This document shows positions 1 through 64,000 of a stretch of DNA of 64,000 bases, piece after piece. Position 1 is the first letter of the stretch. Every line of letters begins with the position of its first letter. Origin of the DNA: a virus (lineage: Duplodnaviria; Caudoviricetes); IMG/VR virus record IMGVR_UViG_3300029288_000060, positions 192,001 to 256,000 of that record; one strand, given 5' to 3'. The translations under genes and the position numbers were made by a program. Under the pieces are notes generated by a model, which had not been told where the DNA came from, made no database searches, and was given only the letters and a program-made list of their open reading frames with translations.

Positions 1-84
1 CCAATGTTTCCCCCTTTTAATTGCATCATGTTCATGTAAAACAAATTTTTCCATTTATTTTTATCTCCATCCACAACTTTTCAA

Positions 85-585
85 TTATTTTATTAATTTA
101 TTTATTGAATCCTCTGCAAATCTGGCTAGCGAATAGGCATCACATAAATTATCATCATTAAAGTCAACTCCCCATTTTTTATATACTTCTTTTAACATTA
201 AATTTTTCTTTACATTTCCTTTTCCGGTTACAAATTTTTTCAATGTAGTAGGTGATACTACAATATAAGGAATGTTATTATTAAATAAAAAAATTCTGAT
301 AAAATAATTTAAAGCTGCAATTTGCAGAATTGCTTCTCCAGTTGAACCATAACTGAGTCCCTCCAAACAAACTAAATTTAAATCATACTCATTCATATAA
401 TATAAAAGTATATTTAACTCGCTTGCTATATATAAAATTCTTTTTTCAATATCAAACTGTGTATCTTGATGTTTTGTTGTAATTAGCATTTGTTTGATAA
501 CGTTACAATTACCATCAATAATTACAACACTTGTTCCGCTAAATGAAGCATCTATACCAACAAAAAGTTTTTTATTTAAGTCCAT
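85..585 (-). CDS. RuvC-like Holliday junction resolvase
   Basis: GIDASFSGTSVV, VCLEGLSYG, SPTTLKKFVTGKGN and DNLCDAYSLA match the RuvC acidic motifs. Confidence 0.85.
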   Translation of the reverse strand: MDLNKKLFVGIDASFSGTSVVIIDGNCNVIKQMLITTKHQDTQFDIEKRILYIASELNILLYYMNEYDLNLVCLEGLSYGSTGEAILQIAALNYFIRIFLFNNNIPYIVVSPTTLKKFVTGKGNVKKNLMLKEVYKKWGVDFNDDNLCDAYSLARFAEDSINKLIK

Positions 586-866
586 ATCAATTCCTTTGTT
601 ACCCTTTCTAAAGTTTCTTTTCTTTCAACAATTTCTGAGTTATCCATATAGTTTTTCAATTGACTTTTTATTTCGTTTGTTAAAGATTTTATAAATTCTT
701 CTGATAATACATAAGTATAATTTGATATTTCTATTAGATAATCACAAACTTCACTTACTTCATCATTTGAAATTCTGGTATACTCACTTAATTTTTCACA
801 TAAATCTTGTAATTCATTATATTCCATATATCCCTCCCTATTTATAGTTATTCTCAGATGTTGCAC
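576..866 (-). CDS. hypothetical protein
   Basis: 96 aa ORF tiling the operon; the true start is probably the internal Met after GGGAGGG. Confidence 0.6.
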   Translation of the reverse strand: MQHLRITINREGYMEYNELQDLCEKLSEYTRISNDEVSEVCDYLIEISNYTYVLSEEFIKSLTNEIKSQLKNYMDNSEIVERKETLERVTKELIWT

Positions 867-1689
867 CTTTAATTTCCATCCAATCTTTCTTTTCTCTTAC
901 TCGTTCGTTAATATTATCAACTGATTCTAAAATTTCAATATCAAAATTATTTTGTTTACACCAAAAGATGAATGATTTCAAATCCTTAGGGAAGCATTTC
1001 CCGCCAAAACCCAACTGAAAATCAAAGCCTGGAACTTTAGTATGGGAATCTGTAATTCTATTATCTCCTACAAATAATTGTCTTACATTTTCATACTCAA
1101 CTCCAATTTTTTCACATATTTTATAAATTTGATTCATAAAAATTACTTTAGTTGCAAAATAACAATTACACATATATTTTAATAATTCTGCCTCTTCATA
1201 CTTTACTTTAAAAATTGGAGTATATTTAAATCTAACTCGATATAATTCTTCTACCTTACTATGAGCACCATCTATTCCTGGATCATCCGTTCCTAAAACT
1301 ATTCTAGTTTGATTTAAAAAATCATTCAATGCAGTTCTTTCTGTTAAAAATTCTGGATTAAAAATGAAATCAAATTGTTTAAATTCATCAGCTAATTTTC
1401 TTGTTGTGCCTGGAATTATTGTAGATTTTATAACTAAAATTTTACGTTCTTTTGTAACTTCATTAATAGAATTAACTACATCATATATTGATGATAAATC
1501 CTGTTCATAATTTTCCTTGAATGGAGTAGGAACACAAATAAATAATACTTCAGCGTGATCAACTGTATCTTGCAATGTGCTAAAACCTTTAATAAACTTA
1601 TCATAAATTTTAATATCAAAATATGGAGAAAAGCCATTATAGAGTGCACTTCCCACAAATCCTGCTCCAATAATAGATAACTTATTCAT
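838..1689 (-). CDS. UDP-glucose/GDP-mannose dehydrogenase family protein (short form, no C-terminal domain)
   Basis: GAGFVG Rossmann motif, ICVPTP, IKSTIIPGT, FNPEFL, GFGGKCFPKD; AGGAG RBS before ATG 1689. Confidence 0.9.
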   Translation of the reverse strand: MNKLSIIGAGFVGSALYNGFSPYFDIKIYDKFIKGFSTLQDTVDHAEVLFICVPTPFKENYEQDLSSIYDVVNSINEVTKERKILVIKSTIIPGTTRKLADEFKQFDFIFNPEFLTERTALNDFLNQTRIVLGTDDPGIDGAHSKVEELYRVRFKYTPIFKVKYEEAELLKYMCNCYFATKVIFMNQIYKICEKIGVEYENVRQLFVGDNRITDSHTKVPGFDFQLGFGGKCFPKDLKSFIFWCKQNNFDIEILESVDNINERVREKKDWMEIKGATSENNYK

Positions 1690-1706
1690 ATTTTTAATTC
1701 TCCTTT

Positions 1707-2429
1707 TCAAATATTATTTAGTTTTTGACGTATTTCTTCACTTTTTCCACATGATCTAGTTCCTTCACTACATCTTCCATTAAAACATGATGGTCCAGCA
1801 TTTTGAAATATTATTGGTGAAATAGGCTTAACTAATTTTAACATTTCTAAAGCTAAATTCCTTATTTCCCATTGAGCCCGATTACATAAACGTAGACGAA
1901 AAAAATAAAGTAGTTCTCTTGCATTCATTGTAACTATAATTTTTGTCTCTGTAGCATTTGGTAAAACAAAACGAGCATCCTCTCTTGCATGCTCGTTTGT
2001 ACGTCCAGAACGTTTTAATACTTCTACTAATTTATTATAACTATCTTGAATTAATTTCATAGTGTTTTCAAAATCATCTTTTAATTCAATATTTTCTTCA
2101 ATTAAAGGAGGAATAATATATTGAAATTCCTTTTCGTTAACATAACGTTGCGATTGTTGACTATAAGATGCTAAGCGATGTCTTACAAGTTGGTGAGAAC
2201 ATGCTCTAGATATACCTTCAATTGCAAAAGTAAATGACGCATGTTCTATTGGACTATGGTGACCTGATTCTAGTAAATCTTCCAAAAGAGTTTTATAATC
2301 AACATTATCATTAATTGTTATTACTCCTTCTATATCAGATGGAGAGTAACAAATTTTAGCAGCAGAATAAATTGTTTTTTCTGGTTCTGGTGTATATTTT
2401 ACTAAAAGCACTTTTAACTTTGTTTGCAT
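1707..2429 (-). CDS. thyX: FAD-dependent thymidylate synthase
   Basis: GHHSPIEH, SHQLVRHRLASYSQQSQRYV (ThyX motif), EDARFVLP. Confidence 0.97.
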   Translation of the reverse strand: MQTKLKVLLVKYTPEPEKTIYSAAKICYSPSDIEGVITINDNVDYKTLLEDLLESGHHSPIEHASFTFAIEGISRACSHQLVRHRLASYSQQSQRYVNEKEFQYIIPPLIEENIELKDDFENTMKLIQDSYNKLVEVLKRSGRTNEHAREDARFVLPNATETKIIVTMNARELLYFFRLRLCNRAQWEIRNLALEMLKLVKPISPIIFQNAGPSCFNGRCSEGTRSCGKSEEIRQKLNNI

Positions 2430-2482
2430 TACAAATTGCCCCCCAGATTCAATATAATAAAAATTATTTATTTTTTAATTCA

Positions 2483-3199
2483 TCATCCAAATGAAACGAC
2501 AACGTTAGTCAGAGATCCAGCAATTAATTTTTCAATTACTTCTGCTCTCTTTTCTTTTCCTTCATCAAAAATCTCAGATGATAGGGGAATTGTACCAAAT
2601 GGTGTTTGTAAATTATCTCCATATTTTTTTCTTATTCTTCCAATTTTCATCATTATATCTGCAAGACATAAGTCGAGAAAATACATTTGTAAATCATTTG
2701 GAATAGTTGAAAAATCAGACGCGTGAGCTCTTTCATATTCTATAGCAATCCATTGTTCTGTTGTTGGTGTAGGTCTAATAGAAAGTATGTTAGGATGCTT
2801 AAAGACATGTGTATAATTAAAAGACGAAAAAGATTTTACCCACCCTGCCATTTCAACATCAAATGCCCATTGTGAAAGTTCCCCCATACTCATCGGACCA
2901 AGTGGCGGATGACCAAATAAATATAAATTTCCTGCGGAATAATAAACATGTGAAACTGATAAAATTTCTCTTCCTTCTGGATCACTTATATAATATTCAT
3001 TAGCTTTATTTGGTACTTTATTTGATGCAGTTTGAACATTTAAACCTATAGTATTATCATCCGGAAAATAATGTGCAAAAGTTGCCATCGTATATTCAGT
3101 TATATGCTCTAAAATTTCCTCATCTGTTAATTCCACGAATTGCCATGGAAATCCAATTTCTGATTTTATATATTTTAATACCTTAGTTGAATTAAGCAT
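2483..3199 (-). CDS. putative neck / head-tail adaptor protein (T4 gp13-like)
   Basis: N-terminal IKSEIGFPWQFVELTDEEI and C-terminal GRIRKKY pattern resemble gp13-like adaptors. Confidence 0.6.
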   Translation of the reverse strand: MLNSTKVLKYIKSEIGFPWQFVELTDEEILEHITEYTMATFAHYFPDDNTIGLNVQTASNKVPNKANEYYISDPEGREILSVSHVYYSAGNLYLFGHPPLGPMSMGELSQWAFDVEMAGWVKSFSSFNYTHVFKHPNILSIRPTPTTEQWIAIEYERAHASDFSTIPNDLQMYFLDLCLADIMMKIGRIRKKYGDNLQTPFGTIPLSSEIFDEGKEKRAEVIEKLIAGSLTNVVVSFG

Positions 3200-3206
3200 C
3201 TTTTAA

Positions 3207-4349
3207 TTATCCTCCGTTACTCTGGTAATAAATACTATCTAAAGAATCATCTGTTATGTAAATTCTGCTCATTTCTAAAGCCTTTCTCATAACTTCAATA
3301 TCAGTAATTTCTTTATTCTCTAAAATATTTTCTATTATTTTTCTTTTTTCTAACATTTCAGTATTAATTGGATTATCTAAAAATCTACTTAAAATTTCAA
3401 ATGAAACCAATTTTAAATTGTTTGAAATTAGTTTTTCACTTTTCTCTTTTTGAATGATTGTATTTATATATTTGTTCGGATGTGAGTTTAAATCTAAAGG
3501 AAAAATTTCTCTTCCTTTTAAAACATTATTATACAAATTTTCTATCCCACCTACTAAATTTACTACGTCTTTTATTATTTTCTCGACCGTTTTTCCTCCA
3601 ATTCCTTTTATACCTTGTACATCATCTCCTGTATCACCTATAATTGCCATTGTTAAAGGAAGATAATCATCTGGGTAATTATTTGTAAACTTTAAATATG
3701 ATTTTAAAGATTGTCCTTTTTTAATTAGTTTTTTAACTTTTGGAACCTTAACATAAACATAAACATCATCATTTAGACATTGTAATAAATCATGATCATT
3801 TGAATATACTATATGTCCAGTTTCTGCATTTCTTTTTACTAAATTTCTAGTAATCAAATAAAAAGGTACAAAATCTGCTTCTAGATATGGTAAACGAATT
3901 AAATAAATATTTGGCATTTTATTTAAAGCTTTTTCTAATAACATGAAATTCTTTTGTATCACATGAAAAAATAAGTCTCTTTTTTCTCTATCCAAACCAT
4001 ATAAATCATCAATTCTTCTTGAAATTTTATATTTTTTAGAAATATTCAAATGATAATTTGATTTACCTGATTCTAAAAAAATATAAAAATTTGCTTTAAT
4101 ATTTCTATTTATACAATATGTTTTATGAAATGATAAAAAACTAAGGACTGATTCAAATATAGATGAATCAGTCCTCTTACTCAACAAAGTGGTTTCAATA
4201 ATATTCTCAATCTCATGCTTCATATATAACGTCTGTAAATTATTTTTTAAATCAAAATAAAAATTTAAAGATTTATAATTACCGGTTGATAATACTTCAT
4301 CTAAAATAGAATATGTTGGATAGTAACTTAATATCGTTTGACTTGCCAT
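3207..4349 (-). CDS. 5'-3' exonuclease / T4 RNase H-like flap nuclease
   Basis: LEADFV, SNDHDLLQC and GDTGDDVQGIKGIGGKT (H3TH) motifs. Confidence 0.85.
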   Translation of the reverse strand: MASQTILSYYPTYSILDEVLSTGNYKSLNFYFDLKNNLQTLYMKHEIENIIETTLLSKRTDSSIFESVLSFLSFHKTYCINRNIKANFYIFLESGKSNYHLNISKKYKISRRIDDLYGLDREKRDLFFHVIQKNFMLLEKALNKMPNIYLIRLPYLEADFVPFYLITRNLVKRNAETGHIVYSNDHDLLQCLNDDVYVYVKVPKVKKLIKKGQSLKSYLKFTNNYPDDYLPLTMAIIGDTGDDVQGIKGIGGKTVEKIIKDVVNLVGGIENLYNNVLKGREIFPLDLNSHPNKYINTIIQKEKSEKLISNNLKLVSFEILSRFLDNPINTEMLEKRKIIENILENKEITDIEVMRKALEMSRIYITDDSLDSIYYQSNGG

Positions 4350-4528
4350 TATTTTTTCTCATCCTCAGAATCTTCAGGTCCAGTTGAAGTAACAAGATCA
4401 TGAGTATATATAATTACAACTATAAGAGCAAGTAAAAGCCAAAACTTTGGATTTCGTATTGCAACCACATCTGATAAAAAAGCTCCAAATAAAATTAAAA
4501 CAAAAAAATGAAAATAATATTCAATCAT
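4349..4528 (-). CDS. small membrane protein, 59 aa (not in ORF track)
   Basis: Hand translation MIEYYFHFFVLILFGAFLSDVVAIRNPKFWLLLALIVVIIYTHDLVTSTGPEDSEDEKK; fills the gap exactly with overlapping start and stop codons. Confidence 0.7.
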   Translation of the reverse strand: MIEYYFHFFVLILFGAFLSDVVAIRNPKFWLLLALIVVIIYTHDLVTSTGPEDSEDEKK

Positions 4529-5049
4529 ATTTGCTCCGATAATAATATTGTAGTAACAATTTCTGTACGCATTTTTAACACATCTAAACTTTTATTTATT
4601 ATTTCATAGTCTGCTACAATTGTATCTTGTTCAGTTTCTGATATATGTTTGTTTTCTTCCTTATTTTGTTTTAAACTTGGTCTGATTATTCTAATTATTT
4701 TTCCATGAAAAAAATGGATCATATCAACTTCATTTTGAAATCTAACATCATGGATAACAATTAATTTTTTTCTATCAATCTTTGATATTTTTTCTGTCAT
4801 TTTATTAACCCAAAAATTGTCACTAACTTGTTTTCTAATAATTTCTGTTCCAATCTTTTGTAACATCATTCTAGAAAATTTTGTTTTTTTATCCCATAAT
4901 TCTTCTTTACTACAAATACCTGCATTATAAATCATTTCTTTCAAACAATCACCAAATGCAAGTAATATAGTATTTGGATACAAATCTTTTATAAAATTTG
5001 CAGTAGTAGTTTTTCCAGAATATAACTTCCCTGTTATTCCGATTAGCAT
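4525..5049 (-). CDS. deoxynucleoside monophosphate kinase
   Basis: GITGKLYSGKTT P-loop, RMMLQKIGTE, IHDVRFQNE, HISET. Confidence 0.9.
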   Translation of the reverse strand: MLIGITGKLYSGKTTTANFIKDLYPNTILLAFGDCLKEMIYNAGICSKEELWDKKTKFSRMMLQKIGTEIIRKQVSDNFWVNKMTEKISKIDRKKLIVIHDVRFQNEVDMIHFFHGKIIRIIRPSLKQNKEENKHISETEQDTIVADYEIINKSLDVLKMRTEIVTTILLSEQI

Positions 5050-5059
5050 AAAAAACTCC

Positions 5060-5803
5060 TTATTCAGTTTCGATCATACTTGCTCTAGTATATAGATTTG
5101 TATTGATACTTCCAATTGTAGTTGAAAAAGAATTGATTACTATATTATTTCCTGAATCAAACATTTCCATTGTAATATCGCCATCATGATCAATAATAAA
5201 TGGAGTTATAACTAAATTAACAGAATGATTTAACTCTCTATTTGAAACTATATTGCTAACAAATTTTGCAAAATCATTTTTATTTTGAGTTGCTGTAGAT
5301 ATACTTGCCATCTCACCTTCAAAAATAGTTTGTAAACTATTAACATGAAAACTAGATGAAATTATTCTCATTCTGTCAGAAATCTTTTTTGAAATATTAG
5401 TAGAAAGGATTAAATCCTCTTGATTAATTATTATAACTCTGTCCAATTCTTCTTTGTTAATAAACTTATTATCTAAGAATTCTAATAAAGGATTTTTTAT
5501 TTTTAACATTGAATACTCATCAGATATAGTGAAACTATCTGGTTCTGTTAATATAGATACTTCTTGTCCTGAGAAACATTTAAATATATCTAACTTTGTT
5601 TTTAAATCTGTAATTGGAATATTCATTGTTGAAATAAGTGATGTTAAATCAATTTCAAATACTGTTGCGCTATCATTACTTCTTTGTCTGATAAGACCAT
5701 CTCTAATATCTACATCACCACATATATCTTTTAAAACAAACAAAACTCTTAATAATTCATCATACTTTGTTGCATCCAAATTTACTTGCACGACATTTTC
5801 CAT
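5060..5803 (-). CDS. putative DNA sliding clamp (PCNA/gp45-like)
   Basis: Acidic 247 aa protein with a PCNA-like N-terminal pattern, near the primase and clamp loader. Confidence 0.5.
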   Translation of the reverse strand: MENVVQVNLDATKYDELLRVLFVLKDICGDVDIRDGLIRQRSNDSATVFEIDLTSLISTMNIPITDLKTKLDIFKCFSGQEVSILTEPDSFTISDEYSMLKIKNPLLEFLDNKFINKEELDRVIIINQEDLILSTNISKKISDRMRIISSSFHVNSLQTIFEGEMASISTATQNKNDFAKFVSNIVSNRELNHSVNLVITPFIIDHDGDITMEMFDSGNNIVINSFSTTIGSINTNLYTRASMIETE

Positions 5804-6177
5804 ACTTTTTCACCTTTCCTTTTTTCTATAATAACTTCACTTTTATCTATGAATAAATCAAATGGAGAAATATAAAATTTTCCAATTTTATAATCTGCAT
5901 AATTTACAATACGTTTTTGAAAATAAACTTTTACATAATCCATCTCAGTTCTATATTCAATATAAAATACATTCTTGTTTATTAATCTCCACTCTTCTGA
6001 TTCAGGTATTTTTAATTTTGAAAAAGAAATAAAATTTTGCTTTTCAAATTCTATATATGGACCACGTTTACCAATTACTATTCTATTATAACCTTTAGCT
6101 AAAATATCTGATTTTGTATATAAAAATAAATCTTTTGAACCGTTTATTGAAATTTTTAACCTATCAATATAATTCAT
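5782..6177 (-). CDS. hypothetical phage protein
   Basis: 131 aa ORF in operon, RIVIGKRGPYIEF motif. Confidence 0.7.
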   Translation of the reverse strand: MNYIDRLKISINGSKDLFLYTKSDILAKGYNRIVIGKRGPYIEFEKQNFISFSKLKIPESEEWRLINKNVFYIEYRTEMDYVKVYFQKRIVNYADYKIGKFYISPFDLFIDKSEVIIEKRKGEKVWKMSCK

Positions 6178-6562
6178 CTTCTTTTATACTTTTGATAATT
6201 GTCATATAATAAAATTTATCTTCTTTTACATTCTTTAAATCCATGTAATCAACAGTAATAAAACAATCTTCAACAAGTTTTAAAATATCCATTATTCTTT
6301 CTGAAATATGTTTATTATCATTATTTGTATTTATTGTAATTGGTATTGAAAAAATTATCAGAATAGAATCGATATTATTATATTCATAATTAAACATTGA
6401 AACATTACAATTTAAAATACTAAATAACTTATTACTTGCTGTTGATTGGCATAATAATGAATAATAGTCTAATTCATCTATAGTACCTGTATATTTTAAT
6501 CCTGTATCAATTGTAGTTTCAAAAATTTGTTTGAGTCTGTCTGTTGGATCAATTGTATTCAA
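6164..6562 (-). CDS. hypothetical protein
   Basis: 132 aa ORF with AGGAG RBS. Confidence 0.7.
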   Translation of the reverse strand: MNTIDPTDRLKQIFETTIDTGLKYTGTIDELDYYSLLCQSTASNKLFSILNCNVSMFNYEYNNIDSILIIFSIPITINTNNDNKHISERIMDILKLVEDCFITVDYMDLKNVKEDKFYYMTIIKSIKEDELY

Positions 6563-6580
6563 ATTTAGTTCTCCTTATTT

Positions 6581-7564
6581 TTATAATATAAATTTTTCTA
6601 TATTTATAGTATTTTCTCCAAAATCTTTTGCTGCTTTATTATAATATACTTCCATCTTGTTTATAATATGTGAATTATACTTTTTTATTTTTTTATAATA
6701 ATCTAAACTAATACCTCTATCTGATAAAATTGTAACATCAATTCTATAAATTTTTTCGTTAAATACTATACTTTTAATCAAAGAAGTATAAGATGTTGAT
6801 AATGCCGCAGCATATAATTTTGTATGATTCTTTAATTTTGTGTAATCATATATATGTTCATTATAAATATCAAATATTCCTTCTCCAATTATTACATGGT
6901 TTGAATTATAATCTCCTCCTACTAATTTATAATAATCTAAAAATCTTGTTGCGTCAAGAAAAAGTTTAAAAAATTTAAATTCTGCAGTTTGATCTATATT
7001 TCTAAAAATAACAACTGATTCTTGTTCTGTCAAAAAACCAACAAAGTTTGATTGCAAATAAGGTTTAACTCTTAATAAATTATCATACATTGGAACATTA
7101 TTTTTATTTATAAATTCATCTACATCAAAAATCAATCCTTTAATATTTTTAAGATTTTGTATTGAATATTTTAACCTTCCTTTTAAATATAAAGTTTTTA
7201 ATTTAAAAAAATCTTCTTTTAAATCTGGAAGGATTAAAGGTTGTTTCTTAGTAGGAGGACTCAATTTAACATCATGTTTTTGTATTTGTTTAATTTTTTC
7301 CTTATCAATATATCTATCTGATGTATCTACTCCAGATATTTTATCCATTAATTTTGAAATTGTTCCATTGGTATTACAACTTGAATGAAAACAATGAAAT
7401 ATAGGTGCATCTAATGAAATGTACAAATGATAATGTTTTTTATTTCTGTTGTTGTGTTCTCCGCAAAAGAAACAAGGTATAATTATATTTTTTGATGTTA
7501 TTTTAATATTAGAAGTATATTGTTTTAAATAATTTAAAAATGAATCGTGATATATTCCAATCAT
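6581..7564 (-). CDS. DNA primase-like protein (zinc finger plus TOPRIM, T4 gp61-like)
   Basis: CFFC...FHCFHSSC zinc finger and IIGEGIFD TOPRIM motif. Confidence 0.75.
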   Translation of the reverse strand: MIGIYHDSFLNYLKQYTSNIKITSKNIIIPCFFCGEHNNRNKKHYHLYISLDAPIFHCFHSSCNTNGTISKLMDKISGVDTSDRYIDKEKIKQIQKHDVKLSPPTKKQPLILPDLKEDFFKLKTLYLKGRLKYSIQNLKNIKGLIFDVDEFINKNNVPMYDNLLRVKPYLQSNFVGFLTEQESVVIFRNIDQTAEFKFFKLFLDATRFLDYYKLVGGDYNSNHVIIGEGIFDIYNEHIYDYTKLKNHTKLYAAALSTSYTSLIKSIVFNEKIYRIDVTILSDRGISLDYYKKIKKYNSHIINKMEVYYNKAAKDFGENTINIEKFIL

Positions 7565-7582
7565 TTTTCTTCCTTAATTTCT

Positions 7583-7738
7583 TCACACAATTTTATTTTC
7601 CTCCTCTTTTAGTTTAGATCTTAAAGCTTCTCTAATAAAAATTGATAGAGGAATTTCTCTTTCTTTACAAATTTTTTCTATTTTTAAAAACATTTCTTGT
7701 GACATTGTGCAATTTACATTCTTTTCAAATTTAACCAT
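7583..7738 (-). CDS. ribbon-helix-helix (CopG-like) DNA-binding protein, 51 aa (not in ORF track)
   Basis: Hand translation MVKFEKNVNCTMSQEMFLKIEKICKEREIPLSIFIREALRSKLKEEENKIV; AGGAG RBS; LSxFIREAL RHH signature. Confidence 0.75.
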   Translation of the reverse strand: MVKFEKNVNCTMSQEMFLKIEKICKEREIPLSIFIREALRSKLKEEENKIV

Positions 7739-7821
7739 ATTATCTCCTAATATCTTTTATTATTTGTTCTTAGGAAACAATGATATTAAAAAATATTCAA
7801 CCTTAATTACTTTTTTTAATT

Positions 7822-8028
7822 TTATTTATTAACTCCAAAAATATTTTCTAACCATGTTAAATAACCTTGACCATTACAAACTTTACATTTTTTTGTAGTA
7901 TAATCTTTTCCTAGAATTGCTCTTGTTTCATTAGTTTTTGTCCCAAGACTTCCCCATCCATCACAAGCTCCACAAATTTGATAACCATCGGGTAATTTAA
8001 ATTTTGGTTTTTTACTTACTAATTTCAT
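7822..8028 (-). CDS. DnaJ-type zinc-finger protein
   Basis: Two CxxCxGxG repeats. Confidence 0.7.
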   Translation of the reverse strand: MKLVSKKPKFKLPDGYQICGACDGWGSLGTKTNETRAILGKDYTTKKCKVCNGQGYLTWLENIFGVNK

Positions 8029-8351
8029 TGTTTAACTCCAATCATATATTGAAGCCAAGTTACAATTCCATACCCTTTACAAAAAGAACAAATTGAATTT
8101 AATTTACTATTGCAATAAGGACAATAATAGTATTTAATATTTATTTGCTCTTCAATAAAATAACCTATTCCTTTACATTCATCACAATATTCATTATTCC
8201 ATGAATATCCATCGTATAATTTATCATAAATTAAGCCAGTTCCGTTGCATGACTTACATTTAATTTCTGCAACATCCTCAGGATGACACTGTTCAATAAT
8301 AAATTTATGAATTTTATTCACATATTCAATGTCACTATATTGAAGTATCAT
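8025..8351 (-). CDS. DnaJ-type zinc-finger protein
   Basis: Four CxxC motifs, three of them followed by xGxG. Confidence 0.7.
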   Translation of the reverse strand: MILQYSDIEYVNKIHKFIIEQCHPEDVAEIKCKSCNGTGLIYDKLYDGYSWNNEYCDECKGIGYFIEEQINIKYYYCPYCNSKLNSICSFCKGYGIVTWLQYMIGVKQ

Positions 8352-8355
8352 TTTA

Positions 8356-9342
8356 TTATTTACCAGTTAATTGTTTATATTTTTGTAATACTTGTATTAT
8401 TTCAAAAATCATACTTAATAAATTCATATTTGGTAATAAACAATCTGGATGACTATTACTATATTTATTAATAATAATTTTAGCTGGAGCAGGTACGTTA
8501 TTTCTGAAAAATAAATCAGAATATATTGTTCTATAATCTAAATCTAATTCTCCAAGAAACTTTACAATATTGTTCATAACTCCATTAATCTTATGATCTT
8601 CTTTAGTTTGAATAAAATTTATAATTTCCACTATATTACTAATTATAGTCTTTTCAGTAGACAATGTTATATTTCTATCTGTTACTAATTTTCCTGTTAA
8701 GGAACTTTTTTGCATTGTATTAACAATTCTTCTGATGTCTGGATATAAACTATCAATAATAAATTTAAGGTCTTTTTCTTCAAAAGTTATTTTTTCTAAA
8801 TCTAAAATATTTTTACAATAACTAAACACAAATTCAACTGGCATTTGTTTAAATACATAAGGTTGACATCTAGATTGAACAGCATCTTCAATTTTAGATA
8901 CATAATTACAAGTTAAAATAAATCTACTATGAGTAGAATATTTTTCCATTATATGACGCAAAGATTTAAAACTAGCATCAGTTAATTGGTCACTTTCATC
9001 TATAAATACAATTTTATATAAGTCTGGATTAGCTGGAGGTATTTTCAAATATTGTTCAACTACATCTTGAATAAAAGTTATCCCTCTGGATTCTTTTGAA
9101 GAACCATCTACTTCTAGAACATTGTCATTTTTATTTTCAATAATTCCATTCTTAGAAGTCAGAATTTGAGCAATACATGTTTTTCCAGAACCTGGAGGCC
9201 CAGATAATAATAAATGGGGTATTTCTCTTCTTTTGATACATGCTTCAAAATCCATTTTATATTTTTCAGGTAAAACAAGTTCTTCTAATTTTTTTGGTCT
9301 GTATTTTTCTACCCATAAACTATTCACAATATTTTGATTCAT
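8356..9342 (-). CDS. clamp loader AAA+ subunit (RFC small / T4 gp44-like)
   Basis: LWVEKYRP, GPPGSGKT, FIDESD, SRC motif. Confidence 0.95.
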   Translation of the reverse strand: MNQNIVNSLWVEKYRPKKLEELVLPEKYKMDFEACIKRREIPHLLLSGPPGSGKTCIAQILTSKNGIIENKNDNVLEVDGSSKESRGITFIQDVVEQYLKIPPANPDLYKIVFIDESDQLTDASFKSLRHIMEKYSTHSRFILTCNYVSKIEDAVQSRCQPYVFKQMPVEFVFSYCKNILDLEKITFEEKDLKFIIDSLYPDIRRIVNTMQKSSLTGKLVTDRNITLSTEKTIISNIVEIINFIQTKEDHKINGVMNNIVKFLGELDLDYRTIYSDLFFRNNVPAPAKIIINKYSNSHPDCLLPNMNLLSMIFEIIQVLQKYKQLTGK

Positions 9343-9352
9343 TTATTACTCC

Positions 9353-9751
9353 TTAGCAAGAATACCCATCCGCCATACTTAAAAGATATAAACTTTTTTG
9401 ATCTTCTATGAAGTCATGAATTATTTCTTTTTCTTGATTTCTAAAAAATAATTTAGTTGCTTCTTCTCCATCGATATATTTACCATTTTTATCAAAAATA
9501 AAATCATCACCAATATAGATTCTTTTTGAATTTTTAATTTTGCTTAATAATAAAGTAATTCTGGCTGAAAAATTTGGTAGTGTTGAAACATGAAAGTTTA
9601 ATAATATTTCATTATCTTTGCAAGAAATTAACATATTTTCAGCAAATATAAATGTTTCTCTATTTTGTTGTTTATCAACTTTAAAAACTTCTACATCATA
9701 TTCTTTTAATTTATTAACAATTTTTTCTTCTAAAGATAATGATAAACTCAT
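9353..9751 (-). CDS. hypothetical protein
   Basis: 132 aa ORF, translationally coupled. Confidence 0.7.
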   Translation of the reverse strand: MSLSLSLEEKIVNKLKEYDVEVFKVDKQQNRETFIFAENMLISCKDNEILLNFHVSTLPNFSARITLLLSKIKNSKRIYIGDDFIFDKNGKYIDGEEATKLFFRNQEKEIIHDFIEDQKSLYLLSMADGYSC

Positions 9752-10038
9752 TCTTTATATTCCTCTGTATATTTAGTCATATGTACTAAAACATTTGCTA
9801 AAAACTTATCTGGATTTATTTTTTTTTGCTGGATTTGACTAGTTAAAATATTTTTTAGGGATGCAAAAAAATTATCAAAATTAATTAATTGACCAGATGG
9901 AGCCTTTTCTTTTGCCATTGGACATTTTTCTCCAACTTTTAAGGGTGGATGAGAAAAACCACACTGACTACAAATTGAATGAGACATTAAATCCATACAT
10001 ACCTCACTTTGTCTTTTATATATGTTCTTTACAAACAA
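9748..10038 (-). CDS. hypothetical zinc-binding protein
   Basis: CSQCGFSH...CP; start probably internal (about 9996). Confidence 0.6.
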   Translation of the reverse strand: MFVKNIYKRQSEVCMDLMSHSICSQCGFSHPPLKVGEKCPMAKEKAPSGQLINFDNFFASLKNILTSQIQQKKINPDKFLANVLVHMTKYTEEYKE

Positions 10039-10069
10039 AAAAATTTCCTAAACCTTGAGTAAATCTAAT

Positions 10070-10118
10070 ACTTCTGTCAAAATTTTAACTATTTAAAGGT
10101 TAAAATTTTGACAGAAGT
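10070..10118. terminator. long inverted repeat, probable terminator
   Basis: ACTTCTGTCAAAATTTTAAC ... GTTAAAATTTTGACAGAAGT in the intergenic gap. Confidence 0.6.
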
Positions 10119-10128
10119 TTTTACATAT

Positions 10129-10512
10129 TTAAAAAACATCAAATGGTCTTTTTATAAGTTCTACTTCTTGGTTCCAAGTCCAAGAAACTTCATCAAGATC
10201 TACTGTATTTGGATCGCCATTACAATTTTCTGTATGAGCTCGCCATTTTCCGTCATCAAAAATTACTTCATAGATTCCATCTAAAGAATCAATTCTAACT
10301 AAATCCCCTCCATATATTTCTCTATCATATTTATCACAGTACATTGTAAATTGTTGGCTCTCATTTCTTGTATCAATTTCATTTAGTGCCCAAGATATCC
10401 ATTCACCTTCTATATTTCCCCAATAAAACCATTCTAAAAATTCACCTTCTTCGTTTTTAATTGGTTGTCTAAATTTAATTTCATATGGTATCATGACACT
10501 GATTTTATCCAT
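10129..10512 (-). CDS. YopX family protein
   Basis: EIKFR...QQFTMYCDKYDREIYGGDLV. Confidence 0.8.
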   Translation of the reverse strand: MDKISVMIPYEIKFRQPIKNEEGEFLEWFYWGNIEGEWISWALNEIDTRNESQQFTMYCDKYDREIYGGDLVRIDSLDGIYEVIFDDGKWRAHTENCNGDPNTVDLDEVSWTWNQEVELIKRPFDVF

Positions 10513-10940
10513 TCATTATATGTATTGCATAAAAGCAATATTTCTTCAAAAACTAAATTATTCCATTTTATTTTATCATCTTCTGAAAGATACTCATTCT
10601 CTTCATATTCTTCAAATAACTCAGTTAGTTTATCAAAAACGGAATAACTACAATGTTTATGACCATAAAAATAATAAATGGGGCAATTAATGCAGCAATC
10701 ATCACCTTGAACTAGAAATAAATTACATAAACCACATGTATCCACAGAGTCAGGTTCTATACACTCATTAGATTTTGCAATTAAATACCACTTACTAAAA
10801 GTTTTTTCCCACGCCTCTTCTAAAGTTATAGCGCTCTTTTTAGGAAATAAATATTTTGGAACTATTATTTGATTATCTGAATCTATACCAATTTCCTCAA
10901 ACCATTTAGACAGGATATTAAACAACTCTTCATTACTCAT
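10491..10940 (-). CDS. hypothetical Cys-rich protein
   Basis: 149 aa ORF with CGLC and CINCP. Confidence 0.65.
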   Translation of the reverse strand: MSNEELFNILSKWFEEIGIDSDNQIIVPKYLFPKKSAITLEEAWEKTFSKWYLIAKSNECIEPDSVDTCGLCNLFLVQGDDCCINCPIYYFYGHKHCSYSVFDKLTELFEEYEENEYLSEDDKIKWNNLVFEEILLLCNTYNEWIKSVS

Positions 10941-11379
10941 TTTTTAACTCCATTTTATCTATTTTTTCAATTATTATTTTGAGAATATAACAAAAATCAT
11001 TCTCATTACATATATCATAAATTGAACATCTTGTATCACTACAACATTTTTTCTGATCTATATTAGACAAATTAACTAATAAATCATATTTTTCAGATTT
11101 ACTTAATTCTTTATTATTTTTATATTCACCTGGTAAATAGTTATTTTCTAAATTTGCTGTCCAAATTGGATATTCACATTTACACCTATAATAATGTTTT
11201 CCACATATTTTACATATTCGATATAGCATACCAGAATTTTGAAGTCTTTCTTCAATATCAAGACACTCACAATCTTTTATTTCTTTTTCACATTTCTTAC
11301 AAAACATTTTGCCTTTAACAATTTCAAAATTATCACTTGTCAATAACTTTTTATTTTCTAAGTTCATTCCATACTCCAA
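10933..11379 (-). CDS. hypothetical Cys-rich protein
   Basis: 148 aa ORF with multiple CxxC motifs. Confidence 0.65.
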   Translation of the reverse strand: MEYGMNLENKKLLTSDNFEIVKGKMFCKKCEKEIKDCECLDIEERLQNSGMLYRICKICGKHYYRCKCEYPIWTANLENNYLPGEYKNNKELSKSEKYDLLVNLSNIDQKKCCSDTRCSIYDICNENDFCYILKIIIEKIDKMELKNE

Positions 11380-11445
11380 GAAATATAAATATACCTATAA
11401 GTAAAACAATAAGCCAAAAAGTCATATTTTTATCCTCTTTATTGT

Positions 11446-11907
11446 TTAGTAAGTTGGTAAATTATCTATCTCATCACTAATGAACATTCCATACCCTATT
11501 ATATTAAACAACTTTGAATGTTTATATATTTTTGCTAATTCTAAATTTGATAAATATTCTGCTTCTTTGTTCGATATTTCAATCAAATATTTTGATAAAT
11601 TTGTTGATTGTTGAAAATTTTCAACACTGCCATTAATAATAGTATTTTTAGAATTTTTATCTGATTTATAATAAGCATTTTTAATTAACGTAACGTTTTT
11701 TCTCAATGTTGTAATTTCAACATCTTTAGCTTTTAATTGTGGATAAAGATATATACCATAAGATACCATAAATATTACAATGAAAAAAACAATCCCTGTT
11801 GCAGCACTTCCAACTATATTTATATTTTCTGCCAAAACATAATTTACTCTTTTTGGAACAATTATTGTAACAGTAATTAATATTATGAAAATGATAATAT
11901 ATAACAA
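11446..11907 (-). CDS. hypothetical membrane protein
   Basis: Two hydrophobic N-terminal segments; AGGAG RBS. Confidence 0.7.
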   Translation of the reverse strand: MLYIIIFIILITVTIIVPKRVNYVLAENINIVGSAATGIVFFIVIFMVSYGIYLYPQLKAKDVEITTLRKNVTLIKNAYYKSDKNSKNTIINGSVENFQQSTNLSKYLIEISNKEAEYLSNLELAKIYKHSKLFNIIGYGMFISDEIDNLPTY

Positions 11908-12026
11908 ATTAATCTCCTTATTATTTTTTGCTTAACATCTATTGAGTATATAGTGATAGTATACTAGATAAAATTAGTAATATAAAATTATTTTCATTCA
12001 TAAACAATGTCTATGTTTCTTTAGAT

Positions 12027-12284
12027 TTAAAAATAATTTTTATACTTATCTAGTAATACTATACCTATCAAAAGTATGACTAACCCTAAGGATACACCAA
12101 AAAAGTATATATGAGCACCCATTAGTTTAAGTACATGAAAAAAAGCTGACCATATTATAAATGCTCCTATTGAAATCATACATATTCCAAAATTTTTTAA
12201 GAAATTTGCGCGGGTTTTGTTCATTTTTCCTCCATTACTTATTTCAAAAACTTTTATATTTCTTTCTTCATTTATTAAAATCAA
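12027..12284 (-). CDS. hypothetical two-TM membrane protein
   Basis: Hydrophobic segments; start probably at MNKTR. Confidence 0.6.
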   Translation of the reverse strand: MILINEERNIKVFEISNGGKMNKTRANFLKNFGICMISIGAFIIWSAFFHVLKLMGAHIYFFGVSLGLVILLIGIVLLDKYKNYF

Positions 12285-12317
12285 TATTATGTATCTTTAT
12301 CTTAGCTTTATTTTTAT

Positions 12318-12572
12318 TTATGATTTATACATCTTAATTTCACATTTACATATAGGACATATTGAACATTTTGAATATTTGTCATATTCCATAAAAATTT
12401 CTGATCCACAAGAAGTTTCATAATAATTTTCGTCTAGTTTTTCCCAAATACATTTTTCATCTTCAACCTCATATTCATCTTTATCCGCCCAAATCTGGTC
12501 TGAGAACCAACCGGCTATAAATCCACCAATGAATATCAATACTATACATATGATTCCTAATATTAAATCCAT
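12318..12572 (-). CDS. hypothetical protein with N-terminal TM and C-terminal zinc ribbon
   Basis: CIW...YETSCG...CPIC, shared with ORF 19352-19714. Confidence 0.65.
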   Translation of the reverse strand: MDLILGIICIVLIFIGGFIAGWFSDQIWADKDEYEVEDEKCIWEKLDENYYETSCGSEIFMEYDKYSKCSICPICKCEIKMYKS

Positions 12573-12593
12573 TTAAAATCTCCTTATGTGAGT

Positions 12594-12902
12594 TTAAATA
12601 TTAATCCAATTATTTTTAATTATTTCAATTTTAAAACTTTGAATATCATTTCTCTTAATCATTATCAATCCATCTTTAAAGTGTAATACATATTTATCTG
12701 ATTGTGGTCTTGAAAAGTACCATATGTAAAAATCTTTCCATGGAGTAATCGTATCTACATTATTTTTCTGTTCACATTCTAAACTAAAAGTATCTTTATT
12801 AATAAATTTAATACTTAACTTATTTAAAAAAGTTTCAACCTCTATTTTTATCTCATCTTGTTGTTTATTTTTCTTAAAAATATTCCATCCCATTAATGTC
12901 AC
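12594..12902 (-). CDS. hypothetical protein
   Basis: 102 aa ORF in the run of small genes. Confidence 0.6.
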   Translation of the reverse strand: MTLMGWNIFKKNKQQDEIKIEVETFLNKLSIKFINKDTFSLECEQKNNVDTITPWKDFYIWYFSRPQSDKYVLHFKDGLIMIKRNDIQSFKIEIIKNNWINI

Positions 12903-12922
12903 TCCTTTTATAAAATAGTTAA

Positions 12923-13375
12923 CTATACATTTTTTAAAAATTTATTTTTTATGTAAAGTTCTTTTGTGTAACCTATAGCATCTTTCATCCTTTTAAATTT
13001 TTTTACTGATTGTCCACCATTAGTAGATATATTACCTTTTGAATCCCAATAAAATTTATATAACTGAAGGCCAAAATATTTGCTATTTTTAAATCGATAA
13101 ACTATTCCAATTACATGATTATGTAAGTAGATCAAGTGCCTTCCATTAGGAAATAATTTAGTAGTTATATCATTATCACTTGTTGCTTCCATTAAGTTTT
13201 TATGTTTGGTATTTATAGCCTCATTCTCTGGCGGATCTTCAAGATCAGGAATACCAAATGTATGTATATTTTCATCTATAGTTAAATCAAAACTGTCTAA
13301 TGCTTCTAATAAATTAACTTTATGTGCAAATTCATTTATTCCGTCTTCTCCATGCCTTTTTACTTTATTTTTCAT
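12923..13375 (-). CDS. hypothetical protein (N-terminus paralogous to 21037-21327)
   Basis: KRHGEDGINEFAHKVNL. Confidence 0.65.
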   Translation of the reverse strand: MKNKVKRHGEDGINEFAHKVNLLEALDSFDLTIDENIHTFGIPDLEDPPENEAINTKHKNLMEATSDNDITTKLFPNGRHLIYLHNHVIGIVYRFKNSKYFGLQLYKFYWDSKGNISTNGGQSVKKFKRMKDAIGYTKELYIKNKFLKNV

Positions 13376-13559
13376 GAATTTCCAACTCCGAAATAAGTTT
13401 TGATAGAGTTAAAAATTCTTCTCCTGTAAGGAAAAAAGAATTACACCTAGTTAAAGTAGGGTGATAAGAAACTATGTATCCTCCTGTCCCAGTCTTTAGA
13501 ATAGTGAATTCTTTTAACTCATATAAAGATTCAATTGTATCATATTTATTTATACTCAT
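13365..13559 (-). CDS. hypothetical protein
   Basis: 64 aa ORF with AGGAG RBS. Confidence 0.6.
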   Translation of the reverse strand: MSINKYDTIESLYELKEFTILKTGTGGYIVSYHPTLTRCNSFFLTGEEFLTLSKLISELEIHEK

Positions 13560-13706
13560 TATTTCTCCTTTTTTACCATTTAATATTTAATAATGCTAAA
13601 AGAGACGCACAAAACCATGCAATGGCCGCGTCATAATTTTTCCTTTTGATGTATAATACAAAATTAATAAGTATCAAAAGCAATGCTATAATATCAAATG
13701 CCATCA

Positions 13707-14018
13707 TTATTCCTTAGCCCATTCAGCAGTATCCAACAAAGCATGAATAGCATCTATAACATATGCCTTATCTTGTTCTGGTGCTATAGTTGACCGAATG
13801 GCTAACACCAAGCGTTCCAACTCTGTTTTGTCATCTGATCCAATTATTTGAATAAGAGCTCTTCTGAGTTTAAGTATTGCCTCTTCAGCTTTTCGTAATG
13901 GATGTTTTTTACAAATTCTAATATGATCAGTAAGAACTTGAATATCAGCACCACTTGCTGGCGTTCCTGCTGGATATTCTTCACCACAATATACACATGT
14001 TAAAATATTATTATCCAT
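13707..14018 (-). CDS. hypothetical zinc-binding phage protein
   Basis: CVYCG...HIRIC; AGGAG RBS. Confidence 0.7.
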   Translation of the reverse strand: MDNNILTCVYCGEEYPAGTPASGADIQVLTDHIRICKKHPLRKAEEAILKLRRALIQIIGSDDKTELERLVLAIRSTIAPEQDKAYVIDAIHALLDTAEWAKE

Positions 14019-14111
14019 ATTATTACTCCTTTTTATTTCACTGCTCTAATCTATTTAAAAACTGGCTAATTAAAGCACTTAAAACTCCGAAGCAAATAGA
14101 GATTACGATAC

Positions 14112-14546
14112 CTATAATGTCTGACATTTCTTCTGTTCCTCAACTTTTAATTTCTTCAATTCATAATGTTTACATTCTCCAGGATTTGAAGGAAGTTTAA
14201 AAGTCGTATAAACTTCCCATTCTCCTTTTGCACACCAATATCGCATTCGTGTATGTAGAAAATGTTTACAAGTAGGACAATTTCTAATTGGTATTCCTTC
14301 ATTAATAACTTCAAATTTAAGTAAAAAGTTTGATGCCGCATATCTTGTCTTGAATCCCTCAACCAAACCAATTGATTGTGGGAGTCTATGTAGTGCACTC
14401 CAGCCCTTATTTTTAAAGAAAAATAATTGTCCTATATAAATATCCCCGATATAAAATAAAGTGTCAGTTTTTCTCTTCTTCCATTTCCAATCTAAAACTT
14501 TACCCTCTATTACTGACGATAACTTCAAACCATGCCTCCTTCGCAC
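14112..14546 (-). CDS. hypothetical protein
   Basis: 144 aa ORF with a Cys-rich C-terminus. Confidence 0.6.
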   Translation of the reverse strand: MRRRHGLKLSSVIEGKVLDWKWKKRKTDTLFYIGDIYIGQLFFFKNKGWSALHRLPQSIGLVEGFKTRYAASNFLLKFEVINEGIPIRNCPTCKHFLHTRMRYWCAKGEWEVYTTFKLPSNPGECKHYELKKLKVEEQKKCQTL

Positions 14547-14703
14547 ATTCAGGAAAAGGAATAAACAATTTACTTAATGTACTACCAGTAGAATAATCAA
14601 TTTTAAGTTCCGCATTGATTACTAAGTAGCATTTGTTATTGCGGGAAATTTTGATTTTATCTTCAATATTACCTATTTTTTCAACATACAAAAATTCTTT
14701 CAT
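14500..14703 (-). CDS. hypothetical protein
   Basis: 67 aa ORF tiling the operon. Confidence 0.5.
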   Translation of the reverse strand: MKEFLYVEKIGNIEDKIKISRNNKCYLVINAELKIDYSTGSTLSKLFIPFPECAKEAWFEVIVSNRG

Positions 14704-14728
14704 ATTCTCTTTTTATTCCTTCGCCCAT

Positions 14729-14971
14729 TCAACCTAAATCTACCAAAATCCTTCGAATTAACTCTGGTATACTCTTTTTCCTTATATCCACTCCACGGTC
14801 CATACTTTCGCAAGCCTCAGCATACATCCAGCCGATAGCTTTGGCTCGAACGTCCTCAACATACTTTTCAAGTTCATCATAAGCCTTGCTTGTCGGATAA
14901 ATGCCACAATCTCCTTCGTTGTCCAACATCTCACTTATAATCTTGCATATTACAGTTCTATCCTTATCCAT
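14729..14971 (-). CDS. hypothetical protein
   Basis: 80 aa ORF with GAGG RBS. Confidence 0.65.
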   Translation of the reverse strand: MDKDRTVICKIISEMLDNEGDCGIYPTSKAYDELEKYVEDVRAKAIGWMYAEACESMDRGVDIRKKSIPELIRRILVDLG

Positions 14972-15158
14972 TTGTTTCCTCTTTTTTATGTCGTTGTTAG
15001 ATTTAAGTAAATATACATCATCAGATTAAAAAACTTTATTATTAGAATAATAATACTCGTTATAGTTACTACTAACCATACAGGAGTTACCCACCAATCA
15101 TCATCATAGTTATCTTTTGAAGAGCACATTATTCCTTCTTTTTTCTCTGGTACTATCT

Positions 15159-15548
15159 TCACTTTACCTCCTTTGTCCATTCAGCTTTTACTTTACCTTC
15201 CCCATAAGGAAGTTCATACCATTGCTTTTCTAATCCTATAGATTCTAAGTCTGAAACAAGACCAACTCGAACAAGACAAAAATCTTTTACATGCTTTGTT
15301 CCACAAGTAATAAAAGGTAGAATATAAAACCCTCTTATTTTGCCATCTATTGTAATATTCTGAAAATCCTTTAACTCTTCGTTTGTAAGATTTAAAACTA
15401 CTTCGTGATAGTTCCACGATTTTTCTTTGACAGTATTATTAGGAATCAAGTTGAATATTCTACAGAACCACTTTTCAATTCTATTGCGTGGTGTTGGCAC
15501 AAATATGTCTTCATAAGTATACCAACTAAATAAATATTGGTGTTGCAT
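15159..15548 (-). CDS. hypothetical protein
   Basis: AGGAGG RBS before MQHQYLF. Confidence 0.6.
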   Translation of the reverse strand: MQHQYLFSWYTYEDIFVPTPRNRIEKWFCRIFNLIPNNTVKEKSWNYHEVVLNLTNEELKDFQNITIDGKIRGFYILPFITCGTKHVKDFCLVRVGLVSDLESIGLEKQWYELPYGEGKVKAEWTKEVK

Positions 15549-15550
15549 TT

Positions 15551-16060
15551 TTATTCCTCCTTTGCCCATTTAGCGACGATACGGCCTGTACCGTTGCAAT
15601 TTTGACAATAGAATTCATTTTTATTAACACCATAGGGCGTAACATCCCCTTTGCCTTCACATTCAGGACATTCCTCCCATCCCCATTTCTCTCTTGTTTC
15701 TGGCAGTGCCAACCATTCGGAGAGTAAGACCATGATGCGTGGTTCGCCTTCGTCGGTGAGGGAGAAGAGCCATATATAATTGCTTTGTATTGTGAAAGGT
15801 CTTTTATCGGTATCAAACCAACGTTCCCACTGCCAACCGCCGAACGCTTCCCACATCTCCCTCTTCTCCTTCCAAAACCACTGCAAGAAGGGGAGGTGGG
15901 TGTTGGGGGAGGAGTAGTCGGGATTAGGATTGAAAAAGTTTCTTAGTTCAATTTTCTCTCCACATTTAATACAGCTTGTATATCCTTTCTCTGTCAAATA
16001 TGGGAATGGTTCATGAAAGCACTTCCCTTCAAACAAGCACAACAGTTTATGGTTTATCAC
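15551..16060 (-). CDS. hypothetical protein with DnaJ-type zinc finger
   Basis: GTG start (INHKLL) after AGGAG; C-terminal CPECEGKG and CQNCNGTG. Confidence 0.65.
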   Translation of the reverse strand: MINHKLLCLFEGKCFHEPFPYLTEKGYTSCIKCGEKIELRNFFNPNPDYSSPNTHLPFLQWFWKEKREMWEAFGGWQWERWFDTDKRPFTIQSNYIWLFSLTDEGEPRIMVLLSEWLALPETREKWGWEECPECEGKGDVTPYGVNKNEFYCQNCNGTGRIVAKWAKEE

Positions 16061-16272
16061 TTTTTTATCTCCTTTGTAGGAAACTTGCAGTCTGTCATCC
16101 AATTTCCCCATGAAGAAATGATAGGAACACCACCTTGTGCAATACAAGCGTTTATAGACTTCCTTCTTGCATCGGCATATTCCTGATCTGAAATTGTGTC
16201 GGTAGGACTACAACCCACTAAAAGAATTGCAACCAAAACAAGTATTGAAAATAAGAGTTTATGATTTATCAT
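16057..16272 (-). CDS. small lipoprotein
   Basis: MINHKLL... LLVGC lipobox; AAGGAGG RBS. Confidence 0.7.
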   Translation of the reverse strand: MINHKLLFSILVLVAILLVGCSPTDTISDQEYADARRKSINACIAQGGVPIISSWGNWMTDCKFPTKEIKK

Positions 16273-16327
16273 CTTGACCTCCTTCGAGAGCATACAGAAA
16301 TATTATAAGTCTATACAATCTCCAATT

Positions 16328-16759
16328 TTATAGTAGTTTTTGAGTTACTTCCTCATGCTCACAGTTTTCACACTCATAAACATACCACCATTCTGTAACC
16401 GCTCCAGTTCTTGAATCGTAATCACCTTCTCTTTTAAATTCCAATTTTTTCTTATATTTATGTTTACATTTTTTGTGAACATTGAGCGACTTAATCACAC
16501 GGCTAAGACACTCACATAACTCTGTACATTGTTCTATTTTTTGCATTGGGCAATCTGAACAGTCCATTTTATATCGGTATCTTGCAATATCTTTTAGTTT
16601 ATCCCACTTCTCGGCCTTCTCGATGGTGGGGGCAAGGAGGGAGAGGATAGAATCAGCAACTTTATCTGCATCATAGTCACATTCACAAGAGGACATATAA
16701 TCTTTCTGAAAGCCACTATGGGCTATGGTACATATCTCTCTTTTCAGTTCATCCTTCAT
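16328..16759 (-). CDS. mosaic Cys-rich hypothetical protein
   Basis: KDEL, ADSILS and EKAEKWDKLK modules plus CxxCP. Confidence 0.7.
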   Translation of the reverse strand: MKDELKREICTIAHSGFQKDYMSSCECDYDADKVADSILSLLAPTIEKAEKWDKLKDIARYRYKMDCSDCPMQKIEQCTELCECLSRVIKSLNVHKKCKHKYKKKLEFKREGDYDSRTGAVTEWWYVYECENCEHEEVTQKLL

Positions 16760-16770
16760 CTCTCATCTCC

Positions 16771-17034
16771 TTAACATAGTGGGCATTCATCTATCCCGCC
16801 AAGTTTGCCGTGAATGGGACAGTCGTATTCCTCGATAATCTTAAAGCCTTCCACCTCATTGTAAACCACATATCTTGCCTTCTCATCCTCAAGGGGACAC
16901 CAAGCGGGGATACCTTCTTTTTCAACTATCTGGTCAGTACCCATGCACCTGTCGATAGTGGTAGTTCCGTCCCCCGCCAATTCTTCATACGACCACGGAC
17001 ATTCCCCGCAGTTCTCAACCTTGATTATTTTCAT
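16771..17034 (-). CDS. mosaic Cys-rich hypothetical protein
   Basis: MKIIKV and CPLEDEK modules; AAGGAGG RBS. Confidence 0.7.
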   Translation of the reverse strand: MKIIKVENCGECPWSYEELAGDGTTTIDRCMGTDQIVEKEGIPAWCPLEDEKARYVVYNEVEGFKIIEEYDCPIHGKLGGIDECPLC

Positions 17035-17035
17035 C

Positions 17036-17323
17036 TTAACCTCCTTCGAGAGCTTCGACGATACTCTTTGCATATACACAAAGTACCTCTTCGCATGTTA
17101 TCAGGGGGCAGGTATCGCACGTTCGAGTATTTCTCAACGCCGCTATCTCCTTCACCTTATCCCACTTCTCGGCCTCCTTCTCATCCTCAAGGGGACACTC
17201 TTTAGGAATGACATTACTATCAATAACTCTGCCTGTTACTCCGCATCGTTTTATCCCAAACACTATCAGACCGTTGTTAATTTTAGGACAATCGAAACAG
17301 CTTCTAACCTTGATTATTTTCAT
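17036..17323 (-). CDS. mosaic Cys-rich hypothetical protein
   Basis: MKIIKV, CPLEDEK, AEKWDKVKE and IVEALEGG modules. Confidence 0.7.
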   Translation of the reverse strand: MKIIKVRSCFDCPKINNGLIVFGIKRCGVTGRVIDSNVIPKECPLEDEKEAEKWDKVKEIAALRNTRTCDTCPLITCEEVLCVYAKSIVEALEGG

Positions 17324-17693
17324 CTTGACCTCCTTCGAGAGCTTCGACGACATCCCTGAATATACAACCACCGTACTCCAAGGTACAGGCATCTTCTTTC
17401 CATAAAGGGCATTTGCACGGTGGTCTTGAATCTGCACACTCCTTCACCTTATCCCATAGGCGAGCCTTCTCGATGGCAGGATCAGGGTGTTGAATATCAG
17501 AAAGTATAGCTTTTGTCAACATTTCTTTTAGTTCTGGTTTAACATCGTCCATAAAGAAATGTAACCAGCGTTTTACTGTTTTTAATTCTTGTTGTGTCTT
17601 CTCAGCTTTCTTTAACTCAATCCTTATTTCATCAAGGATAGCACCGTTTTGAAAGTCTTCTATTTTAAGTTTATCAAACTCTTTAACTGTCAT
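17304..17693 (-). CDS. mosaic hypothetical protein
   Basis: EKARLWDKVKE and VVEALEGG modules. Confidence 0.7.
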   Translation of the reverse strand: MTVKEFDKLKIEDFQNGAILDEIRIELKKAEKTQQELKTVKRWLHFFMDDVKPELKEMLTKAILSDIQHPDPAIEKARLWDKVKECADSRPPCKCPLWKEDACTLEYGGCIFRDVVEALEGGQDENNQG

Positions 17694-17874
17694 TCTTGTA
17701 CCCCTCTTCGTGGTCTTCTGTTGACAATGAAAACCATCTAACTTGACTCAAAGGAATATGTCTATTTGTCCCGTTCGACAATCGCATCCATAAAAGATAA
17801 GCTCCAAACCGCACTTCGGAGCATTCAAATACTTCTCTGTAACCGTCCCACCACCTTACATTAACTGTTTTCAT
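17683..17874 (-). CDS. hypothetical protein
   Basis: 63 aa ORF with AAGGAGG RBS. Confidence 0.65.
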   Translation of the reverse strand: MKTVNVRWWDGYREVFECSEVRFGAYLLWMRLSNGTNRHIPLSQVRWFSLSTEDHEEGYKNDS

Positions 17875-18194
17875 CCCTTACCTCCTTCGAGAGCATCGTT
17901 AATATCTTTGCAGACGGCACCAGGGTACAAATGGGAACCGCAGATATAATTCAGGAAGCACTTGTCACATGAGGTTTCGAAGAGGGATTTTAGTTTATCC
18001 CACTTCTGAGCCTTCTCCCGCGTCTCGTTATCCTCTGCACCCGCCAGTTTTATAATCCTGTCAGTATGGGCTTCGGATAGTTTTTTCTCAAGTTCTATAC
18101 ACTCAGGGCACTCAATCCATGCCCTAACTATAAGTCTTTCGGGTACTTCGTTTGATACTTGTTTGCCACATTTCGAGCATTTAACGTGACTCAT
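17871..18194 (-). CDS. mosaic Cys-rich hypothetical protein
   Basis: Zinc ribbon plus EKAQKWDKLK and ALEGG modules. Confidence 0.7.
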   Translation of the reverse strand: MSHVKCSKCGKQVSNEVPERLIVRAWIECPECIELEKKLSEAHTDRIIKLAGAEDNETREKAQKWDKLKSLFETSCDKCFLNYICGSHLYPGAVCKDINDALEGGKG

Positions 18195-18489
18195 CTTTCA
18201 CCTCTATAAGAGCTTCTTCAAGTATCTGAATAACAGGAGTAGCCGATTTTACCATTGCTTCTTCTCTATCTGTTCCAACATCTCTTGCAAAGAAATGGAA
18301 CCATACTTTCACGGATTTCAATGTCTCTTTCATCTTCTCAGCCTTCTCAAGTTCGGGGGCAAGGATTGAGACGATTGAATCTGCAAACTTCCTTCCTTCG
18401 GATAGACAAAGAAGAAAGTCCCAATATTTTCCGTAACGATATTTTGCATAGAGTTCGGCTATCTTCTCTTTCAGTTCATCTGTGTTCAT
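18181..18489 (-). CDS. mosaic hypothetical protein
   Basis: DELKEKI, ADSIVSILAPELEKAEK and EEALIEVKD modules. Confidence 0.7.
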   Translation of the reverse strand: MNTDELKEKIAELYAKYRYGKYWDFLLCLSEGRKFADSIVSILAPELEKAEKMKETLKSVKVWFHFFARDVGTDREEAMVKSATPVIQILEEALIEVKDESR

Positions 18490-18574
18490 CTTTATATTCC
18501 TCTAATTTAAAATTTTAAAAAGTATCGTGTAAATTATAGCGAATATTGTAATCCATATGATTAAGACTCTTATG

Positions 18575-18796
18575 TCAAGCATTTTTTATACCTTGCCAAA
18601 ATTTTTCATATTTTTCTTGTACAGTACCGTTTCTTACGTCCTCTGGAAGATTCATATAATTAGGATAATCCTTAAATAAAATTATCTCCGGCCAAGAGGA
18701 CAGGTCTGTAACCTTCCAAACTATTATCCCGATTCCATTCTTAACTATTTTGACGGCTTTCTTTCTATTCTTATAGGTCAATATTTCATTAAACAT
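18575..18796 (-). CDS. hypothetical protein
   Basis: 73 aa ORF coupled to the upstream gene. Confidence 0.6.
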   Translation of the reverse strand: MFNEILTYKNRKKAVKIVKNGIGIIVWKVTDLSSWPEIILFKDYPNYMNLPEDVRNGTVQEKYEKFWQGIKNA

Positions 18797-19046
18797 CTTT
18801 CACTTCGAGAGCTTCGACAAGTATATCCATCATGCAACGCCTACGTCGATCACAATAACGTTCAATAGGACACTTCACATTCTCCAACCCTACAATACAT
18901 GCGTTTTCCTCTATCTCCTTCACCTTATCCCATAGGCGAGCTTTCTCTTGGAGTCCTTTCAATTCCCTATCATCAATCATGGTCATATTCATGCTAGTCA
19001 TCTTTCTTGCCCCCTTCAAGGTTTTGTACAACCATATAACAAGCAT
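18789..19046 (-). CDS. mosaic Cys-rich hypothetical protein
   Basis: EKARLWDKVKE and LVEALEVKD modules; start probably internal (MTSMN). Confidence 0.65.
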   Translation of the reverse strand: MLVIWLYKTLKGARKMTSMNMTMIDDRELKGLQEKARLWDKVKEIEENACIVGLENVKCPIERYCDRRRRCMMDILVEALEVKDV

Positions 19047-19362
19047 CTATCAAATCATAATTGTTGTATGTTTTTCTCGCGTTATCATCTACGGGAATGT
19101 TTGCTATTCGCTTTACACTATTCCATTTTTCAGCCTTCTTAAGTTCAGGGGTAATGATGGAGAATGTTTTATCGACAATAAGATTTGTCAGTTTTTTTAC
19201 TCTGGCGCGGAAGAGGGGGTCGGTATTAAATCTGCCAATAGCATATTTTTCTTTGTTGTTTATTACATTTGCGGTAGTTGTACTTAAGTATACCGGGTAG
19301 AAAAACTGGTCGAGCAAAATGGTCGTAATGTACTGTATTTCATGAAATAGTTCATCCTTCAT
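18994..19362 (-). CDS. mosaic hypothetical protein
   Basis: MKDEL, PELKKAEKW and NLEGG modules. Confidence 0.7.
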   Translation of the reverse strand: MKDELFHEIQYITTILLDQFFYPVYLSTTTANVINNKEKYAIGRFNTDPLFRARVKKLTNLIVDKTFSIITPELKKAEKWNSVKRIANIPVDDNARKTYNNYDLIDACYMVVQNLEGGKKDD

Positions 19363-19714
19363 CCTTCACCTCTATTCGTTTACCACACTTATGACAGAAA
19401 GTATAACCTTCATAAAATTCAAACATACCACATGAAGTTATATATACGTCTTGACCATGTATTTGCCAATCATCCTTTGTCCACACGCATCTCTCAGCGT
19501 TGACAAGGGAGAGAATGCGGTCAGCAACTTCGTATTTATCCCAATATGGTGGGTCGTAACATCCTGCTTCGCTTGCTATTTCCTCTCTCAGTTCATCCTT
19601 TACTTGGTTTTCTTGTATCTTTTCCAAGAAGGTCTTACCATGCTTGAGGTAATATTCTTCATCCTCTTCCCTAATCTTTTTTACTTCTTCAATAGCTTTG
19701 TTAATGTTGTTCAT
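19352..19714 (-). CDS. mosaic hypothetical protein with zinc ribbon
   Basis: KDELREEI and VADRILS modules plus CVW..TSCG..CHKCG. Confidence 0.7.
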   Translation of the reverse strand: MNNINKAIEEVKKIREEDEEYYLKHGKTFLEKIQENQVKDELREEIASEAGCYDPPYWDKYEVADRILSLVNAERCVWTKDDWQIHGQDVYITSCGMFEFYEGYTFCHKCGKRIEVKDEG

Positions 19715-20243
19715 CTTCCTCCTCCAAATACACTAATGCTGGATGCTTTCTTGTGCCGGAGCCGTGACAGGTTGAACATTTTTTACCATTAATCTGTAAA
19801 CTATTGATTGTACCATCATCCATTATCACACCACACTTAGGACATTTCTTTATTCCCCACTCCCGATACTTTGAAAGATAGTTAATGAGATTATCCATAT
19901 TAAGTTGAGCGTTGAGTTGACCAATAAATGAATTTGTATCATCGTTTGCATGACAAGTCATATGAGCCATTTCCTCAAGATAAGATTCCCACACCTCCGG
20001 TAATTCCCGTTCCATATATTTCTTAACATAACCGAATTTATCAAGAGAAGAATCAGAATAAATTTGACTATAGTTCATGTTGACAAGCTTGGCTAAAAAC
20101 ATATCCTTATCCATATTTGCCTCTTTTCTCCTTTGTTTTTTCCTCTTATCTCTTTTAAGTTGACACATGATACACGTCGCTCCATCATAAAAATACTTTT
20201 TACAAGTATTATCTGGGCAACAGATAACAATATCATTTTTCAT
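19701..20243 (-). CDS. hypothetical zinc-finger protein
   Basis: CPKC...CSTCHGSG; may start internally at MDKDMF. Confidence 0.6.
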   Translation of the reverse strand: MKNDIVICCPDNTCKKYFYDGATCIMCQLKRDKRKKQRRKEANMDKDMFLAKLVNMNYSQIYSDSSLDKFGYVKKYMERELPEVWESYLEEMAHMTCHANDDTNSFIGQLNAQLNMDNLINYLSKYREWGIKKCPKCGVIMDDGTINSLQINGKKCSTCHGSGTRKHPALVYLEEEDEQH

Positions 20244-20485
20244 GGATTATCCTCATAAACATGCTTCCAATAACCCCCGCACCACGTAGATGGTTTATAC
20301 CATACGATTTTAGTGAATATCCAGTATTTTCTGTAAATCAATTCTCCGATTGTTTCATCATAAAATGTCCCGCCACATTTGGGACAACACGTTCCTTCTA
20401 TTGGGACAGCGATTTTGCATTTCAGACACCCTCTTATACTAACATAATGTTCATACATGATTATCTCCAAGACCGCAGAAACCAT
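20240..20485 (-). CDS. hypothetical zinc-ribbon protein
   Basis: CLKC...CPKCG. Confidence 0.55.
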   Translation of the reverse strand: MVSAVLEIIMYEHYVSIRGCLKCKIAVPIEGTCCPKCGGTFYDETIGELIYRKYWIFTKIVWYKPSTWCGGYWKHVYEDNP

Positions 20486-20750
20486 GTCTGTCGGGTTTTA
20501 TTCTTGAGTACTCTATAGTGGCCGGGCTTATATTGTTTTTTGACCATCCATCTTCTTCACAACATGGAGTAGGTCTATCATACGTAATTTCTATTTCAGG
20601 TTCAGACCATTTCCACAACTGACAATCAGAAGCATCACATTTGATTTCATCCATTTTGTTAATTTCAGATGGAAGATAAAAGTTTGGAATTGTTAACACT
20701 GCCGCTTTGTACTTTGGACATATTGTCTTTCTTGCCTCTTCTTCAGTCAT
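20451..20750 (-). CDS. hypothetical protein
   Basis: MTEEEARKTICP...CDASDCQLWKW...GFCGL. Confidence 0.65.
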   Translation of the reverse strand: MTEEEARKTICPKYKAAVLTIPNFYLPSEINKMDEIKCDASDCQLWKWSEPEIEITYDRPTPCCEEDGWSKNNISPATIEYSRIKPDRHGFCGLGDNHV

Positions 20751-20954
20751 TTATTCCTCGCTTGGTAAATGAATCATACCAACCTGATATCTTTTTTGGC
20801 ATCTCCTACAAACTGTATATAATTTAGCATGTCTTCTTCCAATACCATCCGTAATATATTCTTCAACTTCAAAATATCTATTACAATCTCCATCTATACC
20901 ATCACCATAATAACCAGGTTCAGGCCTATGACCAAATAATTTACAAAGAATCAT
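20751..20954 (-). CDS. hypothetical protein (LCKLFGH...CRRC type)
   Basis: 67 aa ORF with AGGAG RBS. Confidence 0.65.
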   Translation of the reverse strand: MILCKLFGHRPEPGYYGDGIDGDCNRYFEVEEYITDGIGRRHAKLYTVCRRCQKRYQVGMIHLPSEE

Positions 20955-21036
20955 TTTTTCACTCCTTTTTTATCTTCATATAACTTATTAATTTCTATTT
21001 CTCCTAAGATTTATATATCCCCCAAAAAATATCAGT

Positions 21037-21327
21037 TTATTCACTTATAAAAGATCCTTTCTTACGATATTTACTGTTATTTGTAAAAAAATCCCCTGGA
21101 TAGCTAGTCCCGTCGTCATAAGGAATACCGATTGCATTACGAGTTTCAATCGCATTTAATTCGAGAGTTGTTTCATTCAGCGCTTCTCTTATCTCTGATT
21201 CAGGATCTTCAATCAAAATAGACCATTTACCCCCTTCGTCTGCTACCTGATCTAGATTGACATTATGAGCAAATTGATTAATATCTTCTTCTCCATGTCT
21301 TTTTAGTCCTTTCTTTTTATTTTTCAT
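21037..21327 (-). CDS. hypothetical protein (paralogue of the 12923-13375 N-terminus)
   Basis: KRHGEEDINQFAHNVNL. Confidence 0.65.
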   Translation of the reverse strand: MKNKKKGLKRHGEEDINQFAHNVNLDQVADEGGKWSILIEDPESEIREALNETTLELNAIETRNAIGIPYDDGTSYPGDFFTNNSKYRKKGSFISE

Positions 21328-21341
21328 ATTTCTCCCACCTT

Positions 21342-21755
21342 TTAATTTCTAGAATCAATTAAAATAAAATTTTCTATACTATTTTTTGGTATATGAAAAC
21401 TTAAAATAACTCCTGAATTTTTATGTATTTTAAACACTCTTTCAACAGAAGAAAATGGTGCACTACTGGTAAGAGTCATAGTTACATATGATTCAGTTAT
21501 AGAATTTACATCCTCATAAATCTGACAATATTTTGAGTTTACAATTCCGAAATTAGCTGCTCCATTTTTAATATAAATAAATTTTATTAAAATTTCAAGA
21601 GTTGAAGATGAACTTCCAAGAAATTGACCGTGACTTAAAACTTTTGATGTATTATTTATTTGTTTTAATGGGTATGTCTCCGTAGCAGTTTCTTGACACC
21701 CAACTAAAAAAATACCACACAATACAAAAATAATCATGATTGTTTTAATTTTCAT
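21342..21755 (-). CDS. putative lipoprotein
   Basis: Signal peptide with FLVGC lipobox. Confidence 0.7.
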   Translation of the reverse strand: MKIKTIMIIFVLCGIFLVGCQETATETYPLKQINNTSKVLSHGQFLGSSSSTLEILIKFIYIKNGAANFGIVNSKYCQIYEDVNSITESYVTMTLTSSAPFSSVERVFKIHKNSGVILSFHIPKNSIENFILIDSRN

Positions 21756-21805
21756 CTTTCACCTCAAATTTCATAATTACTCCTTTAGCCTTACTTAGGT
21801 ACTCC

Positions 21806-22024
21806 TTATGCTGTAGTAAATGGTAGATTATTTTCCACTATTAAGACTAAACTATCATCATCTTTTATAATACAACCAAGAACAACCTCTCCATCCCAAC
21901 TTAAATAGGGAAAACATTTATGGGAATATACGGATACTCCATCTATATCAGATGGAGAGTAACCATTCATCTTGGATAATTTTTTAAATTTATCTATAAG
22001 ACCATCTCTAGTGTATAATTTCAA
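21806..22024 (-). CDS. hypothetical protein
   Basis: 72 aa ORF with GGAGG RBS. Confidence 0.6.
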   Translation of the reverse strand: MKLYTRDGLIDKFKKLSKMNGYSPSDIDGVSVYSHKCFPYLSWDGEVVLGCIIKDDDSLVLIVENNLPFTTA

Positions 22025-22056
22025 TTTTCCTCCATTAAAGTTTTGAACTATCTTTT

Positions 22057-22386
22057 TTATTCTTCTAAGTTTTCTCCTAATTGGATTAATAATTTTTTTG
22101 CTTCCTCATATGCAGTTCTTGTTTCCTCACTATTAGCATTAATCGAAATACTCAACACTAAGTTTTTTAATGACATCTTCATTTTTTTATTTTTTTCTAC
22201 CTCTCTATATAACTTAGCCGTTGGTGAACTATGTATTTTTTCTAAATCTCTTTCTGCTTTCTTTTTTTCTCGTTCTGCTACGGTCTCTGGATGATGTTGT
22301 TTACAAAATCCGTCTTTCCATTCTTTTCGAGAACATCTAGAACTACGCCATGATCCTGAAAGCCAAACTCTTGCTGTACATTGCAT
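22057..22386 (-). CDS. hypothetical protein with N-terminal Cys/His cluster
   Basis: QC...RC...FCKQHHP. Confidence 0.65.
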   Translation of the reverse strand: MQCTARVWLSGSWRSSRCSRKEWKDGFCKQHHPETVAEREKKKAERDLEKIHSSPTAKLYREVEKNKKMKMSLKNLVLSISINANSEETRTAYEEAKKLLIQLGENLEE

Positions 22387-22407
22387 TTTATTCTCCTATT
22401 TCCTTTA

Positions 22408-22638
22408 TTAACCATATTGACCATCTTCGCCCAAATATCCTTGTTCACCATGGTCCCATTCTGTAGGAGCCATGTACTCTATTTCTTCTTTGGACTCTTT
22501 CTCTAAAGGAACATTTAGGTGCTCGTAATAACCTCTGGGGTTATGGGTATTGTGCCATCTATCCTTATGCTTATTACAACAAAATTTAGGTCTTTTAGTT
22601 TCTTTCCCGCACCATAGACATCTATTCATTTTCATCAA
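22408..22638 (-). CDS. hypothetical zinc-finger protein
   Basis: CLWCG...KFCCNKH. Confidence 0.6.
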   Translation of the reverse strand: MMKMNRCLWCGKETKRPKFCCNKHKDRWHNTHNPRGYYEHLNVPLEKESKEEIEYMAPTEWDHGEQGYLGEDGQYG

Positions 22639-22647
22639 AAGTCTTAC

Positions 22648-22875
22648 CTACCTCTTATAAATTTGTTTTTTATGACATTTACATTTTTCATTATATATTT
22701 TACCCATATCCTCCCACCATCCCCGTCCAGTAAAATCTTTAAAATTATAACAAAATTGTTCTTGCATTTGACCACATTTTTTACAATATCTTCTATATGG
22801 ATTATATTTATCATAACGAAATAAAAATAAATTTCTTAAAAAATCAAAAACCATTTTATTTATCCTCTTTATCAA
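22648..22875 (-). CDS. hypothetical protein
   Basis: 75 aa ORF with CKKCG. Confidence 0.55.
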   Translation of the reverse strand: MIKRINKMVFDFLRNLFLFRYDKYNPYRRYCKKCGQMQEQFCYNFKDFTGRGWWEDMGKIYNEKCKCHKKQIYKR

Positions 22876-23284
22876 CTAGCTTCCAAAATTCTTTATTAAT
22901 AAGTTTTGCATATTCAGGAGGTAAATCTTGGCTATTAATTTTTTCTATTATTTTAATTGATTCCACAAGTTCATCATAACTACGAGATTTCTCTAGTTGG
23001 TTGGCAGCGAAGAGAGCCAGAATTTCATTCATTATTATTACAACTTTGGTATCATTTAAGAAACCAATTCTAATTATATCTGTTACCTTTTGTCGTAGTT
23101 CAAGTTCATTCATGTTTTCATTTTTTACTAAATAATTTTCTTCATGCAGTACTTCAAGAAATGCTTGAATTAAATCAACAATTTTAGATCTTTCCCATCC
23201 TTTAAATTGGAAATTCGAATTAATTACAAGTTTATCATGTCTATCTAAAACTTTTTTTGCAACCAATAAAAAATCAATCTCCAT
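22856..23284 (-). CDS. hypothetical protein
   Basis: 142 aa ORF with GAGG RBS. Confidence 0.65.
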   Translation of the reverse strand: MEIDFLLVAKKVLDRHDKLVINSNFQFKGWERSKIVDLIQAFLEVLHEENYLVKNENMNELELRQKVTDIIRIGFLNDTKVVIIMNEILALFAANQLEKSRSYDELVESIKIIEKINSQDLPPEYAKLINKEFWKLVDKEDK

Positions 23285-23314
23285 AATAACCTCTATTTTC
23301 TCTCTTATTGATAC

Positions 23315-23713
23315 TTATTTCCCAGTTGCAAGGTCTACGTCTGGAACTATTATCTGTGGACGGAAAATAACCTTGTAGTGATAAACATTCACTGGAGCTT
23401 CTTTTAATTGTTCAGCAAAATAGGTCACATTATCCGAAAGACCAAGATAATGTTTCTTATACTCTGTATTTGATGTTTTACACGTTACGGTAACAACCCT
23501 TTCACTAGCTCTTATATCAATTGAACATCTTCCTTCTATTGAAAGCATATATTCTTTTTGTATAGAGTTATAAAAAACAATACGTCGTTCTATTTGAAAT
23601 TGGTCTGCTGCAACAGAAATATTATGTGAAGCCACGTCTGCTTCTTTTGAACATCCTACAAGCAGAATAATACAACTTATTAATAATAACATCAACTTTG
23701 CTAAAATTTTCAT
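23315..23713 (-). CDS. phage lipoprotein
   Basis: LLVGC lipobox; EADVASHNIS...RRIVFYN...YKKHYLGLSDNVTY. Confidence 0.75.
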   Translation of the reverse strand: MKILAKLMLLLISCIILLVGCSKEADVASHNISVAADQFQIERRIVFYNSIQKEYMLSIEGRCSIDIRASERVVTVTCKTSNTEYKKHYLGLSDNVTYFAEQLKEAPVNVYHYKVIFRPQIIVPDVDLATGK

Positions 23714-24045
23714 TTTTTCTCCTTTATCTCTTTTGAGAATTTTATTAATTCAGTTCTTGCCTTCTTATTTTTTGTTTTTTTAGTCTATTATATATATTCC
23801 ACTTATAATAATATTTATAATTGAATAAGTATAGAAAAAACTTTTGAACTTTATTAAGATTTATTTTTGTATAAATATCCCATTCTTCTTTATTTGGTAT
23901 ATAATTACCATAAATTATCATTTTGACAAGCCTCACTTGTTTTCTTCAAGATCAACCACCTTTCTTACCTCCTTCAGGAACTTTGACAACATTCCGATAT
24001 TACTACGTTTAACAAAACATGAAAATGATTTTAATTTATTAAAAA

Positions 24046-25284
24046 TTAAACTATCAACATTAATTTTTCTTTAGCTCTGGTACATGCAGTATATAACCAT
24101 TTTTTCATATACTCATCATCCCAATAATAACTTTTTTCTAAAAAACAAATAACTTTTTTAAATTCGCTTCCTTGACTCTTATGAACACTAATACAATATC
24201 CAAAATCACAAACATCAATTGTATTTGTATTCACATTCTTCATAGTTTTTTTATTCTTCTTTATAAGTTCTGGTAACATACTTAAAGAATCTTGATATTG
24301 TTCTTTTCCAAAACACCCATTATAAACTAAACCTGAGTAAGTTCCTTCAGTATTATCTAACTCTATTGTCATATTATAAATATTTTTTGCTTCATATAAT
24401 AAGAATAAGTTTTTTCCTATCATGCCATTAAAAACTTTTGAATTGTAATTATTTTTTAAAAAGATAACTCTTTCACCTGGGTATGGTTCTGGGTTAATAA
24501 ACCCTAATTTATCTCTTATTAATTGATTTACACTTACCCTTGTTTTATTTAAACCACATAATATAATCATGTCTTCATCAACAAAATTTAAATTATCAAA
24601 AATTTGTTTACATTCTTTTGAATTCCAAGAAATTTTAAAAATACCCTTATTGTTTTTATCATAAAAACCCATTGGAATATCTTTACCATTTCTTATATCC
24701 TGTGATAATCTAATTATTGGATTATCTAATGCTTGTCTCATGATCTCTGTTAGTAGGTAATCAGGTTTTTTCATTAAATTAAATTGTTCTCCTACCGGAG
24801 GAAGTTGACCATGATCACCTACTGCTATAATTGGTATTTCATATTCAATTAAATCTCTCCAAATTTCCCTATTAACCATAGAAGCTTCATCGATAAAAAT
24901 TAAGTCATATGGAATAAAATCTTTCTTAATCCAATTAATTACTACCATTTTATGAATATTTTTATCATATCTTAATTCTGGTTTATAAATTAAACTATGT
25001 ATAGTTCCAACAAAATCCCCTTCAAAAATAGCATTATTTTCAACCAACTTACTTTTTAAAACACTTGATGCTTTACCAGTAAACGTTGCAAAAGCTACAT
25101 TTGTATTTTTAAATTTATCTTCTATTTCATTTCTAATTATTGAAATTAAAAAAGTTTTTCCAGTTCCTGCTAATCCACCAATTGTTATGTATTTAAAATC
25201 AGGTAAGATATTTGATTTACTTAATGATACACCAAGTCTATCCATAACTTTCTTAAATACATAATTCTGATCATTTGTTAACAT
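24046..25284 (-). CDS. SF1B DNA helicase (Dda/RecD2-like)
   Basis: GLAGTGKT, FIDEASMV, GDHGQLPPV, SVHKSQGSEF, YTACTRAK. Confidence 0.92.
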   Translation of the reverse strand: MLTNDQNYVFKKVMDRLGVSLSKSNILPDFKYITIGGLAGTGKTFLISIIRNEIEDKFKNTNVAFATFTGKASSVLKSKLVENNAIFEGDFVGTIHSLIYKPELRYDKNIHKMVVINWIKKDFIPYDLIFIDEASMVNREIWRDLIEYEIPIIAVGDHGQLPPVGEQFNLMKKPDYLLTEIMRQALDNPIIRLSQDIRNGKDIPMGFYDKNNKGIFKISWNSKECKQIFDNLNFVDEDMIILCGLNKTRVSVNQLIRDKLGFINPEPYPGERVIFLKNNYNSKVFNGMIGKNLFLLYEAKNIYNMTIELDNTEGTYSGLVYNGCFGKEQYQDSLSMLPELIKKNKKTMKNVNTNTIDVCDFGYCISVHKSQGSEFKKVICFLEKSYYWDDEYMKKWLYTACTRAKEKLMLIV

Positions 25285-25287
25285 TAT

Positions 25288-25647
25288 TTACTTCTTATTT
25301 ACTTTATTATCATAATATTTTGTAATACTAGAAGGTTGAACTTCAAATATATCTCCCTTAAATTCAAATCTTTGCATATTAATTGCTTTTGTTACTTCTC
25401 TTTCATAAATAATTTTACTTGCTGAAATACCAATAAAAATACCAAAAGCAATAAATATAATTGTAGTAAAAGCATGTCTTTGAAACCATTCCCATGAATT
25501 CATTAATTTATTTTCTTTTATCATATTATTCTCTCCTTCATATTCATATACCATTGTTTTTTCTGATTCATTGCAAATTTCATCTGGATCTTCTAAAGGA
25601 ATTGGATGTTGATTAGCAACTGCATCATTTAGTGGACTATTACTCAT
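25288..25647 (-). CDS. hypothetical membrane protein
   Basis: One TM segment; a second strong RBS before the internal MIKENK. Confidence 0.6.
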   Translation of the reverse strand: MSNSPLNDAVANQHPIPLEDPDEICNESEKTMVYEYEGENNMIKENKLMNSWEWFQRHAFTTIIFIAFGIFIGISASKIIYEREVTKAINMQRFEFKGDIFEVQPSSITKYYDNKVNKK

Positions 25648-25648
25648 T

Positions 25649-26212
25649 TTATCTCCTTTTATTTTTCAAATTTTTTGCTAACTTTATTACTTTGTCTGCA
25701 TAATCATAAGATTGTTTTGGTGGATTTGTACCACCATTATAAGAAGCAAGAGCGTATCTTAAATTATTATTCCTATACTTAATCCAATCCTCTAATTTTT
25801 TTGCTCCTCTCATAATATCAATAATTGCAAACTCATAAACATCATGTTTTGTAGCTTGCATAATTCCTTTATAACCAGCAGAAGATTTTGCATTCTTATC
25901 CATCTTTGATTCATAATATGCAATTGAAGTTAGTAACTTGTCATCTATGTTTGTAACTTCCGAAGCAACTTTAATTGAGAAACTAACTTCTTTAACATAA
26001 TTATTAGACTTTGATAAATTAGGAATTAACGTAATTAAATCTTGTTGAATTTGTTCCGCTTTATCTGCTTTATCATTTATCTTTATCGGTGTAATTATTT
26101 TATTACTAAGCTGAAAAATTATGCAGCTTATTAATAAGATCAATAAAAAAGTTTTAATTATTGAAGAAAATAACCTAAAAAATAACTTTATGTTACTTAT
26201 ATTCTTATTCAT
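25649..26212 (-). CDS. lytic transglycosylase (SLT/GH23) with N-terminal membrane anchor
   Basis: IAYYES catalytic Glu, GIMQ, ALASYNGG. Confidence 0.88.
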   Translation of the reverse strand: MNKNISNIKLFFRLFSSIIKTFLLILLISCIIFQLSNKIITPIKINDKADKAEQIQQDLITLIPNLSKSNNYVKEVSFSIKVASEVTNIDDKLLTSIAYYESKMDKNAKSSAGYKGIMQATKHDVYEFAIIDIMRGAKKLEDWIKYRNNNLRYALASYNGGTNPPKQSYDYADKVIKLAKNLKNKRR

Positions 26213-26249
26213 TTTTTAATCCTCCTATTAAAAAATACACCCCCTTATT

Positions 26250-26268
26250 CTAAAATTAATATATGTAG
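26250..26268 (-). promoter_or_regulatory. phage promoter-like motif TACATATATTAAT-W4-GA
   Basis: The same motif with fixed spacing recurs at five other intergenic sites, always heading minus-strand units. Confidence 0.7.
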
Positions 26269-26487
26269 TATAAAAAAATAAAACTAATTATTAATTTGTT
26301 CTGATTTAAAATATAAAAATCTATGTAGTTCTAGAAACAAACTATTTTTTAGGAAACTTTTTTTATTTGTTAGAACAAACTTTTGGTTGGGAGAGAGGAC
26401 ATGAAACTTTGATTAATATTATAAATCTAGGTTTCTAAATAAAAACTTAAAATAATAATTTAAATAAAAAAGATAGATTAGTTAGAA

Positions 26488-26767
26488 TAACACCCAGTGC
26501 TGTGGGCACCCGCCCCCAAGGCGGCGTGGACGCACATCACTCACTGGGGGGTTAAAAAAGACACTAACTGTAGCGTGCGCAACCGCGCAAGACGCTACGA
26601 TATAAACTAGATATATAATAAAATACAGGTACAAAAATTTCTACAAAAAATTCTTGAATAAGTAAATCTAATTATAATAGAGAAAATCTATATTAAAGTG
26701 TGCAGAAGAAAACACACTTCTCAATTCGACCACGCTTGGTGCGGGTCTCCTTTCAAGTGTTTTCTTC
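26488..26767. other. cluster of GC-rich hairpins in the divergent intergenic region
   Basis: Stems at 26488-26554, 26570-26598 and 26705-26767 in an otherwise AT-rich non-coding region. Confidence 0.65.
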
Positions 26768-26978
26768 CTTCTTTTTGTTAAAATTTTTATAGAAAAAAAT
26801 TAAAACTATTAGAACAAATGTTTAAATAAGTTATAGCTCTAGTCATAACTATATTTCAAATGATTTTTCAAAGGAAAGGGTTGAATATTTAGTAGAACCA
26901 GGAAAATATTTTGACATTTGAAAAAGTCAAAATATAACTTTCGTAAGGATTTAAAAAACATAGAAAAAGGAGATTTAA

Positions 26979-28985
26979 ATGTATAACCAGGATAATTCAG
27001 ATAAGGTTTTCTTCAACCAAAATGTTATTTATTACAAAGATAAAAATTATAATTCAGGAGGAAGTTTAGAAATTACAATAAGTAATAATACTAATGATTA
27101 TAAAACTTTTTCTGCACCTATCTTACTAATTTCAGTAATCGGAGAAAATAATCTCAGACGTTTGTGTACTTTAACATATGTTGATAGTGTAGATTTATAC
27201 AATTCAATAAATTTTATTATTCAAAACATAGAAAGTATTTACGCTACAAATAGGTCAAACGTATTAGCTAAGAAATATAATTTTGATAAAACTTTAAAAT
27301 TTGAGTTTATCCAAATTCCTGGAATAAATGATAGAGTAGTTTCAATTTCAATAATTCATAATACTTCTGATTTTACTAAAGTTGTAATACCATATTCAGT
27401 ATTTATTTCTTTTGCTATTGGTATTTTAAAGTTTTTTGTAAACCAATACATAGATATATCCTTTTCAATGTCTACAAGAAATTTATTAACTGAAATACTA
27501 GAGCAAAATAAAATGATAAGAAATGGTATCACAGTTTTACCTTCAACATTATTTGAGATAGATAATAAGATTAAGGTAGAAGAAAGTAATCAAGGTTGCG
27601 CGACAGATTTTGCTGTTTCTGGTAATCAAGAAGTAACTAATGATGATATAGTAAAAACTATTGATGACTTTGACAAATTCTTAGGTAAAGATATGGAAAA
27701 TATTGTTTTAGACGACCTTAATAGTAAAGCTATTACAGAAGAAAAAAAGAGTAATAATGTTGAAGTTACTAGTTCATTTATAACTAAAACCTTGACAAAT
27801 GATATGTCAGTTTTAGAAAGTATGTTAACATCTGCAGTCACAAGACCTGATCCAATGATTTCTTTATTTGAAGGTTTTAGAAGAAGCATGAATTTAGATG
27901 AATCATTTACATTTTTACCTTTAATTTCTTCACAAGATTTAAAATCCTTCTTATATATATCTAAAATAACTCATGATTATTATTTAAATTCTTTTATAAA
28001 TAACAATAAATCAATACCAAGTGGTTTTTCAGTTTTAAAATATAATATAGAAGACCATAATAAGGTTGATTTTATAAATACACAAATATCGTATGATCTT
28101 TTATTAATTACAGGTTTTATGAAAATTTTTAGAAACAAAATTGAATCTCGTGAAGCAGATATTAATAAAAATGGTTCTTTATTTTATTTAAGACTAAGAA
28201 CATTTTTAGATCCGTTAGTTTATTCATTTTTAGATGAAACAAAAGGAAATATGATTAATACAATCATATGTAGTAATTTTGATAAATATTCATCTCTTGG
28301 CTTTTTTAATCATTATCAAAAAATATTAACTGAAAATAAATTTGAGGAAATAACAGTTAATGATATAAGAAATTTTTGTAATGAAGTCAATGATAGAATA
28401 TTAGTAAAAGGTTTATTATCTGTAAATATTAATGATATTCATGATAACTTATTTAAAACTGGTTTTTTAAGAATAAAATCAGATAGTAAGTTAAGTATAG
28501 AACAAATAATAAATGAGTTAATTCCATTAGAGATTATGGAAAAAAATGGAATGGAACTAAAAGAAGGGTCTGAAGAACTTAAAAAAGTTTTAATTAATTA
28601 TACTATATCAGATGATGTATTAAATGCTTTTTTTAGAAAAGAACCAAAAATAGAAAAAATAACTAACATTTTAAAAACTGTTAAATTTTATGACAATGAA
28701 GTTCCAGAAAAATGTAAAAAAGAATTTTTTGATTATATAGAACAATTAAAAGAATTAAATTTTGATTTTTCAAACTCTCCATTTGAAATAGAAGAATTTG
28801 GAGAAAATATTATTAAGTCTTTATATGTCTGGAATGAAAGTGATAATAAGAGAGAACATTTAACTTCTTATAGAGAAAAAGTCGAAGAATGTTTATTAAC
28901 AAAAGATTTGATTTTAGCAAAGTATAATAATGTAGTATCAGATACTAATAATAGCGAAGATTGGAATTTAGATCTGTTTGATTAA
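26979..28985 (+). CDS. large hypothetical protein
   Basis: 668 aa ORF with AAGGAG RBS; no recognisable motif. Confidence 0.85.
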   Translation: MYNQDNSDKVFFNQNVIYYKDKNYNSGGSLEITISNNTNDYKTFSAPILLISVIGENNLRRLCTLTYVDSVDLYNSINFIIQNIESIYATNRSNVLAKKYNFDKTLKFEFIQIPGINDRVVSISIIHNTSDFTKVVIPYSVFISFAIGILKFFVNQYIDISFSMSTRNLLTEILEQNKMIRNGITVLPSTLFEIDNKIKVEESNQGCATDFAVSGNQEVTNDDIVKTIDDFDKFLGKDMENIVLDDLNSKAITEEKKSNNVEVTSSFITKTLTNDMSVLESMLTSAVTRPDPMISLFEGFRRSMNLDESFTFLPLISSQDLKSFLYISKITHDYYLNSFINNNKSIPSGFSVLKYNIEDHNKVDFINTQISYDLLLITGFMKIFRNKIESREADINKNGSLFYLRLRTFLDPLVYSFLDETKGNMINTIICSNFDKYSSLGFFNHYQKILTENKFEEITVNDIRNFCNEVNDRILVKGLLSVNINDIHDNLFKTGFLRIKSDSKLSIEQIINELIPLEIMEKNGMELKEGSEELKKVLINYTISDDVLNAFFRKEPKIEKITNILKTVKFYDNEVPEKCKKEFFDYIEQLKELNFDFSNSPFEIEEFGENIIKSLYVWNESDNKREHLTSYREKVEECLLTKDLILAKYNNVVSDTNNSEDWNLDLFD

Positions 28986-29003
28986 TAAAAAAGAGGATAT
29001 AAA

Positions 29004-29615
29004 ATGAGTTTGAAATTAGGCAAATCATTTAATAGAAATTATGTAATTAGATTACCTTTCCTAGATGGATTTTATGATATTGGGTTATTTTATAATACAA
29101 AATCATCTTTTTTACTATTTAGTGTTGACTCAGATTTTTCACAATCTAAAAATAGAGAGTTAAAACATAGTAACAAAGTTAACATGTTTAAAAATATTGA
29201 ATCTTCAAAATTTTGTGAAACTTTTTTAAATTTACATAATTATAGAAGTACCTCTTTAGATATTTTAAATCAATTTAAAGAAATAAAAAACGATTATACA
29301 TTAGATGTTAATTTTTTATTTAATGAAAGTATAGTCATGTCAAAAATTGAAACAGATGAGTCAACATTTTATGACACATTAAATTTATATTGCTTTACAT
29401 TATCAGCATATATAAATGAATTTTTATTTTTAATTGCTGAAAGACAAAATATTATTTCCAAACTTCATAAAAAAGTTGTTAGAAGTAGCGCTATTCAAAT
29501 TTCAACTTCATCTCCATTAGAACTGATAGATGAATTTTATGAAGAAGCAAGAAAAAGTAAAATAATAGACGTAACAAAAAGAGTGCCTACAGATGGAATT
29601 ATAAAAATAGAGTAA
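29004..29615 (+). CDS. hypothetical protein
   Basis: 203 aa ORF with GAGG RBS. Confidence 0.8.
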   Translation: MSLKLGKSFNRNYVIRLPFLDGFYDIGLFYNTKSSFLLFSVDSDFSQSKNRELKHSNKVNMFKNIESSKFCETFLNLHNYRSTSLDILNQFKEIKNDYTLDVNFLFNESIVMSKIETDESTFYDTLNLYCFTLSAYINEFLFLIAERQNIISKLHKKVVRSSAIQISTSSPLELIDEFYEEARKSKIIDVTKRVPTDGIIKIE

Positions 29616-29634
29616 AAATCTGGAGATTTAAAAC

Positions 29635-30855
29635 ATGGCTGATGAAGATAAAATAGAAACTAGATATAACTATTTTTGGATACATAATGTATTTGGAAAT
29701 TTTGTCAAGGATACAATGGATTATTTTTCTGATTATCTTTATCCCAGATTTTCAGATTGGAAAATTATTGGCACATACGACAAAGCTGTTGAACATCTTA
29801 GTAAAGAAATTCAACACGCAAGAGAGATGGATCAACCATTAAGACCAGCTCTTGTGCTTGATCCATCTGGAGATTTTAATTTTGATGAAACTTATGGAAA
29901 GCAACTCTGGAGATTTCCGAATCTTGCTCCAGGTCTTATAAAATATTTATTTAACCCCATATATCAAGATGAAAATATTTTAATCACTGTTGGTTTTAGT
30001 AGACTTGTGGGCGAATTTAATTTTACAGCATTATTATCATCATTTTATGAATATACTGACATGAGAGTTTTTTTAAACTTAATTTTTGGAGGTACAGAAA
30101 GACAAATTTATCCGAGATGGTTTAATTCATTTATTATTTTACCTGAAGAAGTCTATAATTATAGATATTCTAATGACGTTACTGGATTATCTTATAAAAT
30201 CAATATAGAGGATTCTTATAATCAATTAATAAAAACAACAAATACAAATGAAGTTGTTTATCCATGTACTATTTTACCAAGATATAAATTAACTGGAATG
30301 ACAGATTCTTCAGGAAGATTAGGTGGAGTTGATAATTTACCTGATTGGAAATTAGGCTTTACTATTTCATATGAGATTGAAATTCCTACTTTTATAGTTT
30401 TGGAAACTAATTATTTAGTTGAAAAATTTACAATTAACGTTAAATATGGTTCATGTTATACAGCAAATAAAGCATATGAAACGTCTGAAAATCCTCCTGT
30501 AAATATAGAATCATTTGATGGTAATTTAGATTTTGGATTAGATTCAACAGCAAATTCAACTATTACATATCCAGATGAAGCTGTAATTGATAATATAAAA
30601 TCAAGATTGGTCAAGACTAGATATTATCATATTGTAACTGAAAGTGAAGCTGCGTCAACTACATATGTTGATATAACTATTCCAGAAACTGTTACTGATA
30701 ATAATTTACTTAGGTTAAATGGAAAATATGGAAATCTAGTTTATGGAGATAATTATACTATAATAGATAGCGGAGTAACAATAAGAATAAATAAAGAGAA
30801 TGTAACATTAGAAAAAGATGATATTTTAGAAATTTTTATTTATGAATACATTTAA
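29635..30855 (+). CDS. putative virion structural protein (tail completion / gp15-like?)
   Basis: 406 aa; the C-terminal YGDNYT...LEKDDILEI beta module is typical of tail proteins; family not certain. Confidence 0.45.
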   Translation: MADEDKIETRYNYFWIHNVFGNFVKDTMDYFSDYLYPRFSDWKIIGTYDKAVEHLSKEIQHAREMDQPLRPALVLDPSGDFNFDETYGKQLWRFPNLAPGLIKYLFNPIYQDENILITVGFSRLVGEFNFTALLSSFYEYTDMRVFLNLIFGGTERQIYPRWFNSFIILPEEVYNYRYSNDVTGLSYKINIEDSYNQLIKTTNTNEVVYPCTILPRYKLTGMTDSSGRLGGVDNLPDWKLGFTISYEIEIPTFIVLETNYLVEKFTINVKYGSCYTANKAYETSENPPVNIESFDGNLDFGLDSTANSTITYPDEAVIDNIKSRLVKTRYYHIVTESEAASTTYVDITIPETVTDNNLLRLNGKYGNLVYGDNYTIIDSGVTIRINKENVTLEKDDILEIFIYEYI

Positions 30856-30867
30856 AAGGAATTTAAA

Positions 30868-31458
30868 ATGAAGTTAGAGGATCAAATTGTTGAAGTTTTT
30901 AATGAAAGTTATTTTATAAAAAATAGTTTTATATGTAATAATGTTGAAAAATTAATAGAAGTTATTAATAAAATAATAATGACAATTAAGTCAGGAAATA
31001 AAATTTTAATTTTTGGAAATGGTGGATCAGCATCTGATTCTCAACATATGGCATCAGAGTTTGTAAATCGTCTTAAAATTGACAGATCTCCATTACCAGC
31101 GATTTCTTTAACTACGGATACATCCATAATAACAAGTATTGGTAACGATTATAGTTTTTCTGAAATATTTTCTAGACAAGTTAGAGCAATTGGTAAACCT
31201 GGAGATATTGCATTTGGTATCACAACAAGCGGGAATTCAATAAATATAATAAAAGCATTTGAAGAAGCTAAAAAAATAGGTTTATTTACAGTTTGCTTAA
31301 CTGGTAATAATGGTGGTAAGATTAATGATATATCTGATTTATCATTAATTGTATCTTCTAATAATACTCAAAGAATTCAAGAAACTCATATAATGATAAT
31401 ACATATTATATGTGAATTAGTTGAAAAATACTTTAGCGAGGGGTATTTTAAAATATGA
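30868..31458 (+). CDS. gmhA: D-sedoheptulose 7-phosphate isomerase
   Basis: GNGGSASDSQHMASEF, GNDYSF, TTSGNS, RIQETH. Confidence 0.95.
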   Translation: MKLEDQIVEVFNESYFIKNSFICNNVEKLIEVINKIIMTIKSGNKILIFGNGGSASDSQHMASEFVNRLKIDRSPLPAISLTTDTSIITSIGNDYSFSEIFSRQVRAIGKPGDIAFGITTSGNSINIIKAFEEAKKIGLFTVCLTGNNGGKINDISDLSLIVSSNNTQRIQETHIMIIHIICELVEKYFSEGYFKI

Positions 31459-31991
31459 AATTATATCAAGAATTTTTAATGGGTCAAGATGAAAAAGTTG
31501 AAAAAGAAATTAATGTAGCAGGAGCAGTAATTATAAGAAGAAATGAGGAAGATTCATTTTCAGTTTTAATAATACAAAGAGCTTCAGATGACCATTGGCC
31601 TTTAATACATGAATTTCCCCGAGGGAAGTGTGATAAGGGTGATAAAAATAAACTTCATGAATGTTTAAAACGAGAAGTTAAAGAAGAAACTGGACTTAAT
31701 ATTGTTATTATCAAATATATAGATAAATATGAATATATTGCAGACGAAGGAAAAAGAAAATCCACACAATATAATTATTTATGTATGATGACTAATCCAG
31801 ATCAAAAAATTAAGTTATCTAAAGAACATCAAGATTATAAATGGGTTTCAAGTATGGGTGAGGTTGAGTTACTTGTGCCATCAGAAATGAAGAAAACTAT
31901 TTCTAAGGTTCTTAATAAAAAAGAACAAATCGTTTATTATCCTAAGACTGATGAAGTTATTGAAGAAACACAAAAAAGATGGATAAAATAG
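31455..31991 (+). CDS. NUDIX hydrolase
   Basis: PRGK...LKREVKEETGL Nudix box. Confidence 0.9.
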   Translation: MKLYQEFLMGQDEKVEKEINVAGAVIIRRNEEDSFSVLIIQRASDDHWPLIHEFPRGKCDKGDKNKLHECLKREVKEETGLNIVIIKYIDKYEYIADEGKRKSTQYNYLCMMTNPDQKIKLSKEHQDYKWVSSMGEVELLVPSEMKKTISKVLNKKEQIVYYPKTDEVIEETQKRWIK

Positions 31992-31992
31992 A

Positions 31993-32511
31993 ATGTTAAA
32001 ATTGATTATTAAAACAAAGGGTTTGTTTATTAATATTCCTGGTGTTCCACCATTTAGAACACCTGCGGAAATTGATATTACAAAATTGAATCTAAACATA
32101 ATAACTTCAGAACTTAAAAAAAATGGTATAGCAAGCTGGAAAATTATTTCTGGAGAAACAGAAATAATTGAACCACATCCTAAAAAAGTTAAAGACACTA
32201 CATCAACAACTGAAAATATTATTAATATAGATAAACAAGATGAAGTTTTAGATAAACTTAATAAAATAGAGAAACGTTTAAATGACTTTTTGAATGGAGA
32301 CAAATTTGTTTTAGCAACTGTAAATAATACAATTAATGATAATAAACAAATAAAAACTAAAAAAGTAAAAGAAGATGAGGTAGATGATTTTATACCTTCT
32401 ATTAATTTGAATAATTTAACATTAAAAGGTAGAAAGAAAGTAGGAACAACAATTAAAGAAGAAACAAACTATCAATCATCTGCAGAAAATTTAAAAAAAT
32501 ATAAAAAATAA
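31993..32511 (+). CDS. hypothetical protein
   Basis: 172 aa ORF upstream of the actin-like gene. Confidence 0.75.
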   Translation: MLKLIIKTKGLFINIPGVPPFRTPAEIDITKLNLNIITSELKKNGIASWKIISGETEIIEPHPKKVKDTTSTTENIINIDKQDEVLDKLNKIEKRLNDFLNGDKFVLATVNNTINDNKQIKTKKVKEDEVDDFIPSINLNNLTLKGRKKVGTTIKEETNYQSSAENLKKYKK

Positions 32512-32678
32512 GTCTAATGATTTCAACCATTTATTTTTCTTGTGGTAATATAATAGAACGTGTTAATTTGTAAATTATCTATACTATAAGTTATTAATAA
32601 TATTAAAGAATTTTCTTGCAAAATTCTTCTTGAACATATTTTAATTCTAAATTTTTTAAAAAGGAGAAATTAATAAAA

Positions 32679-33737
32679 ATGAGTGAAGAATTGACTATAG
32701 AAACAATTGAAGATAAAAAACAGAAAAAAGAAAAGAATAATATAGTTTGTATTGGAGCTGATTTCGGAACTATGAATCTTTGTTGTGCTAGGAGCGATTC
32801 AGATGAAATAAAAATAATGAGAAATGTATTTTTAGAATTAAATCCTGAAGAAGTTACCATATCAGATCTTTCAGATATAAATTATATTGAGAGTGAAGGA
32901 AGTATTTTTATAATTGGTAATGATGCTTTTAGATTAGCAAATATTTTTGGTAAAGAAGTATCTAGACCGATGGAAAAGGGATTAATTTCTAGTAAAGAAA
33001 TTAATGCAATAGATGTATTAACAATTATGGTAAAAGAATTAATTGGTGATATTAAAGATAAAGAAGCTTATGTAAGTTACAGTGTGCCGGCTGAAGCAAT
33101 TGATGAAGGAAGATCCGTTACTTACCATGAGAGAGTATTTGGAAGAATTCTTTCAACGTTAGGAGTAAATCATAAATCATTTAATGAAGCAATGGCCATT
33201 GTTTATTCCGAATGCGCAACCGAAAAGTATTCTGGTATAGGAATAAGTTTTGGAGCAGGAATGTGTAATGTATGTTGTGCATATAAGTCAATTGAAACAT
33301 TTAAATTTTCTACTGCAAGAAGCGGAGATTGGGTAGATTCTAATGTTGCGGAATCATTAAATATGATTAGAAATCGAGTTACCTCTTTGAAGGAAAAACA
33401 TTTAAATTTACAACTTGGTTTCGAAAAAGAACAGAACAAAAAAATAAAGAGAACCCTTGAATCTTTAACTTATTTTTATGAAAATTTAATTGATTATACA
33501 ATAAAGAGAATAATTCATGAATTTAATGATAAAGTAGATACTGAATTTGATGAAGCAATCCCAATTATAATTTCTGGGGGTAGCTCAATTCCTGGAGGTT
33601 TTTTGGAATTATTTCAAAATACAATGAATAAATATGAACTACCTTTTCAGATTTCTGAAATCAGACGTGCAAAAAATCCATTAGCTGCGGTTGCTCAAGG
33701 TTTATTAATTAAAACTTTATCTGATGTACGGAAATAA
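32679..33737 (+). CDS. actin-fold ATPase (volactin/MreB-like)
   Basis: GADFGT phosphate-1, NEAMA, GISFGAG phosphate-2, ISGGSS adenosine motif, AVAQG. Confidence 0.85.
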   Translation: MSEELTIETIEDKKQKKEKNNIVCIGADFGTMNLCCARSDSDEIKIMRNVFLELNPEEVTISDLSDINYIESEGSIFIIGNDAFRLANIFGKEVSRPMEKGLISSKEINAIDVLTIMVKELIGDIKDKEAYVSYSVPAEAIDEGRSVTYHERVFGRILSTLGVNHKSFNEAMAIVYSECATEKYSGIGISFGAGMCNVCCAYKSIETFKFSTARSGDWVDSNVAESLNMIRNRVTSLKEKHLNLQLGFEKEQNKKIKRTLESLTYFYENLIDYTIKRIIHEFNDKVDTEFDEAIPIIISGGSSIPGGFLELFQNTMNKYELPFQISEIRRAKNPLAAVAQGLLIKTLSDVRK

Positions 33738-33769
33738 AATTAATTTAAAAATATTTTGGAGGATATCAA

Positions 33770-33988
33770 ATGAAATTAACAGAAAGACAAATAACAATTT
33801 TAAGTGAAATAGTTGATAAAGCTTTAGATATGGTTCTAACAGAATCTAAAAATCAAGAGGAATATCAAAAGTTTTTTAAATCAATGTTAAAGAAATTTGG
33901 AGTTAGCTCTCCAACAGAATTGAAAGGAGATAAGAAAAAGAAGTTTTTTGCAGCAGTTAAAGCAGGGTGGGCAAAAAAGAAAAAATAG
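33770..33988 (+). CDS. small basic protein, possible virion internal protein
   Basis: YQKFFKSMLKKFGVSSPTEL motif recalled from large phages; GGAGG RBS. Confidence 0.6.
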   Translation: MKLTERQITILSEIVDKALDMVLTESKNQEEYQKFFKSMLKKFGVSSPTELKGDKKKKFFAAVKAGWAKKKK

Positions 33989-34018
33989 TTAAATTTTAGA
34001 AAAGGAGAATGGTAACCA

Positions 34019-35272
34019 GTGAATAGAAATAATCCGAATACCTCAAATTTTTATCCAAAAAAGTTAACTGAAATGGAATTGTTTAGATTGGGAATATCAG
34101 AAGAAAATTTTAATATAGTTAATACACTAGAAGACTTAAAAAGTAATCCACCGAATATAGTTATAGCAAAATGTAAGCAAAATGTTCAGTTTATGCAAAA
34201 TAGATTTACCAAACAAACCTTGTTAAAAAAACGTAAATATGTAATGGGTGCAGGCATTTATATGCAATTACATTATGATACTAGATCAGATATTGAAATA
34301 TTAAAACCTGCTGAAATTCAATTTAAAAAAATATATAAACGATATAATGGACAAAAATTAGATAATAAGACTCTATTAGTTTTTCGTCAAGGTGGAATTG
34401 GCGATCTATTGTTTATCCAACCAAACCTAACCTACCTGAAGCAAAAATACCCTACTTGTATTATCAAATTTGCTTGCGGTCCTCAATATCAATCAATGGT
34501 AAAAGAATGGGAATGCGTTGATAAAGTTTTAGATTTACCATTCTTAGTGGATGAATTATTTAAGTCTGATTATCATTGTGTTTTTGAGGGTGTAATTGAA
34601 AGATGTAAAGAGGCAGAAAATACATGCTCATACAATTTATTTAGTAAATGGTTAGGGTTAAATTTACCGGATGAATTATTAATACCGAAACAAAAACCAA
34701 ATAAAGAATTGGTAGATAAAAGTAGAGAATTTTTGATACGTTCTAATATTGAAGAAAAGGATTTTATTCTTGTTCAATTAAGAGCTTCTTCACCAATTAG
34801 AACTCCAGATCCTAAGGTTTGGATTAAATTAATTGATATGTTGACAGATAAAGGTCATAATATTGTTATAACAGATAATCCTTTGGTTTCTCAAGATGTA
34901 AACAATGTTATTTCACAATTAAAAAATAAAGAAAAAGTTTTTAATTTTTCAGAGTATTCTCTAACTATTGGTAATACAATTGCTATAACTTCTTTAGCTA
35001 AATTAGTAGTTTCAACTGATTCTGCATTACCACATATTGCGGAATCTTTAGGAATTAAATCCTTTGCGGTAATGGGACCCTTTACTGGTAGGGTAAGATT
35101 TAGTACATATAAAAATAATGATTGGATAGATGTTGTGAAAGAGGAATGCTCCCCATGTTTTCAGCATGGAACACAGCCATGTAAATATGCTACACCACAA
35201 TATTCTCCTTGTTATAATAATTTAGATTATGATGTTTGTATTGAGAAAATTGAAAGGCTATTGAATGTATAA
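34019..35272 (+). CDS. glycosyltransferase family 9 (heptosyltransferase-like)
   Basis: RQGGIGDLL, STDSALPHIAESLG, CSPCF. Confidence 0.88.
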   Translation: MNRNNPNTSNFYPKKLTEMELFRLGISEENFNIVNTLEDLKSNPPNIVIAKCKQNVQFMQNRFTKQTLLKKRKYVMGAGIYMQLHYDTRSDIEILKPAEIQFKKIYKRYNGQKLDNKTLLVFRQGGIGDLLFIQPNLTYLKQKYPTCIIKFACGPQYQSMVKEWECVDKVLDLPFLVDELFKSDYHCVFEGVIERCKEAENTCSYNLFSKWLGLNLPDELLIPKQKPNKELVDKSREFLIRSNIEEKDFILVQLRASSPIRTPDPKVWIKLIDMLTDKGHNIVITDNPLVSQDVNNVISQLKNKEKVFNFSEYSLTIGNTIAITSLAKLVVSTDSALPHIAESLGIKSFAVMGPFTGRVRFSTYKNNDWIDVVKEECSPCFQHGTQPCKYATPQYSPCYNNLDYDVCIEKIERLLNV

Positions 35273-36101
35273 GGTAATGATAAATTGTCGTAATAGACTT
35301 GCAATTACTACAAAATGTATTACTGCTTTAACAAAACATTCTGTTACAAAACCAGAAATTTATGTATATGATAATTTAACAAATTATAAAGTTAATGAAC
35401 ATTTTATGTATTGGAATTTATTATATCAGAAAGGAATAATTCAACAAGTTACTTTTAACACAAAAGTTTCTACGTTTAATGCTTTTTCTAAAGCTGTGGC
35501 ATGTAATCAATTTGGTTTTAATCATGAACAGGATCCTAATAAAGATAAATATGATTTTTTAATATTTCTTGATAATGATATTATTGTAACGCCGCAGTTT
35601 GATAAAATTTTAAAAGATGCATGGGCAGATGTTAAAAAAAATAATATGAATGATATTAAAGTTATTAGTCAATTACCAGGAGGGATAACAGATAAGAAAG
35701 AAGTTCCTCACAAGATAGCGGGCTTTAGAGCAAAGTCTGGCTTATTTGGGGGTAGTGGATTATGGTGTGTACAAAATAATTTCTTTAAAGAAATTGGTTA
35801 TTTAAATGTGAGCAATTTTATTGGACTACATAAAAAGCATGACCAACAGTATTGGAGAAAACTTGGAACAGTAACAAAAGGTAAACATTATATTTTAGGT
35901 TTAGATATAAAATTAGGTATACATTGTGGAAAAATTGCTGGCAGCCTTTGCAATACTCTCACAAGAGCTACTAAAATACCTCAAAAAAATGTCGAAGAAT
36001 TAATTAAGTTTGAAGAATCAGATAAAAAAATCGACTCAATGGGTTTTGATCATTTTTATAAAATGATCAAAAATGATAAAAGTTTGGAAAACGATTGGTA
36101 A
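35265..36101 (+). CDS. GT-A fold glycosyltransferase (GT2-like)
   Basis: IYVYDN, FLDND (DxD). Confidence 0.75.
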   Translation: MYKVMINCRNRLAITTKCITALTKHSVTKPEIYVYDNLTNYKVNEHFMYWNLLYQKGIIQQVTFNTKVSTFNAFSKAVACNQFGFNHEQDPNKDKYDFLIFLDNDIIVTPQFDKILKDAWADVKKNNMNDIKVISQLPGGITDKKEVPHKIAGFRAKSGLFGGSGLWCVQNNFFKEIGYLNVSNFIGLHKKHDQQYWRKLGTVTKGKHYILGLDIKLGIHCGKIAGSLCNTLTRATKIPQKNVEELIKFEESDKKIDSMGFDHFYKMIKNDKSLENDW

Positions 36102-36106
36102 AAGGA

Positions 36107-36634
36107 ATGATGATGAGAGCAGAAATATTATTCAGCAGAGAGGTTATTGAAAAAAGGATAAAACAATTAGCAGAAAAAATCGAGTATGATTTTAATGATG
36201 AAGAATTACTTATAATTTGTGTTCTTAAAGGATCTTTTATTTTTACTTCTGATTTAGTTAGGTTTATAAAAAAACCAAAATGTGAAATTGATTTTATTAG
36301 AGCCTCTAGTTATGGAAGCGAAACCATATCTTCAGGTATTGTAAAGTTGCCAAAATATGTTGATATAAATGCAACAAATAAAAACGTTATAATTGTTGAA
36401 GATATTTTAGATACCGGTTTAACTTTAAAACAAATAACTGAGTTTATAAGTAAAATGAAACCTAAAACTTTAAAAACTTGTGTATTATTAGATAAAAAAA
36501 TCAAAAGAAAAGTTGATTTTACAGCAGACTATGTTGGATTTGAAATTGAAGATAATTTTGTTATTGGTTATGGTTTAGATTATAATGAAGAATTTAGAAA
36601 TCTTCCGGAAATTTACTATGTAAAGGAATTATAA
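36107..36634 (+). CDS. hpt: hypoxanthine phosphoribosyltransferase
   Basis: VLKGSFIF, IVEDILDTGLTL, FVIGYGLDYNEEFRNLP. Confidence 0.95.
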   Translation: MMMRAEILFSREVIEKRIKQLAEKIEYDFNDEELLIICVLKGSFIFTSDLVRFIKKPKCEIDFIRASSYGSETISSGIVKLPKYVDINATNKNVIIVEDILDTGLTLKQITEFISKMKPKTLKTCVLLDKKIKRKVDFTADYVGFEIEDNFVIGYGLDYNEEFRNLPEIYYVKEL

Positions 36635-36641
36635 ATTACCA

Positions 36642-37526
36642 ATGGATAAAGCAATAATTTCTTTTTGTTTAGCAGAATTTTGGTGGGAGTTTGGTAGGTT
36701 TGCTCCATACATTTTATGGAAAAGACAAAAACAATATAAAAATAGAAGTGATGTAAAATTTATTTGTGTAACGAGACCAGAAAATTTTGATATATATGGA
36801 AAAAACGCTTCTATTCTGGTGCCATTCAGATTAAAAAATGAGTCAAAATATCGTCCTAATTGTTTTAGATTAGATAATATTACTCAAGAGGAATATATAT
36901 CAATTATAAAAACTTTTCAAGATCAATTTAAAGAAAGATATAATATTATTGAAACTATTTATCCTGATATAAGTAAAAGACAATATTTGAATAAAAATCA
37001 ATTTCCAAAAGATAAAGTTAATTATAATTATTTACCAAGAGATTCTAATTTAGAACTAATTAAAAATCATATGAATGGTAAACCTGTGGTAATATTAGCT
37101 CCAAGATATCGTGAAGGCATTAGGAGAAATTGGCCGTATTGGAATATTTTATATAATTTAATTTCAAATAATGAAAAATTAATAGAGAAATATAATTTTG
37201 TGATAACAGGAAGATCACCAGATTATGTTCCAGATGTTCAAAATAGGTTTTTAGATATTAATAATATGCAACAAAACATAAATACCAGTATTGTTGGTTT
37301 AACTATAGAATGTATGAAAAAAGCTGTTTTGACAGTTGGTTCACAATCAGCAATACCAAATATTTCGTTATTATTAGGTGTGCATGCTTTAGAATGGGGG
37401 CATCAAAAATATTTACATACAGTAACATATAATGTGAAAAAAAGTAAAGTAACATTTATTGAAGACAATGAATACAAAATTAAACCTAAGATTATTTATC
37501 AAGAAATGTTGAAAATTTTAAACTAA
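36642..37526 (+). CDS. probable glycosyltransferase (GT-B-like)
   Basis: RNWPYW and VGSQSAIPNISLLLG resemble the GT9 C-terminal domain. Confidence 0.5.
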   Translation: MDKAIISFCLAEFWWEFGRFAPYILWKRQKQYKNRSDVKFICVTRPENFDIYGKNASILVPFRLKNESKYRPNCFRLDNITQEEYISIIKTFQDQFKERYNIIETIYPDISKRQYLNKNQFPKDKVNYNYLPRDSNLELIKNHMNGKPVVILAPRYREGIRRNWPYWNILYNLISNNEKLIEKYNFVITGRSPDYVPDVQNRFLDINNMQQNINTSIVGLTIECMKKAVLTVGSQSAIPNISLLLGVHALEWGHQKYLHTVTYNVKKSKVTFIEDNEYKIKPKIIYQEMLKILN

Positions 37527-37544
37527 AACTTGAGGTAAAATAAT

Positions 37545-38252
37545 ATGGCAGACGCAGTTTTAAAACAAATGATTTTAGATGCACCAACACAGGTTGAAAA
37601 TATTGATAGTGCTATTACTAATATAGATGAACAGATTGCAGATTTTCAATCAAAACAAGATTCACTTGTAACTGTTTGTGATACAGTTGCCATAGAATTA
37701 GAAACTTATTTAAAAGATACAAAATTTAGTCCGGAAACTGTTTATTATATGTATAAAGGAATAAATTTTAATCAGAACTTAGATATCAGTGGAAGTATTA
37801 TAGATTGGAAAATTTATAAAATTTTATCATTGACTGGATTAATTTTTGTATCGGATAATACATTTACATGTAACGGAGATAAAACTAGCACTTTTTCAGC
37901 AGATGCAGACTTATCAATAATATTAGGAGGCGGTAGAGTATATAGCACTGTTGCATCATCATCTTTTGATGGATCTGTGACAGAAGTAATTTTAAATGAT
38001 TCAGTATTAGATGTATCATTAACTTCAGTATGGTTGTTAAATTATATTTATATTTTAGGTGATGATCCTATTATTGATTCTCATAAAGATAACTGGGATT
38101 TTTCACATGATTATATAACATTACCACTTGGAATTAGTGGTTCGTATGGTACAAAAGATAATATTACACAATTAAATGTAGCGAAAAATTTATTAAATTC
38201 AAATAGAACAAAATTTAATGATTCGATAACAGTATTAGCACCATTTGTATAA
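37545..38252 (+). CDS. putative virion structural protein
   Basis: Acidic, Ser/Thr-rich, coiled-coil ends, adjacent to the PAAR-like gene. Confidence 0.5.
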   Translation: MADAVLKQMILDAPTQVENIDSAITNIDEQIADFQSKQDSLVTVCDTVAIELETYLKDTKFSPETVYYMYKGINFNQNLDISGSIIDWKIYKILSLTGLIFVSDNTFTCNGDKTSTFSADADLSIILGGGRVYSTVASSSFDGSVTEVILNDSVLDVSLTSVWLLNYIYILGDDPIIDSHKDNWDFSHDYITLPLGISGSYGTKDNITQLNVAKNLLNSNRTKFNDSITVLAPFV

Positions 38253-38267
38253 AAAAGGAGAAATACA

Positions 38268-38498
38268 ATGTTGAATGAAGAATTTTTTATAAAAAGAAAA
38301 AAAGAAACGGCTGGTTTATTACATTTTTTACAAGAATGTAAATTTTCTGGTTCTTGGGATACAAAAATTGATTTGAATGTTATTATTAAAACTATTGCAA
38401 ACTATGATTTCATTACTGATTCTTTAAGAAAAGAAATAATAGGTTTGCAAAATAGGATTAAAGAATTAACAATCCAAGAAGAAAAAAATAATGTCTAA
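38268..38498 (+). CDS. hypothetical protein
   Basis: 76 aa ORF with AAGGAG RBS. Confidence 0.7.
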   Translation: MLNEEFFIKRKKETAGLLHFLQECKFSGSWDTKIDLNVIIKTIANYDFITDSLRKEIIGLQNRIKELTIQEEKNNV

Positions 38499-38781
38499 CG
38501 CTTCTATAATATCATCTTTAGGAAGTGGAGTTTGTTCTATAGATGGTCCTACGCTTGGATTAATTATAACTGGTTCTGGAAATACTTTTCTTACTAATAT
38601 TGCATCGGCAAGAAATACTGATATTGTTTTAAGTTTTTGTGGACATGTTGGAATTTTGGTAGTTGGTTCATCAAATGTAAATGTTAATAGTTTACAAAAA
38701 ACAAAAATTGGAAGTGTATTTACTGGCGTTTTTACTGGGACAATTATAACTGGAGTTGGTTCTATTGATACTGGAGGTTAA
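38491..38781 (+). CDS. PAAR-like spike-tip protein (T4 gp5.4-like)
   Basis: Three GxIxxGSxNV-type repeats, ARNTD...CGH. Confidence 0.7.
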   Translation: MSNASIISSLGSGVCSIDGPTLGLIITGSGNTFLTNIASARNTDIVLSFCGHVGILVVGSSNVNVNSLQKTKIGSVFTGVFTGTIITGVGSIDTGG

Positions 38782-38784
38782 GAT

Positions 38785-39768
38785 TTGAGAATAATTATTA
38801 ACATGATTGGAGTAGGGGCTGGAAATAATGGTGGCAGCCACACATTAATACAATCAGCAAATACTTTACAAAAATTAGGTATGGATGTAAAAATTATTGA
38901 TTATTCCTCTCCTAAATATACCTGGAATAAAATTGAGGTACCATACATAAAAGTAAAAAATGTAAATGATATTAATGGAGATATTATTATTGCTACAGGA
39001 TTTAATAGTATTTCTACAACAAATAAATCAAAGATTAAAAATAAAATACATTGGATTAGAGGCTGGGAAGTTTGGGCTTCACCTGAAGAAAAACTAGTCA
39101 AAACTATAAGAGAATCAAAATGTAAAAAAGTAGTAAATAGTATTTGTCTCCAAAGAAAATTATTACAATATAATATAAAATCTAAAATTATTAGACCTGG
39201 ACATGATTTTTCTGATTTTTTCCCTTTAAATATAAGAAATAATAATAAAATTATAATAGGCGGTTTATATAATGAAGGGAAAAAAAGAGAGAAAAAAAGA
39301 ACAGAATGGATTCCTAAGGTATATGATATATTAAAAAAACAACATTATAATGTTGAATTATATATGTTTGGATCAGATGGTCATCCAAAATTTTATACAG
39401 ATAAATATTTTAAAAATCCAGATATAAAAACTAAAAATGAGATATATAATAAAGTTGACATTTGGTTAGCTCCAAGTGAATTAGAAGGTTTACATATTAC
39501 TCCAGCTGAAGCTATGCTAACAAATTGTTGTGTTGTGGGAACAAATGCTGAAATGAGTGGCTCTGAGGATTATTTATTTCACACTAAAACCGGAATGGTT
39601 TCTCAAAATACTTTTTATTCTTTTATATGTAATATTGAAATTTTGATGAAAAATGAATTATTAAGGAAAAGTTTAGGCGAAGAAGGGAGAACTAAAATTT
39701 TAAGTCTTGGTGATAGAGAAGAGAATATGAAAAAATTTATTAATTTAATTGAAAAGATGATATCATGA
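38785..39768 (+). CDS. glycosyltransferase family 4
   Basis: PSELEGLHITPAEAM (EX7E). Confidence 0.88.
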   Translation: MRIIINMIGVGAGNNGGSHTLIQSANTLQKLGMDVKIIDYSSPKYTWNKIEVPYIKVKNVNDINGDIIIATGFNSISTTNKSKIKNKIHWIRGWEVWASPEEKLVKTIRESKCKKVVNSICLQRKLLQYNIKSKIIRPGHDFSDFFPLNIRNNNKIIIGGLYNEGKKREKKRTEWIPKVYDILKKQHYNVELYMFGSDGHPKFYTDKYFKNPDIKTKNEIYNKVDIWLAPSELEGLHITPAEAMLTNCCVVGTNAEMSGSEDYLFHTKTGMVSQNTFYSFICNIEILMKNELLRKSLGEEGRTKILSLGDREENMKKFINLIEKMIS

Positions 39769-40610
39769 TAAATGTTAAAAATCAAAATGTAAAAATTGCT
39801 AAAACAAATACGATTTTAAATAGACTAGATTATAGTATAAAAAATAAATTACCTTTCTCGATCGTCAGATTTGGAGACGGAACAATAAAAGCTATTCATG
39901 CTTATCTTACTAATGATCATGCTCAATTAAAAAGTATATCTATTCAAGAAGGTATTCCTATAGTCGCGTTTGAAAAAATTATCAATTTTTGGAAAACATC
40001 TGCTAATTATTGTGATTATATAGATTCACCTGCAGTTTATTTTAATAATAAATTTTGGAAAAGAACAAAAAGAAAAAAGAAACAAATGAGTGAAAAAACA
40101 ATTAAAAGATTATATATGTGGGGAGAATTATATTCAAAAATAGGGATTACAAATAAAAATTATTGTAACCCAGAAATAAATTTTTTATCATGTATTGCTG
40201 GAAGAAAATCTTTACTTGATTTATTAGAAGGTAAGAAAATATGTTGTATAACTTCAAGAATTGATGCAAAAGAGATACTATCAAAGTATTTTGACAATAT
40301 TGAAATTATTCAAATTAGTGGAAAGAATGAAAATCAGTTTATAAATTGTTTTAGTAAAGTTATAAATATAATAGATACATATGCAAAAGAATATGATATA
40401 TGGTTAATAGCTGCAGGAGAGTTAGGTAGAGTATATCCAGGCTTAATTAAATTTAACGGTGGAAGAGCGTTTGATGTTGGTTCATTAATAGATGTATGGT
40501 GTGGTGATGAACTACCAGATAGATTAAAACCATATTTAACCAAAACAATTCATCATCCATTGAAATTTGTTCTTACTGAAAGTGGAAAGGAGTTTGCTAA
40601 GTACATATGA
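39765..40610 (+). CDS. GT-D fold glycosyltransferase-like protein
   Basis: SIVRFGDG and AFDVGS motifs. Confidence 0.7.
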   Translation: MINVKNQNVKIAKTNTILNRLDYSIKNKLPFSIVRFGDGTIKAIHAYLTNDHAQLKSISIQEGIPIVAFEKIINFWKTSANYCDYIDSPAVYFNNKFWKRTKRKKKQMSEKTIKRLYMWGELYSKIGITNKNYCNPEINFLSCIAGRKSLLDLLEGKKICCITSRIDAKEILSKYFDNIEIIQISGKNENQFINCFSKVINIIDTYAKEYDIWLIAAGELGRVYPGLIKFNGGRAFDVGSLIDVWCGDELPDRLKPYLTKTIHHPLKFVLTESGKEFAKYI

Positions 40611-41410
40611 CCACTAAAAACGAACCTTTAGTTAGTGTAGTTATGTCGTGTTATAATTCTCAAAAATATATTGCTGAAGCAATTAGGACAGTTGTAAATC
40701 AAACATATTTAAATTGGGAATTAATAATAGTTGATGATTTTTCAACAGATGAATCATTAAAAATTATAAAACAAACTATTAGAAAATATAATATAAATAA
40801 TAAAATTAAAGTGGTAAAACATAATATTAATTGTGGGTGTGGTACAAGTTTGAGTGACGCAATTATAAATTCAAATGGGACATTAATTGCAATTTTAGAT
40901 TCTGATGATGCTTTGGAATCTAAAAAAGCTCTAAGAATAATGGTTGATGCTCATATAAAACACTCTGAAGCTTCTTTAGTTTATAGTGATTATTGGGAAT
41001 GTAATGAGAATTTAAGAAAATTAAAAGAATTCAAAACAAGACAAATTTTAGAGCATGAAACATATTTAGGAACTAAAATTAGAATTAGTCATTTTAAAGT
41101 TTTCAAGAAATCTTTTTATGATAAAACTCCTGGTGTTAATAGAAATTTAAGACAAACTGTAGATAAAGATTTAGTTTTAAAACTAGAAGAAGTTGGAAAG
41201 TTAATTCATGTGCCAGAAGAATTATATTTGTATAGACAAAGAAGAAATAATTTAACAAAATCAATTGGTAGAAAAGAGAAAGATTATAGAAATTTTGTTA
41301 AAATTATGAGATATAAAGTTTATAATGAAGCAAGACAAAGAAGAGGATTAAAATTAAAAAACGTTTTGGAGATTGAAGAATGGGAAAAAAACAATCGGAA
41401 ATTTGGTTAA
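40607..41410 (+). CDS. glycosyltransferase family 2
   Basis: VSVVMSCYN, IVDDFSTD, LDSDD. Confidence 0.92.
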   Translation: MTTKNEPLVSVVMSCYNSQKYIAEAIRTVVNQTYLNWELIIVDDFSTDESLKIIKQTIRKYNINNKIKVVKHNINCGCGTSLSDAIINSNGTLIAILDSDDALESKKALRIMVDAHIKHSEASLVYSDYWECNENLRKLKEFKTRQILEHETYLGTKIRISHFKVFKKSFYDKTPGVNRNLRQTVDKDLVLKLEEVGKLIHVPEELYLYRQRRNNLTKSIGRKEKDYRNFVKIMRYKVYNEARQRRGLKLKNVLEIEEWEKNNRKFG

Positions 41411-42039
41411 AAAAAGAAAAGTGTTTGAAACTTCAGGAAAGGTTTGGAGATTATAAGACGTATGAAGAAACTGGTGGTGGGCGCGGCGAAAATAAGAAAT
41501 CGATTATCAGAATATTAAAAAAGTTATCTAGTAATTTCGAAATAAAACCATCCGTGTTAGAAATTGGGTCAGGTCCAGGTCATTTTTTATGGGTAATGAA
41601 AGATGTTTCTAAATCTATTACTGGTGTTGATATTTCACCACAAATGGTAAAAATATCAAAAGAATTTTTTGATTCACAAAATGTACCTGTTGATTTAAAA
41701 GTTGGTAGTTGTTGGAAAATTCCAGTAGAGAATAATAGTTATGATTTAGTTTATCAAGTTGATGTTTGTATGCATATAGGAGGTTCACTTGAATCAATTT
41801 TAGAAATGATAAGAGTTTCTAAGAAATATGTTGTATTTACAGGACCTTCATTTGATGAAAAAGATTTTGGAAAAGATATAGATAAGCAAATAGGTAAATT
41901 ATCTTGGGCGATTAGTATTCCAATGTTAAATAAAGAATTAGATAAACTTATACAACAAGGGGATATTAAAAATTATTATTATGAAACAAGACCTCAAACA
42001 AAAAATTATAAACATAAAATATTGGTTGTTGAAAAATGA
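41380..42039 (+). CDS. class I SAM-dependent methyltransferase
   Basis: VLEIGSGPG, GVDIS. Confidence 0.9.
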   Translation: MGKKQSEIWLKKEKCLKLQERFGDYKTYEETGGGRGENKKSIIRILKKLSSNFEIKPSVLEIGSGPGHFLWVMKDVSKSITGVDISPQMVKISKEFFDSQNVPVDLKVGSCWKIPVENNSYDLVYQVDVCMHIGGSLESILEMIRVSKKYVVFTGPSFDEKDFGKDIDKQIGKLSWAISIPMLNKELDKLIQQGDIKNYYYETRPQTKNYKHKILVVEK

Positions 42040-42944
42040 TTACTGTTCTTGCTAAACATCCTGCATGGGGTGCCGCTGATAATTTTTATAGAGCATTTAA
42101 ATCATGTGGGTATGAAACAACATTATTGTGTTTAAGAAAAGATCCTTATGGCAGAACTACAAATGAAGTAACTTTATTAAATAGAAATAATTTAATTCCA
42201 ATATTATCTAAAACTAATTTTTTATTGATTTGTTCTCCAGTAATAATAACATCAATTTGTAAAAAAATTGATAAAAATTTTGAAAAAACATTAAGAGATA
42301 TAGATAAAAAAGTAATTTTTATTACTGGTACTGATTACATTAAAAATTACAAAAAATGGAATAAATCTCTAAATAAAATGGGGTTTAAAAGAAGGTTCTG
42401 TGAAGCTGAAATGATAAAATTTAATCCAAAAATAAATATGTTTTTACCTCACCCAATGGAATATTATATTCCAATTATTAAAAATGAAGTAATAACAATC
42501 AGTCATGCTCCTGGTATAGTTGAAAGGCCTGAAAAGAAAGGTACTAATATAATATTATCTGTAATCAATAAATTAAAAGAAAAATATTCTTTTCAATATG
42601 ACCACATAGTTGGTGTTCAATTAAAAGAGTGTTTAAACAGAAAATCTAAATCTCATATTTTTATAGACCAAGTTAATCCAAAAGTTGGTGGTATTGGAAA
42701 AAATGGTTATGAAGCATTATCATTAAATTGTATAACAATGGCATCAGTAAATAGTTTTAATGATATTCCAAAAAAGGAAAGACCGCCAGTAATTAATGTA
42801 AATAATGAGACTGAGTTGTTTGATAGTTTGAGTAAATTTTTATCCAATAAAAAAATAATAGAAGATCAAATAAACAAAATTGCTAGTTGGAAAGAAAATT
42901 TGAGTTTTAAAAATACTGTTAATAAAGTTTTGAGAGAGACATGA
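42036..42944 (+). CDS. probable GT-B glycosyltransferase
   Basis: HAP...KKGT...FIDQ...GKNGYEAL; paralogous to 46670-47608. Confidence 0.7.
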   Translation: MITVLAKHPAWGAADNFYRAFKSCGYETTLLCLRKDPYGRTTNEVTLLNRNNLIPILSKTNFLLICSPVIITSICKKIDKNFEKTLRDIDKKVIFITGTDYIKNYKKWNKSLNKMGFKRRFCEAEMIKFNPKINMFLPHPMEYYIPIIKNEVITISHAPGIVERPEKKGTNIILSVINKLKEKYSFQYDHIVGVQLKECLNRKSKSHIFIDQVNPKVGGIGKNGYEALSLNCITMASVNSFNDIPKKERPPVINVNNETELFDSLSKFLSNKKIIEDQINKIASWKENLSFKNTVNKVLRET

Positions 42945-43387
42945 TAATTAAACCTAAACCTTCAACTTTGAAGAATGATAAAAAATTACAATTTATAAAA
43001 ATTGGGGACCATCGTTTAATTTATCCAAAAACTCATAGGTGGTCAAGAGAACCTTTAGCTACAATAGATGTTTCAGGTTCTGATATTATAATTGAAAAGG
43101 ATGTTATTATTTCTAGTGGTGTATTTATACTAACACATTCCCATAATTTTAAGGAAGAAAAATGGAGAAAACTAACAATCCTTCAAAAAGACGGACCAAC
43201 AGTTTTAAGAAAAAGATGTTTTTTGGGAGTCAATTCAATAGTTCTTTATTCATGCAAGTATATTGGAATAAGTTCTGTTGTTGGCGCAGGTTCTGTAGTT
43301 TTAAAAGACGTACCTGATTATGAAATTTGGGTAGGAAATCCAGCACGAAAGATTGGAGAAGTAAATAAAAGTGAAAATATATCTTGA
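42941..43387 (+). CDS. hexapeptide-repeat O-acyltransferase
   Basis: VVGAGSVVLKDVP...GNPAR. Confidence 0.88.
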   Translation: MIIKPKPSTLKNDKKLQFIKIGDHRLIYPKTHRWSREPLATIDVSGSDIIIEKDVIISSGVFILTHSHNFKEEKWRKLTILQKDGPTVLRKRCFLGVNSIVLYSCKYIGISSVVGAGSVVLKDVPDYEIWVGNPARKIGEVNKSENIS

Positions 43388-44297
43388 TTCTAAAAAACAC
43401 ATTCAAGTTCAAAGATTAGAACCATTTTTTAATCAAAGAGATAGTTTTATCTTTAGAGATCCAAAAGATTGTGATGTTCAATTATCTTTGGTTTATTTGA
43501 GACATAAAACTAAACTTCCAATTGTATTAAGATTAGATGGTATTTATTATGATTTAGGAATTCATTATAAAAGTAAAAATCGTGAGATTTCAAAAGCATT
43601 AGTAAAGTCATCAGGAATAATATACCAAAGTAAATCTTGTATGCAGATGAGTGAAAAATTTCTTTCAAAAAGATTAACAGATAATTATGATATTGTTTAT
43701 AATGGAATAGATCCAAATTGGGCAGGATCTTTTGAAGAACATGAAGGAATTAATATAATCACTTCTGCTAAATGGAGAAGATTTAAAAGATTACCGGAAA
43801 TAATAGACTTATTTTTAACATTTAATAAAACAGTTCCAAAATCTAAGTTACATATATTTGGTAGATTACATGATAATAAGCCAGTTAGTCATCCAAATAT
43901 TATTTATTATGGAATGGTTGATTTTAATAGAATGTCAAAAATATATAGAATTGGTGATATGTTTATTCATTTAGCTAAAAATGATGCTTGTCCAAAAACT
44001 GTAACAGAAGCTATTGGGATTGGAATGCCAATTATAACTAGTCAAGCTTGTGGTGGAGCAACAGAAATGGCATTAATGGCGCATGGTTCTGTTGTATGTA
44101 AAGGAGATCCTATAACAATAGAACCAGATTATGTATATCAAAATAAATGGAATATAATATCTGACGAATTAAAAACCAGAATTTTAAGAGCAATGACTGA
44201 AATTAGTCATGATAAAAGAAGAGTTACATTACCAAAAGAATTACATATAGAAACTACTGCAGAAAAATACTTAAAAGTAATGGAGAAAAGTATATGA
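43371..44297 (+). CDS. glycosyltransferase family 4
   Basis: VYNGID, DACPKTVTEAIG. Confidence 0.82.
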   Translation: MKIYLDSKKHIQVQRLEPFFNQRDSFIFRDPKDCDVQLSLVYLRHKTKLPIVLRLDGIYYDLGIHYKSKNREISKALVKSSGIIYQSKSCMQMSEKFLSKRLTDNYDIVYNGIDPNWAGSFEEHEGINIITSAKWRRFKRLPEIIDLFLTFNKTVPKSKLHIFGRLHDNKPVSHPNIIYYGMVDFNRMSKIYRIGDMFIHLAKNDACPKTVTEAIGIGMPIITSQACGGATEMALMAHGSVVCKGDPITIEPDYVYQNKWNIISDELKTRILRAMTEISHDKRRVTLPKELHIETTAEKYLKVMEKSI

Positions 44298-45172
44298 AAT
44301 ATATTGAAAAAAATATTGGTAAATTTAAGATGAGAATTAAATCTAAGGAAGGTGGAATACACTCTGACCTTAGAAAAATGAAAGTAGGAGTTACAAAAGA
44401 AAGAGAACCAGAATTATTAAATACAATAAAAGAAGAAGTAAAATCTGGTTTTAATGTAATAGATTTGGGATCTAATATTGGTTATGTTACTTTATTATTA
44501 TCTGATCTTGTGGGTAGAAAAGGATCTGTTTTAGCTTTAGAACCAGAACCTGAAAATTTTGAAATATTAAAGTATAATTTAGAGTTAAACAAAATAAAAA
44601 ATACTACTCCTTTTAAATTAGCTATTGGAGATTACGATGGTAAAACAAATTTTTTTATTGGTAAGTCATCTAATTTATCTAGCATTATTCAATCAAAAAA
44701 TTCCTCAAGTAAAAAAGTTGAAGTTCCTTGTTTGACTTTAACCTCATTTTTAAAAGGAAAAAAATATCCAAACTTCGTTAAGATGGACGTTGAGGGGGCA
44801 GAAGTAGAAATATTTAAAGGAGCATATGAGTATTTCAAGTTAAATAACAATGGAGATTGTTTAATAGTTTTAGAAATGCACCCAATTTTTTATACTGATG
44901 CACATAGTATGGAAGTAGAATTTAAAAAGTTTTTAGATATTGGATTTAATACAAAATATGTCATTTCAGCTGGAGTTCCAATTCCGGAATTATTTAAGAA
45001 AAAAGAATACACTCCATATAAAATATTTAGAAACAGAGGAGTTTATACAAATGTTACAAATATGGATATGTTATATTTTTCTTGTCATCAGCATATTCAA
45101 AAGGTTCCTGGAAAAAAAGATTCAACAAAAATAGTTAGATATGTAGGTTTATTTCGGGAGGGTCCTAAATAA
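44294..45172 (+). CDS. FkbM family methyltransferase
   Basis: IDLGSNIG, ALEP, KMDVEGAE. Confidence 0.92.
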   Translation: MKYIEKNIGKFKMRIKSKEGGIHSDLRKMKVGVTKEREPELLNTIKEEVKSGFNVIDLGSNIGYVTLLLSDLVGRKGSVLALEPEPENFEILKYNLELNKIKNTTPFKLAIGDYDGKTNFFIGKSSNLSSIIQSKNSSSKKVEVPCLTLTSFLKGKKYPNFVKMDVEGAEVEIFKGAYEYFKLNNNGDCLIVLEMHPIFYTDAHSMEVEFKKFLDIGFNTKYVISAGVPIPELFKKKEYTPYKIFRNRGVYTNVTNMDMLYFSCHQHIQKVPGKKDSTKIVRYVGLFREGPK

Positions 45173-46108
45173 ATGAAAATTTTGATATTAGGACCAAATG
45201 GAATTAATAGGAAAAATTGGGGTCATCAATTATTTTTAAATACTTTTGCAAGACATCATAAATGTGTATATTGGGGGCCTGATCATATAAATTATGATTC
45301 TTCTTTGAGTATTCCACAGGTAATTGAAAAATATGGAAAACCAGATTTAATTCTAACATATCTGGCTAAGAGATGTTATCCATTTAAAGGATTGGATAAG
45401 TTAGGAACAATTAAAAGGGCTCATATCGAAATTGATTTTTTTAATAAAACTGGTAAATACAGGGGGCAATTTGGTAGACCTGAATATGGAAAATTTTATA
45501 ACGAATATAAACCTCAAATAATTTTTGCTCCTGTAACAACAGTATTAAATGGTTTAATAGAACATAATATATGCGATAAAAATTTTTTATTACCATTTTC
45601 AGTAGATTCAAGAATATATAAACCATTGAAGTTAAAAAAAGTAATAGATGTGATGGCAGTATTCTCATCTTCAGCAAAAGCATATCCAAACAGACAAAAG
45701 ATTCAAAGAATTGTTCAAAGAATGAGAGGAGTAAAAAGTGTAACAAGGAGAATATTACATTCAAACCATGTTAATATAATAAATCAATCTAAGATTATAA
45801 TAACGAGTAATAACTTATGGCAATCATTAAGTATGAGGTATACAGAAGTCTTAGCATGTCAAAGTTTTTTGTTAGCAGACAAACCAGAAGATTTTGAAAG
45901 ATTCGGTTTTGTTGATGGTAATCATTTAGTTATATATAATGATTTAAATGATATGGTTGACAAAATAAAATATTATTTATCACACAATCGTGAAAGAGAA
46001 AAAATTGCTAAGAGCGGCAGAAATTTTGTTTTAAAATATCATACTACAGATGTAAGAGTAAAACAATTTACAGATATAGTCCGAAAGGAATTATTCAATG
46101 CTAAATGA
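45173..46108 (+). CDS. glycosyltransferase (CgeB-like, GT-B)
   Basis: SMRYTEVLAC...EREKIAKSGRNFVLKYHT. Confidence 0.8.
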   Translation: MKILILGPNGINRKNWGHQLFLNTFARHHKCVYWGPDHINYDSSLSIPQVIEKYGKPDLILTYLAKRCYPFKGLDKLGTIKRAHIEIDFFNKTGKYRGQFGRPEYGKFYNEYKPQIIFAPVTTVLNGLIEHNICDKNFLLPFSVDSRIYKPLKLKKVIDVMAVFSSSAKAYPNRQKIQRIVQRMRGVKSVTRRILHSNHVNIINQSKIIITSNNLWQSLSMRYTEVLACQSFLLADKPEDFERFGFVDGNHLVIYNDLNDMVDKIKYYLSHNREREKIAKSGRNFVLKYHTTDVRVKQFTDIVRKELFNAK

Positions 46109-46667
46109 AAAATCTGAGAAGTTTTATAATTCTAATTTATTAGCGATGGAAAAAAGTGAATATAGATATCAAGAATTATATGAAACTGCGATTAAATTAA
46201 TTCCATTTAATAAAAATCCAAAAATTCTTGATATTGGGTGTGGAATAGGAAGTTTTGCAAACTATATACACAATATTAATTATACTAATTATGTAGGTAT
46301 TGATTTTGCGGATGATTTATTAAACCATGCTAGAAATAGATTTCCTGAATTAAAATTTAAAAAAGGAAATTTTTTAGACTCCAAAACATTAGATAAATTT
46401 AAAAAGTTTGATCTATTTGTTTCTTTTGAAGTACTTGAGCACATAAGAGAAGATTTAAAATTAGTTTCTGCTATTCCCAGTAAAAGAATTTTTATTTTTT
46501 CAGTTCCAAATATAACAGGTCATGGACATGTAAGATATTTTTTAAATATTCAGTCAGTTATTGATAGATATAAAGACTTATTAATTTTTGATGAAAATAG
46601 TTTTGATATAACGAAATTAGGAAAACCACATCACCATTTATTTTTATTTAAAACAGTGAGGAAATAA
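46098..46667 (+). CDS. class I SAM-dependent methyltransferase
   Basis: ILDIGCGIG, EVLEH, SVPN. Confidence 0.9.
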   Translation: MLNEKSEKFYNSNLLAMEKSEYRYQELYETAIKLIPFNKNPKILDIGCGIGSFANYIHNINYTNYVGIDFADDLLNHARNRFPELKFKKGNFLDSKTLDKFKKFDLFVSFEVLEHIREDLKLVSAIPSKRIFIFSVPNITGHGHVRYFLNIQSVIDRYKDLLIFDENSFDITKLGKPHHHLFLFKTVRK

Positions 46668-46669
46668 AA

Positions 46670-47608
46670 ATGGTTGTTACTTTTTTAAGTAGAGGAGACG
46701 CAGCGAATTTGTCATATAATCTAAGTGAAAGTTTGAAAGCAGTTGGGGTGGATTCAATAGCTTTAAAATTAAAACCCCACAAATATAAATATGATAAAGA
46801 AGCAATAGTTACCAATTATGATACAATTAATAGAAGAGTTGCCAAATCAGATATAATAGTTTTTGTCCATAGTCAATTTTTAAAACATTTAGATAAAAAG
46901 AATTTGCGAGGTAAAAAAAAGAAATATGTAGTGCATGGTGGAAGTACATATAGAATAGATTTTAAAAAAATAAACATTTTTTTTAATAAATTTGTTGATA
47001 AAACTTTAATTCAAACTGGTGATTTATTAAATCTTGGTGGTAGGAATGAAGTTTGGATTATGGCTCCGATAGATACAGATTATATACAACCAATCAATAA
47101 GGAAATTTCAGATAAGATTGTAATTTCACATTTTCCATCTGGAGAGTTAGTAAAGGGAAGTAATGTAATTAATAGTATTATGAATAAACTAATGTTGGAT
47201 AAAACTGTTTCTGGTAAATTTATTTATAATTTTTCTGGACAAAGAGTTCCTTGGAAAAAAAATTTAGAAAGAATGGCGGAATGTGATATTTACTTAGAAG
47301 CTTGTCAACCAACATTAAAAAAACGAAGATATGGGGAATTTGGAATTGCAGGTCTTGAAGCAGCAGCGCAAGGAAAAATTTTAATAACACATTTTAGAAG
47401 TTCTGATAGATATAAACAAGAGTTTGGAGAACATCCAATTCAAGTGGTTAATACTCCAGAAGAAATAGAACAAACTATTAGAAGATTACTTTTATTAAGT
47501 AAGGACGAATTAGTGGATTTACAAAATAAAACAAGAGATTGGGTTGTAAAATACCATAGTTTTAAGTCAATGGGTGAAAGACTAAAAAAAGTTTTTGATA
47601 TAAAATAG
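46670..47608 (+). CDS. probable GT-B glycosyltransferase
   Basis: HFPS...KGS...FGIAGLEAAAQG. Confidence 0.72.
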   Translation: MVVTFLSRGDAANLSYNLSESLKAVGVDSIALKLKPHKYKYDKEAIVTNYDTINRRVAKSDIIVFVHSQFLKHLDKKNLRGKKKKYVVHGGSTYRIDFKKINIFFNKFVDKTLIQTGDLLNLGGRNEVWIMAPIDTDYIQPINKEISDKIVISHFPSGELVKGSNVINSIMNKLMLDKTVSGKFIYNFSGQRVPWKKNLERMAECDIYLEACQPTLKKRRYGEFGIAGLEAAAQGKILITHFRSSDRYKQEFGEHPIQVVNTPEEIEQTIRRLLLLSKDELVDLQNKTRDWVVKYHSFKSMGERLKKVFDIK

Positions 47609-47615
47609 GAGGAAA

Positions 47616-48410
47616 ATGAAAGCTAGTATCTTAATGTCTACTTATAATAAAAATGAATGTTTATCAAATACATTATATTCTATATCTAAACAAAAAACTT
47701 CTTTTCCTTTTGAAGTATGTATTGCTGATGATGGTTCGAAAATAGATCCAGAACCAATTATTCGAAAGTTTTTGCCAGATGCTAAATATAAAAAATATGA
47801 ACATATTGGATTTGAATTTATTTTATCTAAAGGTTTAACAGACTTAGTTGACCCTACATCTGATATTGTAATTATTCAGTCATGTGATGTATTATATTCA
47901 CAACCTTTTATTGTTGAAGAAATATGTAAAAGTGTAAAACCAAATAGTATTTCTATGGCGGAAGTAAAATGCTTACCAATCAAACCTGATATGTTTGAGA
48001 ATTTTGATAATAATATTAATTATTATCTAAATAATTGGGAAATATTAAAAGGTAAGTATTATTCGGGTTCTAGAAGAGAACCAAATAATGAATTGATACC
48101 AAAACATATGAGAAATAAAAAAATAGATCGAAAAAAATATATAGATTATTATTTTTTCTTAGGTGCTATGTTTAAAAAAGATTTATATCGTTATGTACAT
48201 TATGATATTTGTGATTGTGATTGTGTAGTAAATTATAATTTAAAATTTCACAAGATAAAACCAATTTACATGGATAATTTAAAAGGGATTCACCAACTTC
48301 ATAAAAGAAATAAATATCCCGGATGTTCTTTATTAAATACATGTAAAGTTGTATGTAGGAGAAAGATGGCAGAAAGACCTGAAGGTAATAAAGGTATGGT
48401 CAGGCTTTAA
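47616..48410 (+). CDS. glycosyltransferase family 2
   Basis: SILMSTYNK, IADDGS. Confidence 0.8.
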   Translation: MKASILMSTYNKNECLSNTLYSISKQKTSFPFEVCIADDGSKIDPEPIIRKFLPDAKYKKYEHIGFEFILSKGLTDLVDPTSDIVIIQSCDVLYSQPFIVEEICKSVKPNSISMAEVKCLPIKPDMFENFDNNINYYLNNWEILKGKYYSGSRREPNNELIPKHMRNKKIDRKKYIDYYFFLGAMFKKDLYRYVHYDICDCDCVVNYNLKFHKIKPIYMDNLKGIHQLHKRNKYPGCSLLNTCKVVCRRKMAERPEGNKGMVRL

Positions 48411-48425
48411 TATTAAGGAGATAAA

Positions 48426-49040
48426 ATGGGGAAAATAAGATCAAAACAAAGAATAGATCCAGTATTATCAAAAGACGGTTCTGTAAAAATAACTGAAAAA
48501 CAAGGTGGTAGAGTTACAGTTGGTGAAGGAACATACATGAATAGTGGACTCTTATATGCTGGTGGAGATAATATAACAATCGGGAAATTTTGTAGAATTG
48601 GATATGAAGTGTTTATGTTGACCAATTATGGAAGTAATTTATTATTAGCGGATGATAAAAAAAGAAGATCTGGGGGTATTATTATTGGAGATAGTGTTCA
48701 TATAGGTTGGAAAGTTTTAATTAGAGGTGGTGTAACAATAGGTGACTGGGCGATAGTTGGAATGGGAGCAGTGGTATTAAAAAATGTAGAACCATTTCAT
48801 ATGGTTGGAGGAAATCCAGCAAGAGATTTAGGTTTAAGACCAGATACTGATAAAATTATCAGATTAATTAAAAAGAGATGCGGAAATATTGATGGTACTC
48901 CAGCTGAAGTAATTGCAAAAGTTAAAAAACAAGGTTATAGCATAGCGGAAAAAAGTTTTCATCCTGATAAGGGAGCTAGATTGTATATTGCTCCAAAGGG
49001 AAAGATTTTACAATATACAGAAGAATTTCTTGTTGAATAG
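48426..49040 (+). CDS. hexapeptide-repeat acyltransferase
   Basis: GVTIGDWAIVGMGAVV...GGNPAR. Confidence 0.85.
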   Translation: MGKIRSKQRIDPVLSKDGSVKITEKQGGRVTVGEGTYMNSGLLYAGGDNITIGKFCRIGYEVFMLTNYGSNLLLADDKKRRSGGIIIGDSVHIGWKVLIRGGVTIGDWAIVGMGAVVLKNVEPFHMVGGNPARDLGLRPDTDKIIRLIKKRCGNIDGTPAEVIAKVKKQGYSIAEKSFHPDKGARLYIAPKGKILQYTEEFLVE

Positions 49041-49047
49041 GTGAAAT

Positions 49048-50304
49048 ATGAATATAGCTTTTATTTATATGAATAGTGAAAATAATGTAGGTAGGGGCGC
49101 TGGATATGTAGCAGGGTCAATAATTTCATCTGGTCATAATATAGATTTTTTTGAATCAAGATCAAATAAGGATGATAGAATAACAAATAAAATAATTGAT
49201 AATAATTATGATATTCTAATGATCTCAAGTATGTCTTTATTGTTTCCTTCTGCATTGAAAATAATAAGAAGTGTTAAATCAAAAAAAGAAATTCCTGTAT
49301 TAGTGGGCGGTATTCATGCTACAACTTTGAAAAAGAAAATATTACAAGAAAATCCATTGATTGATTATTTATGTATAGGTGAGGGAGAATCAATGGTTGT
49401 TGAATTTTTAGATAAGTTTGGTAAAGATGATTTTTATTCAATTCAAAATTTAGCTTATAGATTAAATGATCAAGTAATAGAAAATCCAGTTCGAGAACCA
49501 GAGGACTTATCAAAGATACCAACCTTTCCATGGAAACTTTTTAATAGTAAAACTGTTGTCAAAAAAAGTGGTATGTTATATGTATCAGCAACTAGAGGTT
49601 GTCCATTTAGGTGTACATATTGTTGTAATAATGTGTATCTAGATTTATACAAAAAAAATTATATTCGTCATAGACCTGTAAATAAAGTAATTGATGAATT
49701 ATTATATCTAAAGAAAAAGTATAATCCCAGAATTTTTTATTTTGGGGATGAAATGATTTTTTCTGACGAAAAATATGTAAAAGAATTATTTAAAGAAATA
49801 CATAAAATAGTTAAATTACCTTATGGAAGTATGGGAAGAGTTGAAAATATAAACAACGAAATTACAGATATGTTAAAAAATACTGGATGTAAATATTTAG
49901 CTATGGGAGTTGAATGCGGAGATGAAAAGTTCAGAAAAGAATTTTTAAATAGACATATGAGCAACGAAAAAATAAAAGAAGCATTTTCTTTATGTAGAAA
50001 AAAAGATATTTTTACAACAGCCTTTAATATAATTGGTTATCCAGTAGATTATGATGATGAATTAACAAAAAAGACTGTTGAATTTAATAAAGAAATTAAA
50101 CCTAATTTTTCTCAAGTAACGATTTTTTATCCATTTGAAGGAACAAAATTATATGACTATTGCATAGAAAATAATCTAATTGATCCAGCAAAGCATGTAA
50201 CTAGATATTATAGTGATTCAATTTTGAAAGGAAAAAATTTAATATCAAAATTAGAAGAGGTAAATAAAGTTTTAAATAGTAATAACAAAAAATTTAAAAT
50301 TTAA
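49048..50304 (+). CDS. B12-binding radical SAM protein
   Basis: VGGIHAT, IGEGE, TRGCPFRCTYC (CxxxCxxC), GVECG. Confidence 0.92.
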   Translation: MNIAFIYMNSENNVGRGAGYVAGSIISSGHNIDFFESRSNKDDRITNKIIDNNYDILMISSMSLLFPSALKIIRSVKSKKEIPVLVGGIHATTLKKKILQENPLIDYLCIGEGESMVVEFLDKFGKDDFYSIQNLAYRLNDQVIENPVREPEDLSKIPTFPWKLFNSKTVVKKSGMLYVSATRGCPFRCTYCCNNVYLDLYKKNYIRHRPVNKVIDELLYLKKKYNPRIFYFGDEMIFSDEKYVKELFKEIHKIVKLPYGSMGRVENINNEITDMLKNTGCKYLAMGVECGDEKFRKEFLNRHMSNEKIKEAFSLCRKKDIFTTAFNIIGYPVDYDDELTKKTVEFNKEIKPNFSQVTIFYPFEGTKLYDYCIENNLIDPAKHVTRYYSDSILKGKNLISKLEEVNKVLNSNNKKFKI

Positions 50305-50316
50305 AGGTGATAATAA

Positions 50317-50949
50317 ATGTCAATAAAAGAAGAAAAAATACTAAGAGTGTGTAATTATGCAAAAGATCCAACTAAATCATATGGAGGCAAATCATTTTAT
50401 ACTGGATATCATGATATAAAACTTGGTGGAACTGTATATAAAGGTCAAAGAAGTAATTCTGTTAGGTTATCAAATATTAAATACGATTTTAAAGATAAAG
50501 TTGTTTTTGATATTGGATGTAATAGCGGTGGTGTATTACACGAGTTAGCACCTATAATTAAATATGGAGTGGGTGTTGATAGCAATTCAAATTATATAAA
50601 TGTTGCTAATATTATTAAAGATTATAATCAAACAAATAATATAAATTTTTATACATTTAATTTAGATAAACAAAATATTCCTAATTTAAGTGATTTTATT
50701 TTACAAGATAAAGTTGATGTGTGTTTTTTTCTATCTATGGCAAAATGGGTAAAAAAATGGGTTGAAGTAGTTAGATATTGTTCCACAATATGTAATGTCA
50801 TATTATTTGAAACAAATGGAAATCGAAAAGAACAAAATACTCAAGAAAAAGTAGTAAGACAATATTATCCAAACACAACAATAATTTATAAACAATCATT
50901 AGATGATGTAAGTCAACATGATAGAAGATTATTAATGGGAATAAAATAA
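50317..50949 (+). CDS. class I SAM-dependent methyltransferase
   Basis: VFDIGCNSGG. Confidence 0.85.
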   Translation: MSIKEEKILRVCNYAKDPTKSYGGKSFYTGYHDIKLGGTVYKGQRSNSVRLSNIKYDFKDKVVFDIGCNSGGVLHELAPIIKYGVGVDSNSNYINVANIIKDYNQTNNINFYTFNLDKQNIPNLSDFILQDKVDVCFFLSMAKWVKKWVEVVRYCSTICNVILFETNGNRKEQNTQEKVVRQYYPNTTIIYKQSLDDVSQHDRRLLMGIK

Positions 50950-50952
50950 CAT

Positions 50953-51465
50953 ATGCCAAACAATACTTCAAAAATCTATTATCTAGATAATTCTTTCCAA
51001 TTAACTGCTATAAATAAAGCAGTTTATGTTAAAAAAGTAATTAAAAGAAATAAGAGACAATATGACTTTATAAATAAAGAAGTTAAATGGTTAAAGAAAT
51101 TAGAAGAATTTGATAGGGTTCCTGATATAATAAAGTTTGATGATATATCAATTACAATGACTTTTAAAGGAATACCTATTAATAGTAAAAATATACCACC
51201 TGACTGGAAAAGTCAATGTAAACTTATAGTAGATAATTTACTTAAATATGGGGTTAGTCATAATGATATTCAAAGAGGAGAAATTTTAATTCTAGACAAA
51301 AAAATAAATTTGATTGATTTTCAACATGCTACAAATACAAGAAAAGAGTTTGAAGAATTAAGAAACCAAGGAAAAACAACTTGTGGTTCTTGGATAAAAG
51401 ATGATTTAACTCAGTTGTTGAGCGAAGTTCATAGAATTCTAAAGGGAGGAATTACAAAAAAATGA
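50953..51465 (+). CDS. protein-kinase-like phosphotransferase (sugar/LPS kinase-like)
   Basis: KEVKWLKKL, VSHNDI, LIDF. Confidence 0.75.
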   Translation: MPNNTSKIYYLDNSFQLTAINKAVYVKKVIKRNKRQYDFINKEVKWLKKLEEFDRVPDIIKFDDISITMTFKGIPINSKNIPPDWKSQCKLIVDNLLKYGVSHNDIQRGEILILDKKINLIDFQHATNTRKEFEELRNQGKTTCGSWIKDDLTQLLSEVHRILKGGITKK

Positions 51466-52382
51466 AGATTCTAATAACAGGTGGTGCTGGTTTTATTGGT
51501 TCCAATTTAGCTGATAAGTTTATTGAGAGAGGAGATAAAGTTTTTATAATTGATAATTTACTTACTGGAAGATTGGATAATGTAAATGATAAAGCAATAT
51601 TTTTTAAAGAAACTATAGCAAATCAAAAAGAATTTAGATCTTTTTTTATAGAGGCAGAACCGGATGTTGTGATACATGCTGCAGCATCATATAAAGAACC
51701 AGATTTGTGGGAATTTGATGTTCAAAATAATATTCTTGGTACTATAAACGTAATTAGAAATTGTGAAGAATTTAAAGTAAAAAGATTGATTTATTTTGAA
51801 ACATCTTTATGCTATGGTAATAGTCCAATAGAACAACCAATAACATTAACCCATCCAATAAATCCTACTAATACTAGTTATGCAATAACAAAAACTGCAG
51901 CAGAATTATTTATCTTTTCAAGTAATTTAAATTACGTAACTTTTAGGTTAGCAAATTGTTATGGTCCTAGAAATACTGCTGGAGCAGTTCCTAGTTTTTA
52001 CATTAGATTAAAACAGGATATTCCTTGTTTTGCATATGATACTAGAAGAGATTTTATCTTCATTGATGATTTAATGAACGTTGTTATTAAAGCAGCTGAT
52101 GGAATTGGTAAAGGAACTTATCATATATCTACAGGAAAAGATTATGCAATAAAAGAAGTTTATGATATAGTTGCAAAATGTTTAGGAATTAATAAAGAAG
52201 CTGAGTTAAAACCAATATTACCAGATGATGTTTTTAGCATATTATTAGATCCATCAAAGACCATAGATACTTTTAAAGTTGAACCTAAAACTCCATTAGA
52301 AGAAGGAATAGAAAAAGCTGTAAAATGGTATGAATCTGTAAATTTATCTGAATTTTTTACCCATTTAAGAATATCAAAATAG
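51462..52382 (+). CDS. NAD-dependent epimerase/dehydratase (WbmG/WbmH-like SDR)
   Basis: TGGAGFIG, HAAASYKEPD, FETSLCYG, SYAITK. Confidence 0.88.
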   Translation: MKILITGGAGFIGSNLADKFIERGDKVFIIDNLLTGRLDNVNDKAIFFKETIANQKEFRSFFIEAEPDVVIHAAASYKEPDLWEFDVQNNILGTINVIRNCEEFKVKRLIYFETSLCYGNSPIEQPITLTHPINPTNTSYAITKTAAELFIFSSNLNYVTFRLANCYGPRNTAGAVPSFYIRLKQDIPCFAYDTRRDFIFIDDLMNVVIKAADGIGKGTYHISTGKDYAIKEVYDIVAKCLGINKEAELKPILPDDVFSILLDPSKTIDTFKVEPKTPLEEGIEKAVKWYESVNLSEFFTHLRISK

Positions 52383-52393
52383 AGGAGAATTGC

Positions 52394-53083
52394 ATGTTTA
52401 CTAAAGAACCAAAGAGAATTGTTAATGGGATTTATGATTATATTGGTGAAGATAAAAACGAATATGTAGATATTTATGAAAAAATATGGTCAACTTTTAA
52501 TGAAGGTCCAAGTCTTGAGACTCAAACTATATCTAATTGTTGTGAAATATTAATTAACAATTATCAACCAGAAAATAAAGATAAGAAATTAATTGATATT
52601 GGATGTGGGTTTGGTTATGTTATAAATCATATTCCTCTTGCAAATATAGTTGCAGTTGATATTTCAATGAGTCAATTAGAAAAATTAAAAGATTATGGTT
52701 ATAAAAGGATTAGAACATTTTCAGAGGATATTCCTATAGAGGATTCATATTTTGATATTATTATTTGTACTGATGTTTTTGAACATGTAGAAAATGTAGA
52801 TAAATTAAGTGATGAATTACATAGATTAATAAAACCTGGCGGAATGTTATTATTTGCAACTCCTTGGGAACAAGATTTATCAGTATACCATACAAAAGAA
52901 TATAGAGAAAAATTTATGAAATTTAATTTTATTCCACATTTAAGATCTGTAAACAATAAAACCATTGAAAAATATTTTGAAGGGTTTGATATAGTTTCGT
53001 CTACTTTTATAACTGTTCATATGAAAGAAATGACTATTAAACCATATCCAATAATATTTATTCAATTTATAAGGAAAGATTGA
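52394..53083 (+). CDS. class I SAM-dependent methyltransferase
   Basis: IDIGCGFG, DVFEHV, KPGG. Confidence 0.9.
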   Translation: MFTKEPKRIVNGIYDYIGEDKNEYVDIYEKIWSTFNEGPSLETQTISNCCEILINNYQPENKDKKLIDIGCGFGYVINHIPLANIVAVDISMSQLEKLKDYGYKRIRTFSEDIPIEDSYFDIIICTDVFEHVENVDKLSDELHRLIKPGGMLLFATPWEQDLSVYHTKEYREKFMKFNFIPHLRSVNNKTIEKYFEGFDIVSSTFITVHMKEMTIKPYPIIFIQFIRKD

Positions 53084-54327
53084 TGAAATTATTATATAAT
53101 TATAAAGATAAAGTTTTTAGTTGTTTACAAGATATTATAGACAATAATAAATTAGAAATTGACTTCGAAAGCATATGTGAAGAGTTAATACCTTTTCAAG
53201 CTTTCATAACCGGGAGAACTTTCTTTAAGGGTGTAAGTATAGAACCAAGTTTTAAATATCAACCAGATAAACAAGATAATGATATTATTTTTAACAATGT
53301 TTTTTTTAGTAATGGAGTTGATAGTTATCTAAAAGAAAATAATTATAGCAATTTAAAAAACCCAATAGCGACAGTTTCGGGTGGAATAGATTCATCAGTT
53401 GTTGCTATGGAATTAAAACCAAAAATAATATACTCTGGTTATTATGACGATGATGAATTTTTCGATGAAACTCCATATTCTAAATCTGTTGCAAAGGCAA
53501 TAAATGTAAAACATTTATTATTTAAATTGACTGAGGATGATTTTTTAAATAATTTATATGAATACATAAAAATGTCTGGTTCTCCAATTGTTGGTTTGGG
53601 TGCTATTATGGAATTCACATTATTAAAAAAGATTTTATATGAAGAGAAAATAGATACTGATTGTATTTTATTTGGTAATGGTGGCGATGAAATTTTTATG
53701 GGATATTATTTTAACTATTTTGTTAAGGATTTTTGGGAATATGGGCATGAAAAAATAGAAAAATATATGTCTAATTTTTTACCAACTAAAATCTCTATAA
53801 CAGAAAAAGTTATTGATTTTATGTTAATAGCGTCTTTAACTAGGTCATCAATTGATAGTTTATATTCACCATTTGTTATTAATAATTTTTTACCAAGAAT
53901 TCAACAAATTGAGACGCTTTTAGATAAACTTTTGTTTATCAACATTAATTATACATTACCTACTTTATTGAATATGTATTCTCAATTTAGCAATTATTTT
54001 GGTATTAAATGTTTAAATCCACTAGCGAATGATCTATTTATTAATTCTGCTAGAAAAATTAATGAACCAATGACAGAAATACCAAAAAATAAATTAAGAG
54101 AAATTCATAAAGAATTACCAGACAAAGTAAGGAAAAATTACCTTAAGAGAGGATTTCCAATTCCTATTCATAATTGGAAAAAGTTGGAAAATATAATGAA
54201 AGAACCTTATGATTCTTTTTTTAATAGAAAAAATGTAACTCTTGAAAAGCGATTATTTGATGGAATAAATAGATTTACTTGGGGAGTTTTTCAAGCAGAA
54301 TTATTTTTAAGAAGTATGGGAAAATAA
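53080..54327 (+). CDS. asparagine synthase-like amidotransferase (synthetase domain only)
   Basis: SGGIDSS PP-loop, GNGGDEIFMGY, KRGFPIP. Confidence 0.82.
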   Translation: MMKLLYNYKDKVFSCLQDIIDNNKLEIDFESICEELIPFQAFITGRTFFKGVSIEPSFKYQPDKQDNDIIFNNVFFSNGVDSYLKENNYSNLKNPIATVSGGIDSSVVAMELKPKIIYSGYYDDDEFFDETPYSKSVAKAINVKHLLFKLTEDDFLNNLYEYIKMSGSPIVGLGAIMEFTLLKKILYEEKIDTDCILFGNGGDEIFMGYYFNYFVKDFWEYGHEKIEKYMSNFLPTKISITEKVIDFMLIASLTRSSIDSLYSPFVINNFLPRIQQIETLLDKLLFININYTLPTLLNMYSQFSNYFGIKCLNPLANDLFINSARKINEPMTEIPKNKLREIHKELPDKVRKNYLKRGFPIPIHNWKKLENIMKEPYDSFFNRKNVTLEKRLFDGINRFTWGVFQAELFLRSMGK

Positions 54328-54348
54328 CTAAAAGGAGAATATTGTAAC

Positions 54349-55503
54349 ATGGAAAAAAGAAATGTGCCTTTATCAAGATTATGGATTGATAAAAATGAAT
54401 TAATCGAAGTCAAAAAAGTTTTAGAAACTGGATGGTTGACAAAAGGTCCTAAAAATTTAGAATTAGAAAAAATGGTATCTGAATATTTGGGTGTAAAACA
54501 TGTTGTATGTACTTCCTCTTGTACTACAGCTTTACATTTAGCAATTGCGTCATTAGGTATTATTACTAAACAAGGTGAAGAAGATGAAATATTGGTAGCA
54601 GATTATACATATCCAGCAACTGGTCACGCTGTTAAATATTGCGGTTTAAAACCAGTTTTTGTTGATATTGATAAGAAGACTTATAATATGGATTACAAAG
54701 ATTTAAAGAAAAAAATAAATAAAAAAAGAACCAGAGCAATAATTGTTGTACATACCTTTGGTCAGTCTGCAGACATGGAAAAGATTATGAAAATTGCTAA
54801 CAAGAAAAATATTCCAGTAATTGAAGATGCAGCGTGCGCTTTAGGATCTAAATTTAAAGGACAATATTGTGGAACAATAGGAAAGATTGGATGTTTTTCA
54901 ATGCATGCTACAAAAGGTGTAGCGACTGGAGAAGGCGGACTTTTAGTAACCAATGATGATGATATTGCTATAAGAGCAAGGAGTCTTGGTTCATTTGGTT
55001 TAAATACTTGGAATAGAGAAATAAGTAAAGAGTTTAATATTCCAGTATTTGAAAATATAGGTTTTAACTATAAAATGAGTGATTTATCTGCTGCAGTTGG
55101 TATAGCTCAATTTAAAAAATTAGGTAAAATTATTAAAAAGAAAAATGCTCTTGCTAGATATTGGAATAAAAGATTAAAAGAAATTGATTATATAGAAGCT
55201 CCATATATCAGAAAAGGAAAAGGAAACATACATAATTATCAAGGTTATAGTTGTTTGGTATCTCCAGTTGTTAATAGAAATAAATTAATCCAAGTATTAA
55301 AAGATTATGGTATTCAATGTCAGATTGGTACTTATTGTTCTTATATTCAACCTTGTTATAATAATGAAGAAGACGAATGTTTTAATTCATTAGATGTATA
55401 TAATAGATCTATTAGGTTACCTATGTTTTATAAGCTAAAAAGATCTGATATTGATTATGTAATTGATATATTAAAAGAGATTAGAAGTCAGGTATTTATT
55501 TAA
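54349..55503 (+). CDS. DegT/DnrJ/EryC1/StrS sugar aminotransferase
   Basis: SSCTTALH, IEDAACALG, FSMHATK, GEGG, GFNYKMSD. Confidence 0.95.
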   Translation: MEKRNVPLSRLWIDKNELIEVKKVLETGWLTKGPKNLELEKMVSEYLGVKHVVCTSSCTTALHLAIASLGIITKQGEEDEILVADYTYPATGHAVKYCGLKPVFVDIDKKTYNMDYKDLKKKINKKRTRAIIVVHTFGQSADMEKIMKIANKKNIPVIEDAACALGSKFKGQYCGTIGKIGCFSMHATKGVATGEGGLLVTNDDDIAIRARSLGSFGLNTWNREISKEFNIPVFENIGFNYKMSDLSAAVGIAQFKKLGKIIKKKNALARYWNKRLKEIDYIEAPYIRKGKGNIHNYQGYSCLVSPVVNRNKLIQVLKDYGIQCQIGTYCSYIQPCYNNEEDECFNSLDVYNRSIRLPMFYKLKRSDIDYVIDILKEIRSQVFI

Positions 55504-55676
55504 ACAAAAAAATATAAGGAGGCGGGCAGGGCTCTTTATATGAGCCCATCCCGCCTGATGGTTTGAGAGGCGGGAGACATCCTAGTCATCCCATTCTCTG
55601 GTGCGAACAGAGCAGTCGTTTATTCCATTGGACTTTTCGCACTCCTCAAGATTATCGACTCTTTTTAATTCCTCTC
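55503..55676 (-). ncRNA. candidate structured ncRNA A (rod-like hairpin plus terminator)
   Basis: GC-rich, no ORF; 5' GAGAGG pairs with CCUCUC, GUGCGAA with UUCGCAC, AGUC with GACU; hairpin 55520-55556 followed by a U-tract. Confidence 0.65.
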
Positions 55677-55693
55677 AAAAATTAATATATGTA
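55676..55693 (-). promoter_or_regulatory. phage promoter-like motif
   Basis: TACATATATTAAT-TTTT-GA. Confidence 0.7.
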
Positions 55694-55730
55694 ATAGGTA
55701 ATTTTATAATGAATTTCTTCGAGGCTAAAA

Positions 55731-56663
55731 ATGAAAATTTTAGTTAGTGGGTCATGTGGATTTATCGGATTCCATCTTTGTAAAAAATTATTAGAATTAG
55801 GGCATGAAGTTATTGGTATTGATAATTTTAATGATTATTATGATCCGCAAATAAAAAGTGATCGATATTTAAAATTAAATAATTGTGTTATACTTGGAAA
55901 TATTGAGGATCCTAATACATATAGAGATATACCTAAAGTAGATTTAGTTATTCACTTAGCAGCTCAAGCTGGAGTAAGATATAGTCTAATTAATCCAGAA
56001 TCATATATCCAAACTAATATTTTAGGATCATTTAGATTAATAGATTTCGCTAAAAAATGTGAATGTGAAAGATTTATTTATGCATCATCTGCATCAGTAT
56101 ATGGAAAAAATCAAATTCCGTGGCATGAGGAAATGAATTTATTAGAACCAATTAGTTTATATGGAGCAACTAAAATATCCTTAGAATCTATAGCAGATTC
56201 ATATTATGAAATGTTTGGTTTAAAATCTGTTGGTTTAAGATTCTTTTCTGTTTATGGACCTTGGGGAAGACCAGATTTATCTTTATGGAAATGGACAGAA
56301 GGTATACTAAAAAATGAACCAATTAAGATTTTTAACTATGGAAAAAATAAAAGATCATGGACTTATATAGATGATTTAATTCCAGGTATAATTAAAACAT
56401 TAACTTCTGAAGGAAATATCGAAAAATTTAATCTTGGTTCTGATAGATTGGTTGATATAGATTATTCAGTTACTTGCATAGAAAATTATTTAGGAATTAA
56501 AGCAAAAAAAGAATACGAACCAATGCAGGATGGGGATATAGTTGAAGCAAATCCTGATTTAAATAAATCTAAAAAAATATTAGATTTTAATCCAGAAATA
56601 GAATTTGAAGAAGGTATTAAAAAATTCATAGATTGGTTTAAGGAGTATAAAAATTATGAATAA
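55731..56663 (+). CDS. UDP-glucuronate 4-epimerase-like SDR
   Basis: GSCGFIG, HLAAQAGVRYS, YGATK, VYGPWGRPD. Confidence 0.9.
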   Translation: MKILVSGSCGFIGFHLCKKLLELGHEVIGIDNFNDYYDPQIKSDRYLKLNNCVILGNIEDPNTYRDIPKVDLVIHLAAQAGVRYSLINPESYIQTNILGSFRLIDFAKKCECERFIYASSASVYGKNQIPWHEEMNLLEPISLYGATKISLESIADSYYEMFGLKSVGLRFFSVYGPWGRPDLSLWKWTEGILKNEPIKIFNYGKNKRSWTYIDDLIPGIIKTLTSEGNIEKFNLGSDRLVDIDYSVTCIENYLGIKAKKEYEPMQDGDIVEANPDLNKSKKILDFNPEIEFEEGIKKFIDWFKEYKNYE

Positions 56664-57120
56664 CTTTATAAAAGATTGCGATTCATTAAATGCTCCAGAA
56701 TTAGCCTATTTTGTTTTACATAATAAAATTAAAAGAATTGGTGGCAGAGAAGCTAATCATATCGCTCGTTTAATAAATGGAATTGAAATTGACTTAAGGA
56801 TACCTGAAAAAGAGATGAAAATATTAATGGCTTTGAAAAAAGTTGAAATGCGTTCATCTTGTGAAGGCAGTGAAAATTATGGACCATTTTTTATTTTTAG
56901 ATTTGTTGATAATAAAGATAAAAAATTTATAAATTCATTTTGTGATTATATGATGTATAAAGATTCATCAACTCTTTCTAAATTTGGAATGGGAAGAATG
57001 AATGAATATAGAATAATTGTTACTGGTAATTTTTTAAAAGATTCAGTTACTAAAACTGAATATAATAATTGGTGGAAAAATGTAACAAAAAAAATGGAGC
57101 ATTTTTGTAAGAATAATTAA
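56656..57120 (+). CDS. hypothetical protein
   Basis: 154 aa ORF with SSCEG motif. Confidence 0.7.
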   Translation: MNNFIKDCDSLNAPELAYFVLHNKIKRIGGREANHIARLINGIEIDLRIPEKEMKILMALKKVEMRSSCEGSENYGPFFIFRFVDNKDKKFINSFCDYMMYKDSSTLSKFGMGRMNEYRIIVTGNFLKDSVTKTEYNNWWKNVTKKMEHFCKNN

Positions 57121-57126
57121 TTGTAT

Positions 57127-57455
57127 AAACAAAAAAAAAGTGGGGGACGATATTCGATCATCCCCCTTATCGCAACCCGACCCGAACCATATTTAATGGA
57201 TTATCTCCATGGAATTTTGGGGGGTTGCAATTTTTTAATAATCTCCCAGCGCAAGTTTTTCTTTTTGAGTAAAAGAGATCGGACTGACGTCGCTGGGAGT
57301 GCGCACCTTTTCACATTGTCTGCTGGTTAGTACCTTAGCGAAGAAGAGGCCTTACTTTTGCCAGCATTCAAAAGTACTTCTTTCGTTTCTGGTTTTCAGA
57401 GTTTCTCAAGCTCCTAGAACAGAAATTCAGTACCGACCTTACCTTCTTTCTATTC
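57127..57455 (-). ncRNA. candidate structured ncRNA B (multi-hairpin, pseudoknot)
   Basis: Several strong stems, loop UGCUGG complementary to downstream CCAGCA, terminator 57142-57166 plus U-tract, promoter motif at 57455-57472. Confidence 0.7.
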
Positions 57456-57487
57456 ATAAATAAATATATATAAAGGATCATTTAATA

Positions 57488-58564
57488 ATGAAAAAAATTG
57501 TTACTATTATTGGAGCAAGGCCGCAGTTTATAAAAGCCTCTGTAATATCGAATTTAATAAAATATAGAGATGATATAGAAGAAGTAATAATTCATACTGG
57601 TCAACATTTTAATGAACTAATGTCTGATATTTTCTTTAAAGATTTAAATATACCTGAACCGAAATATAATCTCAACATTTCTAGTTTGTCGCATGGTGCT
57701 ATGACTGGGAGAATGATATCTGACATTGAGGTGGTATTAAATATTGAAAAACCAGATTTAGTTCTAGTATATGGAGATACTAATTCAACTTTAGCAGGAG
57801 CATTAGCTTCTAGTAAACTTGGTATTCCAATTGCGCATGTTGAAGCTGGGCTTAGATCATTTAATAAAAAAATGCCAGAAGAGATAAATAGAAAACTAAC
57901 TGATCATGTTTCTGATTATTTATTTTGTCCCACTATAAAATCCTTAGAAAATTTAAAAAATGAAGGAATAATCAGTAACGTAGAATTAGTTGGTGATATT
58001 ATGTATGATTCCTTTCTTAATAACCAAAAACGAGACAAAAATTGTTTAGAAAGTATAAATTTAAAATCAAAAGAATTTTGTTTATTAACTTTGCATAGGC
58101 AAGAAAACACAGAAAATTATAATAAAATTTGTGAGTTATTAAATGCAATTAATATTATTTCTAATGAAAATAATTATAAAACTATATTTCCTATGCATCC
58201 AAGGATTGTTAAATTTCTAGAAAAAAATAATTATGACTTTTCTAAAAATAAAGATATTTACTTTATTGCTCCATTATCTTATTTAGATATGATTTGCTTA
58301 GAAATAAATTCAAAACTTATTTTTACAGATTCTGGCGGAATTCAAAAAGAAGCATATTGGGCAAAAACTCCTTGTATAACTTTACGAGAAGAAACAGAAT
58401 GGGTTGAATTATTAGATACAGAAATGAATGTATTAACGGGATTAAATAATGAAAAAATAAAATCAGAATTTCTTAATTTTGAAACTAAATATTTGAATTT
58501 TAGTAATCCTTTATATGGTGATGGGAAAACTGGACAAAAAATTTTAGAAACCATAACTAAATAA
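57488..58564 (+). CDS. wecB: UDP-N-acetylglucosamine 2-epimerase (non-hydrolysing, WecB/WbpI-like)
   Basis: GARPQFIK, HTGQH, VYGDTNS, HVEAGLRS, PEEINR, TDSGGIQKEA. Confidence 0.93.
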   Translation: MKKIVTIIGARPQFIKASVISNLIKYRDDIEEVIIHTGQHFNELMSDIFFKDLNIPEPKYNLNISSLSHGAMTGRMISDIEVVLNIEKPDLVLVYGDTNSTLAGALASSKLGIPIAHVEAGLRSFNKKMPEEINRKLTDHVSDYLFCPTIKSLENLKNEGIISNVELVGDIMYDSFLNNQKRDKNCLESINLKSKEFCLLTLHRQENTENYNKICELLNAINIISNENNYKTIFPMHPRIVKFLEKNNYDFSKNKDIYFIAPLSYLDMICLEINSKLIFTDSGGIQKEAYWAKTPCITLREETEWVELLDTEMNVLTGLNNEKIKSEFLNFETKYLNFSNPLYGDGKTGQKILETITK

Positions 58565-58568
58565 AAAC

Positions 58569-58593
58569 AAAAAAACAGGTTGCCCTGTTTTTT
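58569..58593. terminator. bidirectional intrinsic terminator
   Basis: AAAAAAACAGG-TTGC-CCTGTTTTTT between convergent genes. Confidence 0.75.
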
Positions 58594-58610
58594 CCTTCAT
58601 GTGGAAGATA

Positions 58611-58751
58611 TTACTTATCTGTTTTTTCTTCCACTCTGAAGATGTTCACGGCCCTTGTATCAGGCGGATAGACACGGTTTAGAAATTTTATAAACTCTTT
58701 CAGATCTGTGTTTGTTCCCGAGTATGATACTATCAATCCTCTTTCTTCCAT
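58611..58751 (-). CDS. small hypothetical protein, 46 aa (not in ORF track)
   Basis: MEERGLIVSYSGTNTDLKEFIKFLNRVYPPDTRAVNIFRVEEKTDK with AAGGAGG RBS. Confidence 0.7.
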   Translation of the reverse strand: MEERGLIVSYSGTNTDLKEFIKFLNRVYPPDTRAVNIFRVEEKTDK

Positions 58752-58771
58752 TTGTTTCCTCCTTTTTATAA

Positions 58772-58847
58772 GTTAGGAAATGGGGTAGGATTCGAACCTA
58801 TAGCCTCCGGAGCTTTCTCAAGACACCTATTGTCTCCCATTCCTAAC
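58772..58847 (-). ncRNA. tRNA-like element without an anticodon arm
   Basis: Acceptor-like stem, GACA-AUAGG-UGUC D-like arm, UAGG-UUCGAAU-CCUA T arm. Confidence 0.6.
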
Positions 58848-58852
58848 ATTTG

Positions 58853-59227
58853 TTATATAAAATTTTCAAGTTCTTTTATCCATTTTCTTGGAAGTCGTCT
58901 TACTACTTTTACAACTTTTTTGTTAAATATTATCTTGATAATTCTAAATCTTTTTCCTTTTCCTACTGGTATGAAAAATAAAGATCTAATGTTGGTAATC
59001 CAATAACCTCGTTTTTTATGATGATACCAATGTGAGTTATATCCAATAAATGGAATATGATAGCTCTTTAAAAAAGCCTTCACATCTATTAATCCACCTT
59101 TTACTATAAATGGAGAATCATCTGAAGTTTTAGGATAAATAAAAGCTATAGTATATGGGTTTACATCTACCCAGCTTCTTTTTATGTTATATTCAAATTC
59201 CTTTCTGACCTTCAGCTTCATGCTCAT
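58853..59227 (-). CDS. hypothetical basic protein
   Basis: 124 aa ORF with GGAGG RBS. Confidence 0.7.
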   Translation of the reverse strand: MSMKLKVRKEFEYNIKRSWVDVNPYTIAFIYPKTSDDSPFIVKGGLIDVKAFLKSYHIPFIGYNSHWYHHKKRGYWITNIRSLFFIPVGKGKRFRIIKIIFNKKVVKVVRRLPRKWIKELENFI

Positions 59228-59247
59228 AAGACCTCCATGATTTTTAT

Positions 59248-59429
59248 AGTATTAGAAAGGGCATAGATGGACGTCACTACTTATTTAACTTCATGACGCC
59301 CATCTATTTTAGGTTTTCGTTTTACGATTCATTATTTATCCGTATAACCTTGCCCAAATTTCTGATCTTTATGGGATATTATTATAAATAATATCCCTTC
59401 AAAACTAATACAACTAACCCACTCTTTTC
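59248..59429 (-). ncRNA. structured 5' leader or ncRNA C
   Basis: Nested stems GGGCA/UGCCC, AUAGAUGG.CGUCA/UGACG.CCAUCUAU, AGGUU/AACCU and a GGGAUAUUAU hairpin; promoter motif at 59429-59447. Confidence 0.55.
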
Positions 59430-59518
59430 ATATATTAATATATATAGCATGATAAACTAAACTTAAAAATTTAATTGTTTTAAGAATGATTGAACAAAAA
59501 ATAAAAGAGGATTTTTAT

Positions 59519-60202
59519 ATGAGTTATCCACAAAACCCTGAAACATTAGTAATAAAAAATGAATACTATCCATCAGGTTTATCCGAAATAAACGTATGGA
59601 ATTATTATCAAAAAGTTAAAAATCAATTATTAAAAGAAACAATTGGTAAAAGTTTAATTATCTTTTTTTCTATTGATTTAAACAAATTTACAGTTATTAG
59701 AAAACAACAGTCAAAAGGGTTAATAAGATTAACTCCTTCAAATTACAATACAATTGTTAGTGGCAGAACAATTAGCTTTCATAATGTAATGGGTAAATAT
59801 TCTAATTATGGCATTATAGATATAGATACAGATAATTTTAATAAAGCTAAAGATTTAGTTTTAGAACTATATGATTTATTTGATAAACAAAAATTTGTTA
59901 GTGATATTAAAATAATATTTACTGGTAAAAATTCCTTTCATTTAAGAACATATTTCAATGCTGAATATAAAATTGAATATATTAAACAAACATTATTTGA
60001 TGTTTTACAAGGTGTTAAATTACAGAATCCATTTACAGTAAGAGCCAGAAGAATAAAAGATATACCAAATTTAGACTTACAAAGAAATATTTATAACGCT
60101 GGACATATTGCTTTACACTCATTGAGTGTTGATGGACTTAAAGTTATAGAAGTTAAACAAAAAAATATAAAATTTTTTAGAAAAGAAGATACAAAAATTT
60201 AA
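59519..60202 (+). CDS. archaeo-eukaryotic primase / LigD polymerase-like protein
   Basis: IIDID (motif I), FTGKNSFH (motif II), LDLQRN (motif III). Confidence 0.72.
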   Translation: MSYPQNPETLVIKNEYYPSGLSEINVWNYYQKVKNQLLKETIGKSLIIFFSIDLNKFTVIRKQQSKGLIRLTPSNYNTIVSGRTISFHNVMGKYSNYGIIDIDTDNFNKAKDLVLELYDLFDKQKFVSDIKIIFTGKNSFHLRTYFNAEYKIEYIKQTLFDVLQGVKLQNPFTVRARRIKDIPNLDLQRNIYNAGHIALHSLSVDGLKVIEVKQKNIKFFRKEDTKI

Positions 60203-60204
60203 TG

Positions 60205-60241
60205 AAAAAACAAGAATTTAACTTGTAAATTCTTGTTTTTT
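60205..60241. terminator. bidirectional intrinsic terminator
   Basis: AAAAAACAAGAATTTA...TAAATTCTTGTTTTTT between convergent genes. Confidence 0.75.
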
Positions 60242-60247
60242 CATTTA

Positions 60248-60928
60248 TTAATAAAATAATGATGTTTCCCTTCTTTGATCAATACTACATTCATCCTCCC
60301 AGAAATCATCAACAAGTTCTTCATAGAGTTTTCTGTCTTGTTCTTTAATTTCCTTTGTCAATATACTCCTTGATTTTATTAACTTTGATTGGTTCCGCCG
60401 GACCCATTTTTTGAATGGTTTCCAACTCACCTCGATTACTGAATCATAGTAAGAGGTAACTTTTCTTATAAATCCAACGCGTTGTTTTTGCCATAAGCTG
60501 AAGGCTTTACCAAAGTCTAGATCAAGCACTTCTATCGTAGCATTTCTCATGGCTAGTTGCAAAAGATCATAAAATGGACCAACTTTTTTTCCATGTTTAG
60601 TGGGATAATATTTTGTCATATAATCAAGACTTGGATGATTATAAATATTTTCTAAAGGTTTTTTGACCTCTCGACCTGTTTGTTTGACCCTACTTATAAT
60701 TTCTACTACAAATCCTACATCAAAGGAATTAACTACTTCTTTTGAAATTAAGGATGAACTTACCGGAGGCCTAGTATCCACAATTGGCTCGACTGTTATT
60801 AAATCAGAGCAACCAAGTCTTTTCTTGACATGAATTACTTTACCTGTTATCTCAGCTCCAGAGCTGTAGTGTGGTAATGATACTTTAACGATATCACCAA
60901 GACAAATGATTTTACAAATTTGACTCAT
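60248..60928 (-). CDS. hypothetical protein
   Basis: 226 aa ORF with GGAG RBS. Confidence 0.75.
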   Translation of the reverse strand: MSQICKIICLGDIVKVSLPHYSSGAEITGKVIHVKKRLGCSDLITVEPIVDTRPPVSSSLISKEVVNSFDVGFVVEIISRVKQTGREVKKPLENIYNHPSLDYMTKYYPTKHGKKVGPFYDLLQLAMRNATIEVLDLDFGKAFSLWQKQRVGFIRKVTSYYDSVIEVSWKPFKKWVRRNQSKLIKSRSILTKEIKEQDRKLYEELVDDFWEDECSIDQRRETSLFY

Positions 60929-60939
60929 ATTTCCTCCCT

Positions 60940-61125
60940 TTAATAATATCCGCCGACTCTTCGTTTGTTATACTCTTCAAGGTCAACCTTGTCATATTCT
61001 ACTACAAGGTATAAAGTATGTTCGCCTTCCACTGTTATAGACTTTTCAACATTTAGAGTTCCACCTTCTTTCTGAACTAATTCAAAAAGAAGGACTAAGT
61101 TTTCAGCATTTATTATTTTTTTCAC
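60940..61125 (-). CDS. hypothetical protein
   Basis: 61 aa ORF with AGGAG RBS. Confidence 0.65.
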   Translation of the reverse strand: MKKIINAENLVLLFELVQKEGGTLNVEKSITVEGEHTLYLVVEYDKVDLEEYNKRRVGGYY

Positions 61126-61141
61126 TTTATCTCCTTTTTAG

Positions 61142-61423
61142 TTAAATAAACCCATCATGAGTATAATAACAAATCATGACGTTATCAAGGTTTCCATGTG
61201 GACAATTTCCTTGAATAGTAATAAGGTCAGTTATTTGGTTTTTTGCAATTCCGGTAAGTTTTGTATCACTTGGGTATTGTTGAAGGATTGTAATTAATTC
61301 TCCAACAGTTCTTTGTTTGGGAACCATCTGATCCATTTTTTCGATTTCTTTGATATTACATACTTCACATTTTTCATCCCTAAAACAAAAGAATCTATCT
61401 GATTTTTTACATATTATTGACAT
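61142..61423 (-). CDS. hypothetical protein
   Basis: 93 aa ORF with TVGELITILQQYP motif. Confidence 0.7.
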   Translation of the reverse strand: MSIICKKSDRFFCFRDEKCEVCNIKEIEKMDQMVPKQRTVGELITILQQYPSDTKLTGIAKNQITDLITIQGNCPHGNLDNVMICYYTHDGFI

Positions 61424-61473
61424 GGTAATTTCTCCTTATTTAAAATAAAATTTGTTTAAAATAAAAAAAGGGA

Positions 61474-61800
61474 TCACTCCCTTTCTTTTGTTATCGTTTC
61501 GATTTCGGTACTAATCTTTTTGAACAGGTTATCCCCACCTTTATAACGATGGAAGATTTCTTCTAGATCTGGTATAAACGTCGGATCTTTTTCGACGCCA
61601 TTTTTTAGAAGTATTAACGCTTCTCTTACCATTGAATAGAACTTTTTTTCTGTATCGGCTTCTATGGCTTCCAGAGTGTGTTCATGAGCTTTGAGAAATT
61701 TCTCCTTAACCATAGCGTATGTTAGAATGAAGAGGATGATATTATATCCTCTGGCGTATATTCTCTTTAATCCCCGCCAAAATTTTTTTAATAAATTCAT
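61474..61800 (-). CDS. hypothetical protein
   Basis: 108 aa ORF with AAGGAGG RBS. Confidence 0.7.
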   Translation of the reverse strand: MNLLKKFWRGLKRIYARGYNIILFILTYAMVKEKFLKAHEHTLEAIEADTEKKFYSMVREALILLKNGVEKDPTFIPDLEEIFHRYKGGDNLFKKISTEIETITKERE

Positions 61801-61817
61801 CCTTTCCTCCTTTTAAA

Positions 61818-62099
61818 TTAGCCGTGAGCAGCGATTAAGAATTTACCGTTGCGTCCATCGTCATAATAAACTTGTCGAGTTTTGTGGACGATCGAATGGA
61901 AGACAACAAGATAGGCCCAAACTGCCATAGGGCCAGTAAGAATTACCTCTTGTTTATCAATTTCCAATTTTGCTATGTTACGACCTACAATATTAATCGC
62001 TTTATCTACAGGCGTTATCAGGTTTAATCTTCCAGCAACTTCTATAATAACACATCCCGCATATAATTCTGTATTTTCTAAACCAAGATTGATAAACAT
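61818..62099 (-). CDS. Csx3/Crn3-like protein, candidate cyclic oligoadenylate ring nuclease
   Basis: VILTGPMAVWAYLVVFHSIVHKTRQVYYDDGRNGKFLIAAH resembles the recalled Csx3 core VVISGRGPIW..H...H...YDPR..VVxSH. Confidence 0.55.
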   Translation of the reverse strand: MFINLGLENTELYAGCVIIEVAGRLNLITPVDKAINIVGRNIAKLEIDKQEVILTGPMAVWAYLVVFHSIVHKTRQVYYDDGRNGKFLIAAHG

Positions 62100-62154
62100 G
62101 TTAATCCTCCCCTTTATATATTATAGGATATTATAAATAATATCCTTTCATTCA

Positions 62155-62342
62155 AAAGAGTAGAGAACTGGCGCGGGTTCTCTACATTGGACTTTAGCAC
62201 CTACCTCGTAAGGCTGGTATCCACATCCACTTATTGTTCTTGGCGGGAATAACCTCAGACGTTAACCATTCACGTTCAGGTGAACTAGTTTTCTTAGGTA
62301 ACTAGTAACCTTAACTAAAATTAAAATAACCCTACCACTTTC
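62155..62342 (-). ncRNA. structured leader or ncRNA D
   Basis: GC-richer non-coding stretch with several hairpins, ending GUAGAGAAC-loop-GUUCUCUAC-UCUUUU. Confidence 0.55.
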
Positions 62343-62486
62343 AAATATTAATATATGTAGTAAATTGGGTTATATTGAATTATTTTTAGAACAAAATATA
62401 AATTTAAACAAAAAAGCTGTGGACTCGAACCACCCTCAAAAAATGATACACCTTTACTTTTCAAATATTAATATATGTAGTAAATT
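62339..62486 (-). repeat. duplicated 28-bp promoter-like element
   Basis: TTTCAAATATTAATATATGTAGTAAATT is identical at 62339-62366 and 62459-62486. Confidence 0.9.
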
Positions 62487-62509
62487 AAAATACAATGAAA
62501 GGAGTAATA

Positions 62510-63208
62510 ATGCTAACATTTGGAGTTTTAGGAAGTGGGTATATCTTTGAAAAACATAAACAAGCAATTGAAAAGATAGGTGGGAGAATAGTAAATATAT
62601 ATGATCCTCTCTTATCTAATCTACAAAAACCTGAACATTTATTTGAATATGAATTTGATTGGTTAGTTATATGTAGTCCGAGTAATACTCATTATAATTA
62701 TTTGAAAATGGGTTTGGAAAATGACAAGAATATTATTTGTGAAAAACCTACTTGGTTACCTTGGCAGATGCCAATAGATGATGATAGAATAAATGTTGTT
62801 TTACAATATAGATATTTAGAAAATTTGCCACAAGAAACAGTTAAAATTAGAATGGTTAGAGATGAAAAATATTTAAATTCCAGTAAGGGAAACACAAAAA
62901 TTACTGGGGGAATATGGTATAATCTTTTTATCCATGGTCTTGATTTAGCTTTAAAATTAAATGTAGATTTTGAAGGAATGATTGCTACAGAAGGAAAACA
63001 AGAAAGAATGGTTGGGGATTTTGATTTGAATTCCGTTGATATGGATACTTTATATGTTGAAATGTACAAAAAAATAATTTTTGAAAATAAAGGAATTAAG
63101 CCTCAAGACGTAATGTTTTTGCATTGGTGGTTACAACATCATAGTAATATACATGGGTATGGAAAAGATATGTTAAATAAAACTATCTATATAAAAAAAG
63201 AATTTTAA
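62510..63208 (+). CDS. Gfo/Idh/MocA oxidoreductase (WbpB/WlbA-like, short)
   Basis: GSGYIFEKH, ICSPSNTH, ICEKP, SKGNTKITGG. Confidence 0.8.
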   Translation: MLTFGVLGSGYIFEKHKQAIEKIGGRIVNIYDPLLSNLQKPEHLFEYEFDWLVICSPSNTHYNYLKMGLENDKNIICEKPTWLPWQMPIDDDRINVVLQYRYLENLPQETVKIRMVRDEKYLNSSKGNTKITGGIWYNLFIHGLDLALKLNVDFEGMIATEGKQERMVGDFDLNSVDMDTLYVEMYKKIIFENKGIKPQDVMFLHWWLQHHSNIHGYGKDMLNKTIYIKKEF

Positions 63209-63217
63209 TAAGGAGTT

Positions 63218-63790
63218 ATGATGATAGGATTAGTTGTAAAAAAAATTATATCTAAATTAAAAAAAGAAAAACATTATTTTGTTCATGAATCATCTTATGT
63301 TGATAATAATGTAATAATTGGAGAAGGTACTAAAATATGGCATTTTTCCCATATTTTACCTGGTGTTAAAATAGGAAAAAATGTTTCTATTGGAGCTAAT
63401 GTAACAATTGGGCCAAATGTAATAATTGGTGATAATTGCAAAATTCAAAACAATGTTTCTATATTTGAGGGTGTAATATTAGAAGATGATGTATTTATTG
63501 GACCATCCACAACTTTTACAAACGTTTTAAATCCTAGAGCTTTTATATCAAGAAAAAACGAATTTAAAGTCACTATTTTAAAACATGGGTGTTCAACTGG
63601 CGCAAATTCGACTATTATTTGTGGGCATAATATTGGAGAATATGCATTTGTTGCAGCTGGATCTGTAGTAACAAAAGACGTAGGACCACATGAAATGGTA
63701 TATGGTAATCCTGCAGTATATAGAGGAAAAATTTGTAAATGTGGTAAAACTTATGGAAGTGATTTTATAATTTGTGATAACTGTAAATGA
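63218..63790 (+). CDS. N-acetyltransferase (WbpD/WlbB-like)
   Basis: IWHFSHI, KIQNNVSIFEGV, FTNVLNPR. Confidence 0.9.
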   Translation: MMIGLVVKKIISKLKKEKHYFVHESSYVDNNVIIGEGTKIWHFSHILPGVKIGKNVSIGANVTIGPNVIIGDNCKIQNNVSIFEGVILEDDVFIGPSTTFTNVLNPRAFISRKNEFKVTILKHGCSTGANSTIICGHNIGEYAFVAAGSVVTKDVGPHEMVYGNPAVYRGKICKCGKTYGSDFIICDNCK

Positions 63791-63814
63791 AAAATAGGGT
63801 TTCCCCTATTTTTT
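63790..63814 (+). terminator. intrinsic terminator
   Basis: AAAAATAGGG-TTTC-CCCTATTTTTT. Confidence 0.7.
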
Positions 63815-64000
63815 CTTTTGATTCTCATAAAGAATCTGTAACATTAATTAATCCTAGATTTAATAGAATAAGAATAGACAAAAAAATAAATGATTATGAT
63901 GTAAGGACAAGTCAAATTCCTGAATTGGGGTAAAAAAGGATATTAAAATGATATTATGTGATTATGGATGTGGGCAAGAAGCAAAATTTCAGTTAAAAAA

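Follow-up and report, generated by a model that had tools for sequence, protein, structure and literature searches.

The window analysed here is a 64,000-nt stretch of a viral genome in which 13 minus-strand ORFs, abutting or overlapping, fill positions 15551-19714. Modules (heads, middles, and Cys-rich tails) are shared among 11 of the 13, the exceptions being g17683 and g18575, fillers that are unrelated to the module-sharing genes. This bears out the original prediction of about 12 adjacent short, GC-richer ORFs with reused modules; all the motifs it named are present as well and do rest on DNA repeats, which are direct. The protein layout is head, hinge, optional middle(s), hinge, and Cys-rich tail. 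Modules within a gene meet at an EKAEKWDK-type hinge or at a CPLEDEK joint; between genes, the joint is a cassette in which the final codons of one gene (ALEGG or EVKD) double as ribosome-binding site for the gene that follows.

Starting from the right on the minus strand, g19352 (19352..19714; 120 aa) combines a head-A-like segment (VKDELREEI..VADRILSLV) with a CxxC tail and ends in EVKDEG. g18994 (18994..19362; 122 aa) has a long head (MKDELFHEIQYITT..) of the type found in proteins P0012 and P0071, followed by a KKAEKW hinge; its tail is poor in Cys and ends in NLEGG. g18789 (18789..19046), for which the likely start is at 19001, yielding P0017 (70 aa), consists of a short head, an EKARLWDKVKE hinge, and a Cys tail ending in EALEVKDV. 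In g18181 (18181..18489; 102 aa), head A and an EKAEK hinge are followed by middle module D and the end EVKDESR, without a Cys tail; its identity is 43% to the g16328 head and 39% to the g17304 middle. g17871 (17871..18194; 107 aa) has a CxxC..CxxC head, an EKAQKWDKLK hinge, and a SCDKCFLN-type tail that ends in ALEGGKG and is 74% identical to P0018. Two hinges are present in g17304 (17304..17693; 129 aa), which runs from an MTVKEFDKL head via KKAEK, middle D, and EKARLWDKVKE to an RPPCKCPLW-type tail ending in VEALEGG; this tail recurs with 76-89% identity in 11 metagenomic proteins bearing other heads.

The zinc-ribbon-like head C (MKIIKV..CPLEDEK) is found in the next 2 genes. In g17036 (17036..17323; 95 aa), it is followed by an EAEKWDKVKE hinge and an RTCDTCPL-type tail ending in VEALEGG, while g16771 (16771..17034; 87 aa), with a head 46% identical to that of g17036, continues after CPLEDEK with an unrelated C..H..C..C tail. 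g16328 (16328..16759; 143 aa) carries head A (MKDELKREI..ADSILSLLAP), an EKAEKWDKLK hinge, and a Cys tail with an extra C-terminal CxxC extension; its head is 95% identical in P0005, where middle and tail differ. g16057 (16057..16272; 71 aa) is a small lipoprotein-like gene (MINHKLL.., LVGC lipobox), the 5' leader of which (16273-16327) looks like the decayed relic of a tail ending in ALEGGQD. Finally, g15551 (15551..16060; 169 aa) shares the MINHKLL start, has a DnaJ/anti-TRAP-like CxxCxGxG tail, and ends in AKWAKEE, the codons of which supply the following gene with its AAGGAGG site. Its own start is a GTG overlapping the g16057 stop (GTGA), and its homologue in phage L014 comes after the family genes.

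Neither the window proteins nor 51 relatives gave an above-threshold match in Pfam, PHROG, NCBIfam, PDB, or BFVD. The zinc-finger scores of g15551 are sub-threshold (22.7 bits versus a cut-off of 32.7 for PF00684, the DnaJ-type CxxCxGxG profile, and 23.2 versus 65 for anti-TRAP). An AF2 model (pLDDT 83) has a generic helical hairpin as its best VIA-align match (Z 4.7), and Foldseek searches of PDB and BFVD with this model gave nothing at E ≤ 0.001. In the family tails, three Cys are invariant and a fourth nearly so, with no profile hit; from the conserved Cys pattern alone, we infer that the tails may bind zinc.

The GC-richer island and its junction repeats

The array is part of a GC-richer island at 13400..21000 (borders approximate), recognised from the GC profile, GC3, and comparison with the nearest relative, L005. 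The genome record of 268,812 bp has a mean GC content of 27.8%, and the array stretch is its GC-richest part, with up to 41%; GC3 is 0.33-0.51 in array genes versus 0.11-0.15 in four core genes. The island sits within a variable region between the genes for the clamp loader (8356-9342) and a Dda-like helicase (24046-25284). These are 14.7 kb apart here versus 3.9 kb in L005, which has no array, no GC rise, and no small genes in common between the two core genes. The island is foreign in composition and was probably acquired horizontally, within a variable (hyperplastic) region of an AT-rich jumbo phage. In L011 and L014, phages with 52% GC, the family follows genes of nuclease and ssDNA-binding-like type, in a setting of small overlapping genes.

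One repeat, on the minus strand like those that follow, is the DNA coding for the EKAEKWDK-type hinge, with five copies of 33 nt (16589-16621, 17147-17179, 17439-17471, 17985-18017, and 18915-18947) and partial copies at 18334-18364 and 19126-19150. Its 20-nt core, GAGAAGGCCGAGAAGTGGGA, is identical in L011 and L014. The CPLEDEK joint is an exact 23-nt repeat (16878-16900 and 17176-17198). A gene-boundary cassette (..GAAGCTCTCGAAGGAGGTYAAGATGAAAA..), coding for EALEGG plus the ribosome-binding site and start codon, is located at 17317-17350, with others at 17017-17061, 16266-16291, and 17869-17894; the copies (near 16266, 17028, 17317, and 17869) extend over 26-65 nt with 85-96% identity. A second cassette comprises EVKD, ribosome-binding site, and ATG (GAGGTGAARGATGAA; 19359-19375, with others at 18191-18207 and 21751-21765). 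Inverted repeats in the array are limited to weak, chance-level pairs. The array stretch contains 83 repeated 14-mers, compared with 0.09 in shuffled sequence and a median of 1 for other genome stretches of the same size; the sole stretch that scores higher (16-mers and up) contains one single tandem repeat. The junction motifs are nearly confined to the island.

The original prediction singled out one hinge copy as an apparent crossover product. The site at 17147-17179 does join the left arm seen at 17439 and 18915 to the right arm seen at 16589, around the common core TTATCCCA; however, of the four conceivable pairings of arms, one is missing from the window, so that this site alone is no proof of a crossover. 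The term "microhomology" undersells the joints, which are conserved patches of 15-45 nt, fitting short-homology recombination.

Conservation at the DNA level is strongest at the ribosome-binding-site/start-codon cassettes, where 35 of 35 gene-end codons are identical. It is lower at the hinge, with 61 of 93 codons identical versus 43 expected. The gene-end motifs hold functional GGAGG sites, and the ribosome-binding site accounts for the cassette conservation. The ratio of observed to expected codon identity is 1.41 for the hinge versus 1.22 for module interiors; given this modest excess, protein-level constraint may explain most of the hinge conservation. In the model, a long helix is predicted with the hinge as its C-terminal half, suggesting that the hinge is structurally constrained. 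These three observations would also suit illegitimate recombination followed by selection, i.e., random joins of which only those at linkers or gene borders survive, so that breakpoints would only seem to lie at the motifs, themselves conserved for the helix and for translation initiation. We consider this unlikely, given that hinge length and register are constant in all mosaics, that the 20-nt core is identical across phages of 28% and 52% GC, and that the exact CPLEDEK 23-mer sits inside domains that are just 46% identical. In addition, a contig from another sample (X2) passes from 19357 to 21751 with the joint inside a shared 15-nt motif of GAGGTGAARGATGAA (220 nt on the shorter side).

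Module combinations in relatives and other samples

A tail profile search of metagenomes yielded 82 representative clusters, with the tail C-terminal in all of them. Ten head types are found with at least two tails, and 14 tail types with at least two heads; for 3 heads and 2 tails, every combination is present in the metagenomic relatives. At the hinge, identity switches sharply, from 92-100% on one side to 25-38% on the other, and the ends of shared blocks cluster at hinge edges (29% within 6 residues versus 17% expected). A single middle module, with a hinge on either side, sets P0097 and P0098 apart. P0096 consists of a g17036-type head (82% identity) and the g16771 tail (89%), joined at CPLEDEK, and on sequence grounds is the product that would be expected of exchange at the CPLEDEK repeat. 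Since related phages in other samples carry the modules in other combinations, these comparisons show that the genes are true mosaics, with modules reassorted by recombination at short conserved joints, as had been proposed for the array.

Static tandem duplications, i.e., ancient paralogues that diverged in place with slow-evolving motifs, a fast-evolving remainder, and no later exchange, are argued against by the head-by-tail incompatibilities among these relatives. Such a history would accommodate the identity of only 27-46% between window paralogues across shared modules, and several contig joints skipping 64-103 nt could simply reflect hypervariable stretches with conserved sequence on both sides. 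However, rate variation cannot yield near-identity on one side of a hinge, an unrelated module of different length on the other, and all four combinations; neither does it fit the presence or absence of a middle module between the otherwise near-identical P0097 and P0098, the missing array in the nearest relative, or the mere two family genes in other carrier phages. We therefore regard purely static duplications as most improbable.

Assembled contigs were also searched for junction variants, and gene gains and losses in other samples indeed break at junction motifs. Besides X2, an X4 contig passes from 16056 to 17320 at start-codon cassettes (47 nt on the shorter side), and contigs from X4 and X5 diverge at the CPLEDEK joint (loose ends at 16912). 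In other samples, the shorter side of most hinge joints measures less than 30 nt, a length at which joints are flagged as unreliable. No rearranged variants of this very genome, including minority ones, were seen in Logan contigs.

Between 16020 and 17451, the module order rests on a metagenome assembly whose graph branches there. In Logan contigs from the likely source sample, the array is split into pieces of 135-355 nt that end at junction repeats, with a break at each such repeat in this interval; a further allele of the tail module at 17319-17451 exists at similar depth (X1, X4, and X5). While in keeping with exchange at the joints, this is also what might be seen if the array order, or the island as a whole, were a chimera of co-occurring phages joined by the assembler at short repeats. 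By contrast, an independent 11.8-kb Logan contig covers 17427-22000 and continues into the AT-rich core with zero mismatches, the short source-sample pieces reproduce the window order with 0-2 differences, and reads exceed the in-genome repeats in length. Moreover, the same modules are present in many independent samples and databases, making an assembly artefact extremely improbable.

Recombination and comparison with known systems

The genome record contains a RecA/UvsX-like gene. As stated in the original prediction, neither reverse transcriptase (no RVT_1 match) nor integrase is found, and this now extends to the whole record, which also has no RecT, resolvase, or tyrosine or serine recombinase (the record is approximately 74% complete by CheckV, yet its ends overlap). 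The island genes are all small and unmatched, with no candidate recombination enzyme among them. The array does not match a diversity-generating retroelement, as there is no RVT_1 match in the record and the repeats are short junction motifs rather than a template/variable pair differing at adenines. Nor does it match a shufflon or other invertible segments, given that no tyrosine/serine recombinase is found in the record and all junction repeats are direct.

Could the array nevertheless be actively shuffled, with the junctions kept as signals for a specific, unrecognised factor that produces chimeras at a high rate in the phage population? Gene-end cassettes conserved at every synonymous site would fit, as would modules that form separate graph nodes with several contexts in single samples (including the likely source sample) and the size of the array, the largest known for the family (6 tail-bearing genes here versus two family genes in other carrier phages). 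On the other hand, no enzyme is a candidate, the cassettes are explained by their ribosome-binding sites, no minority rearrangement of the genome was seen, and with all repeats direct, intragenomic exchange would mostly delete genes. Such a factor is thus very unlikely. Of the diversification mechanism originally proposed, the reassortment of modules holds; a dedicated or currently active system is doubtful, and the exchanges may have taken place among coinfecting relatives over evolutionary time rather than within this genome.

Our favoured explanation, which we consider reasonably likely as a whole, is that the array genes form an accessory multigene family, located in a horizontally acquired island, that encodes small, modular, probably metal-binding proteins. 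Judging from the sequence comparisons, short-homology recombination at conserved junctions probably drives the diversification of this family. The sites of this general recombination would be short conserved patches of DNA, of two kinds. Exchange within genes, at the identical 20-nt core of the hinge-coding DNA or at CPLEDEK, would swap heads, middles, and tails in frame. Exchange at the between-gene cassettes, consisting of the last codons (ALEGG, EVKD, or AKWAKEE, with GGAGG-type ribosome-binding sites) and the next start codon, would swap, delete, or insert whole genes while keeping translation initiation intact. Homology would guide the process, via the RecA/UvsX-like recombinase of the phage or via recombination by the host during coinfection, and the pattern may be kept by selection for diversity, e.g., in early proteins aimed at the host.

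Several known systems resemble the array. In lambdoid phages, small overlapping genes make up mosaic nin-type regions, and in the 52% GC phages the array family likewise sits among such genes. In polymorphic toxin loci (CdiA with its VENN motif, Rhs), a conserved motif borders variable C-terminal domains, which are swapped by homologous recombination with nearby orphan C-terminal cassettes. A conserved peptide/DNA motif marks the border of the swap in both the toxin loci and the array, but no toxin or immunity domains were detected in the array proteins, and the array genes are complete small ORFs in a phage, whereas toxin orphans are 5'-truncated and bacterial.

The hyperplastic regions of T4-type phages undergo PeSL-mediated modular shuffling (Arbiol et al. 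2010, PMC2839356; Comeau et al. 2014, PMC4122927). The array resembles them in several ways: small, non-essential genes without assigned function cluster between conserved core genes; indels and replacements between relatives break at a short repeated border motif (here in the X2 and X4 contigs); and general homologous recombination is the proposed agent. However, the PeSL border is a sigma70-like early promoter plus stem-loop terminator, while here it is a coding/ribosome-binding-site/start cassette. Promoter-like sites (39 versus 36.8 expected from shuffles) and terminator-like sites (5 versus 4.3) are near expectation, with none at the junction repeats. Exchange in the array also has a second level, inside genes at the hinge, that PeSLs lack.

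In the T-even adhesin gp38, hypervariable segments are separated by conserved glycine-rich motifs that form the structural core and ease exchange between relatives (Trojet et al. 2011, PMC3157838). Both systems have interchangeable variable segments between short, highly conserved motifs. However, gp38 is a single adhesin gene without sequence or fold relationship to the array proteins, whereas the array is a tandem family of small non-virion proteins in which the variable units are whole, unrelated domains that differ in length and number. In temperate phages, mosaicism arises by relaxed homologous recombination (De Paepe et al. 2014, PMC3945230). There too, short patches of similarity flank unrelated DNA and a phage recombinase drives exchange, as it may here. 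The differences are that the recombinase here is RecA/UvsX-like rather than Rad52-like or RecT, and that exchange in the array reaches within genes, at a dedicated hinge.

The array is thus a clear example of known phage evolution rather than a new diversity machine. A more far-reaching idea, which we regard as doubtful, is that the hinge and gene-end cassettes are kept as recombination substrates, beyond their roles in the protein and as ribosome-binding sites, making the island a combinatorial library. If true, coinfecting phages and tandem copies would continually trade the heads, middles, and tails of small effectors that bind metal, amounting to a whole-domain diversification of host-directed phage proteins, e.g., for counter-defence, that needs neither reverse transcriptase nor integrase.

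Modules, junctions, and repeats

The array (15551-19714, minus strand) comprises 13 abutting or overlapping ORFs, close to the dozen adjacent short ORFs of the original prediction, and its modules were resolved by pairwise BLASTP and alignments. Head A (MKDELK..ADSILSLLAP) is found in g16328, g18181, and g19352 (ORFs are named by their left coordinate) and partially in g18994, and head C (MKIIKV..CPLEDEK, with two Cys pairs) in g16771 and g17036. Middle D is shared by g17304 and g18181, while a Cys-rich tail, usually ending ALEGG and with three invariant cysteines and one nearly invariant cysteine, is present in g16328, g17036, g17304, g17871, and g18789 and, in degenerate form, in g18994. Inside genes, modules are joined by an EKAEKWDK-type hinge; g17683 and g18575 are fillers unrelated to the modules. 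Gene boundaries carry a cassette: the final codons of the upstream gene form a GGAGG-type ribosome-binding site, 5 nt ahead of the next start codon. The cassette codon sets are ALEGG (GCTCTCGAAGGAGGT), EVKD (GAGGTGAAGGAT), and AKWAKEE, and g16057 has a 55-nt leader that resembles a decayed ALEGG-type tail end. Since g13707 (13707-14018, minus strand) ends ..DTAEWAKE, an AEWAKE-type tail as in g15551 and the metagenomic family protein P0025, the gene-end cassette family reaches further left than first delimited.

As proposed, shared DNA repeats underlie these modules: a repeat search returned 27 direct-repeat families in the array and no meaningful inverted repeats. The hinge repeat is 33 nt long (five direct copies), the gene-boundary cassette 26-65 nt (four copies, 85-96% identity), and the CPLEDEK patch, a second intragenic joint, is present as two exact 23-nt copies. 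The array has 83 repeated 14-mers, compared to 0.09 in shuffles and a median of 1 in same-size windows of the genome. Only one genome window outscores it, from 16-mers up, owing to a single simple tandem repeat. This is a short tandem duplication at G000:C1:94246-94375 (coordinates of the whole record), with more exact repeats of at least 16 nt than the array. The junction motifs are almost confined to the island, the GC-richer DNA around the array (approximately 13400-21000), and no paralogues of array proteins are present elsewhere in the genome.

To separate conservation of DNA from that of protein, codon identity at aligned identical residues was compared with that expected from codon usage in the island, corrected for amino-acid composition. 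At gene ends, all 35 of 35 codons are identical (12.6 expected), compared to 61 of 93 at the hinge (43 expected) and 93 of 182 in module interiors (76 expected). The cassettes at gene ends are thus invariant in nucleotide sequence, which the ribosome-binding site explains and which also makes them good recombination substrates. Hinge conservation is only modestly above its surroundings within the array, and the composition correction weakened the hinge signal relative to a cruder Fisher test of identical codons.

For P0004, a typical family member, an AlphaFold model (51-sequence alignment; pLDDT 83) predicts a helical hairpin with the second helix running through the hinge, followed by a Cys-bearing loop and a C-terminal helix. 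Fold searches of the PDB (Foldseek), VIA-align wide, and BFVD found no match for the model; all rows from these searches, from a PDB profile search, and from the ESM Atlas were generic or at chance level. We infer putative zinc binding by the tails solely from their conserved cysteines.

Reassortment of modules among relatives and samples

At 17147-17179, where a crossover product had been proposed, the arms are indeed combined as described, but the window contains only three of the four possible arm combinations; because the fourth is absent, the site is suggestive rather than proof. A profile of the six tails, searched against 1.84 billion proteins, retrieved 82 representative clusters, with the tail C-terminal in every profile match (protein lengths 62-201 residues); all 82 clusters are unnamed and without relatives in Pfam, PHROG, or PDB. 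Further close relatives were recovered by word-based searches. Proteins were cut at the hinge, the pieces clustered, and head and tail combinations counted. With the caveat that the pairs are phylogenetically non-independent, 10 head types are paired with two or more tail types and 14 tail types with two or more head types, one of these tail types having 11 different heads; for 3 heads and 2 tails, all six combinations were found.

Head and tail combinations thus differ among relatives, as the original prediction implied, with identity switching at the hinge. P0009 and P0067 are 92% identical up to the last hinge and 29% after it, while P0009 and P0012 are 38% and 100% identical, respectively. 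The same is seen for P0012 and P0071 (96% before, 31% after), P0067 and P0071 (48% and 98%), and P0025 and P0029 (100% and 24%). Rate variation cannot yield such patterns, whereas recombination can. Proteins with modules of the window itself follow the same logic: P0005 combines the g16328 head (95%) with a different middle and the g17304 tail (83-84%), P0002 has the g16328 head, the g17304 middle, and a third tail, and P0097 and P0098 are distinguished by one middle module lying between two hinges. The ends of shared blocks concentrate at hinge edges. In P0096, a g17036-type head (82%) and the g16771 tail (89%) are joined at CPLEDEK, the arrangement expected from crossing over at the two exact 23-mers.

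Parts of the array are present in eight public runs from six studies (landfill, groundwater, manure, and wastewater, with no weight given to habitat names for runs with a small share of the stretch), and assembled Logan contigs from such runs were compared with the window. One landfill run (X1) covers 96% of the array and is probably the source sample of the record. In X1, an 11.8-kb contig spans 17427-22000 and continues into the AT-rich core with zero mismatches, so that on this side the island is truly part of the window phage. The stretch 16020-17451 is fragmented in X1 into 135-355-nt pieces that end on junction repeats, and module order there rests on metagenome assembly. For the tail module at 17319-17451, a second allele (6 differences) forms a separate contig in X1, X4, and X5, with the gene-end cassette and the hinge as its two borders. 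An X2 contig has a joint from 19357 to 21751 (shorter side 220 nt) that removes seven genes and lies within a shared GAGGTGAARGATGAA cassette. An X4 contig joins 16056 to 17320 at the start codon (shorter side 47 nt), so that a g15551-type gene immediately follows a g17304-type tail. In X4 and X5, contigs depart from the window sequence at two places, CPLEDEK and the start codon of g16328. Several other hinge joints have less than 30 nt on one side and are weak; among these, 17167 to 17605, 17435 to 18341, and 16648 to 19348 in X4 and X5 were rejected as clean chimeras (shorter sides of only 20-28 nt). An X2 joint from 13061 to 21767 would omit the entire island, but as one of its sides is only 21 nt long, it was discarded.

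A compositionally foreign island and its probable donor pool

The IMG/VR virus record (268,812 bp; average GC 27.8%), of which the window is C1:192001-256000, contains a Dda-like helicase, a clamp loader, and a RecA/UvsX-like gene, which identifies it as an AT-rich jumbo phage. The recombinase gene (G000:C1:187557-188297; 66.5 bits against PF00154) lies approximately 3.7 kb ahead of the window start, in a 491-codon open frame. As G000:C1:1-129 is repeated at 268684-268812, the genome, of approximately 268.7 kb, is probably circularly permuted or a closed circle, despite the record's label "linear, 74% complete". The array had been noted as GC-richer than its flanks; it is in fact the GC maximum of the entire record, reaching 41%. 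GC3 is 0.33-0.51 for array genes compared to 0.11-0.15 for four core genes, making the island foreign by composition. In agreement with the original prediction, no reverse transcriptase and no tyrosine or serine recombinase was matched in the whole record, nor was RecT.

The island encodes only small proteins without known families, several with Cys pairs. Sub-threshold matches link g15551 to DnaJ/anti-TRAP-type zinc fingers and g16057, which shows a lipoprotein-like signal, to lipoprotein families. Three small predicted lipoproteins with a signal peptide ending LVGC are encoded on the minus strand of this variable region (16057-16272, 21342-21755, and 23315-23713). Two AT-rich minus-strand paralogues, at 12923-13375 and 21037-21327, bracket the island and have a common N-terminus (KRHGE..IN.FAH.VNL, 60% over 30 aa); they may mark the borders of the acquired segment or an older duplication. 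In L005, the nearest relative found via the helicase (68% identity; 180-kb contig), helicase and clamp loader are 3.9 kb apart, compared to 14.7 kb in the window phage, with no array and no GC rise between them. This short, array-free interval places the array in a hyperplastic region.

A blastn search of the array against 50,697 GenBank phages gave zero matches. Within IMG/VR, the family is present in just two other phages, with two family genes apiece and a GC of 52%: L011, a complete 44-kb phage, and L014, a partial contig. The 20-nt hinge core GAGAAGGCCGAGAAGTGGGA is identical among L011, L014, and g16328/g17036. In L014, the g15551 homologue comes after the family genes, the same order as in the window. 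The L014 neighbourhood (L014:3141-6322; IMGVR_UViG_3300009692_000112) is an early, replication-recombination region, in which the family genes follow nuclease-like and ssDNA-binding-like genes and precede the g15551 homologue and a MazG-like gene. An alignment of g17304 tails found two marginal IMG/VR loci (L006 and L007) and L008, a 1.4-kb JGI contig (48% GC) with one family member next to a g20451 homologue, so small Cys-rich neighbours travel with the family. The homologue (L008:525-872; MTEQEAKTKWCP..ASDCMMWRK) of g20451 (20451-20750, minus strand; MTEEEARKTICP..ASDCQLWKW) sits two genes upstream of the family member, on this unrelated metagenome contig. A DNA pattern for KWD[KR]VKEIA had no match in IMG/VR, its single GTDB-genome match being weak and probably due to chance, and a pattern for [IV]VDALEGE hit 41 IMG/VR loci, none with the family. 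The family is absent from all reference libraries but recurs in landfill, groundwater, wastewater, and manure metagenomes, and in phages of 28% to 52% GC. Given that family-bearing relatives are GC-richer, the donor pool seems to consist of phages of 46-52% GC.

Proposed short-homology recombination at coding junctions

The best reading of these data is short-homology recombination at conserved coding junctions, inside an acquired accessory island. Exchange would operate at two nested levels, of entire genes and of domains inside 60-200-residue proteins. Both junction types are coding, and one also serves the following gene as its ribosome-binding site, so that each exchange would yield a translatable product. 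The array would work like the PeSL-mediated shuffling of T4-type hyperplastic regions (PMC2839356, PMC4122927), although the promoter-terminator feature that defines PeSL is absent from its junctions. The design of conserved motifs and variable segments resembles that of gp38 (PMC3157838), to which the array proteins have no homology. The array is also consistent with mosaicism arising by relaxed homologous recombination (PMC3945230), although the recombinase here is RecA/UvsX-like.

Phage mosaicism is usually described for genes and gene blocks. In the array, the mosaic logic extends beyond this level to within genes. Should the proteins act on host functions, the array would amount to a natural combinatorial library, and to a tractable model for the promotion of domain swapping by short conserved linkers; otherwise, it would still be a clean example of phage accessory genes shaped by short-homology recombination.

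Follow-up and report, generated by a model that had tools for sequence, protein, structure and literature searches.

Introduction

The early promoter of jumbo phage AR9, AAATATATATTAT-N6-G, has been mapped experimentally and is read by the virion RNA polymerase, and the late promoters of that phage form an AACA-containing class (PMC5312081). Early promoters of AR9/phiKZ-like phages are extended, AT-rich and almost invariant elements with the core ATATATATTA and a G start at a fixed short distance, present in a few dozen copies per genome (Lavysh et al., 2017). Promoter-cargo-terminator inserts between genes that are adjacent in relatives are known as morons (Hendrix) and as the PeSL cassettes of T4-like phages (Arbiol et al., 2010, PMC2839356; Comeau et al., 2014, PMC4122927), and in phiKZ, transcription that ends early within 5' untranslated regions yields short RNAs (Putzeys et al., bioRxiv 10.1101/2023.10.13.562163).

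Here we describe five minus-strand units that lie amid plus-strand sugar genes in a 64,000-nucleotide stretch of viral DNA (the window; positions 192,001 to 256,000 of IMG/VR record IMGVR_UViG_3300029288_000060). An initial annotation had recognized the units from the sequence, and we confirm both that observation and the phage origin of the DNA, which belongs to a 268.8-kb jumbo phage with 28% GC and two RNA polymerase beta homologues. With moderate confidence, extending jointly to the type of phage, we propose that each of the five units is an early transcription unit of its own, and that an AR9/phiKZ-type jumbo phage carries them as accessory insertions with mixed cargo.

An early-type promoter class confined to one strand

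The units would start at the following promoters, given with their predicted +1 positions and listed with the late-type promoters nearby:

55681..55693, minus strand: early-type promoter core of unit 1, exact motif (matrix score 39.1 bits; +1 G at 55676)
57460..57472, minus strand: early-type promoter core of unit 2 (31.0 bits; +1 G at 57455)
59434..59446, minus strand: early-type promoter core of unit 3 (36.1 bits; +1 G at 59429)
62347..62359, minus strand: early-type promoter core of unit 4 (38.2 bits; +1 G at 62342)
62467..62479, minus strand: early-type promoter core of unit 5 (37.2 bits; +1 G at 62462)
59491..59507, plus strand: late-type promoter motif TGAACAAAAAATAAAAG, upstream of a 227-aa gene
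62387..62403, plus strand: late-type promoter TAGAACAAAATATAAAT, upstream of the GFO/Idh/MocA gene

The five motif copies and their predicted start Gs stand where the initial annotation had placed them, and in unit 1 the conserved upstream T positions extend to about 55713. Across the whole genome, a position-weight matrix for the motif, TAYATATATTWAT-N4-G, finds 20 sites (17 exact), every one of them on the minus strand, with the plus strand free of the motif. Five of them fall within these 7 kb, where about 0.5 would be expected (Poisson estimate, P about 2e-4); with at most one mismatch, the motif occurs 14 times in the window against 6.4 +/- 2.5 in shuffled sequence, a count reached by 0 of 100 shuffles. 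An ORF with a Shine-Dalgarno sequence follows 18-48 nt from the predicted start at 13 of the 20 promoters, and long leaders or ORF-less promoters occur mainly in this 7-kb region. The same motif, in the same orientation, is found in the related metagenomic phage loci L001, L002, L004, L186, L190, L192 and L195.

These results support the earlier proposal of a phage-specific promoter class, which closely resembles the mapped AR9 early promoter. As in AR9/phiKZ-like phages, an extended, AT-rich and almost invariant element has the core ATATATATTA, a G lies at a fixed short distance, the copies number a few dozen per genome, two polymerase gene sets are encoded, and a second motif class contains AACA; this class, at 31 intergenic sites, parallels the AR9 late promoters. 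Unlike in AR9, every copy of the early-type motif lies on one strand, and whereas the AR9 promoters were mapped by transcription, the uncultured phage described here is known from sequence alone. The reader of the early-type promoter is most likely a virion-packaged phage RNA polymerase, and from the promoter only we infer that the units are early and co-regulated. A scan of the region for sigma-70-type promoters gave no signal above chance. A sigma-70-like -35 box is another way to read the upstream T-20/T-19/T-15 positions, which makes the host polymerase a possible alternative reader and counts against our explanation.

The spacing from motif to start is one base shorter here (CTAYATATATTAAT-N4-G) than in AR9 (AAATATATATTAT-N6-G), an observation that likewise weighs against that explanation.

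Units bounded by terminators at gene boundaries

Each unit lies wholly between coding sequences and ends at a gene boundary, overlapping no sugar-gene CDS, and the initial description of self-contained promoter-to-terminator cassettes is supported. As to its further claim that four units end in a hairpin plus a tail, the tail motif TTTTTTGTTT is present on the minus strand in all four (55502, 57127, 58565 and 62406), and the terminator scan returned minus-strand terminators for units 2, 3 and 4 and none for units 1 and 5, the unit 1 hairpin lying 8 nt from its U-run and that of unit 5 being a 4-bp T-arm. The tail is common genome-wide (28 minus, 11 plus) and therefore not specific to these units. 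We propose that each unit would be transcribed from its early-type promoter to an intrinsic terminator placed on the gene boundary.

Two small-protein operons behind long leaders

The features of units 3 and 4, all on the minus strand, are as follows:

59228..59429, minus strand: unit 3 leader, 202 nt (fold z = -3.95)
58853..59227, minus strand: unit 3 ORF, 124 aa, no assigned function, without homologue in relatives
58777..58843, minus strand: unit 3 tRNA-like element, in which an acceptor-like stem of 8 bp is joined directly to a T-arm (loop UUCGAAU)
58611..58751, minus strand: unit 3 small ORF, 46 aa, homologous to a 47-aa ORF at the same position in L190
58569..58594, minus strand: unit 3 terminator hairpin (terminator scan), possibly bidirectional since A and T runs lie on either side
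62100..62342, minus strand: unit 4 leader, 243 nt, with a terminator-like hairpin at 62160-62185
61818..62099, minus strand: first unit 4 ORF, 93 aa, Csx3/Crn3-like predicted fold (Pfam, structure model, Foldseek)
61474-61800, minus strand: unit 4 ORF, 108 aa
61142-61423, minus strand: unit 4 ORF, the second of 93 aa
60940-61125, minus strand: unit 4 ORF, 61 aa
60248-60928, minus strand: unit 4 ORF, 226 aa, no assigned function, from a small family (25 representatives)
60201..60245, minus strand: unit 4 terminator (terminator scan), a long A/U-flanked hairpin, possibly bidirectional

The locus had been read as an array of non-coding RNAs, which it is not, as units 3 and 4 hold seven ORFs with ribosome-binding sites; the long leaders noted for two units are those of units 3 and 4. 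We suggest that these two units would be small-protein operons behind long GC-rich leaders with attenuator-like hairpins and a common palindrome. The unit 3 leader folds 10 kcal/mol better on the minus than on the plus strand and contains a GGATAT..ATATCC palindrome (59374-59396) that, with its flanks, is common to the L001 cassette; the unit 4 leader carries a palindrome (62126-62145) just 5' of the ribosome-binding site, in a layout repeated at the early unit at genome position 82971. The terminator-like hairpins of these latter two leaders match the pattern of phiKZ and other Pseudomonas phages, which have 5'-UTR-derived small RNAs as well as antisense RNAs and in which transcription from phage promoters that terminates ahead of the ORF yields short structured RNAs. 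Northern blots confirmed those RNAs; the ones described here are predictions and unrelated in sequence.

The initial annotation had also suggested host-takeover or counter-defence decoys, and at least one cargo gene, the one with the Csx3/Crn3-like fold, fits the counter-defence idea. The first unit 4 protein is 78% identical to a Falkowbacteria protein and has 493 homologues; most members of its family sit on Patescibacteria chromosomes, where no cas genes were seen nearby, and the protein probably derives from a Patescibacteria host. Its structure model (pLDDT 94.7) has Csx3 as all of its top 13 Foldseek matches, CARF/SAVED cyclic-nucleotide sensor domains as the next-best structural matches, and a VIA comparison of Z 6.7 (rmsd 1.8 A over 69 residues). 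It shares a size of about 95 aa and this best-matching fold with Csx3/Crn3 ring nucleases and viral anti-CRISPR ring nucleases, but differs from known Csx3/Crn3 in that identity is about 20% and the Pfam Cas_csx3 score is below threshold (E = 0.067). The protein may act against cyclic-oligoadenylate signalling.

Three units without ORFs

The remaining units are predicted to give the following transcripts:

55503..55676, minus strand: unit 1 ORF-free predicted transcript, ~174 nt (fold z, ORF scan)
57127..57455, minus strand: unit 2 ORF-free predicted transcript, ~329 nt, 42% GC (fold, terminator and ORF scans)
62406..62462, minus strand: unit 5 predicted transcript, ~55 nt, a 7-bp A/U acceptor-like stem followed by a T-arm

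A search for ORFs of at least 30 aa with a Shine-Dalgarno sequence found none in units 1, 2 and 5, the only three without a credible ORF, in keeping with the initial count. The unit 1 RNA would form a 112-nt multibranch core closed by GAGAGG/CCUCUC, then a GC-rich hairpin (55521-55555) and a U-run, and in unit 2 a terminal hairpin of 10 bp (57142-57166) would run into U9. The described GC enrichment is upheld for units 1 and 2 (0.35-0.42 against 0.22-0.30 in the flanks), and the greater self-complementarity weakens once terminators are removed: fold z is -4.6 for the whole of unit 1, and without terminators the cores score -2.7 (unit 1) and -1.7 (unit 2), where the genome background is -0.64 +/- 1.36. 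These cores are only modestly structured, and much of the apparent structure of the units is the terminator hairpin. No unit matched an Rfam family.

A tRNA-like T-arm module with a canonical UUCGARU loop recurs in unit 3, unit 5 (62419-62433, loop UUCGAGU) and the L001 leader. An acceptor-like stem set directly on a T-arm is also found in tRNA minihelices, mascRNA-type elements and the tRNA-like domain of bacterial Y RNAs; unlike these systems, the elements here have no anticodon arm and no encoded CCA. ARAGORN and the Rfam tRNA and Y-RNA-like models did not detect them, the unit 3 element reaching only 19 bits (E = 4.5) with Rfam tRNA-Sec. Unit 5, whose fold is no better than chance (z = 0.3), looks like a duplicated promoter in the leader of the plus-strand late transcript: its promoter duplicates 22 nt of the unit 4 promoter exactly.

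Insertion and cargo turnover among relatives

Related metagenomic phages have the motif and the gene order in common with the window, but units 2, 4 and 5 are missing from them, as is unit 1 from some, a pattern that marks the units as insertions of the moron/PeSL kind. The unit 1 site is empty in L004 and L187-189, where the gap between DegT and the epimerase is 8-13 nt; in L001, L004, L186 and L190 the 2-epimerase directly adjoins the epimerase or the 154-aa gene, and the 228-aa gene abuts GFO in L004. Three different RNA bodies occupy the unit 1 site in the window, L001 and L186. None of seven cassette proteins was found in the relatives' loci. The ORF-free units show little or no conservation: the only syntenic homologue of unit 1 is a weak one in L001, consisting of one 68-nt alignment (p about 0.004 against shuffles) with a single compensatory pair, and unit 2 is an orphan that no relative carries, not even L190, where the neighbouring 154-aa gene is kept, and that has no homologue in 401 Patescibacteria genomes.

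Like morons and PeSLs, the units keep conserved regulatory ends (the promoter and sometimes the terminator tail) around unrelated cargo that differs between phages. Terminator tails abut the next promoter at genome positions 30979/30966 and 258283/258270, and the units cluster in a plastic region. They differ in that the promoter is probably for a phage polymerase, not sigma-70 as in PeSLs, in lying antisense within a late operon and in that three are RNA-only; recombination at the motifs in this phage is something we infer.

Alternative readings of the ORF-free units

In our preferred explanation, units 1, 2 and 5 would carry RNA-only cargo, either GC-rich folded transcripts or a tRNA-like minihelix, and may be early small RNAs or leader-only remnants; the modest structure of the cores, the equal folding of unit 1 on both strands, the lack of unit 2 homologues and the single short alignment behind the unit 1 homology count against that explanation. 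It is unlikely, in our judgement, that they are non-functional debris, that is, leader-plus-terminator remnants or a duplicated promoter left after recombination lost the protein cargo, with an RNA that is possibly transcribed and inert. The orphan status of unit 2, the copied promoter and chance-level fold of unit 5 and the modest core z-scores are what such debris would look like, and since ORF-bearing cassettes of the window, L001 and L190 carry comparable GC-rich leaders (160-310 nt), a single deletion would suffice to make a leader-only unit. Against this, every unit keeps an intact promoter and terminator, GC enrichment persists within a 28% GC genome, and the RNA bodies at the unit 1 site have whole-unit fold z of -4.6 to -8.4, those of L001 and L186 with a strong folding preference for the minus strand that window unit 1, which folds equally well on both strands, does not share.

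That equality also bears on a quite improbable reading, in which the plus strand is the active one: the GC-rich elements would be intercistronic processing or stabilizing structures of the late sugar-gene mRNA, and the minus promoter incidental. Units 1 and 2 are not followed by a canonical late promoter, so the plus-strand mRNA has to run through both, and the unit 2 core folds better as plus (z -3.4) than as minus strand (z -1.7). Yet of 10 leader or RNA elements, 8 fold more stably as minus than as plus strand, with a gain of up to 20 kcal/mol and a larger number of G-U pairs. Each unit also has a full-score minus promoter and a minus U-run terminator, and relatives express the same operon without these elements.

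The initial suggestion that the units silence the glycan operon by antisense transcription is highly improbable and finds no structural basis: although the units converge with the operon, those of units 2 and 5 reach with their upstream promoter elements into the start regions of downstream plus-strand genes, and antisense promoters are known in AR9 and other phages, the units stay clear of sugar-gene coding sequence and close with a terminator at the gene boundary, relatives without them keep the operon, and early and late transcription are expected apart in time. That unit 2 hides a plus-strand gene in which TAG is a sense codon has a negligible chance, since the 112-codon frame given by TAG=Q (57121-57459), despite a CUA-anticodon suppressor tRNA in the genome, has a TTG start without a ribosome-binding site, atypical composition, zero Pfam matches and zero homologues in 5.8 billion proteins, and table 11 already yields a 93.7% coding genome.

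Late-type promoters beside units 3 and 4

The late-type promoter at 62387..62403 stands back-to-back with the unit 4 promoter, and the one at 59491..59507 is kept in L001 and L004; the true start of the 227-aa gene is likely 59520.

A probable early promoter motif on a single strand of the genome

Five minus-strand units, each running from promoter to terminator, lie within the plus-strand sugar-gene operon between 55503 and 62486, and all five promoter copies stand at the positions that the initial annotation had claimed for them, with a G, the predicted +1, 17 nt past the motif's first T in every copy.

Unit 1: predicted +1 at 55676 (-); no credible ORF
Unit 2: predicted +1 at 57455 (-); no credible ORF
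Unit 3: predicted +1 at 59429 (-); leader of 202 nt, then ORFs of 124 and 46 aa
Unit 4: predicted +1 at 62342 (-); leader of 243 nt, then ORFs of 93, 108, 93, 61 and 226 aa
Unit 5: predicted +1 at 62462 (-); no credible ORF

The genome-wide motif scan that had been proposed as a check returned 17 exact copies, and a position-weight matrix made from these, with a cut-off of at least 14 bits, gave 20 sites in the whole genome, every one on the minus strand, the plus strand having none. The sequence CTAYATATATTWAT is common to all 17 exact and 20 matrix-scored sites, and 5 of the 20 fall within 7 kb (2.6% of the genome); the observation is real and non-random. A generic sigma-70 scan of the region found promoters at chance level, with no excess. 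Upstream positions -20, -19 and -15 of the motif hold a near-invariant T, and a G stands at motif position +17 in 13 of the 17 sites, a spacing one base short of that in AR9. A fixed 6-nt distance to a conserved purine start is found in AR9, phiKZ and phiR1-37. Promoters of the AR9/phiKZ early class fire early in infection and depend neither on protein synthesis nor on host polymerase.

Early promoters of the AR9 type consist of an extended, highly conserved, AT-rich element with TATATATTA, as does the motif of this phage, and the phage consensus, CTAYATATATTAAT-N4-G, is almost that of the AR9 early promoter, AAATATATATTAT-N6-G. The latter was mapped via dRNA-seq and primer extension and was given to the virion polymerase because it is active without protein synthesis (PMC5312081). 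From this likeness we infer that the motif is probably the early promoter of the phage's own virion polymerase.

There are 31 intergenic sites genome-wide with a second motif, TAGAACAAAWAWWAAAT, which is directed toward the next gene and recalls the AR9 late motif AACA-N6-TA/G; within the cassette region it is present only at 62387-62403 and 59491-59507. The sequence AAACAAAAAA was considered as the plus-strand late promoter and rejected as a general rule in favor of TAGAACAAAWAWWAAAT, the true late motif, of which it may be a weak variant. Across the whole genome the late motif often stands back-to-back with the early motif at 30-50 bp, forming eight divergent pairs, and its sites in the window include 26301, 26373, 26812 and 62389. 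One such pair is:

62359 (-) with 62389 (+): divergent early and late motifs

The phage and its kind

The genome is a single viral sequence of 268,812 bp with 27.8% GC (the window being bases 192001-256000), and it has genes for a Dda-like helicase and a clamp loader as well as a long sugar-modification operon. Two separate loci exceed the cut-off for the RNA polymerase beta subunit (PF00562), a count that concerns beta subunits only; phages of the AR9/phiKZ type encode two multisubunit RNA polymerases. The beta homologues and gene content together mark it as an uncultured jumbo phage, of the type equipped with multisubunit polymerases of its own. When the region was compared with isolate phages by BLAST, the sole match was a chance-like one of 71 nt; the genome has no close isolate phage. 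Four tRNAs are encoded, one with a CUA anticodon; this suppressor-type tRNA lies outside the window, at G000:C1:263759-263829 (+) in the phage's own genome. As 93.7% of the genome is coding sequence under table 11 despite the CUA tRNA, amber recoding, if any, must be local.

The units as inserted cassettes

Related contigs, retrieved via the flanking sugar enzymes, carry the early motif in the same orientation, and their gene order indicates where the units have been added. The gap between the DegT and epimerase genes is 8-13 nt in loci L004 and L187-189 and in the P0126 contigs, all from related metagenomic phages; in the window, L001 and L186, an ORF-free, promoter-bearing spacer of approximately 200-230 nt parts these genes. 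The epimerase gene adjoins the 2-epimerase gene in L001, L004 and L186, and in L190 the 154-aa gene is present and overlaps 2-epimerase, so unit 2 is unique to the window's phage; by the same reasoning units 4 and 5 are unique to it, since the 228-aa gene adjoins GFO in L004 and L195. Upstream of the 228-aa gene there is in every case a minus-strand cassette, with contents unrelated between phages. The seven cassette proteins of the window do not recur in the relatives' loci, save for the 46-aa ORF, to which an ORF in L190 corresponds.

In two relatives a gene occupies the site of unit 1, just upstream of the epimerase gene:

L190, 160-1404 (+): TnpB/OrfB_IS605 gene
L191, 4386-4925 (+): HNH endonuclease gene

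These genes mark the junction as a general insertion hot spot.

Judged by their layout, the units follow the pattern of morons, as they have their own promoter and terminator and lie between genes that are adjacent in relatives (L001, L004, L186-L190, L195). They also resemble PeSLs, the promoter-terminator modules behind the exchange of cargo among T4-like phages (PMC2839356; PMC4122927), in that a composite terminator stem-loop directly precedes an early promoter. The U-rich TTTTTTGTTT tail of one unit lies within the upstream element of the next promoter at genome positions 30966 and 258270, and the unit 4 promoter has its upstream element 33 nt from the unit 5 terminator. The two systems differ in that PeSLs carry a sigma-70-type promoter of a T4-like phage, whereas the motif here is of the AR9 type and belongs to a phage with its own polymerases. 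Our best reading is that the units are accessory cassettes behind early promoters, with a cargo that is part protein and part RNA, akin to the known kinds of AR9-type early promoters, morons and PeSLs, and phage leader-derived small RNAs.

Protein cargo of units 3 and 4

The initial annotation described the array as non-coding, a description that fits units 1, 2 and 5, which are ORF-free, and fails for units 3 and 4, which are protein operons. The leader of unit 4 contains, in order, a terminator-like hairpin (62160-62185), an A/U-rich palindrome closed by GGAU/AUCC and a ribosome-binding site, a layout found again in the early unit at genome position 82971; in phiKZ, premature termination in 5' leaders that yields short RNAs has been documented (bioRxiv 10.1101/2023.10.13.562163). 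The palindrome, GGATAT-(A/T)n-ATATCC, recurs at window positions 59374-59396 in unit 3 and 62126-62145 in unit 4, at 12236-12253 in the cassette of L001, and at two other intergenic sites, G000:C1:93187 and 125850; it may be an operator, an RNase III site or a hairpin for translational control. Minus-strand start codons follow it at a distance of 25-150 nt.

None of the cassette ORFs had a significant hit in Pfam or PHROGs, and IMG/VR, searched with the 226-aa protein of unit 4 and the plus-strand 238-aa neighbor, gave no matches. The first ORF of unit 4 offers more:

61818-62099 (-): first ORF of unit 4, 93 aa, Csx3/Crn3-like fold predicted

It has at least 493 homologue clusters at 60-78% identity, mostly from Patescibacteria, the closest among the matches listed being a Falkowbacteria protein, and it has the coding sequence and not the leader in common with these homologues. 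The family is strongly conserved, with H68, H72, D81 and H92 as its invariant residues. In a structural model (pLDDT 94.7), Foldseek ranks 1-13 were all Csx3 (probability 0.95-1.0, E = 6.5e-3), and VIA placed Csx3 at a middling Z of 6.7 (rmsd 1.8 A over 69 residues) with CARF and SAVED domains next; the Pfam score for PF09620 was 13.5 bits, below the cut-off of 21. Given the middling Z and the subthreshold Pfam score, we treat the predicted Csx3/Crn3-like identity as a fold-level lead. Csx3/Crn3 enzymes are ring nucleases that cleave cyclic tetra-adenylate. Taxa that carry the 93-aa family include Falkowbacteria, Paceibacteria and Saccharibacteria, with some Acidobacteriota and Bacteroidota MAGs.

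This Falkowbacteria-like gene is also a clue to the host, in the direction of Patescibacteria. The mainly Patescibacterial range of the family, together with sugar enzymes approximately 50% identical to those of Wolfe-, Komeili- and Kerfeldbacteria, hints at a CPR/Patescibacteria bacterium as the host of the jumbo phage. To our knowledge, very few phages of Patescibacteria have been described, and no jumbo phage biology.

The ORF-free units 1, 2 and 5

That units 1, 2 and 5 lack a credible ORF, as first proposed, was confirmed: none contains an ORF of at least 30 aa with a Shine-Dalgarno sequence. A plus-strand frame of 112 codons in unit 2, read with TAG as sense, was rejected, having no ribosome-binding site, Pfam match or homologue. 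The extra self-complementarity ascribed to the units held for whole-unit folds (z of -4.6 for unit 1 and -5.0 for unit 2) and proved modest once the terminator hairpins were removed (-2.7 and -1.7, with a genome background of -0.64 +/- 1.36). The minus strand folds better in 8 of 10 such elements from the window and its relatives, by up to 20 kcal/mol and with more G-U pairs, a bias that favors minus-strand RNA; unit 1 of the window folds equally on both strands.

The syntenic counterpart of unit 1 in L001 folds into a multibranch structure of high stability (z = -8.4) behind a variant promoter (16/18 positions), and aligns with unit 1 over a 68-nt 5' part (p about 0.004). The two also have a 7-bp helix in common, GUGCGAA/UUCGCAC versus GCGCGAA/UUCGCGC, with one compensatory change. 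At the same site in L186 the promoter and the TTTTTTTGTTTAAATAA terminator tail are those of the window, and the body between them (z = -4.6) is unrelated. A pattern scan of IMG/VR with the promoter and the start of unit 1 recovered the L001 contig alone, and unit 2 had no relative in anything searched. Apart from promoter and palindrome, BLAST and nhmmer detected no paralogue or homologue of units 1-5 in the sequences covered, which were the phage's own genome, 13 related loci, three viral records of relatives and, from Patescibacteria, five genomes plus a sample of 401.

The proposed Rfam check came back empty, with nothing at the gathering threshold across the 64 kb and only chance-level matches (E up to 5) in 55400-62600. 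Readings of the units as 6S-like RNAs or riboswitches, as well as Y-RNA-like, ribozyme and manA/wcaG models, were without model support, and a link to the guide RNA of TnpB, prompted by the TnpB gene at the unit 1 site of L190, was rejected for want of similarity. The ORF-free units may be functional RNAs or leader-only remnants. A further early-promoter unit without an ORF lies outside the window:

G000:C1:31320-31435 (-): RNA of ~92 nt, GC-rich branched hairpin, U7 end, next ORF 487 nt downstream

RNA-only early units therefore occur outside the glycan operon too.

tRNA-like minihelices

A scan for intergenic T-arm hairpins with UUCRANY loops marked the four tRNAs and three non-tRNA sites, at 58777-58843, at 62419-62433 and at genome position ~77432. 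In the two elements of the window and in the leader of L001, the T-arm runs straight into the 3' strand of a closing stem, the 5' strand of which begins at the predicted +1 in unit 5 and L001. ARAGORN called no tRNA in the window and the best match to the Rfam tRNA clan reached 19 bits, where the gathering score is 47; with only an acceptor-like stem and T-arm present, we reject tRNA identity and classify these elements, by sequence and predicted topology, as tRNA-like minihelices. Fold energies are unremarkable, so the support for minihelices is T-loop sequence and topology. The third element lies outside the window:

G000:C1:77350-77440 (-): 8-bp acceptor-like stem GGCAGGAG/CUCCUGCC, canonical T-arm, 3' CCA-like end, no normal anticodon arm, no ARAGORN call

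What the RNA cargo may mean

The architecture of the cassettes is solid, and the functions of their RNAs are conjecture. One proposal, which we rate as a long shot, is that the ORF-free cassettes carry exchangeable RNAs for counter-defence, in a phage of a Patescibacteria (CPR) bacterium. The injected virion polymerase would make structured RNAs and tRNA-like minihelices in the first moments of infection; these would serve as decoys or sponges for host RNA- or tRNA-targeting immunity, or for RNA-processing enzymes; and related jumbo phages would trade the cassettes at sites of promoter-terminator recombination, as they do protein anti-defence genes. Provided that transcription of the units follows the prediction, the locus shows that RNA-only cargo, besides small proteins, fits the accessory 'moron' slots of jumbo phages of the phiKZ/AR9 type, and that this cargo turns over among close relatives while the polymerase-specific promoter is kept. 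In that case promoter motif, GC-rich island and terminator together would form a simple sequence rule for finding early accessory and anti-defence cargo in uncultured jumbo phages.

Relation of the units to the sugar operon

Silencing of the operon by antisense transcription, suggested at first, finds no support in the arrangement, as every unit lies between coding sequences with its terminator at a gene boundary. Units 1 and 2 have no canonical late promoter behind them, so a late plus-strand mRNA must read through both, and the hairpins of these units have no U-run on the plus strand, consistent with read-through. The terminators of units 3 and 4 are A/U-flanked and possibly bidirectional, and a late promoter comes after each unit, at 59491-59507 and at 62387-62403; unit 5 lies inside the leader of the late transcript from 62387-62403. 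The layout looks built for leaving the operon undisturbed rather than for silencing it. The plus-strand 238-aa ORF (region 59486-59520), as listed, begins within its own late promoter, and its true start is likely the ATG at 59520 behind AAAGAGGA, which gives a protein of 227 aa that fits the 228-aa orthologues.

What the first reader, a model, noticed from the sequence alone, without database searches (positions are those of the whole stretch)
57127..57455. Pseudoknotted RNA of about 325 nt matching no family I recognise
Seen on the minus strand: a 5' junction domain closed by GGUAC/GUACU. One arm is capped by a UUGAGAAA T-loop-like sequence. A second arm has an 8-bp stem UACUUUUG/CAAAAGUA (57353-57376) whose loop UGCUGG is perfectly complementary to CCAGCA (57321-57326) just 3' of the closing helix. 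Then follow hairpins CUCCCAGCG/CGCUGGGAG (57243-57299) and UUGCAACCC/GGGUUGCGA (57170-57230), and a terminator. No ORF lies downstream within the unit. Inference: a trans-acting structured RNA such as a ribozyme, ligand sponge or protein decoy.
Basis: partly seen in the sequence, partly recalled or inferred. Interest (0 to 1): 0.82.

Follow-up and report, generated by a model that had tools for sequence, protein, structure and literature searches.

The report
New pseudoknotted RNA in jumbo phage
Between two sugar-synthesis genes of an uncultured 269-kb phage lies a self-contained gene for a roughly 320-base RNA that codes for no protein; three related phages keep its intricate fold through matching mutations, it fits no catalogued RNA family, and its function is unknown.

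Summary
The loop of the 8-bp hairpin pairs with CCAGCA further downstream. Three homologues (L027, L028, L033/L037) change both sides of this pseudoknot together.

The host record is an IMG/VR virus of 268.8 kb and 27.8% GC that encodes its own multisubunit RNA polymerase. The RNA body is 43% GC.

The unit (window 57131-57455, minus strand) is a roughly 370-bp insert that closer-looking relatives lack. It starts 4 nt after a 13-nt AT-rich motif that recurs across the genome and resembles a jumbo-phage early promoter. It ends in an intrinsic terminator and holds no conserved ORF.

Comparison revises the architecture:
- The proposed closing helix GGUAC/GUACU is not conserved.
- The 5' end itself forms P1.
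- The P1 loop pairs with an internal loop of hairpin P4, with compensatory changes.
- The UGAGA "T-loop" is complementary to the P4 apical loop.

Rfam 15 gives nothing for any member. I found no further members in IMG/VR, JGI metagenomes or GTDB genomes.

Best reading: a new, rare class of compactly folded phage RNA, probably made early in infection, that acts in trans through its shape. Its partner is unknown.

The parts
57131..57455 (-). Whole predicted transcript, about 325 nt, 43% GC against 27.8% for the genome. RNA position n corresponds to window coordinate 57456-n.
   Evidence: Bounded by the promoter-like motif and the terminator. GC content. No conserved ORF. Single copy in the genome.
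57460..57472 (-). Promoter-like motif TATATATATTTAT, followed by a 4-nt spacer and then G(+1) at 57455.
   Evidence: The same 13-mer (TAYATATATTWAT, then N4, then GA) lies ahead of the other minus-strand cassettes of the window and at about 48 places in the genome. It also precedes all three homologues and two protein-coding cassettes at the same site. It fits the published description of jumbo-phage early promoters (PMC7598289). Inferred, not measured.
57417..57455 (-). P1: RNA 1-9 GAAUAGAAA pairs with RNA 31-39 UUUCUGUUC, enclosing the 21-nt loop L1.
   Evidence: RNAalifold and pair counts give 97% of cells paired. G-C becomes A-U and A-U becomes U-A in L028, and U.G becomes U-A in L033.
57427..57438 (-). 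5' strand of PK2, inside L1 (GGUCGGUACUGA).
   Evidence: Its best partner in all four RNAs is the 5' internal loop of P4. U-A becomes C-G and G-C becomes A-U across members. The cognate combination is the best of 24 partner permutations.
57398..57414 (-). P2 hairpin (GGAG/CUCU) with loop CUUGAGAAA. UGAGA is invariant.
   Evidence: The stem covaries: A-U, U-A and U.G at one pair. The loop is complementary to the P4 apical loop in all four, and over 7 of 7 nt in L028.
57339..57385 (-). Lower stem CGAAaGAAG/CUUCUUCG. A 3' internal loop AGGCCU (57347-57352). Upper stem UACUUUUG/CAAAAGUA. Loop AAUGCUGG (57361-57368).
   Evidence: Both stems are present in all four members with unrelated sequences. 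The internal loop is a 6-nt palindrome in every member: AGGCCU here, CCUAGG in the others.
57321..57326 (-). 3' strand of PK1 (CCAGCA), pairing with the P3 loop UGCUGG (57361-57366).
   Evidence: W has GCUGG:CCAGC, L027 GCCCG:CGGGC, L028 GCCAG:CUGGC, L033 GCUCAG:CUGAGU. One position shows three different Watson-Crick pairs. The cognate set is the best of 24 permutations.
57243..57299 (-). P4. Outer stem CUCCCAGCG/CGCUGGGAG. A 5' internal loop carrying the PK2 3' strand UCAGUCCGAUC (57277-57287). Inner stem UCUUUU/AAAAGA. Apical loop ACUCA (57266-57270).
   Evidence: Outer and inner stems covary (6 of 12 predicted pairs changed on both sides). In L028 and L033 this hairpin is followed directly by the U run and also serves as the terminator.
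57170..57230 (-). P5, an accessory hairpin with an inner GGA-GAUAA-UCC hairpin.
   Evidence: Shared only with L027, which has outer stem GCUCC/GGAGC, middle stem CCGG/CCGG and the same inner hairpin. Absent from L028 and L033.
57131..57166 (-). Intrinsic terminator: a 10-bp G+C-rich stem followed by a U run.
   Evidence: The only terminator-like site found in 56600-58000. The start of a related stem is visible at the end of contig L026.
57117..57487 (.). Extent of the inserted cassette relative to relatives that lack it.
   Evidence: In L025 the 154-aa ORF abuts the epimerase gene. In L002, L005 and L029 the dehydratase-like gene abuts it.

Best explanation
Window 57131-57455 (minus strand) encodes a stand-alone, non-coding RNA of about 320 nt. 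It belongs to a previously uncatalogued family found in a small clade of uncultured jumbo phages.

Shown here:
- The cassette is an insertion carrying its own phage-type promoter motif and terminator.
- Four distinct members share P1, P2, a two-tier P3 and a two-tier P4.
- Two covarying long-range helices: the P3 loop with the downstream linker, and the P1 loop with the P4 internal loop.
- A third, invariant loop-loop complementarity between the P2 loop and the P4 loop.

Inferred:
- The RNA is made early in infection, probably by the virion RNA polymerase, because its promoter motif is the genome's recurrent AT-rich motif centred near -11.
- It folds into a compact body in which P4 is clamped against P1 and P2.
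- It acts in trans through that shape, by binding a host or phage factor (a protein, an RNA or a small molecule) as part of host take-over or counter-defence. It does not act by base-pairing to a message.
For: Insertion and cassette structure.

Promoter motif: shared with the other cassettes, with about 48 genomic sites and with all homologues. It matches the description of jumbo-phage early promoters in PMC7598289. The phage encodes beta/beta'-like RNA polymerase subunits.

Terminator. No ORF.

Homologues sit at the same place and in the same orientation, upstream of epimerase genes 75-78% identical to this one.

Covariation:
- P1 and P2: 93% of cells paired, against 33-52% when the partners are slid; 4 pairs changed on both sides.
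- P3 and P4.
- PK1 and PK2: cognate partners are the best of 24 permutations in each case.

Strand: several G.U pairs and the promoter and terminator all point to the minus strand.

At the same site other relatives carry small protein genes behind the same promoter. This is the pattern of variable early accessory cargo.
Against:
- Only four distinct sequences are available, so covariation is counted, not statistically tested as R-scape would.
- The helices in the variable parts were placed by eye and then checked.
- The core's nested MFE is not unusual (z from -0.96 to -3.4).
- No partner gene travels with the RNA, and all neighbours are ORFans, so the trans-acting binding role is argued by exclusion.
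- The promoter class (early) is inferred from motif shape only.
Confidence: 0.55

Rival explanations
1. The RNA is a self-assembling, RNA-only multimer of the ROOL/GOLLD/OLE kind. Some of the 'tertiary' pairings (P1 loop with P4 internal loop, P2 loop with P4 loop) and the palindromic P3 internal loop would be contacts between copies, building a dimer or ring.
For: Every member has a G+C-rich 6-nt palindrome in the 3' internal loop of P3. The sequence differs between lineages (AGGCCU against CCUAGG), so palindromy is kept rather than sequence. Covariation cannot separate intra- from intermolecular pairs; a ROOL kissing loop first read as tertiary proved to be quaternary (10.1101/2024.12.08.627333). 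ROOL and GOLLD are phage RNAs often found near tRNA genes. In L028 a tRNA-like gene follows the RNA directly.
Against: At about 210-260 nt the core is far smaller than ROOL or GOLLD. There are only two independent palindromes, noticed after the fact. About five 6-nt palindromes are expected anywhere in 325 nt. The same loop could instead pair with AGG-containing parts of L1 or J1/2. There is no Rfam similarity.
Confidence: 0.15
2. It works in cis on the plus-strand sugar operon. Convergent or antisense transcription, or duplex formation with the read-through operon mRNA, would insulate or time expression of the epimerase gene, whose start codon lies 33-58 nt from the RNA's +1.
For: The position and divergent orientation next to the epimerase start are kept in all four members. 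Five minus-strand cassettes interrupt the plus-strand operon in this window. The plus strand has no good terminator here, so a fully complementary operon transcript is likely.
Against: Antisense or interference roles do not need three conserved long-range pairings kept by compensatory change. Relatives manage the same operon with no cassette, or with a small protein gene at the site.
Confidence: 0.12
3. It is a ribozyme, self-processing or acting on another RNA.
For: A compact multi-pseudoknot fold with invariant unpaired nucleotides: J1/2 UA, GAA after P2, and an A-rich strand before PK1.
Against: No match to any self-cleaving, RNase P or intron model in Rfam. No repeat, intron or replication context that would call for cleavage or ligation. 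No candidate active site identified.
Confidence: 0.07
4. It is a ligand- or tRNA-sensing leader (riboswitch- or T-box-like) that controls read-through of its own terminator into what lies downstream.
For: In L028 and L033 the terminator stem is P4 itself, which takes part in the tertiary pairings. In L028 a tRNA-like gene follows about 13 nt after the U run.
Against: In this window, in L027 and in L033 nothing but the antisense of the neighbouring gene follows. W and L027 have a separate terminator after P5. No alternative antiterminator pairing is conserved. There is no T-box or riboswitch hit.
Confidence: 0.05
5. It has no function of its own: a decaying remnant of a former cassette, or a chance fold.
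For: Rare (four members). Core MFE z-scores are modest. Absent from most relatives.
Against: Paired positions change together while loops that pair at long range stay complementary. G+C content is 15 points above the genome. Promoter and terminator are intact in all members.
Confidence: 0.04

Closest known systems
ROOL and GOLLD RNAs (Rfam; Weinberg et al. 2009/2017; cryo-EM in 10.1101/2024.12.08.627333)
   Same: Phage-encoded, non-coding and rich in pseudoknots and kissing loops, with unknown function and often next to tRNA genes. Here L028 has a tRNA-like gene immediately downstream, and the next cassette in the window has a weak tRNA-like element.
   Different: No sequence or structure match. 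The core is 210-260 nt, against about 580 to over 800 nt. The helix plan is different. Multimerisation is only a lead here (palindromic loop).
phi29-family packaging RNA (pRNA)
   Same: A small phage-encoded structured RNA, transcribed early, that works through its shape and through loop-loop pairing.
   Different: No Rfam match. pRNA is confined to small phi29-like podophages and sits at the genome end. This RNA is dispensable cargo that most relatives lack, so a core packaging role is unlikely.
Pseudoknotted riboswitch aptamers in which a hairpin loop pairs with a 3' tail (for example SAM-IV, from my own knowledge of that family)
   Same: A hairpin loop pairs with a strand 3' of the stem, as in PK1, and tertiary contacts enclose a compact core.
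   Different: No hit to any riboswitch model. No regulated gene lies downstream. The RNA has its own promoter and terminator. It is much larger, with two further long-range contacts.
6S RNA and other protein-decoy RNAs
   Same: A stand-alone, abundant-type transcript unit with no ORF that would act by being bound.
   Different: 6S is a rod with a central bubble and no pseudoknots. No Rfam 6S hit. The architecture here is globular.

Membership tests
Any Rfam 15 family (4227 models, including tmRNA, RNase P, 6S, SRP, ROOL, GOLLD, OLE, raiA, pRNA, T-box, riboswitches, self-cleaving ribozymes and introns) | Covariance-model score at or above the family's gathering threshold | tested here: not met
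   No match in the 64-kb window at gathering score. Within 56900-57700 only chance-level hits, with E>=0.11 and none covering the RNA core. Nothing on the cores of homologues L027, L028 and L033 at E<=1.
tmRNA | A tRNA-like acceptor and T-arm domain plus a tag reading frame | tested here: not met
   ARAGORN finds no tmRNA or tRNA in the window or in the homologous loci.
Riboswitch or T-box leader (cis-regulator) | A regulated gene downstream on the same strand, and mutually exclusive terminator and antiterminator pairings | tested here: not met
   No minus-strand ORF follows in W, L027 or L033. No conserved alternative pairing to P4 was found. Only L028 has a downstream tRNA-like gene.
IS200/IS605 or IscB/TnpB guide (omega) RNA | Adjacent or overlapping tnpB or iscB gene, and transposon ends | tested here: not met
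   No Cas12f1-like_TNB domain anywhere in the 268.8-kb record. The flanks are sugar genes. The TnpB seen in L025 lies in a relative that lacks the RNA.
Retron msr-msd RNA | Adjacent reverse transcriptase gene | tested here: not met
   No RVT_1 match in the record.
Y-RNA-like (YrlA) RNA | A Ro60/TROVE protein partner and a tRNA-like module | tested here: not met
   No TROVE domain in the record. No tRNA-like module inside this RNA.
ROOL/GOLLD-type self-assembling phage RNA | Homo-oligomer formation through conserved intermolecular kissing loops | not testable with these tools
   The only lead is a conserved 6-nt palindrome in the P3 internal loop. It needs native gels or cryo-EM.
Jumbo-phage early transcription unit | A conserved AT-rich motif of about 10 nt centred near -10 of the start site and recurring across the genome, in a phage with its own multisubunit RNA polymerases | tested here: met
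   The 13-nt motif spans -17 to -5 relative to the G where P1 begins and recurs about 48 times. RNA polymerase beta/beta'-like genes are present. The description of such promoters is in PMC7598289.
Jumbo-phage early transcription unit | A transcript actually made early in infection | not testable with these tools

The most novel reading that the evidence does not exclude
An early-expressed phage RNA works without any dedicated protein. It would do so either by assembling with itself into a defined dimer or ring through its palindromic loop and kissing loops, or by soaking up a host factor such as an immune signalling nucleotide or a tRNA-directed defence enzyme. That would make it a small, tractable relative in spirit of the ROOL and GOLLD nanocage RNAs, or a natural RNA 'sponge' used as counter-defence.
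Probability: 0.15. Interest if true: 0.9.

Novelty: categorically new. Interest (0 to 1): 0.68.

Why it matters
Complex-folded RNAs of more than 200 nt with several long-range contacts are rare. Historically they have turned out to be ribozymes, riboswitch-like sensors, RNP scaffolds or, most recently, RNA-only cages.

This one comes with a clean transcription unit, a compact core and natural variants that already map three tertiary contacts, so it is directly testable in vitro.

It also shows that the variable 'early cargo' slots of jumbo phages, usually thought of as holding small anti-host proteins, can hold structured RNAs instead. That widens the search space for phage counter-defence and host take-over factors.

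Novelty is claimed at the level of RNA family and fold. I cannot exclude a description in a paper outside the searched library.

Tried and rejected
Searches for more members that found nothing true:
- blastn of the RNA against GenBank phages: no match.
- Exact-pattern scans of IMG/VR, JGI metagenomes and GTDB genomes. They returned only coding-sequence chance hits, plus L037, which is identical to L033.
- Related IMG/VR records reached through the epimerase and RNA polymerase genes (G001-G006): no copy by blastn or by covariance models R1 and R2. The E 0.18-0.42 hits were inspected and are noise.
- No paralogue in the own genome. A weak nhmmer look-alike at genome position 31.3 kb is a different cassette.

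Technical limit: the single-sequence model R1 could not align P4 across the variable linker, so long-range pairs were tabulated by script.

Readings considered and dropped:
- An interdigitated double T-loop (UUCUA 'bulge' plus UGAGA loop) that would dock a tRNA elbow. The 'bulge' is the 3' strand of P1.
- A P1 between GGUAC and GUACU. It is not conserved and competes with PK2.
- A coding reading. The only conserved AUG is followed by a stop here.
- Stop-codon recoding. Reading TAG or TGA as sense hardly lengthens ORFs.
- The neighbouring 154-aa ORF as a partner. It occurs without the RNA in L025.

There is therefore no read-level evidence of expression, ends or strand.

Full report
**Setting**

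The window is positions 192001-256000 of a 268,812-bp IMG/VR virus record estimated at 74% complete. The record is 27.8% G+C and carries four tRNA genes. It also carries virion and tail protein matches and two large proteins matching RNA polymerase beta/beta' subunit families. It is therefore an uncultured jumbo phage with its own multisubunit polymerase. No GenBank phage is close: the best tblastn identity is about 30%.

The finding lies in the 367-nt gap between two plus-strand genes of a long sugar-biosynthesis operon. One is a 154-aa ORFan (56656-57120). The other is a UDP-GlcNAc 2-epimerase-family gene (57488-58564).

**Is the observation there?**

Yes. All stems and the loop/CCAGCA complementarity are at the stated coordinates. 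The only terminator-like site in 56600-58000 is on the minus strand at 57142-57166, followed by a U run. None of the three minus-strand frames has a usable ORF. Rfam 15 gives nothing at gathering score over the whole window. In a permissive scan of 56900-57700 it gives only chance-level hits.

The RNA body is 43% G+C in a 28% genome.

The fold-energy signal needs care. The 351-nt stretch scores z = -5.2 on the minus strand and -4.0 on the plus strand. The conserved core alone scores only z = -0.96. Energy is therefore not the argument; comparison is.

**A transcription unit of its own**

All carry TAYATATATTWAT, a 4-nt spacer, then G-A. With at most one mismatch the 13-mer occurs about 48 times in the genome. 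The good copies are nearly all on the minus strand and mostly followed by GAAAU.

A review of jumbo-phage polymerases describes just such a motif. It is about 10 nt long, AT-rich, highly conserved and centred near -10 of early genes, and it is attributed to the virion polymerase (PMC7598289). Here it spans -17 to -5 relative to G57455. That timing is an inference.

The cassette is an insertion. In a Logan contig the 154-aa ORF overlaps the epimerase start (L025). In L002, L005 and L029 the preceding dehydratase-like gene does. At the same site two other relatives carry a small minus-strand protein gene behind the same promoter motif (L032, L034). The site is a slot for variable cargo.

**Homologues**

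Direct DNA searches failed. I therefore fetched the contigs that encode the closest epimerases. This gave three distinct relatives of the RNA at the same place and in the same orientation:
- L027:48-378
- L028:1058-1313
- L033:276-540, which is identical to L037

Their epimerases are 75-78% identical to the window's and form the nearest clade. All three have the promoter motif at the same spacing. None matches an Rfam family in the RNA core.

Pattern scans built from the shared motifs found no further true member. I ran them over IMG/VR, JGI metagenomes and one genome per GTDB species. Covariance models R1 and R2 found none in six related virus records, and no second copy in the own genome. 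The family is real but rare in the data I could reach. Records very near the window's genome are withheld by the tools.

**Structure from comparison**

RNA position n corresponds to window coordinate 57456-n.

- **P1.** RNA 1-9 pairs with 31-39. The helix begins exactly at the predicted +1. L028 changes G-C to A-U and A-U to U-A, and L033 changes U.G to U-A.
- **P2.** This is a short hairpin whose stem covaries and whose loop keeps UGAGA. For P1 plus P2, 93% of cells are paired, against 33-52% when partners are slid by 1-3 columns. Four pairs change on both sides.
It has a lower and an upper stem in all four RNAs, with unrelated sequences.
- **PK1.** The pairs are GCUGG:CCAGC here, GCCCG:CGGGC in L027, GCCAG:CUGGC in L028 and GCUCAG:CUGAGU in L033.
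- **P4 (57243-57299).** It has covarying outer and inner stems.
- **PK2.** The conserved block in the P1 loop finds its best partner in the 5' internal loop of P4 in every member. The block is GGUCGG here and GGUUGGA or GAUUGGA in the others; the partner is CCGAUC here and UCCAACU or UCCAAUU in the others. Changes are compensatory: U-A to C-G, and G-C to A-U.
- **Partner-swap test.** Loops and partners were exchanged among the four RNAs. For both PK1 and PK2 the cognate combination has the best summed duplex energy of all 24 permutations.
- **PK3.** The P2 loop (UGAG/GAGAA) is complementary to the P4 apical loop (CUCA/UUCUC) in all four, and over seven of seven nucleotides in L028. The sequences barely vary, so this contact is consistent but unproven.
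It has no counterpart in the homologues and overlaps the PK2 strand. I reject it.
- **3' end.** L028 and L033 end at P4 plus a U run. The window and L027 add P5 and a separate terminator.
- **Strand.** G.U pairs in P1, P2 and PK2, together with the promoter and terminator, fix the minus strand.

**An unexplained regularity**

The 3' internal loop of P3 holds a G+C-rich 6-nt palindrome in every member. It is AGGCCU here and CCUAGG in the other three. The sequence differs but palindromy is kept, which is what a self-kissing dimerisation site would show.

It is a post-hoc observation with only two independent cases, and the loop could instead pair with AGG-containing segments nearby. Covariation cannot tell intra- from intermolecular pairing. 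In ROOL a predicted tertiary kissing loop proved to be quaternary.

**What it probably does**

Nothing in the neighbourhood helps. There is no reverse transcriptase, TnpB or Ro protein in the record. The 154-aa ORF occurs without the RNA.

In L028 a tRNA-like gene follows the RNA. It scores 36.5 bits on the Rfam tRNA model, carries 20- and 23-nt insertions in the D and anticodon loops, and is not called by ARAGORN. In the window the next cassette has only a weak tRNA-like signal.

By exclusion, four points favour a trans-acting RNA that works through its folded shape, made early as accessory cargo:
- There is no downstream gene.
- The fold is far more elaborate than antisense action needs.
- The unit has its own promoter and terminator.
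- The cassette is interchangeable with small early proteins at the same site.

Whether it is a decoy or sponge, a self-assembling particle or a catalyst cannot be decided here. I give the shape-dependent trans-acting reading about 0.55, with the rivals scored separately.

**Comparison with known RNAs**

It is not a member of any Rfam family. The closest in kind are the phage RNAs ROOL and GOLLD. They share the phage origin, pseudoknots and kissing loops, tRNA neighbourhood and unknown function. They differ in size, fold and sequence. phi29 pRNA resembles it as an early, shape-dependent phage RNA with loop-loop pairing.

Literature searches for a prior description of such an RNA in jumbo phages found none. 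One possibly relevant 2026 preprint on mining non-coding elements could not be opened.

**Limits**

- There are only four sequences and no statistical covariation test.
- Helices in the variable parts were hand-placed.
- The host is unknown.
- The scan had noted this same stretch once more from an overlapping window. I found no note of it on other DNA.

Noticed in passing
window 55503-55693 (minus) and L002:4860-5065: The neighbouring promoter-RNA-terminator cassette (starting GAGAGG...) has a look-alike at the same intergenic site in a related IMG/VR contig (starting GAGAGAGGAGG...). This may be a second conserved non-coding cassette.
   Followed up: partly
L028:945-1045 (minus): A tRNA-like gene lies directly after the RNA's terminator. 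It scores 36.5 bits on the Rfam tRNA model (cut-off 29) but has 20-nt and 23-nt insertions in the D and anticodon loops. ARAGORN does not call it.
   Followed up: partly
G000:C1:263759-263829 (outside the window): A tRNA with anticodon CUA, a TAG-reading suppressor type. Even so, reading TAG as sense hardly lengthens ORFs across the genome.
   Followed up: partly
whole genome G000; window 55693, 57472, 59446, 62359, 62479: The 13-nt motif TAYATATATTWAT, followed by N4 and GAAAU, occurs about 48 times. The good copies are nearly all on the minus strand, often as antisense islets inside plus-strand operons.
   Followed up: partly
window 13000-24000: A block of many small minus-strand ORFs with raised G+C (0.30-0.42, against about 0.26 elsewhere).
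   Followed up: no
Neither do the other cassette ORFs (124, 226, 108 and 46 aa); the 93-aa ORF at 61142-61423 has only a sub-threshold ATG8 hit (E 0.03, 15 bits against a cut-off of 27).
   Followed up: partly
   Followed up: partly
L026 (ENA contig, 743 bp): The 3' two-thirds of the 154-aa ORF and the start of the terminator are 90% identical to the window. The upstream part is unrelated sequence, so there is a recombination joint inside the ORF, near window 56794.
   Followed up: no
L025:160-1404: A TnpB (OrfB_IS605/Cas12f-like) gene sits next to the same sugar genes in a relative that lacks the RNA cassette.
   Followed up: no
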